NCBI GenBank assembly: GCA_963924565.1
Contig: OZ004609.1
Coordinates: forward strand, 20,770,001 to 20,834,000
Reading direction: 5' to 3'
Length of the DNA stretch: 64,000 bases
DNA from: Ascidiella aspersa
Taxonomy: Eukaryota
Positions within the stretch are counted from its first letter, which is position 1. Each line of letters opens with the position of its first letter. Made by a program: the position numbers and the translations under genes. The notes under the pieces were generated by a model, which saw only the letters and a program-made list of their open reading frames with translations, had not been told where the DNA came from and made no database searches. Positions 1 through 64,000 of this stretch are shown here, piece by piece.

Positions 1-732
1 AACAGCAGCACCCGACAAGGCGACAACCCAACTTATACCATTCATATACAATGTGAAACCCTAAGTGCCTTACTTGTTAAAACACAACAATCCACTCTGG
101 AAAATATTCTACGCAAACCGGCAAGTTTTATTCTACGCAAACCAGCAAGGTAACAAACCAAACGTGCAACCCGAAAAGCTTCTGCTTCAAGAAAGGAAGG
201 ATTTCGTCACTTTTTTGTTTGAAGTTGTAATAACACGTCAGGTTTTAAAACTGTTTTTACTTAACATAGATAAAAACGTGTGCTATACAAGCGGTTCAAT
301 ATTTAGTTTATACCTAAAAAAATTAAAGATTATTAAAAGGTTGTCTGCATCAGTTCTAAATTCTTTCAAAAAATCATAAAAAATAACATAAAACTATGAT
401 CTTTACAAAACTTTTAACTACAAATATAGTATTTTTTATACAGATAGTTGAACATAGTTTTGTTTAATTTAAAATGTATTTTTGTGGGTTGACACCAAAA
501 CATTTTGATACCGTCAATATTTAACCTAAAAACACTAATAATAATTATTACTATCAACGAGTTTGAAGAACACATCTTGTGATGAATATATGTGGTAAGT
601 CAAGTGGAAAACAATAACAAATTAAACACGTGCTTACTGTGGCATACTGAACTGAACTGATTTATTTTCACTAATTTAAGTCGGCGACTTTAGCCTAAGG
701 TCGCACGACATCTTTCAGCCCTTGGACGCTCA

Positions 733-3700
733 ATGGCTGTGAACAGTGATACCGGAATCCTATTTTGGCTGAAAGTGTTGGATGACAAACAGTTTGATGA
801 CAATGTAGTCTTGGATTGTTTGCTAAAATTGAACGAGGTAATAGTTCGTTTTATTTAGTGTGCTCTATTGTAAATTATTTGTGATGTGAACGTTTTTGTC
901 TGAAAAACGAATAAAACTTAGTTAGCTCTTGTATTGCCCAATAACTAAAGGCCCCCAATCCGAAATGCTTTCTCTACTTTATATATATTTTTTGATGAAA
1001 TTTTACACCAAGTGCAATATGTACTTCCGAACAGGGTTGCAAGTCTGGTTTTTTGACGACTCTTTTTTACCATGGTTGGTGTTGGAAAATTTAGTTGACT
1101 TTTGGCCTTTTTCCTGCTTTTTTGTAAAGGCTTGCTGAAACTGATTAAATTGCATACCTTTATAGTTCTAAAACTTTTGTTTTAAGATCTATGAGCCCTA
1201 CCTTGCAAGACTTAAAATAATAAATCTTTACCTCAGGTCTCAAGGCCGCAGTGTTTCTCAACCAATGGGAGCAATACAAAGAAAATACTTAATTTTGAAT
1301 ATTTATATTTATATTTGAAAATATATTTATTTTTTTGTTTGCTTATACAGTTCAGTTTAGTAGACTAAGTTACCTAAGCGCCGCTTTATTACTTTTGGGT
1401 GGCATCCCAAAAAAGGTTCAGAAACAACGCTTTAGGTTGAGCCCACCTATCAAACCTAAGTATTTTTCAATAGAAAGCTTGACAATTACAAAGAGCAATG
1501 ACATGTTCAGCCTAAAAATCCCAGGAACACTGAGTTTTTTCAAAGATAAAAATTTCTATTTAGGTTGATATCTTGTGAAGCACAATGTGGGCATGTTTTG
1601 TTTCTCATGTTACCACACCAGTTTGAACCTTAATTGTTATTTATTTATCATACAAATCAACCTATATTGTTATTTTTCCTTTTATGTGTTTTGAATATAA
1701 AAAAAAATTTCAATTTAATGTTTTACTTTGGCTTTTTTCTTTCACGGTTCAAAATTTTTAATTGGTAACTCTGCCTTTAAAAAGAGCGATGTTTAATGCC
1801 AAATGATGCCACTAGCGTCCAGGTTGCAATAATGCTGGCCTAGTAAATTTTTAAAGTATATAGTTCATCCTATTCAGGCGTAGGATTCCAGTAAAAACAT
1901 TTTGGCGCAAATCTTTAGCAACCACAAGTTATGTAATACAGTCGGGACTAGCATGGTTTGGGGCAGCAATCCATACCAATGATCTTAGGTGGGAGAGTAC
2001 TGCCATTCTACATTCTGTGGCAGGTGCGCTTTCGAATTTTTTTTCTAAATAATCTTGTGTGCACACCACAATTATTCCAAAGCAACTTATTCTTTTGTAG
2101 AAAGGTTGAGTTATGGTAATATTTCTAAAAGCAGGTGTGCAATAAAAAAGGTTGATATTGCACTGCACACCAAGATCTCGGTGTAAAATGTCATTAAATA
2201 CATAATGGAGTCACTAGAATGCAATTGGGCTACAGGCATATTTTTTCCTAATGTATTCTAATTTTTACCAGTGACATTATTAAACCATAAAATGTAAATC
2301 TTAAGTCTTGGTTTTAGGTTTTTTAAAGAATTTATGTTTGGTGTATGGTTGACGACACTGATGACAAAATTTTTTTAACCAGCAACTTTAAAGTATATAC
2401 AGTCATGCTCAAAGCGGGGTTAGCTGTTGTCCTTTTGAACATAATTTGCATTGTATTTTTCTCTTTTCTGAAAAAAATAATCTTTATTTTAAAAAAAATT
2501 GTCTTTAATTACTGTATTATTGTTTTATTTTTTTATAAATATTAATAATTAGTTTATATGTATATGTATTTGTAGAGAAATATTAGACTTGTTTTGAAAT
2601 TTATTCTAAAGAAAAATTATAATACAAATTTTATTAATCTTTAGTGTTATATTACTTTAGATAAAAATCCTACACCGCCAATTGCAAGAGGATGTTACTG
2701 TTATTTTGCAATCAATGGTCAGCAATGCAAGTGCTTCCTGCATAACCAGCCCTTATTTGAAAGATTTAATGATAAACCTCAGCGCAAAAGTTGATCCAGA
2801 TCTTCTGTTTTTAATGTTTGTCAAACTCTTTACTGATGTAAGGTATGTACCAATGATTTTTTGCCAAATCTACAATTAACAGTATGAGCTCAATTCAAGT
2901 TTAAACTTCATTTTTGGTTTGAGCTTAACAATTTCATGTATTATTTTGGTAGAGGGGAATTTAGCCTGGCATGTTTAATATCGATCATGGAAAAACAGTT
3001 TCATCAACATGTATTTCAGCAACTTTTGGTTCAGGAAAGTTGTAAATCCCAACTTCCAAGAACTCTTCAAAATAAGCTGATCCATTTAATTGCTGCCTTT
3101 CCTGAACATATAGCAAACAAAGAGAAGTCTGTGGAAAGGTATATATATATAATGCAGGGCGATATAAGTTATTTAAAAAATAAAATATATTATAGGAGAG
3201 CCCATGTTGTTTTCTATATCTGTGACCAATTAATGTAGTTTAGTAATATGTTGAGTCAACTATGTAAACTCCATAGAAAATCTAAAAAATTCTTGACAGG
3301 TCATCAATTTTTTACTATGAGAATTTCTTTGTGTTTCTTGGTATTGAAGTTGCAGAGAGTCTTATCTGCTTGAAAACAAAATTGACTAATGGGCACAGCA
3401 TTCAAACAGAATTTCTTGGATTATGCATTGGCCAATTTTGTTTTACAGGAAAATCAGGTTATGCAAAATGTTCATAGAATATGTTCTGTGGGTTTTACAT
3501 TCAACTTACTACTTTATTGCAACTGTTACAGATTTATTCTTCAAAGCTTTACTTCCTTTTCTCATATATCGTACCAACCAAGACTTTGCATTGCAAAGGA
3601 TTTTGCATCAAATGTTTGTTAATATTCCTGACAGGTGTATGGAGTCTGTGTTAAGTTTTTTGTTTCGTAACACCCCTCAAATGTAAGTTTGCTACAGGTA

Positions 3701-6700
3701 TTACCTTGGTGAATTTCATGATTTTTCTTTTATGTAGTGATATATGAAATAGTAATGATGTGTGTTATATATAAATGTTATAATATAGTCGCTAAACACA
3801 TCAAATATATTCACACTCGTCATGAATATGTTTTGTTTATTCATATGACAAAATAATACTGATTTTTTTGTATGTAGGCATTGCCTTAATACAATTGTGG
3901 GAAATTTAATAGAAAAAAGCCAGAAAGGGATGTTTGTTTTGCAACATAAATTCCTTCTAATGAAGTTTTTTAAAGACAGTGCCATTGCTGAAAATATCTT
4001 CTCATATTTTAATTCATTAGATAGTGGAGAGCAAGTGATTGTGGAGGTATTCAATTTGAAATACTACATATGTATAGTTTTGGTAAGTGTATAACCAATA
4101 TTGATTTCTATTATTTGAACAGACATTGCAGAAAATGCTGGTAGCTTGGTGTAGCACAAGTTCAATTAAGCGAACATCTTATGAGCAACATAAGTATCTC
4201 AGTATAGCTATACTTGTCTGTATACGATACCTATCTCATTTAAATCAGCAACAGAAAGACGGTAAGAAATTTTAACTTGATTTCTACATCACAGTTAAAG
4301 TATTTTCTCTAATATTTTACTTCTAAAAGGAATGCTTCAGAGTTTAATGGAAGGCATGCAAAATCACCTCAGCTCGCCAGATGAGAGAATTAGGACCCTT
4401 GGAATGCTTGTCGGTGAAGCGTTAACCGATTCCCTGCATCTTCCCGTAAAGGAGGAGGCTAAGTGAGAGTAAACCTATCATAAAACTCCACTGAATGATA
4501 CTGAGAACTTTTCTATTAGAAGTAAATAAATAGCTTGTAGTCTAGGATTCTAGGCCAGTGATTCTCAACCTTTTTAGCTTACAAACCAGTAAAGTTTCAA
4601 AATGAATTTTGCGGACGGGGGGACCTTCAAAAATAAAAAATAAAATGTAAAACGACAATAGTATACAAGCACAGAATGGAAACTTCAATTTAATGAGCAA
4701 TTTGCTGTTCTTTTTTGATATCATACGTGTATATAGGCCTACGTAGTTCTATTGAATTTTTTCATAAACAATTGGTCTTAAAGTTTAAGAATTAACGAGT
4801 TGTAGCATACTTTAAACAGTTGGGCAAACCAGTTGTGGCATTATGGAGTACGAAGTCCGAAGTAGACCATTAACTCTATGTAACGCCACAATGCTGCAAA
4901 TTACCGAACTAGCAAAGTTCTAAATTTCATGAACAAGCCTTCAAAATGATGCATTTTCCACTTGAGATATAAAATTTTATTATATTTGGCGGACCGGCAG
5001 GAAAGTTGATGCGGACCGGCGGTTGAGAACCACTGCTCTAGTCAATACAAAGTTGTTTTCATAAAGGCTTAAGTTTGACTACATTCAAACTGAAGAGACA
5101 ACACGCCTACTGCAGCTTTCAACTCCTCTGGAGAAGCCTACTAAATCGTTTTATGCAGAGCAGAACAGTAAATATTGGTAAGATGCAAACCTTTTTGTAT
5201 AGGTAAACTTCTACCTTTTTGCAAACCTTCTACCAAACATAAATCAAATATTAGTTAAGTTTATGATGATTCATTTACGATTTTATTAATAACTGTTAAG
5301 GAGAAAAAACTACCGCCTAGTTAATTTTAGAACCAGAACTTCATAAACAGAAAATCCTACAATGTCCCTTTATTGTGTGTCCTTTAGAACGCATTAGGAA
5401 ACCATTTCTCGTAACTTTTTATCCTGATTATTATTTTAGCAAGATCAGAGAACAGTTCAACTCTTCACGAGCTCTCAACACTGAAACCGCCTACACCACG
5501 CCAAAATCAACCTTCATGCAGGTAGCGGCATTGCAAAACATACGACTCTTGATAGACGACCACGAAAGTTCATCTCAACAAACTGAAGAAAAAGACGAAC
5601 AGACCGACAGTGACGATGACGATTTGGAGCCGTACCCGATGCCGGACGAAAGGCCCTTCTCTAAGGTACAACCCTCAGTGCAGCGCCACTCGAACTGTTC
5701 TGCAAAGTGCAAAATCATAACAAGTGTAGAAACATTTACTACTTTCTTGGACGTGTTTCATGATTATCATGAACACCAAAAATTATAAATAAAATAAAAT
5801 ATAAAAATAACGGCATGTATAGTTAAAAAATAATTAATCCCTGATATTTAAAATCGTTAAATGTATGATGTCAATAATTTAATTGTTTTGTTCAACTTTA
5901 ATGTTTTACATAGGTATAAAACAAACGATCCGGGCGCTTTTTCTTTTTTGTATGACTTTCCGATCTCATTGGTTCATATTTGACTCTATAAATAGTCGCC
6001 CACATCGCGAACCACTGTCCTAATATATACATAAACAGTTAAACACGCATGGTTTACATAATGGCCCGTCTGGGTCACAAGTAGTCGCTTCGTTTTTTCC
6101 TCATAAAAAATTTCAGTCAGACAAAAAGGAGTTTTAAAGAGACAATGTGTACTACACACAAGAGAATGCATTTGCCCAAACATGTACAATTACATATACA
6201 GATTTCAGCCCCTCTCTACATCCGTGACTGCATGGAAGGACTGGTGAGCAGCGACAGTCGCGAGAAGACCGATATCTACCTCGGCAGCTTGCTGCGCCTT
6301 ATTCAGTCGGACCCTGTTGTTTCCCGTGAGGTGCCGCTCGCCCTACTTTTCTATATATTTGTAATGACTAAGGTTCTGGTTTATTTTGTAGATAAACTTT
6401 ATTTCGCTTTGAAAAGTTAAGCTATATAATTTGTAACACATGTTTCGTGTAACGTGCCGAAGCCGAGTATTTATTGGAACCATTTCAAACAAGCATTGCT
6501 TTTTTACAAAACAGTGAGCTTAAAAGTTTTCACTTCGCAACTTTTGAAAAAATAGTGTCAACCAGCTAACCAAGCGCTTTTTTTACAAAAGTAGCTACGG
6601 CCTACGAAAGTAATTTTGCAATGATTTGGTTTAAAAGAGTTTTAAACAGTTACGCCAAAAGACTTCTCACATATTGTTCAAAGTAAAAAAGTTTAGCTTG

Positions 6701-9700
6701 ATTAACGCAAATATCTAATTCGATTTTTACAGTCACTTTACTAAATAATATGACTTTAGTTTCTTCGTAAAATTATTTGATTTGGCTTTTCTCGTTCCCA
6801 ATACTCTACAATAAAACGCTCACTGTTAAGGATAGGATTCGTTGTTTTCTGTTAGAAGGGAAAGGTTACATGGTATTCGACTGTTGTCACGAAAAAAGTT
6901 AATCAAACTCTGTTTGTTTATTTAAATTTTAAAACGATATGCTAGGCGTTTTTGTTTGTGTTATTTGTTACTGTTCGTTTCTTATCGCCAGGTGGCGGTA
7001 GAGTTAAGCAAGATTCTGCTTAATATGCAAAACCAGTACGCGTTGGACGGCTTTGGACAAATAAGACGAAATGCACTCGCCGCTCTGGCAGCTCTAAATC
7101 CAGAGAAGGTAAATTTTAAGTGACAGTAAATAAAGTATTACGCAGTGAAGTTTGATCACTCAAAATGTAGGCTTCTGATGTGTTTCGTGGTTGTGGCAAA
7201 ACTTTCTAAAAAATATTTTAATAAACGACGAAATGTAGTTAATAGTAGGGATGTTTAATAAATTATTTTTCTTCGAAGAAAAAAAAATTCCACAAGAGAT
7301 AAACCGCGTATTCAAACTGGTAACGTTGTTTTTGTAGTCTTCCAGGAAACATAAAACGTCGATGTTATTGTAAATTAAACAATAATGTTGTTTAGTCACC
7401 CTCCATTAAAGTCCAGTAAAAATCGTTGCTTAGCAAACCAGTCAAATTCACAGACTTAAAAAATTTAATTTTAGTTTTATAACTGATCAATTTGTTCAGC
7501 TTCGAGTAATATTTCACCATGTTGATCCCTATCATACACATTTCTTTCCTAGTAAAGCAAATTTTCATTTCACATCGTCATTTTTTTCATAGGTGGCCGA
7601 GTACTTGACAGGGGAGTTCTACAGCGAGCATTACAACTTGCAGCAGCGAATCGACATGCTCGATGTAATGGTGATGGCGGCAGGACGACTCTCTGCCTTC
7701 GATTCAACCGACAAACCCAAACAGATTGAAGAGGTATTTGATTTAGGGCGTTTTTTTCGCGAATATGTATTCTCGCTTTTAATCTACGTTTTATATATTT
7801 TGTTTGATTTGTATATTGTCTTTTCGATTAGTTTATTGTCTTTAGACTAATTTAAAACCAGCGAAGTACTGTACATATAGGATGCCAGTATTTTACATAT
7901 TTTGGGAAAACTCAACCGCATTCACAAAATAGTAATCCATTAGAATCTTTAACTTTGTTTTGTCTTCAAGGTATAAAGCACTCGAAGTAAGAAAAAAAAA
8001 TTTAACACTTAGCGCTTGAAGTGATAAACCTACTTAGTTATATCTAAACATAGCAGGTCAACACTGTAATAAATCAGTTTAAATTTAAGGTTTTAAAAAG
8101 CGTGACATATTTGATTGTTAAATAACCTACAATATAAAACGACGAAACCACCAAGATCACGTAAGATATTCCTAAAAGCAATAAGTTTGTCGACAAATAT
8201 TTTTAGTATATGTACCTTGCCTGGCGATTTCACTCTTGGTCTAATCTCGAATAACTAATAAACCTACATCTTTGCTAAACTCTGTCAGATAAGCGGACCG
8301 TCTTCAGACAACAATCCACAAGTGTCGCAGTCTAAAGAACAACAGCTGCCATGGCAACAGGTGGTCGCGGACAGGATAGAAGCAAAAACGAGGCGTTTTG
8401 GAAAGGTGAACCTTCCTTGTTCAAGGAAACGTTGGTTTTTTAACTTTTTCTCGCTCCCCCAGATTTTGTATAATGGATAAAATTTGCATATTCAACAACT
8501 TTTTCGTCATCTTTTTTTTATTTTATTTTATTTTTGTAATCCTTGGAACACAAAATTATCTAGGTTTAGAAATGCGAAAAACAAATTACGATTCCTACTT
8601 GTTCCCGCATTACAATGTCTTTGATGTAGTAAAACGATTTGACTTGCTTCCTGTGTGCAATTAAATATAAAGATAAAATAAATATACTTTAGACTTTCCG
8701 GTCAAAGTCAGTCATTCATGAGTTTTAGTCTTTAAAATAGAATTCTATTTGAATAAGAGACTGGTGACGCAATGTTTTGGTGAAATATATTTCTCTCTTA
8801 AAGACAAGACTTATGAATGACTAACTTTGACTAAGGTCGGAAAGTCTAAGTATATTTGCTCCCATTTGAAACCATTGTCGTCATTTACGTGTATGGGCGA
8901 GGAGATATCTTCCTATTTTACACATTCAGTTTGTCAAAGATAAAATATTTTTCGGTTGAGAAATGTCAATGGTTTGGATATTTAAAAAGCTGAATAGAAA
9001 CTGCAGTACAGTGTTACCGCTAAGCGCACTCAAGTTTGGGAACTTGCGCACTTTTTTCACAGAAGTGCACAAGTAAAAAATAAATGTTTTTTTATAAATT
9101 TTGATCTCAGTTGTCTCCCGGAGTCTACACGATCACTATTACAAAAGGATTATTAAATTTAATACCTTCATTATCCCGTGTATACCACCAAAGTTTCCAA
9201 AAATTACCCAAACAAGTTATATTCAAACTACGTGCGAATAATAGAGTGCCTAAATTATAATTAATTTTAGCTACGTATACTAACCAAAAGTGCCAAACTT
9301 AGTATTTTCAAATTAGGAAAAAAGTGAAAATACCTTGATTCGAGCTATACGTACTAATGACGTACTAATAAAAGTGCTCAAATTAGTTGTATTCGTTCGC
9401 GCACCGATTTTCGGTTCATGCGCAAACTTGGAATAACTGGATACGTTTAAAAAAAATATATATATATTGGTTTCTATACATTTCAGCCAAGACAACCAGC
9501 ACCTGAAACGAGACCCGTCCGGTTTGGACCGGTTTCAGGCTGTTTCTTTTATCCGCTCATGGCTGGTTATGACCGTAGGATCAAAACACTAGACCTGCTA
9601 GGCACAGATTCTATCGTATTGGGAAGGCTGCTCTACACACTTGGAACAATTTTATATTCATCTATTGGCGCCACGGTTAGTAATTATAGTTTCAGAGTTT

Positions 9701-10272
9701 TTAGTTTTTCGCGCTAAAGAAGTATTTATTGACGGGTAGGTTTGAGGACACAGTAACCGAAAAATTCGAACTTCCAAAATTGGCTAATTTATACTTAGCA
9801 CCTAGATCAGCAATCTAAAAATTTCTAAGACACTTCTTGAAAACAAGCGCAGGTCTTAGAAATAGGCATGGAATTATGACCGCCCACCAACTGCATGTTT
9901 TTTGCGACTCAATCCGTTACGTCAAAATTGTATGAATCGACATGAGTTACAGTTACAGAGCAATGTATATTTTCAAACCAACAGAATGCCGAGGCGATGT
10001 GTTCGTCCTTGCTCGATTTTGTGACGTCACTACGACATCACGCTGAGCCGTTTGTTCGACGCGCGTGCGTCTACTGCGTGTCCATGGTAACGGCCACCAC
10101 GCCGCACCTCACCGACGGTCTGGCAGACGCTGCCCTGGAAGCTAGAGAATGGCTGTGTGACGTCATAGGCAACGATGACGACACGCAGACGCGCTCGATC
10201 GCCGCCAACACGTTGACCATGATGGACGTCAAAGCGCGAGGAGAGCTGCGATTGGCTAACTCCGTCACGTGA
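733..10272 (+). CDS. TELO2: Telomere length regulation protein TEL2 homolog (TTT complex, PIKK co-chaperone); 16 coding exons, about 846 aa
   Basis: Phase-consistent GT-AG exons: 733-837, 2661-2842, 2953-3138, 3300-3457, 3532-3682, 3878-4046, 4123-4261, 4330-4462, 5067-5177, 5440-5665, 6202-6330, 6992-7108, 7593-7733, 8289-8405, 9487-9675, 9985-10272 (2541 nt). Tel2 hallmarks: IRTLGMLVGEAL, the CK2/PIH1D1 motif DSDDDDLEPYPM, APLYIRDCMEGL, VAEYLTGEFYSEHYNLQQRIDMLD, WQQVVADRIEAKTRRF, FFYPLM...LDLLG...LGRLLYTLG, LRHHAEPFVRRA. Probable 5'UTR intron 595-718. Confidence 0.95.
1249..1429. mobile_element. Degenerate hAT-type MITE in TELO2 intron 1
   Basis: Left end CAGTGTTTCTCAACC; decayed right end GGTTCAGAAACAACG; no clean TSD. 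Confidence 0.4.
4556..5035. mobile_element. hAT (Charlie-like) MITE in a TELO2 intron
   Basis: 15-bp TIRs CAGTGATTCTCAACC / GGTTGAGAACCACTG (1 mismatch); 8-bp flanks TTCTAGGC / CTCTAGTC (6/8, NTCTAGNN hAT target). Confidence 0.8.
8680..8857. mobile_element. Foldback (long-TIR) MITE in a TELO2 intron
   Basis: Imperfect inverted arms AATATACTTTAGACTTTCCG-GTCAAAGTCAGTCATTCATGAG and CTTATGAATGACTAACTTTGAC-TAAGGT-CGGAAAGTCTAAGTATATT with TA-rich ends. Confidence 0.7.
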
Positions 10273-13200
10273 CACGAAGAGTTGTAACTATTGTGAAAGA
10301 TAATAGTCATCGATTGTGCAAGCAAACGTTGCACCTCGATCGCGATTTTAGTTTGCTAATCTCCTTTTGTGACAAATTCATAAAACAGCGTCCTATATTT
10401 AGTTTTTTTCTGAAAAACATCGGTTAACCATGGTTCTTTGCAATATTATTAGTGTAAAAGTTTCGCTGGATTGGAATTAAATGTTCTAAAACCGTTTTGA
10501 TTTGTTCGTAAAAAAATGCTTATCGTATTGGAACATTTGTTGGGATTTTGATTTAAAAACGAAAAAGCTTACGAAAATATGCGTAACGCAAGGTTTATTG
10601 ATTTTTTTTTTCTATTCGAAGCTCCCAAAACACTGGGTTAAAACTATTTTATGTTATATTCAACAACTTTAAAAAAAACAGTTTGTAAACAGCAAAGGTG
10701 TGCAACATTCAACATTCGACCCGCGTGACACGACACTTATACTTATAGCCCGGAAACCATTTGTAAAATGTCACTTCAACCAGTTTGTCGTATGCTATTG
10801 TTTCTGGGATCATCGGCGATTGACTCCGAATTGCGTCACACCTTTAGTATCCCTGGTCGCACTCTGTTTACTCTACTCCGACTATTCCCATCGTTACGGC
10901 ATAACGTGCATTTACCTTTTTGTGATAAAATAAATTATGTTTTGTTACTCAAAATGAAAAACTTGCTGATTAAAGTGATACTGACATCCTTAAAGTTTAT
11001 TTATACTTTGTTTGTTGTGTGCTATGGAGTGGAGTGCAGGGGCCAAACAAACGATACCTTTTGCTATTGGCTTTGTGCTACTCATAAAGTTTACCGTTGA
11101 AGATGATTGTCACGAAATTTGTTCCTTAGAAACCTACAGTTTTTCTATAAAGCAGGTTTCTCAACCTTTTTTTCGCGGCGAATCTAATCCTAAGCGTAAG
11201 TTTTACAGCCAAGCTTCGGCGATCCTATTTTCTTCTGTGAACTTTTTACAAGCCAACAAAACGTGATCTCGGCGTAAATAATTTCGAATTTAATCATTAC
11301 GAGCCATTTATTCGTCTTTCTTTCGCAATTTTCTCAAATTTGAAAAAATCTTGCTCTAACCAATCTCAATACACCCAACCATTTTAACTATTGCCATGGG
11401 CGACGCGACAAAGGATGTATAAAGTGGTAAATCGGATCCCTTGGTTCATATCCAAATTGGATTCGAATACAATTCTGTCGTTAAAATCGGATAATTGAAA
11501 CCGCTCTAATTTATTATTTGTTTTACCGTGGATAGTTACGTCTAATTGAACATATGCGATGGGCAAGTTTTGGATAAACGCCTGTCGCTATGGCGACACC
11601 CTTTAGTACTGGCTTTAAATGCAGCACTGTAGAGCGGCGTCAGCGTTTTTTTTTTCGGCGACCAATTACTTTGTAATAGCCTTCGCCTAAGCATCAAGTG
11701 TCGAATAACTGTTAGGCAAGCGACTAACGGACGCAGAATTCGCAATTTCCTAAAATTCGTCGCAATAGTAACATTTCATCGTAAAACGTGTAGCCTTGTC
11801 AAAAAACTTTAGGCCAATATTCAGCGAATTTACGCAAAACGTAATTGTCCGATCTTGCTAGCGCATTACTGGCATTAGTAACTTTGTATTATTTGCCTGC
11901 ACAACAGATTACATTTGTAGTAAAGTAGAACTAAAACAGAACAATGTTTCGAAAAACGAACTGAATTGCTAAGGGTTTACTGTGTTGCATAGTACCCACT
12001 TTATGTGAAAAATTAGGTTTTGGAAGCAACCTGGTTGTTGCATCAAGATTTATGTTGTTTTATGCAGTTATGCTTTACAGTTTACACAATCGCTTCAAAT
12101 TGCAGTTCTTTATAATGTTAACATTTTTTTATTATTTTGGCTCGCATTGAAACTGTTCCACGTACCTGGCCTACAGCAAGCTTTATGCTGTCGTGGCGGT
12201 ATTTAGTGAAGGTCGAATTTTTTTTATGGAAAGTCGTGTTACCTTTGGGTAAATATTCTGTTTTACTTGTTGCTTAATATACAAATTCCAAGAATTATAA
12301 ACGAATTATACTCGAATTTTTTATTCTTTGGTAAATTGAAAGCAAAAAAATAAGCAAAAAATAAATTGGATTTGAGCTGAAATCTTGTTGACTGATTTTA
12401 TTTCGATTGCGTTGTTTGCTTGATCGATATTGTGGTATACGTACAGCTACACCAAGAGAAACTAGTCGAAATGGAAACATAAGAATAGGTCTGTTTTTTG
12501 ATTAACGAACAGACTAGTGAAAGGCCCTTGGGGTGTTGGACTACTTACCTACGACACTGTTATGCAGACGCAATAGTAACGAAAACTTTTTAATTTTTAT
12601 CAGATGTAAATTCGTGAGTGTGCCTATACGTTGCGTATTATAACTTCGTATGCAATTTCTCGTAAAATCTTGTGTTGATTGGATTTTGCCTCTGATAATG
12701 TGACTCTACGCCTATAGTTATTCACAACAGCGTATATGGAGAGCTATTGTCATCATAACTTGCTTTCCAAAAACAAACAATTTATTATTATAGAACAGTT
12801 TCCTGAACCGACGCCACAAACGGCTGGTGTATTGTATTAATGTGTTACTCACGATCGAGTTCCAGTTTTAGTCAGGCACTGGGCCTTTTATATTTATTGC
12901 CTTTAGAATGACGTTTCCGATGCGGCCGGCCACGAGTCTCTACTTAGTGGTGAGCAGTATAAGGTTATCTTTTGTCGATGATTTGTAGGTAAGCTGTCTC
13001 ATCCATGTCCTTAACCTCGTCTTTCTTGTTATATTGTTTAGCCGTTTATGCGACATTGTATAAAGTAAATGTTACAAAGTGAAAAGCGATTATTTTTAAA
13101 TACATATATCGTAGCAGATCTTGTCAAACAGATTTCTGTATTTGTTTAGCTACTTGAGGAGTCTAGGCACGAACTGAATATCTATTATTATTTGCAAAGT

Positions 13201-13396
13201 GTCACCGAATGTCACAAAGCTGCTTAATCAAAGACCGCTGCGAGAAAAATAAAACCCATTCCGCAATTCATTGGAAATCTTTAGTGTCGCATCGCATGGT
13301 TAGCTGTTAAAAGCGCACGTTATAAAAAGCTATTATTGTGCTTGGTTTGACAGAGACTGTTTATAAGCAGGTGGAATGTAAAGTGGAAACTAGGAA

Positions 13397-14131
13397 ATGA
13401 TAAACAGCAATAGTGCAGTTTCGCCAAACCATTTAACTTCCATGGAAGAGTCTACCCCGTTAATTACGGCAAACAACTGGCTGGCAATAGCGCAGCAGCT
13501 GGAGCAAAAAGATGAGTACCAGGCAGCAATTTCGTTGCTGCACCGAGTCCTGGAAGCGGTCCAGGTGCTTAGTGACAAAACCGAACGGGCTTCAAGTCTT
13601 TCAGTGGTGGCCAACAACGCATCTTGGATGGCGGAATCTGCGCTGGAAAAGGGTTATTTGCGTTCCAACGAGCCGCAACTTCTGGCAATACTTAACGCAG
13701 CCTTAATGGGACTCGAGGGCCTCAAAGGCGATTTCAAAGGCCAGCGAAAGTTCGCTAAGGATATGGTTGACTGCATGGCGGATTTGTCAGTGTTCTTCAT
13801 CAACACTAACGAGTTTCAGCAGGCCATGGGAATCGCCGAACGGGCTTTCAAAATGGCAGAGGACTACGAATACATTGCCTGTACAACAAGTTACGGCCGC
13901 TGTATCCACTGCAAAGCCTACTGCCAAGAGCAGCTGGGTAGAAAGCAGCATGCCAGGGAAAGCTACATCAGGGCACTTCGTGTCTTCATCTCGACCGACC
14001 AGTGGAATGACAAGGACAAGGACTGCACGGTAGCGGCGCTCATGCAGCACGTCAAAAATCTGGAATGCGACGACGAAGTGCCGTCAGCTAAAATTAAGCT
14101 GCTGTCGCAGTTTCGTACTAAGAAGAAGTGA
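13397..14131 (+). CDS. Intronless TPR-like helical repeat protein, 244 aa
   Basis: Uninterrupted GC3-rich ORF in AT-rich surroundings; TPR-like helix pairs WLAIAQQLEQKDEYQAAISLLHRVL, ADLSVFFINTNEFQQAMGIAERAF and GRCIHCKAYCQEQLGRKQHARESYIRALRV; TATAAAA at 13321. Confidence 0.8.
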   Translation: MINSNSAVSPNHLTSMEESTPLITANNWLAIAQQLEQKDEYQAAISLLHRVLEAVQVLSDKTERASSLSVVANNASWMAESALEKGYLRSNEPQLLAILNAALMGLEGLKGDFKGQRKFAKDMVDCMADLSVFFINTNEFQQAMGIAERAFKMAEDYEYIACTTSYGRCIHCKAYCQEQLGRKQHARESYIRALRVFISTDQWNDKDKDCTVAALMQHVKNLECDDEVPSAKIKLLSQFRTKKK

Positions 14132-15670
14132 TTCTGTATAACGTTGCAGGCATAGCGTCCAGCTGCTTTCGCCGTGCAAAAAAAACTTGGTCCGTTTACC
14201 GCGGTTTACCGCATAAAAAAACTTACGTCTGTTTTACATTTTTATGTATCTTTGCAACTTTCTAGAAAATTGTCCTATTTGCTATTTATCAACTTTCACT
14301 AAAACGAAAATGAGTTCAGAGTTTAAAGACTCCAAATCTACCGTACCACGGTTCGCCAGTCATGTAGCCCTTGTGGACCGCTTCTAACCTAAGTAATAAG
14401 TTGTGCAGAAAACAATTTCATGCCTAATAATAATATTATTAGTCATACGGATTTTTCATGCTCGATGTACTTTATGTGTATATATTTTTAATATTTTCTT
14501 TATTAATGTATAACTCAGATTTCTAATAATTTCAGTCCATCGAGTTTAAAAATACGTACTATATTTTAAACATTTAAACAATGTTTAGCGGTAAAACCAC
14601 TTACTTAAGGGTTTGTGATTTCCATATGTTAACCTTTCAATGTTAGGCGCAGTTTTGAGCCGACAGCCAATTTTCAAAATGTCAAATCGTGTTTCTATGA
14701 CAACAAAGGAAGGGCAGGATACAATTCAACCGAATTCCCTTCCAACACTGAGGTCACGCATTGAAAAATCCCTAATTGTATGGCATTGATAGGAGTGGTT
14801 ATAAAAAATATATGTTATTTTGGCATTAAAAAAAGTATTTTATCCAAACATTAAGTAATCAAAAAACAAATAATATAAAATAATCTACAAATATCTGCGT
14901 ATAGAATTTATACTTTAAAGTTTGTCAATTATAATTATGCTTTAAATATGTCGCTGTGTATTGATATATCTATCTATTTATTGATGTATAAAAAAATTGC
15001 TGTGCTTAATATTATATTAGGCTTTTTATATGTCGGCTTATTCTCCATCCATGTTAAACTGTCGCTGTCAAAATCGTGACCAAATGCCGGTTTCTTGCTT
15101 GAATGGAGAAGTCAGCAATGCGTCTGGGTAACCTTTATTCAGTCCTCGTCTTAACCGCCAATAAACGCTGAACCGCGACAAGAAAACAGCCACCTTCCAT
15201 TTCAAATATTTAACGCTTTATAAACAACTCGATTTGGTGAACCACAAATGCTGTAGGCAGCAAGAAGAGGTGGTCTTTTTTGCAAAATGTTTAAAAGTGT
15301 GATATATAATATTTGAAAGTATAACTCAGATGTATTTTTTTTTTGTATAGGAATTGTTAACTAAAATGTACAAAATATTGTTGTATTTTAATGAAAGGTA
15401 TCTGGTCGTATAGCATACATACCATTGTGAAATCGTAATATTTAAAAAACAAAGCAAAAGTAGTGAAATTATAAAAGACAGAGCCTAGGTTGTTGTATAT
15501 TGCCAATGTCAGCATAAGTTAGTACAGGAAAAGGTAAATATACGGTCAGGTGTCATACGCCTTATTGTGTTCTCCAAGTTGTCAGTACCAGACGGTCTTT
15601 AAACAGTTGAAACATAATTTTACTGGAAAGCGTGATTGTATTGATTAATTTACGCCCGCTACGCGGAGAC

Positions 15671-15808
15671 GGGGAGTCTTGAAAGCGAAAGTGAAAGCTT
15701 TCCCAGGAACGCCTTACAAAGGAAGTCCTCCGTCATCAACAGACTAGTAGCGAAATCGATATTTAGTACTAGCTTATGTCTATGCGTTTTCGGCCTTGAG
15801 TCAAGGCC
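15671..15808. promoter_or_regulatory. Candidate immune-type enhancer (ISRE-like triple GAAA, STAT-like, ETS, palindromic AP-1)
   Basis: GAAAGCGAAAGTGAAA 15681-15696; TTCCCAGGAA 15700-15709; AGGAAGT 15720-15726; TGAGTCA inside the inverted repeat GGCCTTGA-G-TCAAGGCC 15792-15808. Confidence 0.35.
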
Positions 15809-18800
15809 ATTCCTGCGTGACAAAACAAGTCAATTTTCAGCTCTGCGCAAAGACGCGGTTGGTGTTGAGCCTTAAATGTGGTCGGAACAAACAGACATAA
15901 GCGCACTACGGCAAACCCTAAGAAACGTCAAGGAACATATATGACTGAAACAAGCGAAGCGCATCTTTTTCCAGTTTTGAACTAATGGGAAACAGCAATG
16001 GGTGTAAATCTAATATTTCGCTAGTAAAAACTAACATTTTTACTTTTTTCGCCATTGCACTTGTTTGCTGTGTAAATGTTCTCGGGGCGATAGAAACATA
16101 AAGAATGTGTGCATGAAACGCACTTTTTTGACCTGTAAGTGTGTCTTATTTAATCTTATGTTGTGAACTAGTGGCTTACGCTCGGATTGAACGATATTTA
16201 CCTAAACCGAGTCCGCGGGTCATTTCGTTCATCTCTCAAGCATCGGAAACGATTAGAACATTTTTTTGTTTGCGCTATGATCGGCCAATGAATAGCATTG
16301 ACGATTTCGACTGAAAGTCATTAAACGTTTATCTTGGCTTCTTTTAGTTTTGTGGGTTATGTTTCTCTCTTAAGTTATGTTGATCATATGGGGAAAATTG
16401 TATTTGTTTTGTAATGTTCGGCACACAGGCAAGTGACTTTTGCATAAAATGTTGGTGTCCAGTGTCCCCTGTAAGAAGTACAACTGTACAAATACCTAGT
16501 TTTTCTTGATGGGTCAAGTTTTAGTTTTCTGGGATATATAATCCTATATGTTTGAGTCATAGTCGCAGAATTACCACAGCGTTATTTGTTATAGCGTGTC
16601 GTGTCGATATTCATTTCCAGTGGCTGAAGAAAACAAATATAGCCTCTTATGTTTGTGCGCAACCACATTAACTGTGCGAGCTATTTTCCGCCTCATCTTG
16701 GTCAAATTTCAGACATTTAAGCCTCTGTGTCGCCCCCGACGTTCAAAAGTCGCCGGCGCCTGAACTCGTTGTCGAGTTTGGAAAGGCGCGTAATCTCAAA
16801 TAACAAGGTTGTGCCTTATTACACGCTTGGCAAAAGCACGTGCAAAACTTCCGTGAAATAACAGGTGCCGCTGAGACGACATCTACCTACGCCTCGCGGC
16901 TTGACGACATAGGTCGCGCTCTACTTGAACCGTGATGAGAAAAGCGCGAGGCTATACGCAGGAGCAAAGCGAAATTGCAGGCTCCTGGATTGGGAATAAC
17001 TACCGCTTTTGATCGCAAACAAATCCCCGGCTCGCCACAACAGATCTCCTGAAAATGTCGTCAAGCTTGCAGTCGAATTAAATGTGACTTTGTCGATGTA
17101 AAGGGAATGCCAGGACAAGCGGAAAATTGCCAGCTTAAAGGGATCGTGGTTAAACGAAGTTGTTTCTTCAGTCGCACCTTAGCCCTTTATATGGTTGACG
17201 TCATGACTAAAGCTGTTCCGCTGTTTATGTTTTCATATGGCAACTTTATTTCAGTCTATTTTTAGACAAAAGGCCGTCGTTTTTGCTATTTAAACATGTT
17301 TAAACCGGTTTGTTCAGTAAGTCGAGAGATTAGTCAGCTTGACGATAGACCTGTATACCCTAACGAAGATTTTGCTTTAACCGCTCTTCAGACAATAAAT
17401 TACATAGATAATAATCTGGCAGACATGCTTTCAATATAGGCTTCGTTCGATTTTTTGGACTAAGAAGGAATTTAAAGAAAATATTTTTTAATTTGGTTTC
17501 CCTTTTTAAGGTGATTTGAGGGACCGAAACTGTTTAAACGATTTCTCTAAACATTGGCTCAATAGCTGAAATTCAGTAGTCTAAAATGAAATAGTTGCGG
17601 TCTGTCAAAATTGCTGATCGGTTGCCAAATCTTAAATAAACCTGCTTATATAGGACGGAATTATACGCAGAGTACATCTACCTTGTGACCAATAATCGTA
17701 AGTCAACACCGTTATTTTTTGACATATTTTATCTTTATTCCGACTTAAAAGAAAATTACACACGCCAACAAAACATGTTTAGTCATTTGACACTTTTTAC
17801 GATCTTTAGGAAAAGTGTATATTTTTCATTTTTACAAACACATTTTGCACAAAAGTAGTTCTGTCGACGGCCATGAATATAAATAATTAAGATAAAAAAC
17901 GAATAAAATTTCCTCGCGAAAATAAATTTGCAACTATGCTATAGTTAGGATAATTAAAACTAGTTGTTTCAACCTACATAGACACAGAAACCTCTGGTTC
18001 AGCGCGATTACGAAAGGGTGCCGACGAAGTCTCGACGTAACACTGCATCCTCGTGTAAACGTCGGCGACCTGATTGTGTCATAACGGCAAATTCCGATAT
18101 CTCTGATTCTGTCGCAGTGTCGGATATATCCGATAAAGGCACCACTTTGCACACGCCGTAATGCACCGACAGGCATGTAACGGAAATCAGTAGACATCCT
18201 GTTTACCAGTAATATAGACCAATTCAACAAATCCATACATTTTCCCCTTAATGTTAAGATAAATATTGTTCTACTTTGTTGATGGCTTCAAAACGACAAA
18301 TTTCGAAGTGACAAAAATGTGACAATATAAAATATTTAGGCTTACCGGTAGTGCAGACACCAAAAATTTTGCAAACAAGTTTTAAAAGTCCATCGCTAAT
18401 TTCGATTAACATGACGTTATATTAGATTAAAAATTTAAAGAAAAGGCTAGCCTATATTAATAAAAAAAAAAACTTTTGCAGTAACAAATAATATTTTTGC
18501 ATTCAAAATATTGTGTAGAACGTAGGCAGAGGTGTTTGACTACAATCAAGTGCTTTTTGACTAGTGTCGTATGAAAACCGGGACCATGCGGAACGGTATT
18601 CCGGTAAAATATTATTTGCAGGTTCGCCCTATAGATAAAACAATGTTTTTTTATCAGGTCGTGGTCCTCTTTTACCAGGCCATCCTGCCATCTCCTTGTA
18701 TGTATTTAAACTGGGATTTTAGTTTCATGTTAGAGTACTACATCTAACGATAACCTCAGGTTGCCTGATATGTATTTAAGAAGACCTACTTTGACGTAAT

Positions 18801-19511
18801 TTTGTGACGTTATCTCTGAAAACAAAAAAAATCATCGTTTCTGGTAAGAAAATTATTTTATTTCCACATCTGTGTTTAACCTTTTTGACTTGCTATTTCA
18901 TTGACAGTGCTGTCATTTAAATTAAACCAAAGGCCAACTGCGACAATAATAGAGGGAATATTTAACGTACCAATTTAAAATGACATTGCATTTAAATATC
19001 AAAGCATTATACCTTACTTTTAAGAACAAAATTCACCACGCCTAATCAGGATGCTAAACAAAGAGCGGCCTGACAATTTCCGAGTAAAGTAAAATTTGAA
19101 TGATCTTTACATTCAAGGGGAAATTTAGTAGCAGTACAGTAGCACAGCCACATAGTTATGAGTCTTTATGACTAAGGCACTTTTGAACCCATTCTTCCAC
19201 CTTAAACTGTTTTTTATGACTTTACATACCGTACCTAAATCTATAAGTTAAAAGCGACGTATATTTTTTTACGTTTTGCGCGATTATTAACCGGTTACTG
19301 TACATAGTTGCACGACATTTGTTCGAGAACAACACCCTTCCTATGATTGCTTGAATTATGATGTCACATTTAAAAAATATTAAGATCTTGCTGAACCGAG
19401 GTTTTAATGTGTCGTCATTAATGTTTAAATGTGCCATCCTAAACATTTTTGGTGGGGTAGACCGATGTGTTGCAGCAAAAAGGACAAAATGACATTTAAA
19501 CATTAAAAGGT

Positions 19512-19582
19512 TGCATTGGCCGGGAATCGAACCCGGGCCCCCCGCGTGGCAGGCGAGGATTCTACCACTGAACCACCAATGC
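19512..19582 (-). tRNA. tRNA-Gly (GCC)
   Basis: Reverse complement GCATTGGTGGTTCAGTGGTAGAATCCTCGCCTGCCACGCGGGGGGCCCGGGTTCGATTCCCGGCCAATGCA; intact cloverleaf and A/B boxes; TTTT terminator 3 nt downstream. Confidence 0.97.
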
Positions 19583-19587
19583 AAAGT

Positions 19588-19659
19588 TTCCTACACCGGG
19601 AATCGAACCCGGGCCGCCTGGGTGAAAGCCAGGAATCCTAACCACTAGACCATGTAGGA
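19588..19659 (-). tRNA. tRNA-Glu (TTC)
   Basis: Reverse complement TCCTACATGGTCTAGTGGTTAGGATTCCTGGCTTTCACCCAGGCGGCCCGGGTTCGATTCCCGGTGTAGGAA; intact cloverleaf, anticodon TTC. Confidence 0.97.
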
Positions 19660-19725
19660 GATGCAACGTGAGCGACGAAATCAAGGCTAATTTCCTCTAA
19701 ATTATAAGGTGTTTGAATCATTAAA

Positions 19726-20051
19726 CAAGGGTTCTTAAACTGGGGTCCATGGACCCCTTGGGGGAACGTAACTAATTTCAGGGGGTCCATGAAGGCCAAA
19801 TTGAAATATTAGTGTACGTTTGAAAAGTAATCAAATTAAAAAAAGAGTTTAATTAAAAATGAAACGTTTCACCACTGAATGCTAGACTCCTTTTTACTTG
19901 AACCATCAGCATATTTCTGACAAGCTATTTGATTGTGACGTCAATTTATGAGATCCTTTTCAATATTTTCTTGCCTACAGGGGTCCAGGGGTCCACGTGA
20001 AGCAAAATATAATTTTAGGGGTACGCGGTGAAAAAAGTTTAAGAACCCCTG
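19726..20051. mobile_element. hAT-type MITE upstream of the tRNA pair
   Basis: TIRs CAAGGGTTCTTAAAC / GTTTAAGAACCCCTG (1 mismatch); repeated GGGGTCCA subterminal motifs; TSD not recognisable. Confidence 0.75.
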
Positions 20052-21359
20052 TTATAGTAGTACGTTCTTTTAATTGTAGCCTACAAAACAGTAGTTTTCG
20101 TTTGACAGAACTTCGTATTACCAAACAAAATAAGATTAAGTACGCAAACAATCCACAGGCCGGACGACTTTAACACCAAAAATGGGTATCAAATCATATT
20201 ACATGCTTTTCAACAAAACCACTAAGCTCGAGAAAACAACTAGTGTTGGTCCGACTGGTTCTGGGTTGCGCGAGTGCCTTTGTGGAATAATTGCACCTGA
20301 CAGGCCTCAATTACGTTACGCTGGAGGTTTGCTATTGTTTTCGTGGCTTTAGGGAACACCTTCAGTCACTCACGCTGTGTGATGTCATGATCCTATTTCG
20401 GGTAAAGTTGTATGTTTCTAGTTGCCCATTTTGGTTATGATTGAAGCCGTTTTTCTAACTCACAATTGTCCATTGTGAGAAATTTCATCTGAATATCAGA
20501 AAAATTCATCTGTATAGACTTCAATTGGAATATTTTGTGTCTGTTAGATTGTTATCCACTGTACTAGCCTTCCCTAATCAGTCGTTTTTTTAAAGGCCGA
20601 AAACTTCAAGTCTTGTCTATAGGCTACTGTATTGTCCAAGTCTTCATAAAAACATTTTCACTTTACCCGGACCAAAAATGTATCTACTTTAAATTCGCAA
20701 AACCCCATTTTAAAAGACTGAAAATAATATGTCTGATGAAAAACATTCCATTGGATATTCATTTGTCAGATTTAAATGTGCGTTGTTTAGCCTTGAGATA
20801 AACAACGTCAAGATCAAACTAAAGTTTTTTGTCTGAACACGTTTTTGTCAGTGCTTTTTTTAATCAAACCGTCTTGCTTTTTAAATTAACATGGTCTTTT
20901 GGAAAGACGCGTCATACCAATTGTCCCGTTGTGTCTATTCGTCGCAAATTAATTTAGGAGACGCCTCTTGTATAAACAAACTTAACGCTGACTATAGCCT
21001 ACAATAAAATCTCAATCCAGTATGTATAGCTTCCAGCTGTTTTTAATGTAAGGGAAAGTTGACTGACAAGCAAAGCACCAAAACAGTAAATGCAAATAAA
21101 ACAATGTTCTTTGATGAAAGCCAACGTCCTCATAACGAGCAACAAAGAGAACAAATACCACAGAGTGGGGAATCCAAGTCGCGCACTTCCTTATTAAAGG
21201 CGGAAACAAAAGGGATTTTGCAGCTTGCAAAAACAGTAACAACAATTAGCGCGCAATCGCTGGCTTAGCTTTTGGTAAGTTGGCAGCACGCGCGTCAGCT
21301 TAGCAGCTCTGCACGTGGCAATTTAAAATGCATCAAAGTTGACAATTGCGCACTTCTTA

Positions 21360-22310
21360 ATCCTCGAAAGTAGGAAGTTCGTTCTTGGCGTAATGCTATA
21401 AACAGCTGCCACATTTATTTTGCAAGCAAGCTGAGACGCTTTGCAATGAAAAGTCAGCCAATTAATGTTTTTGGAAAACCTTACCTTAACAAACCATTTT
21501 TGAAATGAGTTTATTGCCAATCTTGTTTAAGAATGCATTTTATTATTATGTTTTATGCGTACTAAAAATAATTACATCAAACAACATCGTTCGGGTTAAA
21601 TGATGTAGCTGAGTGTGGCGTAGTTTATTCAACACGCCGATTCCCAGGCCCCGACAATGACGCGTCGGCACAAATGACCCCAATTTGTGCCTTATTTGTA
21701 TGGAACCGGCATGGAACGAGATTGGTCGGCTCAGCGAGACGTCATTTATTAGTCGCAATTCTGCCGCAGCAAGAACAATCGAAATAGCGCGCGAGGCCAT
21801 TGTCCGTCCCATTGCCAAAGCCAGGTGACCCGATTTCGCAAAGTATGCGCCAGCCAGTTGACCGGACAAATATTTCATTCGAGTGCGACTAAAAGGGGCG
21901 ACAGACTTTAAACATACACGAGGTCCACGGGGACAAGCGAACAAGTGGAAACGCTGCACAGGATGCGGAAGTCGCAGTGCGGTAATGTGCATGGGGCTGC
22001 ACGTGCCTCTTGTGTGCAGTGCCGGCAGGATATCGCCACCTCACAAAGTCAAACACAGGCCGTGTTTGCTTGTTGCGTTTCTTACATGCTGAGATGCTTC
22101 CGTTGCGTGGACGATATGTTGAACAAAAAATAAAATATTGCATCTTAGTCACAAGCAAACAAATTATGAGTAATATTTTTAACTATGCTATCAATTTTAG
22201 AGGAAAAAACAATGAGCCTTATTTGTAATGACCAGATATTTTTTTAGTTTTATTTGAATATTTTTATTTTCATGCTGGTATCAGTACATTGGTGGTCAAA
22301 CAGTTTAAAT
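21360..22310 (+). pseudogene. Highly degenerate piggyBac/PGBD-like transposase remnant
   Basis: Broken-frame motifs in the expected order: HIYFASKLRRFAMK (cf. QYxPxKPxKxGxK), NRH-G..DWSAQ (cf. YNxxMGGVDxxDQ), FRKVCASQLTG (cf. FRxxLAxQLIG) and a Cys-rich tail SCVQC...AVFACC...RCF. Stops and frameshifts throughout; ends not resolved. Confidence 0.4.
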
Positions 22311-25300
22311 AAGTTAGCTCCATTAAACAATTCGTTAGTTGGCTAGCTTAAGTTTCATTCCAGGTTTCCATGTTTACACTTGACGCTAGTAATATGGCAT
22401 AGGTTTAACTGAGAACGCTATGTTAAAAGGCCTTTAGGTCCGGCGGTGAAATTTTAGCAAAAAAGGTGTGCATTTAAGAACTACTCAAACTTTGAGTGGA
22501 ACACTCCCTTGTTGGTTTTGCTAAGTAAGGGCCAACCTGAATTCCAAATGTAATCGCCCCGGCTAATGGCAAAGAATCGCCGCAAATTATACCGCCACTT
22601 TTTTACGTCACACAAGGACCGGGCTCTATAGTTTAGGACAATCTCTGTTTTATTTTGTTCGACACACCAGGTGTAAGAGCTGTTATTCTTCGTATAAGTA
22701 CGCCAAACCAGAAGGATACTGTCTCTTCCTGGCGCCTCTTGACCCTGGCCTTTGTGCTTTTCCTCGCCAAGGCGAGATGACACGGTTCTGTCCCAATGTG
22801 TCGGGCGTTCCCACGCAACAAAATCTCTTTCTGGGTTTGTTTGCGTAACCCAAGCGAATGTTTCGTTGTGGCGAGTACCCAAAAAAGGGTGTAAGGGTAA
22901 AGTCATTAACATTCCTTTACTGGGGTGGTCATCTTTGTAATGCTAGCCGCGGTTCAAGCTATATCAGATCATTGTCAACACGCCATAGTTTTTGTCGCTC
23001 TGAGTCTTAGGTGATTGATAATAATAAGTGTAAACATGTATATTAATAAAACTTTACATAGAGCAACTGTAATGTTTGGTTCAAACACTCATTCTTTGTT
23101 ATTCGACACTATACAATTTAAATATTTAATTGTAAATGATGGCTGTTAACATAGCAATGACGTTAGCTGAATATTTGTGTACATTATACGTGCGACTCCA
23201 CATCGTGTTTACTGTTTCGGTTACCTTATTGTAGTTTCGCTAAAAGGGAAATAAAAACACACATTTGCGTAACATTGCGCCGTCGTGTACATCTTTAAAC
23301 GTTGCTTACGGGGTCCCGTGCGTCAAAGATTGGTCATGCGTTCAACATCAATAGAATGTTGACACCCGCGAAACATTTTTGGTATACGGTAACTCACAGA
23401 ACACCAGTTGAATTATTATCAGTGTGGAGAGTTTGTACTTAATTTTCTGTTATGGCCAAGGTTAAATCGTTTCTCCTTTAAAAAAACCCGCATCTCCACC
23501 ATATATACATACGCAGTCTTGCTAAATACCAGAAGCCGCAAAAGCGACAACCTGCTTGGGCGCCATTAATGGATTCGAGGTGACAAGCATCAACAAACAA
23601 AAAGAAATCGGACAACTCGCCTTGTCACGTATATGCCATTCTGCGTCAGCGTTTTCGTTTCAGAGTTGTGGTGAACAAATGTTTTAGCCTTTTTGTTCGC
23701 GTCGTTATAACCTAAAATAACATCACTTGTATAGACACTTGTTGTTTGTTTTTGAAGGGAAGGGGCGTCGGGCGAGGGATTATCGAAGCCTGTTTATCTT
23801 TTATTATTTCGCGCGGATTAGGACGACGGGTTGTTATCGTTTTGGTCATCGTTACGCCATTGGCAGTGGAATAACAGATAACAAGCTGGAAGCTTATGTT
23901 TACGTAGGAGATTCGACATATTGTTTTTGGAATGCTGGTGTTGTTTTTACCTCACCTATAATCGCAAAGTAGATTATATCGGTGATAACGTTAAACGACA
24001 TGAATTGTCTCTTTCACAGGTGAGAAAACTATATTGTTGTATCACAAGAACCATACACTTACTTTGTATATTTTTATAGTTTCGAAAACTCATAAATATA
24101 TTTCATTTCAATTCACACAAAGTTTTGCACATTTTTAGAGTTGGATAAAATACACAACATATAATACGACTTAGACGACCAATATTGCAGCAACGTTTCC
24201 GCAGAACTTATAAATTAACTTTAGGTTGCATTTACAAATTTTATGCGGAACACAACACCGTTAACAGCTGTTTGCGGGAACAGTAATATTATCGAATACC
24301 TCTACACGAAAGTCAATTTTGTGCTATTCATTCATTGTGGTTAAATTATTCAAAATTTGCTATTTTTGGTGTACGGTATTCGTACTTCTTACATCGACAT
24401 TAAAACGTGTTAATATCAGATCTGGTTAATTCTAAAGCAGGACGCAAAATCTATTCCAGTCGAAAATCTTAATCTTTTGATCGCCAGATAGATAATAGCC
24501 TTTTACACAAAGTAGTAAAAGTAAGCCGGAACGACCAGAAACAGCATTCCCGTAAAATATATTCTGTGGAAACAGCAGTGTATCTGCCAAATAATAATTA
24601 TGGCCGGCACGCCGTACGGGCAAATAAACCTTCTGTTTAAACCAGGTCATACCGCCATATCCTTCAATGTATTAGGACGAAGATTTTAGTCGTATACTTT
24701 TGCACGACATCGAACATATATACTAAGGTGTCCTAAGGTGGTGAACATATATACTAAGGTGTTCTAACATTATTTGTTTTAGACATCCCATTATGACCTA
24801 ACTTTTGACGTCATCTATGGAAATATTTAGTTATATCGGGAGGAAAATTATTCTACTCTTACCCCTGATTAAACGCTGTGAATAACGATTTAAGCAAGAC
24901 TTGCGAAAACAAAACCGAGCCAATCACTAACAAATTTCGCCAGCAGCTGGCTCAGTTTCGCGCTGATGCGCTCCAAAATAAGTCCAGGGTTAAGCCAATT
25001 AGTGCTCGCAAAGTTACGCAACAGATGTCAAGGTCGCGACCCAAACCAGGTCTGCCGACAACTTTTGGCCCGACAGTCGTAGTTCAGAAGTTGGAAGCTT
25101 GCGCTTTACGCAAAGTACAATAGATTGACCTTATGTCAGAAATTGGACTCGTCGATTTACTTTAACCGTGCTGCATATGTTATATTTGAACCGAGTTTAA
25201 ATATAACTTGCATCTGATTTTCCTATAAAGACAACTTAAGTTCTAATAATTGGACTTCTTGGAAATTTGTTTGATAAAAAAGGTTTGACCGCTGGTTAAA

Positions 25301-27451
25301 TGACGTACCATATGCATGACTTTAGAGATTTTTAACCAACTTGTGTATTTGTCCCTTCGGTGTGAGCCCGCGAATAAAATGGCCTTTACAAGCAATGCCG
25401 AGGCTGCGCTTAAAGTGCATACTGCAGTGTCAGTCTAATGTCAGTAGATAAATGAGCAAATGTCACTCTTGCTTGGTCGGCGGGCTGCTTAGGTCCCGAC
25501 TCGCTTCGTCGAGCAAGCGACGTTGACGTATGGTGAGGATTTAGCCAGCGACACGACCACAGGAGAACCTAAGAAATCGGCTCAAACCCAGTGCGGCCCC
25601 AATGCAGCCTGCTTTTTCTTTGGTACGGCTGTTTACCAAACATGCTGCTAGGAGAGCAAGACCCAATGCTGGCTGTTGGCGGCGAAGAGCCCTTATCGGG
25701 AATTATCCTTGCGCTTAATTGACGTGCAATCGCGCGCCTCACCTTCTCGAGGCACACGACTGCGATAGAGCGGAGAAGGGCGCTGGACCCTCGCGAGAAA
25801 AAGGCTCGCGCCAATGACCATTGTGCGACTGCGACTTATAAGACGTGTCTTGTCCTTCCCAATTACCATCACACGCTGCACTCTGCAGGCGCAGATGCGT
25901 GAAAGTTATTAGTGATAGACACGGTGTAGTTTGTTTATGAAAGCTACCTTAAAATGTCGATGATGTCAAAATATATACAAATGTCTGTGAGTTTCAGAGA
26001 CAGGGCTGATATAAAAAAATCTCTAGAAACGTATTAATTATTTATATGGCTTTAGTTATTCCAAAATGAGTTATCAAAGGAAAGGGTATAGTAATTATGA
26101 GTCAATTTTCGTAATTTGTCGTCTGTAGTTAATGTGACTGACATTACAAGTAAAGCTTATGGGAAAGTATAACGAATGGTTTGTTGCCTTTGCCGGGTAT
26201 TTGGCTGTCATCATTCATGTTGTTGCTCACAGTAACACAAAGAAGTTTAGCAAGGGGCAATTCGACGTAATCAGTTTAGGTTAAACGAGATCCTTAAGAT
26301 ATAGACAACGCGGTACACGATCTTCATAGGGAATTCTTATACAGTAAAAAACTGCTTTTGGGGGGCATGAGTTATTTTACGCTTCCGCAATCACAGGGGC
26401 AGCCGATTTGCATGGGACCTTCGTTGCAGCGTCAAAGGGAAACGCAACAAAGACGCATTGTTTCATCACTCGCACGCGCATTTGGAAGCTCGAAGAACGG
26501 CGGGTGATCGCGTCCGGCCTCTACGCCAAGTTAAGAAGGAACCCCGCGCCACTGGAGAGAAGAGGCAATGTTTGTGTGGTTTACCTGCCAATTGCTCTGT
26601 TCCCTTGAAGCCGCCGCTAAGCTGATCAAAATGTTTTTTTCTCGCGCGCGCGGACGATTTCATGAGCGAAAACCGAAAGTGGGCCAATCTAGCCTGAGCT
26701 CTTTTTTGACGTTTAGTTTATAAAAGTGATCTGGTAGACCACAAACTATAAAAATGTTAGATAGCAATTAGCCAATTAGTAAGGTCAGAACAGGCTTCTT
26801 TTATAATTATAATAGCAATATTATTACATAACTGGTGACGCGTATGTGTTGTGTATGCTTTGGTTTGAAATCCACGAGTCGTGGTCGCCGCAGACCTAAT
26901 CTCGATCGGGCGCGTTCGAGCTACTTAGTAAGGTAGGACCACAACGCGATTGCGACGGATCAACGAAAGTGCGCACTTGCCAAGATGCCATTCGACGCGG
27001 GCGCTCTCTCGCGTTTTGCGAGGTTACAGACGGCAGAAAAAAGTCTCCAAGCGGCGCCGGGTCGAGAGAGGCTCGAGTCAATGTTGCTGCCCGCTCCACT
27101 TGTGCTGCTACCAACGCACTTGCTAGTGGCGGCTGCTGTCGATATTTGGCCGACGAGGAGGTTTTTAGCAAGAGTAGCACTCATGATATATACTTAGATT
27201 TGTCGAGAAGAACCACCAGCGGTACTCGATGGTTTCGCATAATTAGTCATATCACGAGGATAAAGTAGCAGTAGCTTAGTGCTCCATAGAATACCTTTTT
27301 GATTTTGTTTATAATGCTATAGATAGAGTATAGTGGTAGTTTCTCACAAGCATGACTTTGCAATTGGTCAAACTCAATATTGATCTTGTTTTGCAGCACA
27401 CCTGTAGCGTTCTAATCCTCTCTGGACAATCGTAAAACTGTAACAAACGAC

Positions 27452-30400
27452 ATGCTTTCCATTAACGCCGCCAACCTGCTGCGCATGTGCGCGCTCGTCA
27501 CCGTGGTCCTGCTGGTGCTGTTCGCGGGAGAATCGCTCGCCAAATCCGGCAAGCGAAGGCGACACCGCCGGCGAAAGGCGCGCCGAGGCGGCAAGGACGG
27601 CAGCGCCGGCGGTGCCAAGGAGCAGCAACTTAACTTTCCCGATCCTCGCTTCGTCGCCGAGCTGAAAAAAGTGCAGATGGCCAAGAAACCGGGAAGGGCC
27701 TCTGCTCGTCCTGCCGTCCCCGCAGCAGCCAAGAATCCCGATTGGACGGAGGCCACGCTCAGGATCCGAGTGCCCGCGGATGACAAAAAGGAGGGCCACC
27801 GAAACAAAAAGGAGGGCCACGGAAAGTTCGGCTACCATTCTCGTATCGGTGACCTTGCCGCGCGTGTCGTGCACGTGGTCGACCCTGGACGCTCATCCCA
27901 CTTCGGATGCGGGCACGAGATTGCCAACGCTCACCAGATTCCCAAGGACGAGCCCTGGATCGCTTTGATCAGCCGCGGCAAGTGCTACTTCTTCAACAAG
28001 ATTAAGCTGGGTGAGCGGTACAACGCCAGCGCCGTGGTGATCTACGATGACAGCGACGGCAAGGTGCAGGTCATGAATGTCGCAGGTGCGTGCCTCACCT
28101 TTGTGTTTTCTATAGTTAGCTTATCCTATGTTCGCTTATAGCCACATGTCGACAGTTCCAGTGTGTGAAGTCTCTCAAGTTTGCAACGCACAAGTATAAT
28201 TATAATTCTCGTAATAGTACGTAATCTTGCCAGAAATGCCAATGTAATCATTACCACTTGGCACGTAGCTATTACGATCGGTGATATTTTTTCATATCTT
28301 GTTGAGAAAACCAATGTGCGATTTTTTCCAAACTACGACTAAAATCAAACCAGCGCGTCATTACGTTACAATATGTAAAAGCACCTTCGTCGAAAATCGT
28401 TTTAAGTAAACGACAACCGCGTTTGAAGTAGTTGTAAAACGGCCCGCGCTGCGCCCACAACAAAGTTAAAAGCTCGACAATAAATTCGTTCAAGAAATAT
28501 GTTGTCTCCGAAGATTTAAACTATATAACATCGTAGCACCTTTGACATGCCGCGGTATTTCGCCTTCATTTTGTTAAGCTGCCAGATTAGTCATGTCGCA
28601 TGTATTTACGGCGAAATGTTACACAGACGAGCACCTGTCAGCGCCAGCAGTGTACAACCCTATACGATACGTGATTCACTGCCTTATGTTCTGGCTTTAT
28701 GGTATCGCGAGTGCTTCGTAAAAGGTTGGCGTCATTCTGTTTATCGACTATCGACGGATAAACATAAATCGGACGTATTTTCGGCTTAATATTTTTTGCT
28801 CGCTGTAAATGGGAATTTAGCTATGGCTTTTTCTAAACACGCGCATAAGGCCCGCCAAGCATAGTTCCATCGGTCATGCAACGTTACGCTTGCTGCCATT
28901 TCACAAACGCGATGGTCCGAACAAAAGTAGGCGCTCACGTTAAATGGAAGCCTTTGTTTTAAGCGCATGAGTTAGGGTACAGCCTCAATCATCTTTGACG
29001 TCGTCGTTCTTGCTCCTCAGAGTTCAAGTATAGTGCGTTGGACGAGCATTAAAATAGAGGACAATATTAATTCGCTTTTCACTTTCTATATTTGGATCTC
29101 GGGTTTCATTGTGACATTGTGTCGGACGGCGTCCGGCTTGTTGATCTAGGGCGTCGCGAGTAAGCTGTAAAAACGCAGAAGGCTTTTAATGTCAAAACAT
29201 CGCCCGATCTTGCTCTTGCCCTGCTACCGACGCCGCCGCTTGTTTGTTCGAATAGGATCGCTTTCGAATGACCTAGCACAAAGCGCTAAGAGAGTCGCCT
29301 CGCACTGGGCTGTCACCCCTCGCTATGTACACAAGCGCGAGTCGACATACTTGGGGCCTAGGGATACCCTGACCGGGGATAGGCTGTCCGTGAAAAATAT
29401 GGACACAGTTCGGCTCGACTGGACCCCTGACTGCCGCAGTGGGCAGCATTGTCACAGCTGGTCCGACGAAAGAGTCCCCGCCTAAAACCTAAAGTTCGGG
29501 GGATTTGGAAGGGTTCGCTGCAGTAGCTTTTCCCTCATTATCCTTATCGCCAACCAAGAGCGTCTGTAAATAAAACCAAGCCGAGTGATGGACGGGCCGA
29601 ACAAGCGCTAGGCCTTTTAAAACAATTAGGGCATTTGTTAAAGATTGTCTTTCATCAACCAGGCCCGGTCAGTCAATCTCTCAACGCTCGTTACATAATT
29701 TTTCGCGGGACTGTAAAAGTATCCCCTTCGCCTAGCCCTAGTGAGTCATCAGCTTTCCCGGGTCATTAGTTAATTTTCATCGCATGTTTCTTTTAAGTAT
29801 GCGAATATAATAAGGCCCAAAATTTAAACAGTGTCAGAAGCTGTACATGTGCGCCAATAAACAAATACTTTCGGCAATGGATTTTCTCCTATGCTGAACT
29901 TCCCCTATATTGAAGAAAACAAAAATAACCTACTCTAAAAGATCGCGCTTCCCGTCCGAAGTAACCCCAGCCGTGAGAGCGCTCTAGCGTTTTTAGGCAC
30001 TCGCGACTTCAAAAGGGCTTATGCACCCTGCGTTGTTGACAAGCGTTCGAATTGGCCATCGACGTGTTACCCCTGGACGCGTGTCAAATTCAAAGCACCC
30101 CCCAAAATTGGCCCTCGACCCCGGTCCCCCGGCCCCATTGTGCCTGCATCGGGACAGACGATGATTATCGCGCGCGCTTTCGCACCTGTATCGAATGTGC
30201 GGGCGAGTTGGGCAAAAGCGACGCTCCATTTGGCGTTGGGCATATTGTTTTGTTTGCCGCCTTTCGCGACAATAGCCTGTTTTGACCAACTTTGGTCGGA
30301 TACGGCGCGGAGGCCGACAGCGGGGCAGGCTCTCACGTTTTGTGTTTTCCAACTGTCGCTTTCCGCGTTGTTGTTGTTCAGCTCGCGATGGCAACGCCAC

Positions 30401-33400
30401 AGCTAAAGCGCCCGCAAGGCGTCTTCGCTTTCGAGTCCCAAGTATAAAATGGCAGCGCTTCGCTCTGTGCGAGACTGCGCTTACCTTTGAAATATCGCCT
30501 TCCGAACAATCCGTCTTATTTACGGCCTAGCGTTTTCACGACAGCACAGGGAAGCTACGATTCGCAGCCATATATGTCCGTACATATCATGTCGGAACGA
30601 CATATACGACATATTTTGTATGACGACGTTTTTAAATTCGCTGCCTCACACATGCAGTGCACGGCACTCGCCTCGTACAACTAACAATAAAAAACTGCGG
30701 CCGCTCGATTTACGGCCGGTCATAAAAGACGCTTCGATTATGATGAAACAGAGCGGACGACGCGAAACTCCTTGTTGTTCAAGAATGACCTGAAAGCGAA
30801 CGCGGTGTCACGGGTTCACGGCACGAGGAAAATTTGTCGATCTGACCCTCGTTTCGCGTAAAATTGTTACTTACACGCTTTCGCTGAATTGGTGTAATTA
30901 TTCAGTCATAACTACGGGTTCCAAAGTGTCAAAATAGGACCTTGAGGTTTCTATATTTAGCATAAAACAGTCATCGCTCCAACGCTCCAGCTGGTAAAAC
31001 ATACAAATGTCGTCGGTTGACAAACGAAGTGAATATATTGCGTTTGCAACTCAAATAAAAACAAACCTCTCGTTATTTCGCGGTTTGAACTTCGCCAATC
31101 GAAGGCGAGTCACGACATTACTAGTTAGCCTCGTCACTGTCTACATTTCTGAAATTACCGGGAAGGCAATTACGGCCGAGCGCCACAATTCGGGCGTCTT
31201 AAGGTTAGCGGTCACCTCTCCACTTAAATGATCGTTGTTCCACAGCTTGACGCTTAAGATCGCTCTTGTCAGTGGGCGTCGGCTTCGAATTCTTATCATT
31301 TGCCTTAAAATTCGATTTGGCGGAAGTCTTACAGAGCCTTGGAAACAGTCTCCTTTGTGTGAATGGTTTCAGTTTGCCTTGCGCTCGCATAGCCTATTAT
31401 CTTGGCCGATCGTATCTGAAGGTGCGCTCATATGCGTGTGCGGTGTGTATCTGGAAATCGTAGATCGTTACGCTTCACGATTTACAAGAAAAACAGCCTC
31501 CAATTGAAGTGCCGAGATCACGCACTGAAGAGCGTCTCCGTGTCTAGCTATTTCTGTTCGTGTCGTCACTCCCGACTCGCCTTGTGTTTGTTTGTTAGCC
31601 AAACTAAAGAGGTCTTTGGCATTTAATTTGCACAGTCGCCAGCTAGTATGGCGATCGGCCAGTAAATCAAAGCTTGTTTACATTTGGCACACGAGGGTTC
31701 TTAACATTTTCGATACAAGCGGTCGCTGCTTGACTTTCTCTTGCGTGTGTGTTGGCGCCGAAAACAAATAACGTTCTAGTCTGAGTGAACCAATGAATGC
31801 ATCAAAGCGCTCCTCACTTGTTGTATTAAATACATGCCATGTTCGAGGATCTGACAATGGGTATCTTATTCGCTTTCTTAACAGCGGCTTATAGACTGTT
31901 GAAGATTAAATCCCCTGATACGGGAAAGAACATAGACTGCTAGTCACCATTTTAACAAACACATGTCGTTTTAGTATAGGCTCCACTTGAAGACATATGC
32001 TCTCGATTGATTCACAAAAAGCAATTTAATTACTTGGTTTTGCGCACTAAAATTCCTTAGCGGACTTACATTCGGTTGAGTGTTGTATTCGGATTCCTAA
32101 CTTAAGTGGTGTGGCAAGGTTAGTGGTAATCTCATTTTAAACTCTTCTAAAATTTTTAGTTTGTCGGCGGTATAATCTCTTCGTGATTACATAGCGCACG
32201 AGAGTTACCATTTGTGGTCCACTCGCTCTTGCTTTGTCGCGTTGATCGGTGCGCTATATCGCATTTGATCAGACCGCGTAATTATTACCCGTCGCGAAAT
32301 TATATAGACCCGCTGGCCACGAGTGCTCTAGAGTTGTAGTGCGCACCGGGATATTTATAAGCCTGTATGATTTCGACTTCGCGCGAAACGGTTATTATCG
32401 TGAGATTTCGTCAACATCTTTTTAGATAAATATGAATAACAACTGAACGCGGACAGTCAAGGCGTGGCGAATTTTGAACCCGATGTTGACGAGGTGCTGG
32501 TGTCAAGACGCCGTATGCGATAAGTGCGAAAGCGTTTAGCGATCGGCCTCTTGCGCGTTTGCCTGCCTTATCAGATCGTTTCTTAACCTATAAAGAAATC
32601 ATCGTCGAATCGTTGCGCGACCGCAAATTGACAGCAACGTTTTTGGTCCAATTCGATGCCATCCAGTCGGAGCAATTCTGTTTTGAAGGCGTGCCCGTCA
32701 GTGATTGCCACAATCAAATTAGATTCCTTGTCGGATGTGGAGATCGTATCTTCTCGCCTGCAATAGACCCATAACACGACTTTTGCATTACTCTTGAGGA
32801 ATTTTACTGGGATCGCGCATCCCCGACCGAATCCGGTAAGCATCCAATCTTATCGACAAGTGTCGATCGCGGTCATATAAACAAAACAAACCGAAATAAG
32901 CGCTTGCCGCCAGAGGGACCGGGTGTTCGAAATACATAGTTTCGACGGAACGCTCGGCCTCAGGCGGTTGCTTGTGTATATTTGGGCTCGTTATCCCGTG
33001 TAGTCATCGGCAGCCTTTGCTTTCAGTTAAATCAACATGACATAATTATAATCGCTACAGGCACGTTTATTCCGGGCTTTAACCATTACGGAGAAAAATC
33101 GCTAAATAATTTTTTGGTGTTGGTTGGTCGCTCCCTAGCGTTTAAAATTTGTGTGTTGAGAGCAAACCGGATAGCTTAGCGAGACAGGGCACCAGACAAA
33201 TGAACGAGTTTTTAATTCCCCAAATCGACCAGCCGAAAAAGTACGCCGGAGCGAACAGTCCGCTGCATATATGGGCGCCTCACCTCCCATTTTCGCCTTC
33301 TGATCATTTCAGTTCTGCATAAGCGGGCAAGGTAGCGCGTCTGCGCTATCCGCGGAATGGTAATGCGACACCCCGAGCGCCTAACCCCAACCGTTAAAGA

Positions 33401-34264
33401 GGCTCGCGGCGCTGGCGTGGGGTGAACTTGTTTTGAGCGATTCTTTTTCAGCCACCCCGCTTATACCTCGCAGCGCACCCTCCCACACAGCCAGGAAGTG
33501 ACGGTTGATTGGATGTCATTACGCCGCAACACTTATCCCCCAAACCCGCGCCTTACTTTCTCGCGGTTTCTGCCCGAAAAATGACACTCTTTCTCAGTTC
33601 GTTGTCCGATACCGACCTGTCAGCATTTTTGGGTACGAGAGCGATGATTGAACGTACTTCTTTTTTGTTCTTGAAAATCCGTATCGCGTTCACAAGAGTA
33701 TTTACAGCGCAAGTTCTCCTTAGGTTTTATGAGCTTCTTCTGGTTTGACTTTCTGAAACTGAACCTGGTACAATTTTGCCTTAGGTTTTCGTGACGTGGC
33801 GTTAACTTGAGAGACTTCCGCGACTATGATACCCCTGATGACGTAATGTTTTTGTCGAAAAGTAGTAAACGCTTTAAAATTGGACATGTAAAATTCAATG
33901 GGCTCCCAATTAATAAAATATTTTCCTTGCAGGTACTGATATGGTCTCACTCATGGTTACCAAAAAGTTTGGAAACAAATTGGCAAAACTGGTCGACAGC
34001 AAGCCAGAAGTTTACCTCCACCTTAAAGTTGGAAAGCAACACACCCAGTCAAGCAAAAGCACACAACTAGTAGCCAGCACACAACCTGTAATGAGTCGGG
34101 GAAGTGTTAACGCTACATCCAACCTTCCAAGCGTACTTCAGACTGTGCTAAACAAAAACATGCCCCTGGTAACCACGACTAGTTGGGGAAACGCCAACGT
34201 TCCAAGCTGGTTTTTAACTCTAGCGTTACTGCTACTTGCAATTAACGTTACACTACAGCGGTGA
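27452..34264 (+). CDS. Goliath/RNF130-RNF150-type PA-domain protein lacking TM-RING, predicted GPI-anchored; 2 coding exons, 321 aa
   Basis: Exon 27452-28085 (donor CAG|GTGCGT, phase 1) plus exon 33933-34264 (acceptor TTTTCCTTGCAG). Signal peptide, polybasic stretch, PA signature GC...PWIALISRGKCYFFNKIKLGERYNASAVVIYD...VMNVAG|TDMVSLMVTKKFGNKLAKLV...VYLHLKVG, then a Ser/Thr-rich stalk and terminal SWGNANVPSWFLTLALLLLAINVTLQR*. AATAAA at about 35014 and 35082. Confidence 0.85.
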
Positions 34265-35368
34265 TGTGGACTGTAAGGTCGTGGTTGAACATTGCGCAAC
34301 ACAAGCGCACACCAGAGCAGCCCGTGCGAATTGGGAACGTTGGAGGTGGAGGTCTCCAAAATAATAATAAGACGATTGTTGTGGTATATTAACTTTAACG
34401 TACATCTTACACAAAGTCCAGTTTCTTGCTGTTTAGTCTGTAGCCTACATGGGCAAATCTGTAATTATTGCGAAATTATTGATTGCAGTTTTTAGGCACT
34501 GGGTTGACGTTATGTCCGCAAGTCTATATGTGTCATACCTCAAATATCTCCCAAACGTGCACACATTTTTTCTTATTTTTCTTTTACTCGCACTGATTTC
34601 ACATTGCTTTCATTGATTTGGGCACAAAAACACATCGCTGCATTATTTTCGCATAACTTTGTAATTTTTTTCTACAAGCGTGTGTCAAACTCAAATAGGA
34701 CAATCACCCATGCGATTTGCGATCCGTGTACATTTGTACATATGCCTTTGATTTGATTGATGAGCGCACGCAATTTTATGTTTTCACTTACACCCTCGTA
34801 TAAGGCACACCACCTTTATGTTTTTGCAACATGGTGAATTGTTTTCAATGAAAACCTGTGCTCACTGCTCATACTTCGAAAAGGTGTCAAAGTTCCTCCG
34901 CAGAGTGCTTGAATTATGCTGGTCGTTTTTCGTGCTTCGCTTTACTTTTAATTTGTTTGTTTGCGTTTTTGCTTCCATCTTTTTACTGTCTTTATATAAA
35001 CGCGTTTAATTTTAATAAAGTACAAATGTAATTGAACGATTCTTTTTTTAACTTCTTTAAAGCTGTCTAACATTTGGTAAAAATAAAAGACTGGCACATT
35101 TTATAGTAAAAGTGAATAATATATGAATATATGTCACTCGACAGCGACCGTTTACAAAAAAAAATGTTTAAACCCTTTGAAACAATGACAAAGAAACTCC
35201 ACTTCAAACGTTGTGATAGTTAGAACAATCGGTCGAGCAGTGTGCGCTAACAACATGATTGTTGAAACAGAAAAAATCAAAACCTGCAGTTAGAACGGAA
35301 GACATGTTAGACGCCGGCATTTTCTATTTTGTCAGATTTTCCTACTTGTTTGAATATGAATAAATTAG

Positions 35369-35571
35369 GGCGCTGGTCTAGAATCCTACCACAGTTCTAA
35401 AATCAACGCACAAAATTTGAGTTAGGTTGCGGGTTAGCATTTGGGTGTGGGTGGGTCAAGTATTATTATATTCTTTATTTAATAATAATACTTGACCCAC
35501 CTTTACCCAAACGCTAACCCGCACCCTAACCCAAAAGGTGTTTCGTTGTGGTAGGATTCTAGACCAGCGCC
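35369..35571. mobile_element. 203-bp foldback DNA element with 8-bp TSD (GG termini; superfamily unclear)
   Basis: Perfect 25-bp TIR GGCGCTGGTCTAGAATCCTACCACA; inner arms also inverted; perfect TSD TAAATTAG at 35361-35368 and 35572-35579. Confidence 0.9.
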
Positions 35572-36786
35572 TAAATTAGTTCTAGATATAGGGTCAAAAT
35601 ACTTTTTGTCTTTTCATGGTCAGCTGAAAGCGACAGGCATGAAACTAAACACTTTGATTTAACCTCTGACCACCTGGATAATGAAGTTTGTGCACTTAAA
35701 AAATGGCTGTAAAGTCACCCAAGTTTTCGTAACGGCGCTAATACTTTAGAAGGGGTTAAAGCAGATTAGAAAACATGTAACACTTTAATCCATGTTTTAT
35801 CCACTAGTTGCTTTACTTCCGTTATGCGGACAATACACTTAAAAAAAAGCGTAATGAAAAATGCTTTGGTTCAGTATTGAGAATAGGACGAGCCTTAAAA
35901 TACAGTTGTGTCAATTCGACAATATTTTGGTATTGATGCCACTTGAACAAAAGTTAAAAGGCTAAACAGCTTAAAAACAACAATTGCTCGTGTTGCCCTT
36001 GAGACGACAAAGTGAGCGTTTAAAAGCTACTTGTCGAAGGCCACGTTTCTCCCGAAGGATATGATTTTGTTTTCCTAACCTCAGGGAAGCTCCCAGTCGT
36101 TGCTCCGATAATAGCAGACAGTATTCCGGAATCGTCCAGTCTTTAAAAAATGTTACTGTCATTATATCCGCCTTTTCTGGTAATCTTGATTTATTGGTTC
36201 GCGACAGGCAGCCTTTAAAACTGCGTTCTCATCTTGCTTATTGGGTTTGCTTCGAAAAGCGCTGACCCGGACTACACAAGGGTAGAGAAAATATTGACCT
36301 AACGCGTCTTTTTCGGAATGTCACGAATACCCAGTAATCTGCAAATGGCGTAGGAAGAAAAACAACAACAAAAGGCGGTTAATGGGGAGCTCAATAGGCT
36401 TTAAAGTTTGGCCTTGGGGCAATGCTGACTGGGTATCTGGCGTGGCGTAAGGCAAACGTCCCAAAGTTGTCAAAACACAACCTCGAGCACGCCCTGTTGT
36501 TCTCTTGTCACGTCTCGCAGACGTCGATGTTATCCATTTAGTCGGGAGAATCATCGGTATATTTCGTTGTTGTCGTTTTCTAAAACTGACTGATTTGTTA
36601 CTGCAGCCAGGCACGCACGAATTTTGCTAGTTGGGAGAAAAACTTTTCCGTTCGGACGGATTCTGCTGCTGATTATGACATTTAGCGATTTGATTTGTGT
36701 TTAAAGTCTCATGTTATAAAAATCCCAAAAGGCATGCGTTTCCCCCATTATGTGTTATATGATATTTTTCTTTGTAGACCCTGAAA

Positions 36787-39700
36787 ATGCAATTAGAGCG
36801 CGGTTATATAATTTTCAAACTGAGGGCGATGGTAGCAGTATGTTTTGTGCACTGCTGTTTGGCCGTGGGAGAATATCCACAAAGTCACGTAATTACTATA
36901 AGAAATACAATACAGAGAGGTTAGTTGTGCCCCTCGGTATTAAATTGCTTAAAAAAAGCAAATTACTTTCGTAAATAATATCGTAAATTATTTTCTAAAC
37001 ATATGGTCGTGAGTGAATGTGTATTCAAGGCCTTTTTGAATTTTCTAGATTTTTTTATACTCTTATACATATTTTAATTACTTCGCCTTTCACATTTTAT
37101 TTATTTCGAACATGTGCATTTTTTTCACTTCATAACCTCGTTCTTTTTAACTAAGAAATACCTAAACAAATGAATAAAATATAGTTTTAGATGATCGTTA
37201 TTTCGGCGTAGGGCTAAACTAAACATCCCTTTGTTTTAATGCTGTATATGACTATAATGAGCTAATTTAACTAACTCCTATTGCGTCGGTCTTGGAATAT
37301 TTTAGTTTCGGGATCGAACGGCTCGTCATTGAGCGCCAATATCCACAAAGCATATGTCGCCCTCCAGCGGTTCCACGTGACCTCAACCCCTGGACTGGAG
37401 CGCGATTGTTTTGCCGATCGATGCACTTTCGCTTACGTACAAAGCCTGCTGAGCGACGACACTGAAGCAGTAAGTTTGTTTATGACCAAAGAATAACCTT
37501 ATCGTTACCCTGATAATGTAGTATAAAGCACGAAAGGACATTTTTCACATTCGTGATACCACTTACATATACAGTTGCGACAAACGTAAGGGTACACCAA
37601 AAAATTAAAATATGATGTTCATTTTGTTTCCAACTGCTTGCGTTCTCGTGTATTGGCGAAAATCCAACACGGAAGGGTTCCGGCGTGTTTCCATGCCGAA
37701 GCCCCGATAGATGAGCCTGGAATTCGCCGAAGCGGCTCAACGCCATGTCGTTTTGCGACGCATGGTTGATGCGTGCACGGGAGCCGAAATATTCCGACTG
37801 TAATTTCACCCGGATTCGTTTGCGCTCGAGCCAAGCGACGCCGGTGGCAGCGGATTCCGCGCCGGGACTTCACAGCGCCGCCACGCGATCGTTTGACCCC
37901 GTTCGCGATCGGCTCCTCGTCGATTAGGGCAAAACAAACCGGCGAGTGAACAACGGCGCTATTTCGCGTCATTTTGTCGAATGATTTGGCCGCCGCCGAC
38001 CAAGGGTACTTCAGGCTTGCGCGTGGGGTCAAAACATACCGGCGTTGAACTTGCCAATCCACCCCTGTTGGTCGTCGTGTCAATCAAGTGCGTGATGATT
38101 TTCGCTTTATCGTTTTCGAGTAAAATATTCATGATTTGAGATGAATATCATGATTTCAAGATTTTGTTCAGGGTCCTGTTTTCTATCGAGATTAGTTTAC
38201 CTTCAACATTTTTCTTGTTTTTTAGTTATATGTTTAGTACAATCCCACAAAAGTCCTAAATGCAGAAAATGTATGAAGCCCGAACTCGAAAATATGTCAT
38301 GGTTTACGTATTTTTAACTTGTGTTTCGTTAATGGAAAACAAATTTGGAAAAGAAAAAGCTTTTTCCAACTTACCTAATCAAAAACGGAAATCTTTTGTA
38401 AGCAATTCAGTAACTATGAATGATTTATTTAAATGTTCTGCGTTGGTGTACATCAATCCGCCAGTGTTCACCAGGCACTTGCCCTTGTTTTTTTACCGGT
38501 GGAATACCGAACTCCAGGGATTGGGTTACTTTTGCTGAATTGACTTTGTGGTCTACAATGACGCAAGTGGCGCCTGCCAAGTTACGTAATTGTTGTTGCA
38601 CCAAAATGTCGAGGCAGCAAGACAACGAAACGCTGTCAAGGTGCAAGAAAACAAAACGCTATTATAACCGGACCAAAAGTGTAAAAACAATACGATCTGC
38701 GGCTGCGGTGAAATGCGAAAGCATAAACCTAAGCCGTGGGTGAAATATCGCGAAGGGCGCATAACTATGCGCGCTGATGCCGTGTTTTGTAAGTCGACGC
38801 CGACTCCGTGCAAAGGTTGACGCTTGTTTTTCGCGCGCGAAGACCCCGGCCGAAGCGAACCGTGCCGCCCCACCGGGTAACTCTCCACCCACCGTGAAGG
38901 TTAATTAGCGGCTCGGCATCCCGCAACCGACCGGCGCCGCATTGTTTTTGGCGCTGTGCGACCCCGCACCGGTTTCGGCTGCCAAATTCCCCCTTTCGCC
39001 CCAATTTCGGGGCGCCCGTAATCCTCGCCGGCTGTTCGCGGTTTCGTGTTGTTCGTCTTAAAAAGCAGCTTTTCGGCGAGCGGCAATGACCCCGAGGTCG
39101 AGAAGCAGTCACAGGCGAATGAAAGCGTCCCTGGAGAAAGTGTCCAACTAACGGTCGCCGTTCAAGTCGTGACAAGCCATTTATGAACTCTTTTCTGTGC
39201 TGCGCTAGTCACTTTATAAACAAGGCCAGTCTGTACGAGACGACCGTTTCCGCTAAGCGCATATCACCTTTGTTTGGATAGCAATAAATGTTGTTGTTCA
39301 GTATTACTTCGGGTCACTGTGCCGAATATCACCTTGTGCGATAAAACGGCAACATGGTAACACTATGACGAATTTTCTCAGACTTTCTTGTCTCTAGTAA
39401 ATTGAATGAACACACCGCTAGTTGTGCAGCACGGTGTGATTTGTTTGCAGAAGCGCCCCCAAGAAAAGTTCATGCTGCTGCCAATGTTTCAGGCTTAGCT
39501 ACGAACCGGCAAAATTTGTTCGGCGAAATTAACGGGTCCATTTCCCCATCGTAGGCACCTGCTTGTCGGCTGCGCTGTTTGGCAAAGGCAAAAAAAACAA
39601 CCGCGAGAGCATTGCGTTGCAAAATCGGGCCGAACAACTGGTAATGGTGTCCCGGAAGTTGGGCTTTACACGTCGCAGAACGTTGTATGGTGATAAATAG

Positions 39701-42700
39701 TAAAAGAAACCGCATTGATCCTATAGGATTTACGCAATTCGAATAAAAATGAAGCGTATTGTTGAAAATTGTCATTTTTTACAGAAGTTTTTATTTTGCC
39801 TGAACTACAACTCTTATACACAAACTTAGCTTATTTTTGTTTTGTTGACACGGTGTCTTTTTCTTACAGAGTTTGTACTGGAATGTGCTCAACTGCATCA
39901 AACATGACGTGAACTGTGAAGGTGAGCGATGCGGACCTTATAACAATTTAGTCATTTAAAACGTTACATCAAATCCAATACAGAAGTATAGGCAGTATAT
40001 TTAGAACATTTCTATTAGTTCTTTGTTCGTTTTCGTATGGCTTTGATTCTAAATCTAAATACTATATGGCTTGGAAATTAATTTCTAAATCTAACTGCAA
40101 TCTCCAGCCATTATGCTCCAATGGTCATTTAAAGAACTTTTTAAATATTTGAGGTAACTTGTGTATTGTCTGTGTAAAGAGATTAAATGAGCTTTGCATT
40201 TGGATCTTTTTTATGTAAATATTAATTTCATTATTTTTTTCTTCAACAAAACGGTTTGGTTTTGCATTTTTGTTAATGATAAATTAGAACAATTTTATTT
40301 TTTAAGTCTGTTTATTCCACCTATTTTAAAGGCTGTATTGAGACATACGTTCAACATAAATACTCAACACAGTATTATCTTGTGGGTCAAACAAGTCGTT
40401 ACAACCGCCTAAGTTTATTTTCTTTTCGGCAACGTTGAAAAAAAAATGATAAAGTTTTAAGGATAGCGCAAACTGTAGCACAGCGGTTAGCGCGTACGCT
40501 AGCTCGCTTGCTAAACAAAACGAATCCATTGCACCACACACCATGCTCCAAACGAGACTGATGCCCTCGTGCTCTCACACGGTTTGCTACTACACAAACA
40601 AAGGAATGTCCTTTAGGGCAACACAGAACGGTAAAACAATCAGTGATTAGGAGTCGAAACTCAAAAGGCGTAACAAAAGAAACGAAAGACGAAAAGCGCA
40701 GTGAAGCAAAGCAACGCAACGCAAAGTAAAGTAAAGCAAATTAAACAAATAATAATTTACACAACATTACTACAACCTCCAACCATTATGCTCCAAAAAT
40801 AAAGTTTCATTTAACACTCCAACTTAAAGTGTCACGTTATAACCATGCGATAGCAACGAGTAGAGAAGATTCCTTAACGTCAGTTATTGCTTGTTGCGTC
40901 AGACGAGAGCACTTGGGAAGCATGGGAGTCCTGGGGCAACTGTTCAGCCACTTGCGGCGCGGGAGAGCAAGTCCGGTGGCGCGAGTGCGAGCAGGCGAGA
41001 TATTGGGCGCCCAGGTGTCCCGGGGTCTACCAGGAAACACGCAAGTGCGAGATGGACGGACTGCGGTGTATTGGTAAGTCGCTGAAATATTGCTGGTAAT
41101 AATTGTTTTATCAAATTATAATCCACTTTACGCACTTTTAGTCGTTCAAAAAAACTTTCGCGTTAATCGGGTAAATCATTTCTCAAACAAAAAGGCTAAG
41201 TGTAAATACAGTTTTAATTTTTCTGAAGGACTTGATACCATCGGGCCCGCGGCATCATCGTTTTGAATGTTCGTAGGAACTAGGAAGGTCGGGCTGTTAA
41301 TGCTCGAAAAAAACACTTAAAAACACCACAACAAATGCTTGAAAATACTACTTGTTGTACGCGAGCAACAATTTTTTAAAAGTTTGCAAAAAGCACTCAA
41401 AACTAATATTGTTGCTGCTGCAGTAAGTTATACTATCCCCTTTATTTAAATAAATATAAAGATTTCAGTAAATGCTTTTTGTTTAACAAAGTGGTACGCC
41501 GCTAAGTTCAAAGACGCTATCGGTGGTATTCTGCCAATAAGTTTTGTGAACACCTGCACCAAAATTATCGTAAGTGGAATTCGTAAACTCACGTTTGTAC
41601 CGAACATGCTGGTGCAACATCTTAACCGATGTTTAAACCTCGCGGAAGGTGGATCACACTCTTTTGACGGTTGCTGCTAGAATAACTGATGCACACCAGC
41701 TAGTATAAGCATTCACGTTCCTGCGGTCGGCATTTGCCGGCACAAATGAGCCGCCGTTCGTCAACAAAAGGCCGACGTTTTAATCTCGACCACCCGAGCT
41801 TCGCGACCGCACGCGTCACGTACAAGCGTCGCTTTGCCCGAACTGCAGCGCGCATAAAAAGCACCCGAGAAAGGAGGAATTCGTTCGGAATGACAAGTTT
41901 ATTCATTTTTATCCCAAAAATAACGTATGACTTTTGGTCTCCGTTCTTTGTTGTATGAAATTCAACCGTTTACATTTATTTTTCATGTAACTGAAAACTG
42001 AAAAACAATCCATTTGGCGTTTCATTTCATAACAGTAAAAATAAAGCGTTTAATCACCATTACTGCTGTACAAAATTTAACTGTTTCTATTTATTTTACA
42101 TCTAAGTGAAAACTCCAATCCATATGGAGTCTCATTTCATAATAGTAAAAACAAGGTAGCCGATAAGTTTGAACCGGTAGCAAATGTCAGGGCAGAGCGT
42201 CGCATAGTTTGCGCACCCCTGCTTTACTGGGTGTAGCAGTTCTTTGATTGATCTCACTTTAAGCTTCCTCGACACGAAGGCTTGCCGACTTCTGAGCGTT
42301 TTAGCCGGTGACGCGCACCCTTGTCGTAAGTGAGCAATCCGCGGAACTTTGCGGTAATCCTAAAATAGCAGTGGAATGACTGTGGGCATTCCTGCTGATC
42401 CGTGGCAAAGCCTTCTCCTGAAACAACCACCTACTATTTGAAACTATATCTGTTTTGTGGTTTTCTTGTTTTTTTATTTCGAAAAAAGTTTTTCTTTTAT
42501 TTGTCAAATCAACTAAGGTTAAATTACTAACATGGATTTATAAAAAAATAATCCATTTGCCGATAGAAGTTTTTCTAACATCGTGTAAACGTGTCGAATA
42601 AATTCAGCCACTTCTTATGTAAGGCATTTTTTCTGATGTATATAGCCCCTATTCAGCTTTCACCTTTGCCTTAGAACAACCCGAGGCCAAGCCGGACGAG

Positions 42701-45700
42701 TGGGGCCCGTGGAACCCATGGAGCCAGTGTGACGTCACTTGCGGCAGAACGGGCGTGGTGACGAGGACCCGGGTTTGCCTCCCCTACGACGCCCCGTGGT
42801 ACTGCGTGGGGGAAAAGTCCCAGAGTCGCGGCTGTACACAGATTCCACCATGCCCCGGTAAATTAAAAGTTTAGAAACAACTCCACCCTTTAAATTTTTT
42901 TTCATTGAAATCCACACACTTACTTTTGTGGTACATTTTGCCGGTTCAAATGTCACACGATGATTGCCGTTGCCAAAACGTTAAAAGTCTATAAATTAAA
43001 AAAAATATATAACGCCATATTAACGCACGTCGTACATGTTTTTTTTGAAAGTTCACTATCAAACTTAATTGTTGGCGTATTTGTTTGAAATAAAAGCTGA
43101 GTTTTAGGTGGCACTGTTGCCATATTTTATTTATATTTTTTTGACAAGCTTTTGTGCAATGTGTTTTATTTGTCACCTTAAATTGATATAAAACGATGGC
43201 AAGAAATCTTGTCAGTGCCACCTAAATCTCAGTTTTCGATTCAGACAAATTCGCTAATCAAACGAGTTTAATAGGGCTAACTTTAATATAGTGAAACAAG
43301 TTAATATAGCAAAAATGTCTCGTATAGTGAACGGCGCCTGGCAGTTCTGGACGATTTGGAGCCCGTGCCTTGTGAAGACTTGCGGAAGTGGGGTGAGAAA
43401 GCGCACAAGGGCCTGCTCGCACCCTGTTGGCCTTGGCAAGAAGTGCGTCGGCGCTTCGTCCGAATACGTAGCCTGTCGCAGCATTACACCGTGCAAAGGT
43501 CAATTGATGCCTCGAATGCTTACATCTGGATCAGACAGAGCCTCTTAAAGGCTTTTTTCCTTAGTTATACGACAATTTGGTTCCTCATTCTCATTTTCGC
43601 CCTTTAATTAACGAACAATAATTATTAGAAGTAAAGGTATACAGCGTCTGACAATTCAAAGTGTAAAATATTTTAAATGTTACTACCTTGATAATTAATT
43701 TTCGTTTTTTTCGGCTCGTCCAATGCTTACACGACCCAGGTGACCATTGACAGCCAACAGAGTCCTTACCTTCAACATGGTTTTTTAACTTCATTTTATT
43801 TCGATATGCATAATCAATTTTTGCCAAAAATGTAAAGCCTTCTTTTCCTAGGAGTCAATAAAATCCACCCGAAAGTTATATCTGTATTCAAAATGCTAGT
43901 TACAATCGCAGTGTTGCAGGCTAACAAACTTTGAAACTACTGAATCCATAACCGATAACCAGTACATAGTTTATACCTTTCTACCTCAAACAAACCACTA
44001 ATACGGTCTTTTATTTATGTTCTTACCGCAGAAGACCACTTCACCACCATCAACCACTTCTCCGAGCACAGCTCACTGCTTTTCAGGGAGCAACCTCCCT
44101 CCTCCTTCCTCCATGTCTTCCTTCGCTCCCGGCCACTCTTGGCCGCCGGAACCGTTTTCCGCTACGTGGGGAACCCCCGGGGCTTCGCGGCGCAAAGCAA
44201 GTCACCCACCAACGTTCGTGTGGCAAAGGGTCCGACCAGACCAAAAATGGCGGCGGGCGCGACGAGCAAAACGAAAACTGCCGAAAAGCACAAATCCGAG
44301 TTTATCCGCATCTCATTGGCCGAAAGTGGTCACGTGATGGTCCACGCTTCCATTAACGGCTCGGACGAAGTCGTCATGGAAGTCGGCCAAACCCTGGTGA
44401 GATATTCAATTCAAGTTACCCGCAACCATGTCCCTGTGATTTACTTGCGGATGTTGTTCTCTTGAAATGTATTTAATGAAAATTCCACATGCTTTAAACG
44501 TCATTATTTGTTGGTATACATATTGCTTCACCTATTATTAAATGATACCACTCTCTAAACAAAAATCCTGGTTCCGCCCTTATGCAAAGTCAGTTGAGTT
44601 TAGGTATTTTTAAATTGTCAAAATGAAATGTTTTGAGGAATCTATAGTTATAACGCGGCTGTTTAAGAACGCGTGAGGTTTGACTTCAGAAAATTGACAT
44701 GCTTTCGATCCCGCTTTAGTTAACATAAACGGCCCCAAACACTGCGAGTGCTTAGAACCAGGACCATTTTTTGCACTTTATGCGGCTTCATTGTGTCAAC
44801 CTGCGATTTAGGTGACACGACCGATAAGATAGTAAAAATAGAGTTTTATCAGTGTAAAAATAGGTTTAAATTAAAAAAAACAACTTTGGCAGGTTGGCCA
44901 CTGGAACAACATCCGCGTCACGGTGGTGAGTGACGTGCTGCTTGTGCGACTCAACGACGGGCAGAACATGGGTTCGGCCCTCCACGCCACCGCAGGGGAC
45001 GCCCCGGGCACCAAACCGACCGGTGCCGCTCCGGCCAAATCGTCCTGGTGGACCGGCTTGTGGGGTTACGTAGACGAAATGAGCAAATTGAGCGGTGACT
45101 CAATCGGGAACCTGATCAAGGGCAACCGGGCCGTTCTGGCTTCGTTTAAGGGCTTTGTGGGCCTGGGCAAGGTCGCGAAGGGAGACGTGAGCTTTAGGGG
45201 TGAGGCGTTTCTGTTGTATTGTAACAGTGTTGGGTATACAGTTTACAACAGCAATGGGAACGAGTCACAAGAGTGTAAGCGAGTTATCCAAACTCCATTC
45301 GACAAATAGTTTTTTTGTTTTATTAATTAAAAAAACATTTCTAATTTTACTCTGTATAAATGCTATTAAGTTTTAAGTAAAATTCCTTTTAGATAAAAAT
45401 ATTAAAAAAAAAACTCGCGATTCCTGGCGAAATTTTTCGCAACGTAATACGACTCAACATAAAATCCCAGTTCTTGCGCCGAACCTGAGAATTCCGTTTA
45501 CCTCTTTAGATTTAAGACTTTATACGGCCGGCAACAATACACCACGTGAAACAGTTTAATCGCTTTGGCAAATACGACAGAATGCTGCACTACCGTCCAT
45601 TTTTAAATTGCATTCAACACTGCCGCAATGTTTACACTCCGAAAAGGTTACGTGTCGGAGCTGCAAGTCAACTTCAAACGCTTCGGTTTGGACAAGAAGA

Positions 45701-48700
45701 AACCCAACGAGTTGAAGACACTGTGGGACCCGATACAAAGTCGTGGGGTTGCGCGCGTCCCCACCAAGGACATGCACGGACACGAGGAAGTGAAGTTGCG
45801 ATATTTCGACTCTCATCAGCGGTAAGTTACGTTTTCTTGTTGATATTGCGTTAACTATTACTGAGAGAAATTTAACGGCAGATAGCTTTACACAACAGTT
45901 CAATTTCGGTTTTGTGGTTTCAATTTGGAATCGCTGGTATCACAGACCAGTAATCGTTTGCATCCAAGACATGCGTCTCTCGTTACAGGACGCTTTGTTA
46001 CCAAGTCGGAATTTAAAAACTCAATAACCTGAAACCTATATTTTACACTAGAAAAAGTTATCAACCAAAAAAATTACGCAAATTCGATATAACCTTTACT
46101 TTAGTACATCGAAAGCCATCACAGAATAACTGAATCAGGCTCAGGGAAGCGAGTCGCGAAACAACCATACGTCAATGCTTGCTAGATCACAGTTGTTGAA
46201 GACACATGTGTGTTTATCTGTCATATCCTTTAGTTCATATGTTTTCCTGTGAGTTTAAGACACGTTCCCAATGATAATTACTTTGTCAGCAATCGATGGC
46301 CAACAATAAATTCTTCCCCTATGCAGAGTCCATCTACCGTTCACAATGAAGTGGTGGAATTTTGAGCGGGTTTCTCGTCTGAGAGATTACCATAACACAA
46401 GTGACATCAAACCCTATGACGTAGCAACCTTAGAGATTACGTTTAAACCGACTCGAGCTGACGGGATTTTAGTATGGAATAGAGGTGTTACTATTGATGT
46501 TAATTGATTAAATTCTGTGTAAATTAGAAATAATTTTTTTGAAGATTTAAGTTATTAACTTTAATGAAACTTAATGACAATGGTTCGAAGATGATATGTT
46601 TGTCTTTTCTCGGTGATGGGATGTGATACTAAAAAAACAAAATGAAACGGACAATACAATTCCAATACATGTATTGTACCTTGAGGTTTGAAATTTTCGA
46701 ACTGCCAATAAATTCCAATAACTTTACCAGCTAAGCACGACCTTTCCAGCCACATGAAGCTTACCGTGGAGGACGGGACAAGGATAAAGTTCACCTTGGC
46801 CCAAGGAGGTCAGATTAAAACTCTGGACAGCGACGATAATGTCAAGCTCCGGCACTGGAACAAATTGACTCTGCAAATGTTAAGGTACTTTTAAAGTTTT
46901 CCAAAAAAGCAGTTAATGTTGTGTTATTCACCAGTGTTGTAATGACGTAAGTCAGCGACTTGACAAATGACTTTACTTGACTTAAGTCTTTTGGGCAGAA
47001 TGACTTGGGTTAAAATGAAGTGTTTTCCTTTAGAAAAAAACATAAGGAAAAATATAGTTTTTTGTATTTTTTAGTTTAGTTATTGTTTCGTACGATTTTA
47101 ATTCCAATTGTTAAATGTTTCTTTTTATGACAAGGGCGTGACTTGAAATTGAATTACTCAAATTATGACTTGACCTGGACTTAACTTGGGCAACTGATGA
47201 CTTGGACTGTGACTTGACTTGTTATTTATTTTAAAAGACTTGACTTTGACTCAAGTTGTTTTACAAATGACTTGACTGGGACTTAAGTCGTTTTAAAATG
47301 GCTTATTTACAACACTACGATTCACACTTATATCTCTTATGCGACACGAGGTTTTGAATTAACCTGGATGACAGTGATGAGGCGAGATACCTGATATATG
47401 TGCAATTGATTTACAGGGAAGGAATGGTTCGGATGAAGGTAAACGACGGCGAAGTGGTGCAACTGTACATTCCTCCTGTTACCAGGGAAACCTTGCCCGG
47501 CGACATCCTCCTAGTAGGGGGCGCAGAAAAGGTATAGCTCGGCACTCGCGGTCATTATGGCTTAATTCGAGACAAGGTGTTGTGCACCTTTTGTGTTGAG
47601 CTGTAGTTTCAGGGCGAACGACGAGATGACACTATCACAAGTCTTTGGTTTTGTTTTACCATGCCTAACCTTTTTTATGATTCCTATCTAGTAAATTATT
47701 CGGGGAGTGCTAAATTGACTTTAACTTGAAACTATGCCCATCTGTCTACTATAAATATCATAACCTAAAATTAAAGCAAACTACGTTCCGACTAAAAGTT
47801 TGTATTTGTTTACGCTGCTGTGTCAATGAATAGACACCAAATATTTCTCTCTGTTTATCATAAATCCACGAATCTATGCAAATAACGTCATCTTTCGTTT
47901 GTGCTAACCGTGGCTGGCAAAACTCTAACTCACTTGACGCAGAACATTTTTGAGTCGCCGGACATGAAAGCGCCAAAAGGCCCAACAGCGCGCCACAACG
48001 ACGGCTTCCACGGCTACATCTTCAGCTTAAAGCAGAGCTCTGCTGAACAAATGCACGACCACAACTTGCACCTCAACTTGCACGGGATGCCGCCGTCGGA
48101 TTTGTTCAACGATCCAGGTGTGATTTGATTTACGTTTTTGCATCGGTTAAACCTAGGTATTCATATCTTTTTTTACACTTTACTAAATAATGACAAAATT
48201 CACTAGTTATCTTATATTTGCTTCTGAAAAGCTAAGCAGCAGTTCATTGCCTACATCAATTCACTTCAACCACAGAGCTAACTTCAACAGCTTTGTCAAT
48301 TAGTTATACTTTAAAACGGGGCTGCGGAGTCCGTTAAAAATAACCCGAGTCCGACTCCTGCCAAAGAAATAAACCCAAGTCCGACTCCCGAGTCCGACCC
48401 TGACTGTACAGCCTGTATTTCGCCAATTTACTAAGTAAACACTGTGGATATTCAGCAATCCACCTATTTTGGGTGTAGAGTGGTAATTCGTTCACTCACA
48501 ATACATAGTTGGAAAATATTCCACCATATGCTATTCAAACTTTACCATTTACAGTTGGCGGCCACATCAGTTTTGAAATTTGCTAGTGCGCATGCGCATG
48601 TCGGACTCAGGACTCGGGTAGTTTTATGTGGTCTTACTCGAGTCCCGATTCCGAATACAACAAAAAAACGACTCCTCGAATTTGGCGGGGTCATGACTAG

Positions 48701-51700
48701 ATCCGTCCCTGGAAATAGTGTTTCTGATACAACCGAACATGTAGAAACTCGTCCTTGTTTTCGCTTAGCCTATGTATTTTAAGGAAAATAAGCCGCGGGC
48801 CGGATTAAATTGCTTGGCTGACCGTATGTTGCCCAGGTCCGCGTAAGAAACAAATAAGTTTTTTTGCTGTTGTTGGTTGTAGTTTACTGGAAACACTGGT
48901 ATTTTAAACCGGTCAAAGAAAGTGGGGATGTCGAACCGGAAGCGGAAAGCGGGGCCACAATCCAGGTAAAGAGGGAACTCGTTTGCCCCCTCCCTGTACC
49001 CCCTGACGTCACCAGCATGCCCAACGTCACCTGGTACAAAGACGCCGTTCCTGTAAGTCTCCCAAATAATTCGAGGCCAACTTTAATTAACATTGCGGAC
49101 AAAAACGTCTCAAAAAATGTTCGTTTGAGTCCATGATAATTTATACTTAATAAGTAAAGATTTCAGCATTTTCATAGATTTTCACTTCAGTTTGTTTGTG
49201 ACAACTGTGTTGTAGTTATCCGATATATTCAGCCTATTCAGTGTTTAGTTTTTTATAGCTTGAAACTAACAGCCTTGGTTATCTGGCTAAGTATCCCCAT
49301 TTTGTGAAGTAGTCGAGTTAATATATATTATCGGAAATTTTGCGTTTTTGAAAATATGTATTGTAATTAGTTTTTCTAAAGTTTATAAAAATGAATTAAT
49401 AAATTTGCCTCTATAATGCACGTTATTACTCGTCATCACGAATAGCAGACATTTGGTGGCTAATGAAAGTGCGATCTAAATTTATTACCCCAAAATAACT
49501 TAACAGAAGATTACCATTCGCCTAATTAATTGTTATTTGTTAATAGATTAAAAAGAGTTCTCTCTTTGGCTTAAAAACGGAAGTTAGTGCTGCTCTAGTA
49601 CAATTCCGTCTCAGTTTACTGCCGACCAGCGACGGGTCTAAGAAGCAATCCGGAGTATATTCGTGTCTCGTCGAAGACGAATACACGCATTGGCTACTGG
49701 CAAATCACGTGGTAGAAGTCATCAACCAGGGTAAGTGTATCAGTCCGGGTAGCTCTAAAACCAGTTTCAAAATTCGTAATTATAATGAAACTAAAACAGT
49801 TCTCTATTCTTGTTTCCTAGATGGCCTGCTTCAAAATGATCTCGACTTTTGATATTTATAATGTCCTAAAACTAAATGGGATGATAGCTTCAACGATTAC
49901 CCACTCAACCGGCATTATAGCAAACGTTTGGCATTTGTGTACAGTTTTATCCGGGGCAAGAGTTATGTTATTTTTTAGGGAGGCAACACAGCTTAAGGCA
50001 TGCAAATTATTGCACCGTCTTATAACTTAAATTACCTATACCTTTATAGATTTTTCGCATTGCCAATCTAATAGAAGTTGTTTATTCGAAGTTCTAAACT
50101 GCCGACAGCCACTATGCCTTAAGCATCAATGAACTGCGTTTAGATTTATTCCTAGTATATTTACGTATATTCACCTATTGTATTTAATGGTAGCAGAAAC
50201 AATGTAGCCTGTTTTTTTAAACGTGGAAGACACGTGTTGTAGTACAGGGGTTACCCAACCGCCGCTCGTCACAAAGTTTTACGCGGCTTTTATTAAGTTT
50301 GACAGCGTAATGGCATTTCTTGAGACGTCCTGCAGCGTGAATAAAATTCTTTTAAATCTACCCCAATATGGTTAGTATACAACATCTAATAAATCTAGCT
50401 GAGCAAAGGTATTTGTGTAAGTGTGAAAGAAACGGCAAAATTCATTTCCGCCCATATGTAAGGCACAGCTCTTTTGTTAACCAAGTAAAAAAAATATATT
50501 TTGTTAAATTCTTTAAGTGTGGTGGGTTTTTGCGTATCTCCAAACCAAGCTTTTTGAACGTCGTGAACTGCCTTGGAAGTTTTTTCAACTACACTCAAAT
50601 GCGGCAATTGCACCTTTTTCAGATATGTTTGAAGTTGGCATGATGGCAGGCGTTGTGAACTACATCAGCACCAAGGCTGGAGTATCAAAGATGACTGCCA
50701 TATATATCGCCCTCGGTTCGGTAGCGGGTGTTTGCCTCTTTGTCATGTCTATTTGCAGCGCAATAAACTGGTAAGTTTGTGGCCTACGTTGCCTATTCAT
50801 GCGAACCGTCTTTAAATTATATCCGGTGTCGCGTTGTTTTTGTTTTGTTCGTAAATATTGCTGGATGGCCGATGCTTGACACTTTAATCCGACACCGACC
50901 CCGGATCTTTTGAACAAAAAGTATCGAGCTCCGATCCAATACCATTGAAGTTTTTGCTATGCTCAAAAATTTTTTCCAGTTAATTACGTTAATATTTGCT
51001 TGTTGCTGCATTAGATAGCAATCCAACTTCAAAATACCTATATTAATTTGATATCGGATCCAATCCCACTGCAATATCGGAAGAGTACCGATACTACCAC
51101 TTGGCATTGGGTATCGACTCTCAGATATTATCGGACATTCCTACTGGTGGCAAAATACAATAAACCTTATTATTTGTCAATTATTTTGATATATTTAATA
51201 AAAAGAAAATGTGTGAAAACTGGTCACACCGTGTTGATTTTGGAAAAAAGTCTTTATTTAAATATTTTCTGGCTATTGTCATGTAACATGGTAATTGTGG
51301 GCTTTAAAATGGAGATGACAAATGCAACTTATTTCATTATAGTTCGATTTACCTAGGGTGTCTAATTACGATTTTTCGGAAACGTTTTTTTTTCAATTTA
51401 AAATAACTAATGCTATAAATTATTCTAGGGTTTAGTACATTATTATAAAATGTAAAATTTGTGGATTTCAGGTACAATTACAAAATGGCGAAATCGAAGA
51501 AAAACAAAAGAAAAAAACATAAGAACAAAGAATATCAAAAGTTATTAAAGAATACACAAGACGAAAACACTACAGGCCATCATAGTTTACGGTAGATTTA
51601 AAATATAAATTGCTTAAAAAATATATTTATGGCATCTCAACTGTGTTCTAATTTTTTTATATATAAGTCTGACATTTGGATATTTGCTTGAGGTACATTT

Positions 51701-54555
51701 GTTCAAGCTTATTTTAAATTGTAATCAACGAAATATTTTCATATGTTGGCCCTGTTTGTTCAAAACTATTACGATGGTGATTTATTAACGACTTGTGAAA
51801 TGTATAAGATCAACATGTATTCGTTATGTTTTGTTTTATCCTTGACATGAAAAAGCTCATTAAATAGACTCAAATGGTAAGCAGATTTTCACCGCTACAT
51901 TTGAGATAGTGGCATTATGTAAGTTGAAGTCCTAAAAAAAACGTTTAAAAAATATACATAACGGAAGTTTTAAAAAATATTAAAGGATTTATCTCTATCA
52001 ATTTCAACAGGTGATTGATTTAACAAGGTGTCGGTTTAAACTAAAAATAAAATATATAGAAATATCAGAGGATCGTTTTCTTTACTTTTCAAGTAACAAA
52101 AAAATTCCGTCGAGGGATAGAGACGAAGAAAAGGACAAGTATTCGTCCAGTAAGAAACACAAGCACGGAGAACGTAAATCGTACGAAGCAAGACTTAATG
52201 GAGACAAGCACAGGCACAGGCAGCACCGCGTCCACGGACACCGCAGTAGGTTGGTATGGGTAGGCAATTCATTTTACAATTGTGATTTATTTTCATCGAG
52301 CGTAGGGTAAACACAGATTACCAGCAACCTTGGGACATTTTTTGCTTCGTTGTCTAACAAATGCCAGAAACAGCTAGAAAATTAAAACAATGCCAAACGC
52401 ACCTATAGCAGTTTTGCGTCAACATTCTTTGGGAAACCGGATAAATAAAAAAAGTGTATGTTACGAACTCTTTATAGTAGTCGTAAAAAACACTTTGTGT
52501 TCTTTCGCATTCTTACAGTCCCAGTAAATAATAAAAAATCTCTGCTCTTTTGGTAAATCGACCGCTCCTTGACATCATTTGTTTAAATTTAAGCCATCGT
52601 GTCCAATCATTATGTTCCATACCGTCAAAGGCTACGTGCTTTCACTTTTAGTTAAACAGAACAGTGCACAAGTAGTAGAAAATAAAATTGATTGTGTACT
52701 GGTTGCCAGCAAGGCCTTCTCAATGTTTCCTTCGTGACCCCCTCGTAAACTCCCCATATCCCCCAAGGTAAGCTCTATACAAAGTTTTAACACCCTTTCT
52801 TATGCTATCCCAAATAATATATTGCGAATTCCGTTCTAGGTGGCTTCCAAAAACATTGTTGGTTCAGTTTAAAATTGGACAAAATGTGAATTTATTAGAG
52901 CGAAACACCCTATACTCAGTTGGTAGAGCTACGATCCCCGTATGGCCGGAGGTCGTGAGTTCGAACCTTACTGCAGGCTCGACTGATTCGGTTAGTCTGT
53001 GATGGTTTCCGGTGCACTATGATACGTAAGCCGTTATCTTTTTTCAAAAGCGACTTTGGAAGGGCTAGATCACAGTTGTTGTACACGCGTGTGTGTCAGT
53101 TTTGATTTTGTACTGCGTCTCTTTCCAAACATGCGTAAATACAATGCCTTATTTGCACTTGTGGCGATAGCCACAAACGGGCAGCTGAAGAAGCACCGTT
53201 GCTCGAGACAAACGTCACAGCAGAGGAGGCAATGCCGTCAAACGAACTTTCCCCGCGGCGGATGTCGAGTGTGGTTCCTGGCCAGAGAAGAAGATCGAAC
53301 CCGTTTAGCAGAAGTGTTTCTCATAAAAAGAGCGGCACTGGCAGCGGGTCCGGAACATCGCGAAGTAGAGACATGAAGTTGGCTCCTAGGGAGAGGTAAG
53401 TTTGTTGGTTGAATTGGTGTGGCTTGACTTCAATACGTCTCTTAGAGTTCATTTTACAAAAAATTGACAATGTTTTACAAAAAAAAATGATGCTTAATGA
53501 AACAATTTGTTTTTGAATTTTAACTAATAGTGTCGTAGTAGTGTCAATAGACATAGAGTAGCAGAATTGAAAAAGAGCAGTGTTGACTCGATATAGTCTT
53601 TTGGGCAAATGACTTAACTTGACTAAGTCTTTTAGACAAATGACTTGGGTTGGAATAAGTGTTTTCATTAGGCAATTTTTCGTAAAATTGGGTTATTTAT
53701 CCTAATTTTTGAACATAAAACAATTTGATGGCCCTCTTGTGCCTTTTTGGTATTTTTTAGTTAAGGTATTGCTCATATTCGGACGAGTTTACCCAATTTT
53801 AATAGCTTAACGTTTAATTTCTATGACAAGGACTTGACTTGAAATTGACTTGCTTTAATCATGACTTCACTTGGACAGTTATATTACAAATGACTTAACT
53901 GAGACTTAATTCATTTCGAAATGACTTGTTTACAACACTTAACAGAAGTATAAATACCACCTTTGAATGTTCTGAACAAATTTATTAATTTTAACATCTT
54001 GTTAAACACATTCTTCCTACTTGTGACGTTGGTTTTTCCTTCTACAGATCTTGATTTATTCCACTGTTTTAAACAACTACATTATGGAGTTAGCTGCACA
54101 AGCGTGGCATAGCTCATTAAAACCATTCTATCGAAGAGAAAGCTGAGTGCAGCTAAATGCATTATACACACAGACACATGCCTGTAATCTATTAGGCGTT
54201 AGCAGCCGCAAGTCCAACAAGACCGGGTGTTTTCAACCCCTTTCTCGGTCCGTCAATATATCAGTTAATTAGATCAATATATCAGTAAAAATTAGAAACA
54301 AAAAAACTTTCTTTAAGCCTTCGTTTGGCCTTTGCAGACCTGACCATTTGAGGTTATTTTTAGCAAATATAGGTGCAACGCAGTTTTGTTGTACAAAAGG
54401 AATGCTTGTTCAGGTCTTCGCAACCTGGCCCGAGTAGCGGCTTCATGGCGCGCTTATTGGGACTCCACCACTCATCCGACGAATCCTTTCTCTCATGTGG
54501 TTCATCAGACGAACCAGACGAAGTGGACTTGTACGAAGATCGATTGTTCGCATGA
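36787..54555 (+). CDS. Type I membrane protein: signal peptide, degenerate Gla-like domain, 3x TSP1, 2x laminin G, Ig, TM, basic cytoplasmic tail; 20 exons, about 1155 aa
   Basis: Phase-consistent GT-AG exons: 36787-36919, 37306-37469, 39870-39921, 40903-41073, 42675-42857, 43328-43498, 44032-44396, 44893-45199, 45647-45821, 46327-46484, 46731-46884, 47417-47531, 47943-48117, 48883-49052, 49547-49730, 50623-50770, 51472-51591, 52094-52249, 53171-53395, 54414-54555 (3468 nt). Three TSP1 WxxWxxWxxC...TCG...RxRxC repeats on phase 1-1 exons. LamG motifs LHVFLRSRPLLAAG / GHWNNIRV / FRGYVSELQVN and LEITFKPTRADGILVW / RHWNKLTL / LLVGG / GFHGYIFSL. Ig motifs LVC...VTWYKD...SGVYSCLV. TM IYIALGSVAGVCLFVMSICSAI. 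Confidence 0.85.
41960..42160. repeat. Degenerate about 110-bp tandem duplication (intronic)
   Basis: AATCCATTTGGCGTTTCATTTCATAACAGTAAAAATAA at about 42007 versus AATCCATATGGAGTCTCATTTCATAATAGTAAAAACAA at about 42117. Confidence 0.6.
46932..47317. mobile_element. hAT-like MITE rich in GACTT repeats (copy 1)
   Basis: Ends CAGTGTTGTAA / TTACAACACTA; flanks TTATTCAC / CGATTCAC (6/8); many GACTTG units; homologous to 53578-53940. Confidence 0.75.
48317..48711. mobile_element. hAT-like MITE with GAGTC/GACTC repeats (older copy)
   Basis: Starts CGGGGCTGCGGAGTC; internal sequence collinear with 56519-56891 (shared GTTGGAAAATATTCCACCATATGCTATT). Confidence 0.75.
50860..51143. mobile_element. Degenerate MITE with CCGATA/TATCGG repeats
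   Basis: Ends GGATGGCCGAT / ATCGGACATTCCTA; repeated CCGATA-like units. Confidence 0.5.
52905..53040 (+). mobile_element. tRNA-derived SINE fragment
   Basis: A box-like TACTCAGTTGGTAGAGC and B box GAGTTCGAACC (52957-52967) at tRNA spacing, with no acceptor or anticodon stems; followed by a non-tRNA body. Confidence 0.6.
53578..53940. mobile_element. hAT-like MITE rich in GACTT repeats (copy 2)
   Basis: CAGTGTTG ... TTTACAACACT ends; collinear with 46932-47317. Confidence 0.7.
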
Positions 54556-55857
54556 ATGTAGGATAGGTGATAAAAGTTTGGCCATTGCAAATGCCAAAGG
54601 TCGTAAAATGTATTTTCCCTTTCGACATAGTTTTATACTTGTCGTGTTTAATAAATTTGCTTTTTATGAATAAAAAACGTCCACAAGGTTTGTTGACTTT
54701 CGCGGTTATTTCACTTTATTTAAGAATCGATTTTTCATGTTTTAATATTGCTCATTTTATATTTAAGTAGCACAGCAGTCATTCTTCGACCATGCGATCT
54801 TTTTATCTAGTTGGCAAACTTTTTTATTTTTGGTAGACCGTAAAAAACCCGATTTATAAGTACCTTGATAATGCGTAAAAGCAAAGACTATTCACTGAAA
54901 AGGCTTGCAAAATACTTAAACAGACGATTTTCAAGTGACTTTTGCTTTAACACAGTCTCTCTATCTTTCTGAGTGCTTTTTAAGCCTACGACAGATGGAG
55001 CAATATACAAACATTTATAAGAGATTGCCATCTTCAAAGGTATAAATTTAAATCTCAACTTATTGATGTTACTGCTCTGTTTCACTTCCTGGTTATTACC
55101 GTCGCTATATTATATGTGAAACCAAACTCGCGAAATGTGTTTATTTTGAAAATAGGGACGCAAGCACCAAATGACAATATTTGGCGAGTGACAACAAGTA
55201 GAAAAAGAGATAGCAGGAAACGACAAAACGCATATCGATTTGCGCTTCTTTGGTCTGTTCAAATCGTCATTAAAAGTAAAAGTAACTAAATTTGGAACTG
55301 CTAATAATATGGCCTGAAATAATCCCATCGTTTTTCATACCACTAGCCACATGCAAAAACACGATTTTAAGCGCCATTTAGTAATGTTACATACAATCCT
55401 TAAGTAATTTAGGTAAAATCAGGACAGAAATATATTGTATTTCTTAGGCTTGTAGGCTGCAAAGACAAATATGGTATTCCTTATACACTGCAAGACATTA
55501 CGAAGATCGCTGTCTGAATTGAACTAGCCGGCATACGAATTTAGTTGTACGATTTACGTTTAAACTTTAGATTAGAAGATGAGTTATTGGGTCACCTTGT
55601 TTAACACATTAAGTTTTTGATATGGAATAAAATCGCTTTTAGCAGAGACTTAGAATAAACGTTTAGACAGGTTTCAAATCACTGCGGAACAACGAATTGT
55701 CAGTGCCTTTTTCGTCCGAGTATATTACACAACAAAGATACAGCAAAATGTCGACTTCAAAAAACAACAGTTAAAACATAAAACTAGATTTAAAAAATCT
55801 CGAATTAAAACCGAGGGCAGTGAGCGTGTGTGTGTTGAAAGCGATGATTCCCCGCTT

Positions 55858-58800
55858 CTACCGGCGCCGGTCTCGGCTCCAGGACCTTCGCTCGCCGCGA
55901 TAATCGTCATCGTGACGTCGATGGGGCTGGCGTGACGACTCGTGATGGTGGCGTCGACTCCGACCAGAGGGAGACCTGACGTCATTAAGTTTTTTTACAT
56001 TATATTAGCTGAATTGTATTGATTAGGTTAAATTATTTAGTTCGGTGTGTTTCACGTAGCATAAACTGCATTTATATCAGTCAACAAATACTTGTTACAG
56101 TATTGTATTTTCAGAATTAAATCCTATAATTATTGTGATATTAGGAGCTTTTATGTGTTTTTTAGTTTGGACCACACTATTGCATTTTTTTCAAAGCTAA
56201 GTTGGTTGAATGCCGATTGTCTGCAAGAATCTGACATATTCTCATGAAATATGCGTTGAAATCCTAAAGAGATTAAAATACAGTCGTCGTACATATAAAA
56301 ATACGGCGTCGCATGCAAATTAATTGTTTCAAGCCCAACAAAGCAGCTTTGAAAAACAATGTGCGAATTTCTACGCCTTTACGACGATATACAGGGTGTC
56401 CATACAGTCTCTTTACAATTTAAAAAAATATTAAAAAGTGAAATGATGTTTTTATTGACACATTAAACACTTCTAAATATTTAATCAAAATTGAATTAAA
56501 AATATCATTACTTTATTTCAGGGCTGCGGAGTCGGTTAAAAATAACCCGAGTCCCGAGTCCGACTCCGGTCAAATGTGCGATTTTGTTGAGTCCCGACTC
56601 CGGCCCGGACTCTACAGCCTGTATTTCACCAATTTACGTAACTAAAATAACGTGGATATTCAGCAACCCACTAAAGGGGTGTCGTATAATTCATTCACTT
56701 AAAATACATGGTTGGAAAATATTCCACCATATGCTATTTCGCCTTTACAATTTCCATTTGGCGGCCGTTTCAGTTTTAAAATAGGGTACTGCTCATTTCG
56801 GACTCGGGACTCGGGTAGTTTTACGTGGTCTTACTCGAGTCCGACTCCGGCAAAAACAAACCGACTCCCCGAGTCCGACTCCGCAGTTCTGCTTTATTTA
56901 ATACACTTCTATATGGGCATCGAGCACCATTAGTTGCACGAAGCACATCTAAACGGTTAATTTAGAAACTTGGTATGAAACAATAAATTTTAGTGTCAAT
57001 AAAAAAATTATGAAATACCGATTAATATAAAACAAACCTCATTGCGATATCTCATCATTACATTTTTAATAATTTTTTAAATTGTAACAGAGACTCTATG
57101 GACACCCATTCTATTAGCCTTTTAGCAAAAAAATTAAATATACTAAACCAACCTCGATCGCCGGCCGCTCTTACGGTGCCTTCGGTCGTCGTGATGACCT
57201 TGACTGTCGAGACGACGTCTTCTGTGTCCGCTTTCCCGTGACGAAGTAGATGATGACGACATTGACCTTCGACGTCTTTAAAAAAACAACAATTTATTAT
57301 AATTATACAGTTGGGTTAGGATATACCTACAATACCCTTAGCAAATTTTGAAAAAGCAGTGAAAAGTACCTTTCATCTTTCTTTTTGTTTCGCTTTTCGT
57401 CGCCATCAGTTCTCCTAACGTCATCACCAGCGATTTCGCCGTGGTTGCTGTCCGGAGTGGAAGCGTACCTAAAATAGTCGGTTTAAATATTTTTGTTTAA
57501 AAGCAAAACTGTAAGACGAAAATTTCCAAACGATTTTCTGGCTAGTTTTTAAACTTAACTCAGCGTTTAGGCGCGAATTACCTTTTTGGGGACTCAAGTT
57601 TGTGCTACAATATAGTCGCTATGTTATAACAACTTACGCGACGAGGCTGACACCCTTTTCCTTTCGAACATCCGGAGTTTCTTCCACATCCGACTTTGTG
57701 GTGGAGTCCGGAAGCGGAGGCGGGGAGGAGGGCTGATCCTTCTTCACTGGCTGCTTCTGTAGCGACGACAGGAGGTTGGATGCTGCGGATGAAGAGTTTG
57801 CTGACATGTTGAGCACCGAAAGGATCGTCTGCAGAGGATTCTTGGGAGGTTCACTGGTGGTGGAGGACACGGGAGCAGGAGCCGGTGTTTCCTCCTTGGC
57901 TTGTTTCTGGGCTTGCGCCGCTGCTCGCCTCGCCATCCTCGGATCAACTCTCTGCTCCTGAAAATCAAATTCTCGGTGATTGACCATCTGGCCGGTAATT
58001 GGATTTTGGAGGAATCAATGGACTTACAAGCAGTTCAAAACAGAATTTGATAAAAAACTGTTAGAAACCCTTATTGTTGAACCAGGTCTTACGTGATAGA
58101 TAACTTTTACCAACTGTTTTACCCTGGGACACACTTACACCTTTCGTGCTTTCACTAAAAATTAAACTATTTGCTCAAGAAGTTTAGCAATTTTTCAAAC
58201 AGCCTTTGGGACCCCATTAACATACTTAAATGTTACCCTAAAAGAAGAGGTTCTCTACCAATGGGTCATTCTTGTACTAATATTTTAAAAAAACAAGGAT
58301 TTGCGCCTAAAAACTTAAAATCAGAGTACTTCGTATTGTTGTACAGGTATTTTTTATATTGTGTGAAATAAATATAATATATTCCTATTTATACTCACTT
58401 AGAATGTAGCGTGAGTAGTGAGTAAGCATATGCCTTAACCAGTAATAGTATACAAAGGACCGAAAATTTTTTTCGGTAACTTTATCGATAAGTAATTGAA
58501 ACCCCAATATAGTTAAAAAGGACTAGCTTTGGCGATTAACTTAGCTTCGCGTTCAACTTACCACAACAACCGCGGCCGATTGCTGCAAAGTTTCCTCGAC
58601 TTCAGCCAGCTTTGCCTTCTTCTCTTCCAATTCTCGTTGCATTCTCTCCAAGTAGGCCTGAGTGCATTCAACAGTGTGACTTGACTTTACTTTGCAAACA
58701 TTGATACCAAGTCAGCTCGTTATATATAATACACTATATATAATAAAACATTTAAGGTTAATTTAAACCGTTTTGTTTAAAAAAAGACAATCCAGAAACA

Positions 58801-61800
58801 GAAGTTTAAACACAAGTTGAATTTGAACATGTCTTAACTTTTTAGTTATCATTTTATTACTCCAAATCATATCAGTTAAAATAGAGCGTCTGGTTGAATA
58901 TTTTTGTTCTCTAACAATTGTATGACCAATGAATTGACAGTAGGAACGAGAGGAACAATTTTATTAAGTAAATTGTTTAGATTAAAACAAATCACAGCAT
59001 TTTAATGTTTAAGTCAGGTGTTCAAGTTACAATTTTTTACCTGTTTTTCGACGAGTTGGTCTACCTCGCTGGCGCTCTGCTTTTTTAGTAGTTCTTCCTC
59101 TTGTTCAGGATCGTAAGGAGCGTCATCCTCTGTTCCTTCCTCTTCCTTGTCGGCGAAAGCGGTTTCCGGGTCATATTCCTTTGCGCAAAAAATCTTTAAG
59201 TTTACGACATTTAAACCTGAAAAGGTGAAATTAGCCAAACATTTTGTAATTGCCAAACACCCTAACACTAATTAAAAATGACCAAACCCAACCTCTTCTT
59301 GTTCTGGGTCGTAAGGCTCGTCATCTGCTGCGTCGTCATGCTCACCGATCGTGTCCTCCGGATCGTAGTCACCTCCTTCGCCCTCGTTTTCGTCTTCTGT
59401 GCGACAAACGTGAACTATTTTATTAACAAGAAAGTATTCACATGCATAGAATACATCTCGCAGTAAAGAGATTCGAAGTACCAGGGTCCTGCAGTTAACT
59501 TTTACGATCCTGGTACTGCCCTGGTTAAACTATGAAATCTACTAAGTCTTAGAAAACATATTCGGAGCACAAAACTTACCGACGACTTGGGCACCTGGTG
59601 AATACGGCTGGTCGCCATTTTCTTGCTCCTAAAAACGCATAATAACAAGTTAGGCGACAAATCGTTATTAAACCAATTACTTGTTGCTCATCGAAGGTAA
59701 TTTTCACTTTGTTACTTAAAAGTAGAGACTAAGGTAAAATGTAGCACATGAAGCCGAAACGTTTCTAAATTGTCACCACCATATCGACAGTCTAAATCAG
59801 TGGTTCTTAACCTTTTTCATATGGTTACCCCCGATAAGAAAATGACGGAGTTCAATTACCCCTTTTCAGAAAATAACAAATTGCAGCTTTCACTAATTTG
59901 TAAAACAACACAAAGATGACATTTTACACTCACATGCCTGTTAAAAAAACTAAACAAGTCAATGGGAATAAATATAAATCGCTCTTCTGGTGTAAACGAA
60001 GTATAAACCGACGTTATTCAGGTTTAAAATCCCACAAATCAATCGAACCCAACCTCCAACCGGACGAAAAACAAGCCTTAAAAGAGCTCAAAAATAACAC
60101 AGGTTTGGTAATTCAACGGGCGGACAAAGGTAATGTTACAGTTGTTATGGATAAATCTGAGTACGATAATAAACTTCACAATATGTTGGCAGACAGGGAC
60201 ACTTACTGTCCTGTTACGGTTAATCCCACTAAAGGTATAGAAAAACAACTTAACAGGTACATGCAACGGCTGAAGAAAGAAGAGAAGGTGAACAACTACG
60301 AATGGAACCTTCTCAAAAGTTCCGATGCTACATCACCATTACTCTATGGGTTACCCAAAATACACAAACCGGAAATCCCGCTCAGGCCTATTGTTTCATT
60401 CATTGGGTCCCCCACGTATAACTTAGCTAAACGTATTTCTTTAATTTTATCCCCTCTTTTAGGTCAAACAGAATATCATGTTAAAAACTCGATTGGTTTC
60501 GTTGAAGAAATTACAAATTTTCAAATAAAAGAAGATGAAAGCATGGCCTCGTTCGACGTTGTCTCCCTGTTCACCAATGTCCCCGCTAACCTGGCTATAC
60601 AAGTAGCTAAAGAACGTCTTAACCAAGACAACACACTGGAAAACAGGACTAAGTTTAATATTAATGATATACTAGAAGGGTTAACTATATGCCTAGAATC
60701 TACATACCTTAAATTCAAAGGAAAACATTACAAACAGATATTTGGAACAGCTATGGGATCACCGGTTTCAGTAACTGTGGCAAACTTGGTTATGGAGGAC
60801 ATCGAACAACGGGCCATGAATTCATTCCATACCCCCCCCCCCCGCGAATCTGGCGAAGATACGTGGATGATACGTTTGTCATAATAAAAACAAACTTGAT
60901 ACAGCAGTTCCTGCACCACTTGAACAGCTTGGAACCTACCATTAAATTCACTATGGAAACAGAGAACAAATGCTCAATTTCATTCTTGGACTCATTAATC
61001 ACTCGTAACCGGTCAGGTAAATTATCTTCCAAGGTATTTAGAAAAGTAACACATTCAGATCGCTACTTGAATTTCAGATCTGACCACTCTTTACAACACA
61101 AACGCTCGGTTGTGAGTTCCCTGCTACACCGAGCTTCAAAACTTTGCAGTAACTATCAGGAAGGCAACGAAATTAAACATGTTAAGAAGGCCATGAGATT
61201 AAACGGATACCCCGACTGGTTGTCCAAACCTCGTAACAAAACCAACCATTTAACATCTAAACCAGAATCTAAAGGTCTGGCCATTATTCCCTACATTCCA
61301 GGTCTGGGAGAAAAATTAAAACGCATTTTGAAGGGCCACCACATCTCTACAGCTTTTAAACCAGCCAGAAAAATGGGAAATATTTTACCTTCAACTAAAG
61401 ATCCAGTCAAACCAGAAAAACGTCAAGGGGCTGTTTATGAGATTCCCTGTGGAGGTTGTTCAGCAACATACATAGGGGAAACTAAACGTTCCTTTCATAC
61501 CAGGAAACTCGAACACATGCGAGATGTCCGCCACGAAAAGGCATCCCGGTCAGCTCTGGCAGAGCATGCGGTTGAACTCCGACACGGAATTGATTGGGAT
61601 AACTGTAAAATTCTATACTGGGAACCGCACTATATTTATACGATTATGTTGCTACATTATAGGCGTAAAGCTAATCAATCTGCCATCATGCGCACCAATA
61701 TATGATGTGCATTATTGCGATTTAAATTGAACTGAACTTGCAATGTACCAGACTGCAGTCAGCCCCTCGGCCCTGTCATTCATAACCACTAATGGTTACT

Positions 61801-63563
61801 ATGATGTCACAGAAAGCATGGTGTGTTAAGTGAAAAAAAAAAAAAAAAAAAAATATACACGCTCACAAAAATCTATGTTAGCCCACATTCATATTTACGT
61901 TTGAAAATATTTCAGTTCAACCTAATAAGTATATAAAAAACGTCAATCTGAATTACCCCCAAAAAATTGCTAAATTACCCCTTTGGGGGTAATTACCCCC
62001 CGGTTAAGAACCACTGGTCTAAATCACGCCACGCGGTTTTATAAATCGATGAAATGAGTTTTAGCAGTTTTAACTAACACAATACAGACCTAAGGTGGAC
62101 AACATTGTCAGTCAGAAAACCTTATATAAATGTAAATTTTGCATAAATTATTTTTCACTCGCCCTTTCGCTCTGCTTCTCCTCAGAAGCCTTCCTCATGA
62201 AGAATCGGAGAGAAGGAGCAAGGGACTTGTTTCTCTCCAGCAGGGATCCGGAGGACTTGGCTGTCGCGGAGCCTGCGCCGATTTGTTCGTCGGTCAGCGG
62301 CATCGACACTTTTTTATCTGAATATTGCATTGAAAGCAATGGTCTTTTAATCTAAACGCCGTGGTTCAGCTCAATTTATTGGCAGTATATTACTATATGT
62401 AGTTGTTAACATTTCAAAGTTCTGTGTAAAGAAGCGTTTATTTCAGCCTTGCAGGTAACGTTGGGGGCAATAACAATTTTAACCGTAAAAAATCTGACAT
62501 AAAACAGAAAGTCAAAGTCAACAGAATTATATGTTCGCGAAGTTGTTAAACGTAATTTAGTAATAACTCAGAATATAAGTTTTATCTTGTGACTAACGTT
62601 AATCAAAGTACGTTTTCCTTAGTTTTCAGGACATACTCTTTTGGGCGGATTTTTTAGGAAGGTGTAAATGACTTTATTTAAAATTGTTAAGTTATAATAA
62701 CCTTGGGTTGCCCGCTCGTTTACAACTGGCTCATTTGGCTTTGAAGGCAGATTAAGGATGGGCTCGGGTTTCTTCAGTTTGGTAACCTCAGCAACTTCGG
62801 TTCTAGGATAAGAAAGACGATTCTTATTTTGTATCGATGTAACTAAATTCAAAGTCAACATTAAAAAAAATATCTCAATACGATAAAAATAGTTCCTCTG
62901 ATGTTAATTTTGTTGTCCCACGTTTTGACGACCTGCACAAGTTGCCTTCCTCAAGAGTACGGTCGTACAACTATTTTGCTATATATTACGCCTGGTAGAA
63001 AAAGTTTATATATCTAGGTACGGTTCATCCAACTAGATTTGCAGGACAGTCACTAAATGCACTCCGTTGCTGGTAAATAGACCACGTATAAGCACTTTAA
63101 GCAGGTATGACCTGGATTACGGAATCGGGACTCAGAATGGGACGTTTATTCAAAGGAATAAGTATTTTGTAAAATAGGTTTCATCAGTTTCTATGATTCG
63201 ATCCAATCAGAAGGTTTTGCTTTTCTCCTTTTACACGCAGCTTTATGATGGTTTTTAAAAGATTCGCTTCGTACAACGTGCGTTTTCGTTTTTACTTTAT
63301 AAGGTTATCCAACGCTCGTCATAACCCGACGTAAAAATGGCCAGTTTGGCTTTTTTAGCGTCACTCACACTGGCATTTCGTGTTTCGGTGCTTGACGCAC
63401 AATAATGCCGAGGAGCATGGAGGGCCGGTTGGCGGGGAGGACTTCGTCCAGGTCGTCGTCCTGCGTCCGCATCAGCTCCTCTGGGATCGCTTGCGACTCC
63501 AGGAGCGGGATCAGGTACATGTCCTTGACCAACATCCGGTCCTGGTTGCTAACCACTCCGAAT
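55858..63563 (-). CDS. DIDO1: DIDO1/PHF3-family SPOC-domain protein, 3' part (5' exons lie beyond the window)
   Basis: Minus-strand exons 63369-63563, 62702-62802, 62163-62317, 59681-59728, 59580-59628, 59293-59396, 59041-59178, 58562-58657, 57638-57987, 57370-57468, 57153-57275, 55858-55975. SPOC C-terminus RFGVVSNQDRMLVKDMYLIPL...RPSMLLGIIVRQ, acidic PYDPE repeats, coiled coil LERMQRELEEKKAKLAEVEETLQQ and an Arg/Ser/Asp-rich tail as in DIDO3. It is probably co-orthologous to DIDO1 and PHF3. Confidence 0.85.
56392..57109. mobile_element. Tc1/mariner-like MITE hosting a nested hAT MITE
   Basis: About 45-bp TIRs CAGGGTGTCCATACAGTCTCTTTACAATTTAAAAAA / TTTTTTAAATTGTAACAGAGACTCTATGGACACCC; preceded by TA. 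Confidence 0.75.
56519..56891. mobile_element. hAT-like MITE with GAGTC/GACTC repeats (younger copy)
   Basis: TIRs CAGGGCTGCGGAGTCGG / CCGACTCCGCAGTTCTG; perfect 8-bp TSD CTTTATTT (56511-56518, 56892-56899). Confidence 0.9.
60010..61630 (+). mobile_element. Penelope-like element (Penelope/Poseidon type) RT plus GIY-YIG fragment; truncated at both ends, one frameshift
   Basis: ADKGNVTVVMD, YGLPKIHKPEIPLRPIVS, SFDVVSLFTNVP, GTAMGSPVS, WRRYVDDTF (YVDD 60860-60871), IKFTME...ISFLD, VFRKVTHSDRYLNF, GAVYEIPCGGCSATYIGETKR...RKLEH...ALAEH. Frameshift in a C12 run at 60832-60843. Confidence 0.95.
61631..61853 (+). repeat. Poly(A)-tailed segment resembling a non-LTR retroelement 3' end
   Basis: A21 tract 61833-61853 preceded by stem-loop TAACCA-CTAA-TGGTTA (61783-61798); unrelated to the expected PLE endonuclease C-terminus. 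Confidence 0.5.
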
Positions 63564-64000
63564 CTAGGAGGATAATAAATATTTTTTATTGTCAAAATAA
63601 TTAAATAATATATCTAAAAAATGACACTTCAATTTGGAAGGGAACACCTTGCTTTATCTGCATTTGATTAGTAACACAAATTTTATTTTGCCGAAATATT
63701 AAGCCTACAATATTACAATTTAAGGGAACATATACTTAGTTTGTTTGACATGTATGTTTTATTACTAGTTGTGCGTATTTATTAAGAAATGGAGAATTAC
63801 TTATTTCAACGCACAAGTACAAATCGCCAATCTCAATTAACAAGCATCATTTTATTTCATTTATGCTGAAAAACTTAAAACATGTAGGACAAGATGAACC
63901 AGAGAACTCAGTTTGATATGCGTATTGATGTTTTTATCGTGTGGTCATTTTTAGCAACCCGGCAAAAAACTTTGGCTGAGGCCTTAAACGTAGGACAAGT

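What the first reader, a model, noticed from the sequence alone, without database searches (positions are those of the whole stretch)
27452..34264. RING-less, probably GPI-anchored Goliath-type PA protein: an E3 ligase ectodomain turned cell-surface protein
Seen: signal peptide plus a full Goliath-type PA domain. Where RNF128/130/149/150 continue into the TM (SRxSxxFVSISFIVLMIIS) and RING-H2, this frame runs into a Ser/Thr-rich stalk containing a possibly vestigial SRGSV, then small residues (S-W-G-N-A), a hydrophobic tail and a stop. I found no TM or RING exon before the next gene. Known: in PA-TM-RING ligases the PA domain captures membrane substrates for ubiquitylation. Inference: a decoy or co-receptor that binds such substrates without degrading them. 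I know of no described GPI-anchored member of this family.
Basis: partly seen in the sequence, partly recalled or inferred. Interest (0 to 1): 0.8.

Follow-up and report, generated by a model that had tools for sequence, protein, structure and literature searches.

The report
Ascidian Pen-1/Rnf149-r: RING-less PA protein
This is a real, expressed two-exon gene for a ubiquitin-ligase-like ectodomain that has lost its ligase part and probably sits on the cell surface by a lipid (GPI) anchor, but it is the orthologue of the already published ascidian gene Pen-1/Rnf149-related, so only the anchor and topology reading is new.

Summary
Exon 1 (27452-28085) and exon 2 (33933-34264) encode about 321 aa: a signal-peptide-like N-terminus, a polybasic stretch, a PA domain, a Ser/Thr-rich stalk and a 15-aa hydrophobic C-terminus. 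An RNA-like run carries a contig with exactly this splice. That contig runs through the stop codon into a roughly 770-nt 3'UTR. The window holds no TM or RING exon. The next gene, a TSP1/LamG gene, is syntenic with Ciona.

The PA domain is Goliath/GRAIL-type. Its best solved relative is RNF128 (3ICU). The only paralogue in the genome is a full PA-TM-RING-H2 gene 4.95 Mb away, which shares the phase-1 intron.

The gene is not new. It is the orthologue of ascidian Pen-1/Rnf149-r (Phallusia, two Ciona species, Styela). Vitrinel et al. 2023 (PMC10219245) already reported that Ciona Rnf149-r lacks a RING. They gave a CRISPR phenotype and tested the dominant-negative idea against Rnf150, with a negative result.

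That paper never uses the terms signal peptide, transmembrane, secreted, extracellular or GPI. All five full-length orthologues end in a rule-conforming GPI signal: small residues, a 5-10-aa spacer, a 12-19-aa hydrophobic end and 2-10 trailing residues. I put a GPI anchor at about 0.65, from rules only, without a trained predictor.

The parts
27452..27541 (+). Signal-peptide-like N-terminus (residues 1-30; h-region MCALVTVVLLVLFAG; likely cleavage after SLA)
   Evidence: Read from the sequence. The same layout occurs in all orthologues, which end ...VEA before the basic run. No trained predictor was available.
27542..27595 (+). Polybasic stretch KSGKRRRHRRRKARRGGK directly after the presumed signal cleavage site
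   Evidence: 13-16 K+R within 50 residues in all five orthologues. Furin-like RX[KR]R is present in three of the five. Function unknown.
27821..28085 (+). PA domain, first part (from GKFGYHS to the phase-1 exon end), with the conserved Cys pair C153/C178 and the NAS sequon
   Evidence: Pfam PF02225, 28.3 bits. Profile against PDB: RNF128 3ICU, E 4.5e-10. 58-66% identity to orthologues in the PA core. Cys and sequon positions.
28086..33932 (+). Intron (5847 nt, phase 1), at the same place and phase as in Ciona Pen-1 and in the genome's Goliath paralogue
   Evidence: gt..ag ends. X3 contig joins 28085 to 33933. Ciona exons cover aa 1-217 and 217-314. Paralogue exon ends read.
33933..34039 (+). 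PA domain, last part (TDMVSLMV...LKVGKQ)
   Evidence: Aligns to the orthologues, to the RNF128 end ...IEVGKKH and to the paralogue's PA-end exon.
34040..34180 (+). Ser/Thr-rich stalk with an NAT sequon (S+T 35% over the 49 residues counted, which run on through S83-W84), poorly conserved
   Evidence: Composition. The equivalent region in the Phallusia model has pLDDT below 30. 20-27% identity to orthologues.
34181..34210 (+). Candidate GPI omega region S-W-G-N-A-N plus spacer V-P-S-W. Best omega is G85 (G-N-A; G-S-A in the 34191 A>G allele)
   Evidence: Rule-based scan. The N/S polymorphism was seen in runs X2 and X3.
34211..34264 (+). C-terminal hydrophobic core FLTLALLLLAINVTL (15 aa), then QR and the stop TGA
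   Evidence: The paralogue's true TM is about 26 aa and is followed by a basic stop-transfer stretch and the RING exons.
34265..35040 (+). 3'UTR, about 770 nt, with AATAAA at 35014-35019
   Evidence: X3 contigs cover 33929-34974 at about 750-780 depth, with nothing after 35100. Poly(A) signal found.

Best explanation
The locus is the orthologue, in this ascidian genome, of the ascidian gene Pen-1, also called Rnf149-related (Rnf149-r).

Shown: it is a two-exon, expressed gene. Its product keeps the luminal/extracellular PA domain of a Goliath/GRAIL-type PA-TM-RING ubiquitin ligase. It has neither the conserved transmembrane helix nor the RING-H2 domain, so it cannot act as an E3 ligase.

Inferred, about 0.65: the N-terminal hydrophobic segment is a cleaved signal peptide. 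The C-terminal 24-26 residues are a GPI-attachment signal that is replaced by a GPI anchor at about G85 of exon 2. The mature protein would then be a PA domain on a flexible O/N-glycosylated stalk, on the outer leaflet of the plasma membrane, with a polybasic N-terminus.

Inferred, about 0.35: it works non-catalytically. It would bind through its PA domain the partners that PA-TM-RING ligases recognise, and so shield, cluster or present them rather than ubiquitylate them.
For: Orthology. The only strong database hits are ascidian proteins: Phallusia 'RNF150 (PEN-1)', Ciona savignyi, Ciona intestinalis LOC100175825 (E 1e-38 to 1e-43) and Styela clava LOC120332810. The PA core is 58-66% identical against 18-30% in the linkers. 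Ciona has the same two-exon structure. Microsynteny is conserved: tRNA-Gly/tRNA-Glu upstream and a TSP1/LamG gene downstream.

Goliath origin. The family profile hits the RNF128 PA domain (3ICU) at E 4.5e-10, four orders of magnitude better than any other solved PA domain. Foldseek on the Phallusia orthologue's model ranks 3ICU first. The next database relative, P0008, is a PA-TM-RING protein. The only paralogue in the genome is a PA-TM-RING-H2 gene at C3:25.74 Mb with a phase-1 intron at the homologous place.

No RING or TM exon.

Expression and 3' end. The X3 spliced contig runs through the stop codon. X5 stranded reads lie in the orientation expected for a + strand RNA.

GPI signal. All five full-length orthologues have omega candidates with small residues (GSG/SGS, GNA, SKG/GYS). 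The spacers are 5-10 aa, the hydrophobic cores 12-19 aa and the trailing residues 2-10, with 24-33 residues after omega. The tail sequence is not conserved, whereas the true Goliath TM is nearly identical between P0008 and the paralogue.

Luminal location. The PA domain has exactly two conserved Cys at fixed spacing. The NAS/NAT sequon is shared with bona fide PA-TM-RING proteins.

Published function. CRISPR loss of Ciona Rnf149-r disrupts pharyngeal muscle fate (PMC10219245).
Against: No trained signal-peptide or GPI predictor could be run, so the anchor call rests on rules alone.

The Phallusia and Styela tails end in 10 and 6 residues after the core, some of them charged. That is looser than a textbook GPI signal.

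The very basic stretch directly after the N-terminal hydrophobic segment could, by the positive-inside rule, disfavour translocation of the PA domain.

The decoy idea was tested in Ciona against Rnf150 and not supported: there was no phenotype and no rescue.

Run X3 is not on record as RNA. I infer that from its exon-limited depth and its spliced contig. Contigs cannot exclude minor isoforms.

The AlphaFold model is of low confidence (mean pLDDT 53).
Confidence: 0.7

Rival explanations
1. The protein is a type I single-pass membrane protein. The C-terminal hydrophobic segment stays as a transmembrane helix with a 2-10-residue cytoplasmic stub, and no GPI is attached. It would still be a RING-less PA ectodomain at the membrane.
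For: The tail is predicted as a helix (residues 302-325 of the Phallusia model). Phallusia and Styela have 10 and 6 residues after the core, some of them charged. The terminal basic residue (QR, KR, ER) recurs in four of the five orthologues.
Against: The hydrophobic cores are only 12-19 aa and are interrupted by T, Q and N, against about 24-26 aa in the true Goliath TM. Small-residue clusters sit at the right distance upstream in every orthologue. The tail sequence itself is unconserved.
Confidence: 0.2
2. The topology is inverted. The N-terminal hydrophobic segment acts as an uncleaved Nexo/Ccyt signal anchor because of the strongly basic flank behind it, and the C-terminal segment is a tail anchor. 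The PA domain would then face the cytosol, where it could meet cytosolic partners such as MAPK-pathway components.
For: There are 13-16 K+R in the 50 residues after the h-region and only one basic residue before it. The Ciona authors looked for a link to Braf and MAPK.
Against: To my knowledge, every characterised PA domain is luminal or extracellular. The h-region is only about 15 aa and has a small-residue c-region (SLA, VEA) typical of cleaved signals. The conserved Cys pair and conserved sequons fit a luminal domain. From my own knowledge, the GPI-anchored prion protein also has a polybasic stretch right after its signal peptide.
Confidence: 0.07
3. The locus is a decaying truncated copy of a Goliath gene, or a gene-model artefact, with no function of its own.
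For: It lacks the catalytic half of its parent family.
Against: The reading frame is intact. The gene is spliced and highly represented in run X3. It is conserved in architecture and synteny across Ciona, Phallusia, Styela and this species, with 58-66% identity in the PA core. There is a CRISPR phenotype in Ciona.
Confidence: 0.02

Closest known systems
Ciona Rnf149-related (Rnf149-r) / Pen-1 (KH.C2.994; NCBI LOC100175825), and Phallusia mammillata PEN-1
   Same: Orthologue. It has the same order of parts: signal-like N-terminus, polybasic run, one PA domain, stalk and hydrophobic end. It has the same two-exon structure with the intron in the same codon, and the same neighbours. The PA core is 58-66% identical. 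There is no RING.
   Different: A different species. The stalk is longer than in Ciona. The omega region reads WG(N/S)AN instead of GSGS. Maternal posterior localisation and the developmental role are not tested here.
Goliath/GRAIL family of PA-TM-RING-H2 E3 ligases (RNF128, RNF130, RNF149, RNF150)
   Same: The PA domain is closest to the RNF128 PA domain (3ICU) by profile and by fold. It shares the GKFG.HS and RG.C.F motifs and a phase-1 intron with the genome's own Goliath gene.
   Different: It lacks the conserved transmembrane helix (FV.[14 protein letters not shown].QRFR) and the RING-H2 domain, so it is not an E3 ligase. It has a polybasic N-terminus and a GPI-like end instead.
PRADC1 (secreted PA-domain-only protein of vertebrates; from my own knowledge)
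   Same: A signal peptide plus a single PA domain, with no catalytic domain.
   Different: PRADC1 is short (about 190 aa) and soluble, with no stalk and no hydrophobic C-terminus. I had no PRADC1 sequence from a tool, so relatedness was not tested. Nothing named PRADC1 came up in the profile searches.
RING-deleted ZNRF3/RNF43 (engineered dominant negatives; from my own knowledge)
   Same: A PA-like ectodomain at the membrane without ligase activity. This is the precedent for decoy behaviour.
   Different: Those are artificial constructs that keep their TM helix. ZNRF3 and RNF43 ectodomains are much more distant here (12-16% identity; Foldseek E about 1e-5, against 1e-9 for GRAIL).

Membership tests
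PA domain (Pfam PF02225) | Score above Pfam's gathering threshold | tested here: met
   28.3 bits against a cut-off of 23.9 on exon 1 alone. The remainder of the domain lies in exon 2.
Ascidian Pen-1 / Rnf149-r | Best database relatives are the named Pen-1/Rnf149-r proteins | tested here: met
   E 1e-38 to 1e-43 for exon 1. A reverse search from Pen-1 back into this genome was not run. The window gene's own exon 1 and the family profile find one copy here plus one distant Goliath paralogue.
Ascidian Pen-1 / Rnf149-r | Same gene structure and genomic neighbourhood | tested here: met
   Ciona exons cover aa 1-217 and 217-314. tRNA genes lie upstream and a TSP1/LamG gene downstream, colinear with the window.
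Ascidian Pen-1 / Rnf149-r | PA domain only, no RING | tested here: met
   Published for Ciona in PMC10219245.
Ascidian Pen-1 / Rnf149-r | Maternal mRNA localised to the posterior pole (postplasmic/PEM RNA) | not testable with these tools
   Needs in situ hybridisation on eggs and embryos of this species.
Goliath/GRAIL PA-TM-RING E3 ligases | Goliath-type PA domain | tested here: met
   3ICU is the best hit by profile (E 4.5e-10) and by fold. The nearest paralogue is a PA-TM-RING gene.
Goliath/GRAIL PA-TM-RING E3 ligases | Conserved transmembrane helix after the PA domain | tested here: not met
   No match to the paralogue's TM exon in the window. The C-terminal core is 15 aa and unrelated in sequence.
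Goliath/GRAIL PA-TM-RING E3 ligases | RING-H2 domain | tested here: not met
   No Goliath-type RING-H2 core motif in any frame of the 64-kb window. No tblastn match to the RING exons. The RNA contig ends in a 3'UTR.
GPI-anchored proteins | N-terminal signal peptide | tested here: inconclusive
   The n/h/c layout with SLA or VEA is present in all orthologues. There was no trained predictor, and the basic flank is unusual.
GPI-anchored proteins | C-terminal signal: small omega/omega+2 residues, a polar spacer (5-10 aa here), and a hydrophobic end with no real cytoplasmic tail | tested here: met
   Rule-based scan of the window protein and four orthologues.
GPI-anchored proteins | Actual GPI attachment | not testable with these tools
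   Needs PI-PLC release, Triton X-114 partitioning or mass spectrometry.
PRADC1 | Sequence relatedness to PRADC1 rather than to Goliath PA domains | not tested
   No PRADC1 sequence was returned by any tool. A tree with PRADC1 and RNF13/167 outgroups was not built.

The most novel reading that the evidence does not exclude
Pen-1/Rnf149-r is the first GPI-anchored derivative of a PA-TM-RING ubiquitin-ligase family. It would be a natural 'RING-deleted' ectodomain on the outer leaflet, made from a maternal mRNA tethered to the posterior cortical ER. It would act at the cell surface, perhaps with its polybasic N-terminus bound to heparan sulphate, to control which membrane proteins escape ligase-driven endocytosis. 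That would move the published Ciona cardiopharyngeal phenotype from a presumed intracellular, post-transcriptional mechanism to an extracellular one.
Probability: 0.3. Interest if true: 0.6.

Novelty: new member of a known kind. Interest (0 to 1): 0.38.

Why it matters
The gene family and its lack of a RING domain are published, so the find is not new as a category.

The topology still matters. [quoted passage not shown] Its text never uses the terms signal peptide, transmembrane, secreted, extracellular or GPI.

If the protein is a GPI-anchored ectodomain, its partners must be extracellular or luminal, and the phenotype needs a different explanation. The family would also be a natural example of how a membrane E3 ligase ectodomain can be turned into a non-catalytic surface protein. 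The change here is a 3' extension of the PA-end exon in place of the TM and RING exons.

Tried and rejected
The two exons were searched separately by reference. The full-length Phallusia orthologue stood in for folding.
- AlphaFold on the 7-row alignment gave a weak model (mean pLDDT 53). Its Foldseek ranking is supporting evidence only.
- phmmer of exon 1 alone against PDB did not reach RNF128. Only the family profile did.
- 'Vestigial SRGSV' is not conserved in the orthologues, and the paralogue's TM exon gave no listed match to exon 2. Rejected as chance.
- tblastn of the paralogue's TM and RING exons against the window gave only noise-level hits, E 0.14 or worse, without the cysteine pattern.
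- No listed holder of the stretch is on record as RNA. X3's RNA nature is inferred. The one run on record as RNA, X5 (raw reads, not indexed), gave only 1-2x depth on exon 2 and the UTR.
- dN/dS was not attempted. The orthologues are too diverged (40-50% identity), and no DNA from a close relative was at hand.
- No tree with RNF13/167, RNF43/ZNRF3 and PRADC1 was built, for lack of tool-derived sequences.
- Earlier notes of this scan held nothing on this locus.
- Species identity was not established. The gene is 42% identical to the Styela clava orthologue in exon 1, so the species is not Styela clava.
Full report
**Anatomy**

The + strand holds an ORF that starts at ATG 27452, with an in-frame stop upstream at 27413. 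It runs to a consensus donor (cag|gtgcgt) after 28085, in phase 1. A strong acceptor (ttccttgcag|) before 33933 restores the frame. The frame runs to TGA at 34262-34264.

Exon 1 encodes, in order:
- a signal-peptide-like start (MLSINAANLLR, then MCALVTVVLLVLFAG, then ESLA);
- an 18-residue polybasic run;
- a poorly conserved linker;
- most of a PA domain (Pfam PF02225, 28.3 bits against a cut-off of 23.9).

Exon 2 encodes, in order:
- the end of the PA domain (TDMVSLMV...LKVGKQ);
- a 49-residue stalk with 35% Ser+Thr;
- S-W-G-N-A-N, then V-P-S-W;
- a 15-residue hydrophobic core, then Q-R and the stop.

**Transcript evidence**

I laid four runs on window:33500-39499, within the 6000-letter limit.
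- X1 and X2 cover the stretch evenly and are DNA.
- X3 has depth 6 in the intron, about 750-780 from 33929 to 34974, and nothing beyond 35100. One of its contigs (667 nt) aligns to 33929-34571 and carries 24 further letters at its 5' end.
- Those 24 letters occur once in the window, at 28058-28081. They are followed there by GCAG, which is also the sequence at 33929-33932. The contig therefore reads exon 1 up to 28085 joined to 33933, which is the predicted splice.
- The contig continues unspliced through the stop codon into the 3'UTR. AATAAA lies at 35014.
- X5, the one run on record as RNA, gives 1-2x depth with first mates on the minus strand. That is what a + strand mRNA gives in most stranded libraries.
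- No joint leaves exon 2.

Caveats: X3 is not recorded as RNA, and I infer it from this pattern. Contigs cannot exclude rare isoforms.

**No TM or RING exon**

- A full RING regular expression and a Goliath-type RING-H2 core pattern find nothing in any frame of the 64-kb window. The same core pattern finds the RING exon of the paralogue described below.
- tblastn with that paralogue's exons matches its PA-middle and PA-end exons to 28016-28108 and 33938-34048. Its TM and two RING exons give only noise.
- tblastx against the Ciona locus shows that the next gene in the window (about 37299-50747, + strand) is colinear with the TSP1/LamG gene that follows Ciona Pen-1. The weak X5 reads at 36700-37499, which lie on the same strand, may come from that gene's 5' end, though only the last 200 bases overlap the tblastx match.
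- Upstream, tRNA-Gly(GCC) and tRNA-Glu(TTC) at 19509-19659 are also syntenic with Ciona.

**What the gene is**

The word-based protein search with exon 1 returned only ascidian proteins:
- Phallusia mammillata 'E3 ubiquitin-protein ligase RING finger protein 150 (PEN-1)', 326 aa;
- a Ciona savignyi PA-domain protein, 307 aa;
- Ciona intestinalis LOC100175825, 314 aa;
- fragments that end exactly at the exon-1 boundary.

A profile of these added Styela clava LOC120332810 (482 aa, with two tandem PA domains). After that came a PA-TM-RING protein, P0008, at E 5e-16.

All full-length members lack a RING and end in a short hydrophobic tail. Identity between the window protein and the Phallusia and Ciona proteins is 58-66% in the PA core but only 18-30% in the N-terminal linker and in the stalk plus tail. 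That is the pattern of constraint on the domain. Ciona's gene has the same two exons, aa 1-217 and 217-314.

**Relation to Goliath ligases**

- The family profile hits the RNF128/GRAIL PA domain (3ICU) at E 4.5e-10. The alignment runs to the shared ...VGK.H end. The next solved PA domain is four orders of magnitude weaker, and ZNRF3/RNF43 are not reached at E of 1 or less.
- Foldseek with a low-confidence model of the Phallusia orthologue again ranks 3ICU first, at 1e-9 and 25% identity. ZNRF3 and RNF43 score about 1e-5 at 12-16% identity.
- Both exon 1 and the family profile find only one paralogue in the genome, at C3:25.746 Mb, 4.95 Mb from the window.
- That locus has a signal-peptide exon, PA exons, and a TM exon reading [30 protein letters not shown]. 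It also has a split RING-H2 (CAVCIECY...LPCG, then [24 protein letters not shown]). So a separate full-length Goliath gene exists.
- Its intron between the PA-middle and PA-end exons is phase 1 and lies within one residue of the Pen-1 intron.
- The paralogue's PA-end exon stops right after GKRHPQPG and splices to the TM exon. The Pen-1 exon simply continues into the stalk and tail. I infer that the stalk and tail arose as a 3' extension or replacement at that exon. This is not shown.

**Prior knowledge**

Vitrinel, Vogel and Christiaen (Int J Mol Sci 2023, PMC10219245; bioRxiv 2022) studied the Ciona gene as Rnf149-related (KH.C2.994). They state the following:
- The gene also encodes the postplasmic/PEM RNA Pen-1.
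- The predicted protein has a PA domain but lacks the RING.
- CRISPR loss disrupts atrial siphon muscle specification.

So the RING-less architecture and the decoy idea are already published.

The paper's text has no occurrence of signal peptide, transmembrane, secreted, extracellular or GPI. Its only uses of 'membrane' refer to a cell-membrane reporter. A library search for GPI-anchored together with PA-TM-RING or protease-associated domain found no paper about such a protein.

**GPI reading**

With a rule-based scan, the window protein and the four full-length orthologues all show four features.
- Small residues at a candidate omega and omega+2: GNA or SWG here, GSG/SGS in Ciona and Phallusia, SKG/GYS in Styela.
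- A spacer of 5-10 residues.
- A hydrophobic core of 12-19 residues.
- Only 2-10 residues after the core, with 24-33 residues after omega.

The true Goliath TM helices are about 24-26 residues long. They are nearly identical between P0008 and the paralogue and are followed by a basic stop-transfer stretch. The Pen-1 tails share only their hydrophobic character.

A polymorphism at 34191 (A>G, in X2 and X3) changes the omega+1 residue from Asn to Ser, which fits the GPI rules equally well.

The PA domain has exactly two conserved cysteines at fixed spacing. It shares an NAS/NAT sequon with bona fide PA-TM-RING proteins, as expected for a luminal domain.

I put a GPI anchor at about 0.65, a TM stub at about 0.2 and an inverted topology at about 0.07. 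The inverted topology is raised by the conserved polybasic run (13-16 K+R in 50 residues) directly behind the N-terminal hydrophobic segment. The function of that run is unexplained. It could be heparan-sulphate binding, a furin site (RX[KR]R in three of the five orthologues), or an influence on translocation.

**Mechanism**

Shown: the product cannot be an E3 ligase. It keeps a constrained Goliath-type PA domain. It is expressed.

Published: it is required for a cell-fate decision in Ciona.

Inferred: it is a non-catalytic PA-domain protein on the outer leaflet. It would bind extracellular or luminal partners and shield or present them rather than target them for ubiquitylation. Rnf150 is unlikely to be the relevant counterpart in the cardiopharyngeal lineage.

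**Verdict**

The gene is a new orthologue of a known, published family. The one element that appears new is the secretory and GPI topology. It is testable and would redirect the search for this protein's partners.

Noticed in passing
window 19509-19659 (- strand): Adjacent tRNA-Gly(GCC) and tRNA-Glu(TTC) genes. They are nearly identical to a pair at the corresponding place upstream of Ciona Pen-1 (L005 3873-4101), so microsynteny is conserved.
   Followed up: yes
window 35358-35582: A MITE-like palindromic element: 36-nt terminal inverted repeats enclosing a 54-nt inverted repeat. It lies just past the Pen-1 3'UTR. Summed contig depth in DNA runs X1 and X2 is about 3000 times that of the flanks, and it is also present in the RNA reads, so it is a very high-copy repeat.
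   Followed up: partly
window about 37299-50747 (+ strand): A multi-exon gene colinear with the Ciona TSP1/Laminin-G gene (947 aa) that follows Pen-1. Stranded RNA reads of X5 at 36700-37499 lie on the same strand; only the last 200 bases overlap the match, so assigning them to this gene's 5' end is an inference.
   Followed up: partly
window 59916-61705 (+ strand): Two overlapping long ORFs (322 and 280 aa). The first has a weak reverse-transcriptase match (RVT_1, E 2e-4). Probably a retroelement remnant.
   Followed up: no
window 13397-14131 (+ strand): A 244-aa ORF with several weak TPR-repeat matches. Probably an exon of a TPR protein gene.
   Followed up: no
window 34191: A>G polymorphism (runs X2 and X3) that changes Asn to Ser at the candidate omega+1 position of the GPI signal. 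It was the only coding difference seen in exon 2, while the UTR and intron carry several.
   Followed up: partly
P0007 (Styela clava LOC120332810): The Styela orthologue has two tandem PA domains (37-42% identical to the window's). It still ends in a GPI-like tail, so the domain was duplicated within the family.
   Followed up: partly
G000:C3:25,741,600-25,747,200 (L002, L004; - strand): A full-length Goliath-type PA-TM-RING-H2 gene on the same chromosome, 4.95 Mb from Pen-1. Its exons were read out by hand.
   Followed up: yes
window 26000-34000: GC content is 46-49% across the Pen-1 exon 1 and intron, against 33-40% in most of the window. Exon 1 is so GC-rich that it carries long antisense ORFs (27374-27874, - strand), which I take to be chance products of composition.
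   Followed up: no

What the first reader, a model, noticed from the sequence alone, without database searches (positions are those of the whole stretch)
36787..39921. A Gla domain that has lost its glutamates (pseudo-Gla)
Seen: exons 2-3 encode SLSANIHKAYVALQRFHVTSTPGLERDCFADRCTFAYVQSLLSDDTEA|SLYWNVLNCIKHDVNC. This aligns with the Gla consensus GxLERECxEExCxxEEAREVFExxxxT|xxFWxxY. Retained: LERxC-x4-C, the aromatic stack, a following disulfide loop, propeptide spacing A(-10)/L(-6)/R(-4) and the classic Gla intron pattern (phase 1 before the propeptide, phase 0 before the aromatic-stack mini-exon). Lost: all but two Glu, the FLEEL omega loop and the R(-1) cleavage site. Known: ascidians have vitamin K-dependent Gla proteins, and Gla residues mediate Ca2+/phosphatidylserine binding. 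Inference: a carboxylation-independent Gla fold repurposed for protein interaction or as a decoy.
Basis: partly seen in the sequence, partly recalled or inferred. Interest (0 to 1): 0.8.

Follow-up and report, generated by a model that had tools for sequence, protein, structure and literature searches.

The report
Glutamate-less Gla-like domain, conserved in ascidians
The first domain of a conserved sea-squirt membrane protein descends from the vitamin K-dependent, calcium-binding Gla domain of clotting factors but has lost almost all the glutamates that make such a domain work, so it is an old and still-conserved "pseudo-Gla" domain.

Summary
Exons 37306-37469 and 39870-39921 exist, and stranded RNA-seq shows them spliced together.

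They are the 5' part of a roughly 18 kb gene. It encodes a signal peptide, the Gla-like domain, three TSP1 repeats, two laminin-G domains, an Ig domain and a membrane anchor.

No single-sequence test recognises a Gla domain: Pfam, a model of this genome's own Gla exons, and the protein-language search all fail. Three other lines support common descent:
- **Exon structure.** The exons match this genome's true Gla genes. The main exon runs from phase 1 to phase 0 and ends exactly 15 residues after the second Cys. A mini-exon follows with Trp at its fourth residue, running from phase 0 to phase 1.
- **Motif rarity.** The motif hydrophobic-E-R-[DE]-C-x4-C-[ST]-aromatic occurs twice in 308 Mb: here and in a true Gla exon.
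- **Orthologue profile.** I found orthologues in Ciona, Clavelina and a metagenome tunicate contig. A profile of the four sequences hits only Gla domains at the top of the PDB (best E 0.006).

All four orthologues are Glu-poor and lack the cleavage site, so the loss is ancient and the domain is under constraint. Function is inferred, not shown. Fold prediction on exon 2 alone was uninformative.

The parts
36787..36919 (+). Exon 1: start codon and signal-peptide-like hydrophobic stretch (MVAVCFVHCCLAVG). Ends in phase 1 (gag|gttagt).
   Evidence: Sequence and translation. RNA depth is about 2x on the right strand, but no exon 1-2 joint was listed. Orthologues have an equivalent signal-peptide exon. 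A PA-domain gene lies upstream here as in Ciona, so this is the 5' end of the gene.
37306..37469 (+). Exon 2 (164 nt, phase 1 to 0): a conserved amphipathic helix (A-Y-x-A-L-Q-R-F-H) followed by the Gla-like core G-L-E-R-D-C-F-A-D-R-C-T-F-A-Y-V-Q-S-L-L-S-D-D-T-E-A.
   Evidence: RNA depth about 10-12x. The donor lies 15 residues after Cys2 in phase 0, as in all canonical Gla exons of this genome. The length equals that of canonical exon L001. PDB and hhalign profile hits to Gla.
39870..39921 (+). Exon 3 (52 nt, phase 0 to 1): aromatic-stack equivalent S-L-Y-W-N-V-L-N plus an extra C-x6-C loop (CIKHDVNC).
   Evidence: Spliced to exon 2 in RNA-seq, GT..AG, 3 reads. It is exactly 52 nt in all four orthologues. 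Canonical mini-exons of this genome are 25 nt (DEYWRRYI, QTFWLKYK), with Trp at residue 4 and the same phases.
40903..41073 (+). Exon 4: TSP1 repeat 1 (phase 1-1), in frame with exon 3 (g|ac gives Asp).
   Evidence: Pfam TSP_1 E 2.1e-10; boundaries; colinear with the orthologues.
42675..42857 (+). Exon 5: TSP1 repeat 2 (phase 1-1).
   Evidence: Pfam TSP_1 E 2.9e-9; boundaries; tblastn.
43328..43498 (+). Exon 6: TSP1 repeat 3 (phase 1-1).
   Evidence: Pfam TSP_1 E 6e-11; boundaries; tblastn.
44032..48143 (+). Exons for two laminin-G domains. Approximate pieces: 44032-44396, about 44893-45225, 45643-45822, 46325-46486, 46739-46885, 47394-47531, 47940-48143.
   Evidence: Colinear tblastn matches to the Ciona and Clavelina orthologues. 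Pfam Laminin_G_2 and Laminin_G_1 on the full-length orthologues. Exon 7 (44034-44396) retrieved the orthologues.
48888..50771 (+). Ig-like domain exons (about 48888-49124 and 49547-49762) and the transmembrane exon (about 50637-50771, AIYIALGSVAGVCLFVMSICSAINW).
   Evidence: tblastn; weak Pfam Ig_2; translation.
54373..54552 (+). Open frame holding the probable last coding exon (acceptor not mapped): acidic cytoplasmic tail ending ...DEPDEVDLYEDRLFA.
   Evidence: By eye only. It matches the C-termini ...DVDDVDLYEDTIYM (Ciona P0126) and ...DEVDLYDVTAM (Clavelina P0004). No RNA evidence.

Best explanation
Exons 2 and 3 encode the N-terminal domain of a conserved ascidian type-I membrane protein: signal peptide, pseudo-Gla, three TSP1 repeats, two laminin-G domains, one Ig domain, a membrane anchor and a short acidic tail.

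The domain derives from the two-exon Gla module (propeptide plus Gla exon, then the aromatic-stack mini-exon).

It has kept the parts of a Gla domain that do not need calcium:
- the L-E-R-x-C-x4-C disulfide loop;
- the hydrophobic face of the following helix (F, V, L, L);
- the Y-W aromatic stack.

It has lost what makes a Gla domain vitamin K-dependent:
- 9 of the 10 alignable carboxylated glutamates;
- the F-L-E-E-L omega loop;
- the carboxylase-recognition consensus;
- the dibasic propeptide cleavage site.

It has gained a conserved uncleaved N-terminal helix and an extra C-x6-C loop.

Shown here: the splice, the architecture, the conservation in at least three divergent ascidian lineages, and the specific similarity to Gla.

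Inferred: it folds without calcium or carboxylation and serves as the membrane-distal structural or protein-binding head of the receptor, not as a phosphatidylserine or calcium binder.
For: - **Splice and expression:**
- **Exon structure matches true Gla genes of the same genome:** phase 1 start, phase 0 end 15 residues after Cys2, and a next mini-exon with an aromatic residue and Trp at residues 3-4 that ends in phase 1. The same structure is present in Ciona, Clavelina and a metagenome tunicate.
- **Motif rarity:** the core motif occurs twice in 308.6 Mb, here and in the Gla-RTK-like Gla exon, and 0 times in the control.
- **Single-sequence PDB search:** phmmer of exon 2 against 177,635 PDB sequences returns one hit at E<=10. 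It is the Gla domain of TMG2, in register.
- **Orthologue-profile PDB search:** the best 16 hits are all Gla domains (factor IX, protein C, TMG2, factor X, factor VII), with E 0.0063 to 0.68. The first unrelated hit is at E 0.74.
- **hhalign against 11 canonical Gla exons of this genome:** P 2e-4, 30 columns, correct register.
- **Weak Pfam hit:** the Clavelina orthologue has a Pfam Gla hit at the right place (E 0.97, profile positions 5-38 of 41).
- **Constraint:** the domain is 42-45% identical between orthologues, like the TSP1 and LamG exons. L, E and both Cys are invariant.
- **Carboxylation system present:** the genome has a carboxylase gene and at least 8 canonical Gla exons, so the loss is specific to this gene.
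Against: - Pfam finds no Gla in exon 2 even at E<=10.
- An HMM of this genome's own Gla exons gives exon 2 only 4.1 bits, rank 5 of 1623 window ORFs.
- The protein-language search found nothing.
- The best profile E-values (0.006; P 2e-4) are modest and rest on about 25-30 columns.
- AlphaFold models of exon 2 alone are of low confidence (pLDDT 64 and 69). They gave no Gla match by Foldseek or VIA-align.
- No functional or biochemical data exist.
- The exon 1-2 and exon 3-4 joints were not seen in the reads, and depth on the TSP1 exon was low. The tool warns that such dips are no finding.
Confidence: 0.75

Rival explanations
1. Chance or convergent resemblance. The N-terminal domain would be an unrelated small helical disulfide domain that happens to share L-E-R-x-C-x4-C and a Y-W pair with Gla domains.
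For: Single-sequence profile tests fail. The profile E-values are modest. There is no fold-level confirmation.
Against: Three intron positions and phases coincide with those of true Gla genes in the same genome. The motif is otherwise found only in a true Gla exon across 308.6 Mb. The 16 best PDB hits all come from one family, in one register. The domain sits directly after the signal peptide, as Gla domains do.
Confidence: 0.1
2. It is still part of the vitamin K system. The uncleaved helix, with invariant Ala and Leu four residues apart (like propeptide positions -10 and -6), would dock on the gamma-glutamyl carboxylase. The one invariant Glu (L-E-R) would then be carboxylated, or the protein would act as a non-substrate binder or decoy of the enzyme.
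For: A15, L19 and E31 are invariant in four orthologues. The carboxylase gene is present. This genome has canonical short Gla domains with Cys1 only 7-11 residues after the cleavage site, so the shifted register is not absurd.
Against: No statistical alignment reaches the propeptide region, even against PDB chains that contain propeptide plus Gla. The -16 aromatic residue, the A-S-x-F-L core seen in every canonical propeptide of this genome, and the K-R site are all absent. One Gla residue cannot build the calcium network.
Confidence: 0.08
3. Proto-Gla. The domain would be a surviving non-carboxylated ancestor of the Gla fold, not a degenerate descendant.
For: Nothing direct. The tested data do not root the relationship.
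Against: Full-length relatives were found only in tunicates. Canonical Gla modules with the same exon structure coexist in the same genome and occur in vertebrates. The extra 27 nt in exon 3 and the missing cleavage site look derived.
Confidence: 0.03

Closest known systems
Canonical vitamin K-dependent Gla domain (Pfam PF00594; factor IX, factor X, factor VII, protein C, TMG/PRGP proteins)
   Same: It is N-terminal, directly after the signal peptide. It has a two-exon module with identical phases and intron positions. It has L-E-R-x-C-x4-C-[ST]-aromatic, hydrophobic helix positions equivalent to factor IX F25/A28/V31/F32, and an aromatic residue plus Trp at the start of the mini-exon.
   Different: Only 1 of 10 alignable carboxylation positions is Glu here (1-2 in the orthologues). 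There is no F-L-E-E-L omega loop, no dibasic cleavage site and no A-S-x-F-L propeptide core. The mini-exon is 27 nt longer and adds a C-x6-C loop. The domain scores below the Pfam threshold.
Ascidian Gla proteins (Ci-Gla1 to Ci-Gla4 of Ciona; Gla-RTK of Halocynthia; Kulman et al. 2006 PNAS, PMC1635082). Cited from memory: the paper was not held.
   Same: Same animal group. The Gla module is joined to non-coagulation domains. This genome has a Gla-RTK-like gene (Gla exon, membrane anchor, tyrosine-kinase motif) and several Gla-EGF genes.
   Different: Those proteins have Glu-rich domains with propeptides. This gene (Ciona LOC100180507, annotated as uncharacterized) is, as far as I recall, not among them, and its domain has no carboxylation apparatus.
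Gas6 / protein S (Gla, four EGF domains, two laminin-G domains)
   Same: A Gla-type head followed by small cysteine-rich repeats and a pair of laminin-G domains.
   Different: It has TSP1 repeats in place of EGF domains, and an added Ig domain, membrane anchor and cytoplasmic tail. No sequence evidence links its LamG pair specifically to Gas6 or protein S: a PDB search with the Ciona protein returned only TSP1 proteins.
Calcium-free (apo) Gla domain of factor IX (PDB 1CFH), where the C-terminal helices stay folded and the N-terminal part is disordered (established knowledge, not tested here)
   Same: The retained region corresponds to the calcium-independent part. 1CFH is the best PDB hit of the orthologue profile.
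   Different: Here the calcium-dependent part is replaced by a conserved helix instead of being disordered (AlphaFold secondary structure only, low confidence).

Membership tests
Gla domain (Pfam PF00594) | Score over the Pfam gathering threshold (27 bits) | tested here: not met
   Exon 2 gives no hit at E<=10. It is not among the 20 scored genome matches. The Clavelina orthologue scores 10.1 bits (E 0.97) at the right place. The Ciona orthologue has no hit.
Gla domain (Pfam PF00594) | 9-12 glutamates at the carboxylation positions | tested here: not met
   In the gap-free register, the window sequence has Glu at 1 of 10 alignable positions (the Gla-15 equivalent). Clavelina has 2, Ciona 2 and the metagenome tunicate 1. 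Canonical exon L001 has 8 of 9.
Gla domain (Pfam PF00594) | Propeptide with a carboxylase recognition site, and a dibasic cleavage site | tested here: not met
   All 11 canonical exons of this genome have A-S/N-x-F-[LIF]...R, and 10 of the 11 end in K-R or N-R. The four pseudo-Gla sequences have neither. Only the A-x3-L-x-[RKQ] spacing is kept.
Gla domain (Pfam PF00594) | L-E-R-E-C-x4-C disulfide loop followed by [ST]-aromatic and an amphipathic helix | tested here: met
   The sequence is G-L-E-R-D-C-F-A-D-R-C-T-F-A-Y-V-Q-S-L-L. L, E and both Cys are invariant in the orthologues. The DNA pattern is found only here and in one true Gla exon genome-wide.
Gla domain (Pfam PF00594) | Gene structure: a phase 1 to 0 exon ending 15 residues after Cys2, then an aromatic-stack mini-exon running from phase 0 to 1 | tested here: met
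   Compared with the canonical Gla genes of the same genome and conserved in four orthologues. The mini-exon is 52 nt instead of 25 nt.
Gla domain (Pfam PF00594) | Detectable profile-level homology to known Gla domains | tested here: met
   The orthologue profile against PDB sequences gives 16 best hits that are all Gla domains, best E 0.0063. hhalign against the genome's own Gla exons gives P 2e-4, probability 47%. The support is moderate.
Gla domain (Pfam PF00594) | Gla fold (three short helices around the disulfide, plus the aromatic-stack helix) | tested here: inconclusive
   The AlphaFold model of exon 2 with a four-sequence alignment has pLDDT 69. Its helices at residues 30-35 and 41-53 agree with factor IX helices in position. 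Foldseek gave no match and VIA-align gave only generic helical matches with Z<=4.6. The joined exon 2+3 domain was not folded.
Gla domain (Pfam PF00594) | Gamma-carboxylation and calcium- or phosphatidylserine-dependent membrane binding | not testable with these tools
   This needs mass spectrometry and binding assays.
Thrombospondin type 1 repeat (PF00090) | Score over the Pfam threshold (21.6 bits) | tested here: met
   Three exons score 41.1, 37.4 and 42.8 bits.
Laminin G (PF02210 / PF00054) | Score over the Pfam threshold | tested here: inconclusive
   The window's split exons give no hit. The colinear full-length orthologues score 38.7 and 34.8 bits for Laminin_G_2 (cut-off 22.9). Their first LamG is below the cut-off.

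The most novel reading that the evidence does not exclude
The pseudo-Gla head would not be a mere relic. Its uncleaved helix, with invariant Ala and Leu at the spacing of propeptide positions -10 and -6, would still dock on the gamma-glutamyl carboxylase in the endoplasmic reticulum. The protein would then be a membrane-anchored pseudo-substrate or regulator of vitamin K-dependent carboxylation, or a single-site substrate at the invariant Glu of L-E-R.
Probability: 0.07. Interest if true: 0.8.

Novelty: new variant of a known kind. Interest (0 to 1): 0.55.

Why it matters
Gla domains are defined by their carboxylated glutamates and the calcium they bind. Here the scaffold has been kept under constraint in at least three divergent ascidian lineages after nearly all of those residues were lost.

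This suggests that the disulfide-helix core and the aromatic stack can have a role of their own, structural or in protein binding, independent of vitamin K and calcium. That idea can be tested.

It also gives a natural contrast for studying what the glutamates contribute to Gla folding.

It annotates the unrecognised N-terminal domain of an uncharacterized but conserved tunicate receptor (Ciona LOC100180507). It also illustrates shuffling of the Gla exon module onto a TSP1-LamG-Ig membrane protein.

I found no description of such a domain in the searchable literature. That library is incomplete.

Tried and rejected
**Searches with exon 2 alone that found nothing useful**
- Pfam: no hit.
- Protein-language atlas: no usable hit.
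- Word search: no candidates.
- Own genome: only the exon itself, so no paralogue.
- HMM of the 17 own-genome Gla exons: 4.1 bits, not significant.

**Structure**
- AlphaFold on exon 2 as a single sequence predicted a helix plus a beta hairpin at pLDDT 64. I rejected it as unreliable.
- With a four-sequence alignment the model was helical at pLDDT 69.
- Foldseek against the PDB found nothing. VIA-align wide gave only generic helical matches, Z<=4.6. No conclusion is drawn from these.
The whole-domain fold test is therefore missing.

**Relatives**
- A word search with the N-terminal region of the Clavelina orthologue found only itself.
- A PDB search with the full Ciona protein returned only TSP1 proteins, so a link of the LamG pair to Gas6 or protein S could not be tested.

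**Literature**
- Kulman et al. 2006 is not held.
- Searches for pseudo-Gla, Gla-like domain and LOC100180507 gave nothing relevant.

**Chance-level propeptide-like matches**
- Window 4983-5078 (-), E 0.02.
- Intron 2, 38665-38904 (-), E 0.8.
- Neither is followed by a Gla-like sequence, so I treat both as chance.

**Other points**
- I considered whether a different upstream exon feeds exon 2. The upstream gene is a separate PA-domain gene, syntenic with Ciona, so I kept exon 1.
- I considered read-through past 39921, which would give a short protein ending 13 codons later. The 52-nt limit of the split reads and the conserved colinear orthologues argue against it.

Full report
**1. What is in the sequence**

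- Exon 1 (36787-36919) starts with Met. It carries a hydrophobic signal-like stretch and ends in phase 1.
- Exon 2 (37306-37469) is 164 nt and runs from phase 1 to phase 0.
- Exon 3 (39870-39921) is 52 nt and runs from phase 0 to phase 1.

A stranded RNA-seq run of the same species (X3) covers exon 2 at about 10-12x. It shows the joint 37469->39870 (GT..AG) in three reads. The short side of that joint is 52 nt, the full length of exon 3.

The exon 1-2 joint was not listed. Exon 1 has only about 2x depth, so exon 1 is plausible but unconfirmed. Depth on the next exon was low, but the tool warns that dips on conserved exons are no finding.

All RNA reads, and a DNA run, carry A instead of G at 37311 (Gly to Arg). 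This lies in the unconserved linker.

**2. The gene**

Exon 3 joins in frame to a TSP1 exon (40903-41073). Two more TSP1 exons follow (42675-42857 and 43328-43498). All three are phase 1-1 and all pass the Pfam threshold.

A search of 1.84 billion representative proteins with the next exon (44034-44396) found three relatives. One is a full-length Ciona intestinalis protein: LOC100180507, XP_078481926.1, 947 aa, annotated as uncharacterized. A word search with that protein added a Clavelina lepadiformis protein of 986 aa.

Both proteins align colinearly with the window from exon 2 (37341) to a transmembrane exon (50771). On the full-length orthologues Pfam finds three TSP1 repeats, two laminin-G domains and a weak Ig domain.

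The upstream neighbour is a PA-domain gene both here (27416-28138) and in Ciona. The loci are therefore syntenic, and the Gla-like domain is the true N-terminal domain.

Outside tunicates, the hits cover only the TSP1 part, about 10-34% of the query.

**3. Is the N-terminal domain related to Gla?**

Tests with the single sequence say nothing:
- Pfam gives no hit at E<=10.
- The exon is not among the genome's Gla matches.
- An HMM built from 17 Gla exons of this genome gives it 4.1 bits, rank 5 of 1623 window ORFs.
- The protein-language search is blank.

Three independent lines support common descent.

(a) Gene structure. This genome has at least eight canonical Gla exons over the Pfam cut-off, and a carboxylase gene.
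- In every canonical exon, the donor lies in phase 0, 15 (sometimes 16) residues after the second Cys. In the three whose acceptor I read (L001, L003, L004), the exon starts in phase 1 just before the propeptide.
- Where I looked, the next exon is a 25-nt mini-exon (DEYWRRYI, QTFWLKYK) running from phase 0 to phase 1.
- Exon 2 has the same phases. Its donor is exactly 15 residues after Cys2. It has the same length as canonical exon L001.
- Exon 3 has Tyr-Trp at residues 3-4 and the same phases. It is 27 nt longer, and the extra codons add a C-x6-C loop.
- The Ciona, Clavelina and metagenome-tunicate (L035) genes have the same structure, with exon 3 exactly 52 nt in all four.

(b) Motif rarity. 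The DNA pattern for hydrophobic-E-R-[DE]-C-x4-C-[ST]-[F/Y/W class] occurs twice in the 308.6 Mb genome. One copy is here. The other is in the Gla exon of a Gla-RTK-like gene. The reversed control gives none.

(c) Profiles.
- phmmer of exon 2 against all PDB sequences returns a single hit at E<=10. It is the Gla domain of TMG2, in register (E 1.9).
- A profile of the four orthologous exon-2 peptides (A1) gives 16 best hits that are all Gla domains: factor IX, protein C, TMG2, factor X and factor VII. E runs from 0.0063 to 0.68, always aligning L-E-R-x-C with L-E-R-E-C. The first unrelated protein comes at E 0.74.
- hhalign of A1 against 11 canonical Gla exons of this genome (A2) gives P 2e-4 over 30 columns in the same register.
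- The Clavelina protein has a sub-threshold Pfam Gla hit at the right place.

I put the probability of common descent at about 0.85-0.9.

**4. What was kept and what was lost**

Kept (invariant or conservative in four orthologues):
- L-E-[RQ]-x-C-[FY]-x3-C-x-[FY];
- the hydrophobic helix positions equivalent to factor IX F25, A28, V31 and F32;
- Y-W-x-[VL]-L.

Lost:
- Of the ten alignable carboxylation positions, only the Gla-15 equivalent is Glu here. The orthologues have one or two. A canonical exon of this genome has eight of nine.
- The F-L-E-E-L omega loop.
- The A-S-x-F-L propeptide core.
- The basic cleavage site, in all four orthologues.

Gained:
- A conserved helix, A-[YH]-x-[AST]-L-[QL]-[RKQ]-[FIY]-[HR].
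- The C-x6-C loop.

No statistical alignment reaches that region, even against PDB chains that contain propeptide plus Gla.

The Glu loss is shared by Ciona (Phlebobranchia), Clavelina (Aplousobranchia), this genome and L035, so it predates their divergence. The domain is 42-45% identical between orthologues, like the rest of the protein. It is therefore under constraint.

**5. Structure**

AlphaFold on exon 2 alone was of low confidence. With the four-sequence alignment, the model (pLDDT 69) has three helices: residues 5-25, 30-35 (L-E-R-D-C-F) and 41-53. The last two lie where factor IX has helices. Fold searches gave only generic helical matches.

**6. How it most likely works**

The retained part corresponds to the calcium-independent helical core of a Gla domain. 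The calcium- and membrane-binding part is gone.

The most likely reading is a constitutively folded, vitamin K-independent head at the membrane-distal tip of an adhesion- or receptor-type protein, acting structurally or as a protein-binding surface. This is inference.

Rival readings, with my confidence in each:
- convergence (0.10);
- residual interaction with the carboxylase, or single-site carboxylation (0.08);
- an ancestral proto-Gla (0.03).

**7. Novelty**

The Ciona gene is annotated as uncharacterized. No Pfam domain is assigned to its first 100 or so residues. Literature searches found no description of a glutamate-less Gla domain.

Kulman et al. 2006, on the Ciona Gla proteins, could not be read. 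I cite it from memory.

I class this as a new variant of a known kind. It is of moderate interest for the evolution and folding of Gla domains.

Noticed in passing
window 27416-28138 (+): A large open exon encodes a signal/TM stretch, a basic region and a protease-associated (PA) domain-like sequence. It is a separate upstream gene. The Ciona orthologous locus also has a PA-domain gene directly upstream, so synteny is conserved.
   Followed up: partly
window 59904-61702 (+): Two long overlapping ORFs have reverse-transcriptase-like sequence, suggesting a retrotransposon downstream of the gene.
   Followed up: no
window 40751-40798 (also 40076-40122, 40534-40552): A short dispersed repeat (core CCAACCATTATGCTCCAAA) lies in intron 3. 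It has extreme word depth in the DNA run (about 135,000) and hundreds of partly matching RNA reads on both strands. The reads also show an opposite-strand joint between 39968 and 40767.
   Followed up: partly
window 37311: G in the assembly reads as A in all 12 RNA reads and in the DNA run X1. This changes Gly to Arg at the second full codon of exon 2, in the unconserved linker.
   Followed up: no
G000:C2:8683241-8796176 (L007, L008, L013-L017) and G000:C2:7143567-7200678 (L005, L009-L011): Two clusters of near-identical short Gla exons. Each has a full propeptide and only 7-11 residues (14 in L010) between the cleavage site and the first Cys (for example ...KKR|ATIESECYEEVCSWEEVKECEGDTQQA). 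These look like tandem expansions of a short Gla family.
   Followed up: no
G000:C1:33009898-33009990 (L019, L026): A second, less extreme Glu-poor Gla-like exon (Pfam E 4.35). It has an intact-looking propeptide (VFLGKEQASAFLKRSRPK) and is followed by an array of EGF exons. It may be an intermediate stage of Gla degeneration.
   Followed up: partly
G000:C9:11712500-11731499 (L002, L029, L024): A canonical Gla exon is followed by a transmembrane exon and by exons with a tyrosine-kinase motif (DFGLSRD...YYK...PLKWMPPES). This looks like a Gla-RTK-like gene, as described for ascidians.
   Followed up: partly
G000:C3:708265-710873 (-) (L037, L038): Five colinear exon matches to the HTTM domain of the vitamin K-dependent gamma-glutamyl carboxylase. 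The carboxylation enzyme is encoded in this genome.
   Followed up: partly
window 54373-54552 (+); P0126 and P0004 C-termini: A conserved acidic C-terminal motif, [DE]-V-D-L-Y-[ED], sits at the end of the cytoplasmic tail in this genome, Ciona and Clavelina. It could be a sorting or phosphotyrosine signal.
   Followed up: no
window 38665-38904 (-) and 4983-5078 (-): Two short minus-strand open frames have Gla-propeptide-like strings (GVFAREKQASTFARSRRR; AVVLNRRSASTFLP). They score at chance level (E 0.8 and 0.02 within the window) and no Gla-like sequence follows them.
   Followed up: partly
L035 / L036 (JGI metagenome samples 3300001913 and 3300001463): Contigs of 43-52 kb in two metagenome samples carry a tunicate orthologue of this gene: exon 2, exon 3 and the LamG exon. 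Host ascidian DNA is therefore present in those metagenomes.
   Followed up: partly

Follow-up and report, generated by a model that had tools for sequence, protein, structure and literature searches.

The stretch between positions 36787 and 54555 of the window, by which is meant the whole 64,000 nucleotides of Ascidiella aspersa DNA that were analysed, probably holds a single gene for an orphan type I membrane glycoprotein of about 1155 aa, with a putative role as an adhesion or recognition receptor. The evidence supports the derivation of its N-terminal module from a Gla domain. On sequence grounds, the family to which the gene belongs is an old, unstudied receptor and not a recent remodelling of the Gas6/TAM system.

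Gene structure and support for one gene

A model of 20 exons, all joined at GT-AG sites, is open over 3468 nt and translates into 1155 aa (window 36787-54555, plus strand). The encoded order is a signal peptide, a Gla-like exon, a short Cys loop, three TSP1 repeats, two LamG domains, an Ig-like domain, a transmembrane (TM) helix and a tail of about 215 aa. All exons given below lie on the plus strand. Exon 1 (36787..36919, 133 nt, phase 0 to 1) holds the start codon, an ATG at 36787, and the hydrophobic core of the signal peptide, and ends with gag before the donor GTTAGT. The pseudo-Gla module is encoded by exon 2 (37306..37469, 164 nt, phase 1 to 0), which contains LERDC-x4-C-TF and ends with gca before the donor GTAAGT. 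An aromatic 'YW' stretch and a C-x6-C loop follow in exon 3 (39870..39921, 52 nt, phase 0 to 1), matched by tblastn to Ciona YWSVLNCVKFGITC. A longer candidate for the Cys loop at 37590-37766 was rejected, as it had no orthologue matches; the loop shared with the orthologues is the short C-x6-C in 39870-39921.

The three TSP1 repeats each occupy one phase 1-1 exon: exon 4 (40903..41073, 171 nt; Pfam TSP_1 4.2e-10), exon 5 (42675..42857, 183 nt; 2.9e-9) and exon 6 (43328..43498, 171 nt; 8.2e-11). These Pfam matches were obtained on the window's own exons, and exon 4 translates into a sequence with recognisable WxxWxxW and CSATCG motifs. Exons 7-9 (44032-44396, 44893-45199 and 45647-45821) encode LamG 1 with a low-complexity insert, and a linker, and are by tblastn collinear with Ciona 277-534 and with Clavelina. 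LamG 2 is encoded by exons 10-13 (46327-46484, 46731-46884, 47417-47531 and 47943-48117), for which tblastn against Ciona gave 46-55% identity in exons 10-12 and 39% in exon 13. The Ig-like domain covers exons 14-15 (48883-49052 and 49547-49730), which are phase 1-1 as a block. Exon 16 (50623..50770) encodes a juxtamembrane stretch and the TM helix, with 41% identity to the TM region of Ciona. The basic, low-complexity cytoplasmic tail with a DEVDLYED...FA motif and the stop codon is carried by exons 17-20 (51472-51591, 52094-52249, 53171-53395 and 54414-54555), which form an open GT-AG splice chain.

Taken singly, the LamG exons of the window gave no Pfam match, being too fragmented. In the aligned orthologues, LamG 2 was matched by Laminin_G_2 at 1.6e-9 to 3.2e-8 and LamG 1 stayed sub-threshold, with Laminin_G_1 at 3.5e-4 (Ciona) and 1.7e-3; in the snail homologue described below, both LamG domains scored (3.9e-16, 2 stretches). 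Against Ig_2 the window exon scored 0.054 and the Clavelina protein 0.0089, both below the Pfam cut-off. The region displays the pattern Cys...Trp...SGVYSC, AlphaFold places a series of beta strands resembling a sandwich at 756-832 of the Ciona orthologue (pLDDT 60-83), and the Clavelina protein is named 'Ig-like domain-containing protein' in UniProt.

The queries of the homology searches were single window exons or orthologue proteins. By tblastn, the Ciona protein (P0126) is collinear with the model from exon 2 to the last exon, and the Clavelina protein (P0004) matches exons 2-16 and the C-terminal motif. Exon 20 thus corresponds to the C-terminus of Ciona, and the DEVDLY motif is common to Clavelina; exons 17-19 were placed by splice logic alone. 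In RNA run X4, plus-strand RNA covered 12 of the 13 bins holding exons 8-16; the first mates of these reads all mapped to the minus strand. The highest bin was that of TM exon 16 (6.97), while depth was 0 in six repeat-free intron bins and 0.2-1.3 in a few other intron bins. The read joints listed in the RNA data were repeat-derived only and none fell at splice sites, so the joining of the exons rests on orthologue collinearity together with coverage. Another run, X3 (21% of sampled words), gave short pieces with few or no differences, lying in introns as well as exons, and looks like low-coverage DNA rather than RNA.

The gene is single copy in the A. aspersa genome, and downstream of it lie one minus-strand gene and one retroelement. 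No kinase exon was found within about 1.6 Mb on the same chromosome (C3), the nearest PF07714 matches being more than 1.6 Mb away. A preliminary description of this DNA had listed the same domain order, and every part was found on the plus strand where it had been placed. Its reading of a single gene without a kinase agrees with the orthologue collinearity, the open 20-exon model and the tail exons, in which no Pfam domain was found. Its claim of phase 1-1 boundaries holds for the TSP1, LamG-block and Ig modules, as exon shuffling requires.

Ancestry and decay of the N-terminal module

The N-terminal module had been described as a degenerate Gla domain, and that description is upheld by sequence profiles, by the fold prediction and by an intron whose position and phase are exactly conserved. 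Aligned by hhalign with the true Gla exons of this genome, the pseudo-Gla profile reached Prob 85 and P 6.7e-6 with three species. With five species P was 1.2e-4, and none of 200 column shuffles attained the score, which lies about 8 sd above them. A PDB profile search returned Gla domains in 11 of 11 matches, among them FIX, FX, protein C and TMG2 (best E 0.012-0.04). In the ESM Atlas, 9 of the 10 nearest structure rows to Ciona residues 36-98 were Gla proteins (TM 0.51-0.61), and the AlphaFold model of the Ciona orthologue forms three helices in the module (pLDDT 76-84). Profiles and predicted structure show the features of the Gla fold, that is, the LERxC-x4-C disulfide core, the following helix and the aromatic stack. 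The aromatic YW stretch of exon 3 is conserved in Clavelina, a fourth ascidian and the snail.

The gene structure is likewise of the Gla type: the exon measures 164 nt and runs from phase 1 to phase 0, and a mini-exon of 52 nt comes next. The phase-0 donor lies exactly 15 residues past the second Cys in the window, in the contig of the fourth ascidian (L019) and at the snail locus (L021). Of seven true Gla exons of this genome that were compared, five (L001, L003, L004, L007 and L008) use the same position, and the hhalign alignment of pseudo-Gla with true Gla reaches the end of the exon in both families.

Alternatively, the module could be a small helical disulfide domain of separate origin whose likeness to Gla is accidental, which we consider improbable. 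The Pfam Gla model is without a match here: hmmscan with PF00594 hit neither the window exon nor the Ciona protein at E up to 1, and the 20 matches that PF00594 gave across the genome at E up to 10 did not include the window exon. A single-sequence phmmer search of the Gla-like exon against PDB sequences found FVII at an E of only 0.68, the PDB profile E-values are borderline and the language-model feature score was only 0.75. All these weak matches, however, are to Gla domains and to nothing else. A chance likeness would also have to produce the distance of the hhalign score from the column shuffles, an alignment extending to the exon end in both families, an intron of identical position and phase in three lineages, and predicted-fold neighbours that are Gla proteins.

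A Gla domain holds 9-12 glutamates at carboxylated positions and is preceded by a propeptide with carboxylase recognition and dibasic cleavage sites. The 38-residue core contains two Glu in the window exon and 1-5 across five family members, whereas seven true Gla exons of this genome have 8-11. The true Gla exons carry a propeptide of the form VF...EA..FL..R.KR, and neither a propeptide nor a dibasic cleavage site was found in exon 2 of the window. As far as its predicted sequence tells, the module is dead as a Gla domain, the propeptide and nearly all carboxylatable glutamates having been lost. It would be unable to bind calcium and phosphatidylserine in the way of a Gla domain and is probably a structural or protein-binding cap. 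The module thereby offers a clear case of a Gla domain in which carboxylation was lost and fold and gene structure were kept.

Age of the family and its relation to Gas6

Orthologues with 30-55% identity per exon are present in Ciona intestinalis (LOC100180507; XP_004225772.2 / XP_078481926.1) and Clavelina lepadiformis. They share with the A. aspersa gene the pseudo-Gla module, the loop, three TSP1, two LamG, the Ig, the TM and a C-terminus with the DLY motif, and differ in the tail, which is about 90-120 aa long in Ciona and Clavelina against about 215 aa in A. aspersa. Both proteins are automatic predictions, 'uncharacterized' and without a Gla annotation. A literature search gave no paper on either of them, and neither 'LOC100180507' nor 'Gla-RTK' was found in the searchable papers. 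In a fourth ascidian, a contig carries the gene from the pseudo-Gla exon to the first LamG2 exon, matching the model.

Outside the ascidians, a collinear homologue was found in the gastropod Batillaria attramentaria, the hypothetical protein BaRGS_00001077 (P0132). The N-terminal module detects the snail protein at E 2e-6 and the ascidian LamG1 profile at 1.3e-8, and the ascidian LamG2, Ig and tail profiles did not detect it. The snail protein shares the module order, the phase-1/phase-0 pseudo-Gla exon, the intron 15 residues past the second Cys and an acidic DLY motif (DTDFDLY). Upstream it has one additional TSP1 and a loop-like stretch, with seven TSP1 in all; its DLY motif adjoins the membrane and is not C-terminal as in the ascidians, and its LamG2, Ig and tail parts are strongly diverged. 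The family so far comprises at least four ascidians and one gastropod, and no vertebrate member was among the matches of the searches made here. With a gastropod homologue of the same order and intron, the architecture is at least as old as the protostome/deuterostome split. The preliminary statement that no protein with this architecture was known is not supported, since predicted proteins having it, unnamed and unstudied, are already in NCBI and UniProt.

A further reading, which we regard as rather unlikely, is that the family and the Gas6/Protein S lineage are sisters, the family being membrane-anchored and non-carboxylated, and that the arrangement of Gla-type cap, spacer repeats and LamG pair was already present in the ancestor of molluscs and chordates. 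The origin of GAS6/PROS1 has been placed at the base of vertebrates (PMC4221892). If the sister reading were true, the roots of the Gas6-type ligand architecture would move back, with the ligand tethered to the cell producing it, and the phase-1/phase-0 Gla exon would long predate both the vitamin K-dependent clotting system and the TAM-ligand system.

The preliminary description had instead placed the gene as a tunicate derivative of Gas6/Protein S and the Gla-RTK/TAM system, in which EGF was swapped for TSP1 and phosphatidylserine recognition putatively moved to TSP1, yielding an engulfment or decoy receptor. To this we assign little probability. The ectodomain unites a Gla-derived module with a LamG pair, in the manner of Gas6 and Protein S, all modules are phase 1-1, and the genome does hold a gene with a true Gla, about 15 EGF and two LamG. 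The snail homologue, having the same order and the same intron, nevertheless leaves no room for a tunicate-specific swap, so the replacement of EGF by TSP1 falls as an event of this lineage. The Gla-RTK of this genome (C9), in which a Gla exon, a TM exon and kinase exons were seen, has no TSP1, LamG or Ig among ORFs of at least 50 aa and shares only the Gla origin with the gene described here; kinship with the Gla-RTK/TAM system is thereby reduced to that module. The pseudo-Gla profile scores the exon of the Gla-EGF-LamG gene at 9 bits against 18 bits for two other true Gla exons (L001 and L002), a ranking that is not meaningful for parentage.

The LamG searches point in several directions and showed no specific similarity to the Gas6/Protein S pair. 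A language-model search with the LamG pair was topped by a PROS fragment cluster (0.94), with SHBG at 0.93, in favour of the Gas6-derived origin, but neurexin ties with PROS at 0.94. Profiles of the LamG pair against PDB found agrin as the best match (E 0.19), with Gas6 absent among the matches. In Foldseek, neurexin and laminin headed the list and Gas6 came 37th. The query was a low-confidence model, that of the Ciona orthologue by AlphaFold, which averages pLDDT 50 and stays below 50 over most of the LamG region, so that little weight attaches to this ranking of LamG proteins. With exon 7 as query, an exhaustive phmmer search retrieved only members of the same orphan family, and a word-indexed search with the LamG pair only the Ciona cluster. 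Against PDB sequences, phmmer gave no matches for the LamG1 exon and agrin at E 1.4 for the Ciona LamG2 fragment. Within the genome, 3824 ORFs from 21 LamG-bearing stretches, among them that of the Gla-EGF-LamG gene at C4:31.52-31.55 Mb, were searched with the ascidian LamG1 and LamG2 profiles, and none scored above 8 bits.

The tempting story of a Gas6/TAM mosaic is hereby corrected, and in its place stands a receptor family that is unstudied and that tunicates share with a mollusc. For the field of vitamin K-dependent proteins, the occurrence of Gla-type exon and intron positions in a protostome provides a dated marker. For ascidian biology, the gene adds a surface receptor that lacks a kinase, is present in single copy, has a conserved motif in its tail and is amenable to knockout in Ciona.

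Membrane part, proposed role and comparison with known systems

It is highly improbable that the model fuses two genes, one for a secreted Gla-like/TSP1/LamG matrix protein and one for a separate Ig-TM protein: junction reads are not among the listed RNA joints and the Ciona isoforms differ at the C-terminus (P0003 and P0123 versus P0126), but three independent annotations (Ciona, Clavelina and Batillaria) each have one ORF in the same order, the LamG block ends and the Ig starts in phase 1, same-strand RNA coverage extends from LamG1 to the TM in one run, and a start codon or signal peptide is absent ahead of the Ig exon.

As a single protein, the product would expose an ectodomain of the Gla-derived cap, three TSP1, the LamG pair and one Ig-like domain, followed by the TM and a basic, disordered, non-catalytic tail. 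It is most likely a cell-surface adhesion or matrix/glycan recognition receptor in which TSP1 and LamG would bind the ligand. The tail contains a conserved acidic motif, D-x-[VF]-D-L-Y, seen as ...DEVDLYED... near the C-terminus, and the TM exon likewise matches the orthologues. Signalling or sorting might proceed by the binding of adaptors to the DLY motif, possibly after tyrosine phosphorylation, and the hydrophobic C-terminus may be a PDZ ligand.

Among known receptors, UNC5, BAI/ADGRB and semaphorin-5 (by TSP1) and neurexin/CASPR (by LamG) are similar in being membrane receptors that use such modules for the recognition of matrix or ligands. UNC5, BAI/ADGRB and semaphorin-5 are among the best TSP1 matches, and neurexin/CASPR is among the best fold matches of the LamG pair, as found by Foldseek with the low-confidence model. 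The cytoplasmic parts of this group (ZU5/death domain, 7TM and 4.1/PDZ-motif) are absent here, and to our knowledge no member of the group combines TSP1, a LamG pair and Ig behind a Gla-type cap. PRRG/TMG1-4 and the ascidian Gla-RTK cross the membrane once as well and are likewise tipped by a Gla-type module, and the nearest predicted-structure neighbour of the N-terminal module is TMG4-like. In these proteins, however, a functional Gla stands directly before the TM, with a kinase in Gla-RTK, and TSP1, LamG and Ig are missing.

In the genes of vitamin K-dependent proteins, a Gla exon of phase 1 to phase 0 is well established. With Gas6 and Protein S the gene shares this exon, the N-terminal Gla-type module, the disulfide loop and the C-terminal LamG pair. 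Gas6 and Protein S are secreted and carboxylated and have four EGF, whereas the protein described here has three TSP1, few Glu and no propeptide, and has in addition an Ig-like domain, a TM helix and a cytoplasmic tail.

Gene model, orthologues and transcription

The pieces named in the preliminary description (pseudo-Gla module, Cys loop, three TSP1, two LamG, Ig, TM and tail) are present as plus-strand stop-to-stop frames between 36.7 and 54.6 kb of the window. All searches used single exons of the window or orthologue proteins as queries, and the genome searched comprised 308.6 Mb, of which the window is C3:20770001-20834000; homologues of the gene point to an ascidian source. The three TSP1 exons matched Pfam directly (E 4.2e-10, 2.9e-9 and 8.2e-11). 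Taken one at a time, the exons of the Gla-like, LamG, Ig and tail parts gave no Pfam match, being too short or diverged. An exhaustive phmmer search of 1.84 billion proteins with the first LamG exon returned three matches only, one of which was a 947-aa Ciona intestinalis protein, LOC100180507, annotated as "uncharacterized protein", for which isoforms of 924-968 aa are listed. A Clavelina lepadiformis protein of 986 aa is 40% identical across 96% of the length. With either protein, tblastn against the window gave a strictly collinear chain of matches from 37293 to 50771, and the last exon (54421-54549) was also matched by the Ciona protein. The acidic DEVDLY motif of this last exon is shared by the Clavelina protein, where it lies a few residues short of the C-terminus. 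The listed domains are borne out by the frames, by Pfam for TSP1 and by collinear orthologues. No protein of this architecture was known to the preliminary description, but such proteins are already in public databases, though unnamed. A literature search on these proteins found no paper, and the existing annotation nowhere marks a Gla-type module.

Exons were chosen by canonical splice sites preserving the frame and by orthologue spacing. The resulting model (window 36787-54555) has 20 exons, all GT-AG and open, with 3468 nt encoding 1155 aa; tail exons 17-19 are predicted by splice logic only. Each TSP1 repeat occupies one phase 1-1 exon, and the LamG block (exons 7-13) and the Ig block (exons 14-15) are in phase 1 at both ends. 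The phase argument made earlier stands because all of these units begin and end in phase 1. Apart from TSP1 matches, the Ciona protein matched the genome at the present locus only, which makes this a single-copy gene.

A sample of about 6% of one RNA run, X4, which carries the same species label, was aligned to window 44850-50800, and exon support was taken as depth per bin, the listed joints being all repeat-derived. In usual stranded libraries, a first mate on the minus strand denotes plus-strand RNA. In 12 of the 13 bins holding exons 8-16 (depth 0.7-7), reads were present and their first mates lay exclusively on the minus strand. Depth was 0 in the six repeat-free intron bins and slight (0.2-1.3) in a few further ones. 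Three intron stretches (46044-46242, 46840-47436 and 48233-48829) are high-copy repeats with a summed contig depth of 30,000-125,000, compared to about 50 for unique sequence, and collected reads from both strands. At window 48896, T was read in seven of seven RNA reads, against C in both the genome and the DNA run. The change falls at the third position of an exon 14 His codon and is synonymous; a polymorphism between individuals is the most likely explanation.

Upstream neighbours on the plus strand are a HEAT-like exon (9946-10269), a TPR-like ORF of 245 aa (13394-14128) and an exon with a signal peptide and PA domain (27416-28138, PA 1.4e-6). Downstream, minus-strand ORFs (57.6-59.5 kb) are followed by a plus-strand retroelement of two overlapping long ORFs (59904-61702), the first being RVT_1 (2e-4). 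The second had no Pfam match and displayed by eye a GIY-YIG endonuclease-like motif, which would fit a Penelope-like element.

Origin and decay of the Gla-type module

The Gla-like exon by itself showed a faint likeness to factor VII (E 0.68), and the Pfam Gla model, run against this exon, the Ciona protein and the genome, left the exon unmatched. Despite this faint single-exon signal, four independent lines agree in supporting a Gla origin. The exon family was compared by profile-profile alignment with seven true Gla exons cut from the same genome; with three species hhalign gave P 6.7e-6 (Prob 85) and with five P 1.2e-4, the latter scoring 23.6 against 7.9 +/- 1.9 (maximum 15) in 200 column shuffles. 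In the PDB, the whole-family profile found the Gla domains of factor IX, factor X, protein C and TMG2, from E 0.012, and an exon-only profile of three sequences (window, a fourth ascidian, a snail) matched Gla domains in 11 of 11 hits up to E 10 (best 0.039). Among ESM Atlas structure neighbours of Ciona residues 36-98, nine of the nearest ten were Gla proteins (TM 0.51-0.61), including TMG4-like, factor VII, Gas6, prothrombin and protein Z; the top feature match was a Gla cluster, weak at 0.75. The AlphaFold model has three helices in the module (pLDDT 76-84). The exon, 164 nt long, is entered in phase 1 and left in phase 0, with its GT donor exactly 15 residues past the second Cys. L019 (the fourth ascidian), L021 (the snail locus) and five true Gla exons of the same genome agree in this. 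The next exon, of 52 nt, carries an aromatic YW stretch.

The 38-residue core holds 1-5 Glu in five family members compared to 8-11 in true Gla exons, and the propeptide motif and dibasic cleavage site of the latter are absent from the pseudo-Gla exon. Judged from its sequence, the module appears dead as a Gla domain; it is a new, degenerate variant kept across phyla. A longer Cys-loop candidate, a C-x17-C stretch in an open frame of intron 2 (37590-37766, plus strand), had no orthologue match and is probably due to chance; the CLRS at its start is reminiscent of the Protein S thrombin-sensitive loop.

The snail homologue and the proposed function

A second profile search identified a protein of 1237 aa, annotated as hypothetical, in the gastropod Batillaria attramentaria. 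Its alignment with the Ciona protein starts at the pseudo-Gla module, and the ...CFETHCTF... core is shared, as is the YW...C loop. It contains seven TSP1, a LamG pair (two stretches, Pfam 3.9e-16), an Ig-like stretch and a TM helix, and its tail carries DTDFDLY. The ascidian N-terminal piece matched it at 2e-6 and the LamG1 profile at 1.3e-8, and the LamG2, Ig and tail profiles found no match in it. The order, the alignment and the shared intron make a single family of ascidian and snail proteins the simplest reading, and the architecture would then predate the protostome/deuterostome split. Two contigs of 52 and 44 kb (L019 and L020) filed as metagenome (JGI samples 3300001913 and 3300001463) are host DNA, since the portion of the gene that they carry, pseudo-Gla exon through first LamG2 exon, comes from another ascidian species.

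The gene encodes a single-pass membrane protein with this ectodomain and a tail without a catalytic domain. LamG pairs, like TSP1 repeats that have WxxW and CSxTCG motifs, typically bind matrix proteins, sulfated glycans and partners on the cell surface, and an adhesion or matrix-recognition receptor is for this reason the most likely role by analogy. The Gla-type cap would be excluded from classical calcium chelation and phosphatidylserine membrane insertion, and probably forms a tip with a structural or protein-binding role. The acidic D-x-[VF]-D-L-Y is the sole tail feature kept from snail to ascidian, where it lies a few residues upstream of a hydrophobic C-terminus. As a best guess it may be a docking or sorting site, possibly upon tyrosine phosphorylation, and the C-terminus could act as a PDZ ligand. 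The DEVD at the motif in two species is also a caspase-type motif, regarded as a curiosity only.

Comparison with Gla-RTK and Gas6-type genes

The lack of a kinase was confirmed: the tail exons contain no Pfam domain, and the closest tyrosine-kinase exons on the chromosome are more than 1.6 Mb away. The Gla-RTK orthologue is found on the minus strand at G000:C9:11718985-11731361 (L017, L018), with a true Gla exon, a TM exon about 6 kb on and then tyrosine-kinase exons. Among ORFs of at least 50 aa, no TSP1, LamG, Ig or further ectodomain module was seen between its Gla and kinase exons, and it has only the Gla origin in common with the present gene. Two clusters of short Gla-type exons with propeptides, at C2:8683241-8796176 (at least 7 copies) and C2:7143567-7200678 (at least 4), look like small, tandemly duplicated Gla genes, some copies being nearly identical (L007, L008).

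The LamG pair is very diverged, and searches disagreed on its nearest relatives. The PDB profile matched agrin best (E 0.19) and did not match Gas6; Foldseek placed neurexin and laminin first and Gas6 at rank 37, on a model whose LamG region lies mostly below pLDDT 50; ESM Atlas features placed a PROS fragment first, tied with neurexin (0.94), and SHBG at 0.93. A true Gla gene on the minus strand at G000:C4:31523000-31547540 (L013-L016) comprises a Gla exon with propeptide, an FW mini-exon candidate, about 15 EGF/cbEGF exons and two LamG, and may match one of the published Ciona Gla proteins. Profile comparison did not link its LamG and Gla exons specifically to the present gene, and a recent replacement of EGF by TSP1 in a relative of the Gla-RTK/TAM system is not supported. 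The C4 gene displays a Gas6/Protein S-like architecture in an ascidian; the origin of GAS6/PROS1 has been dated to the base of vertebrates (PMC4221892). The present gene joins known modules in a combination that is new. It is interesting both as an orphan receptor and for how vitamin K-dependent proteins arose and changed, and far less exotic than a TAM-system ligand-receptor mosaic would be.
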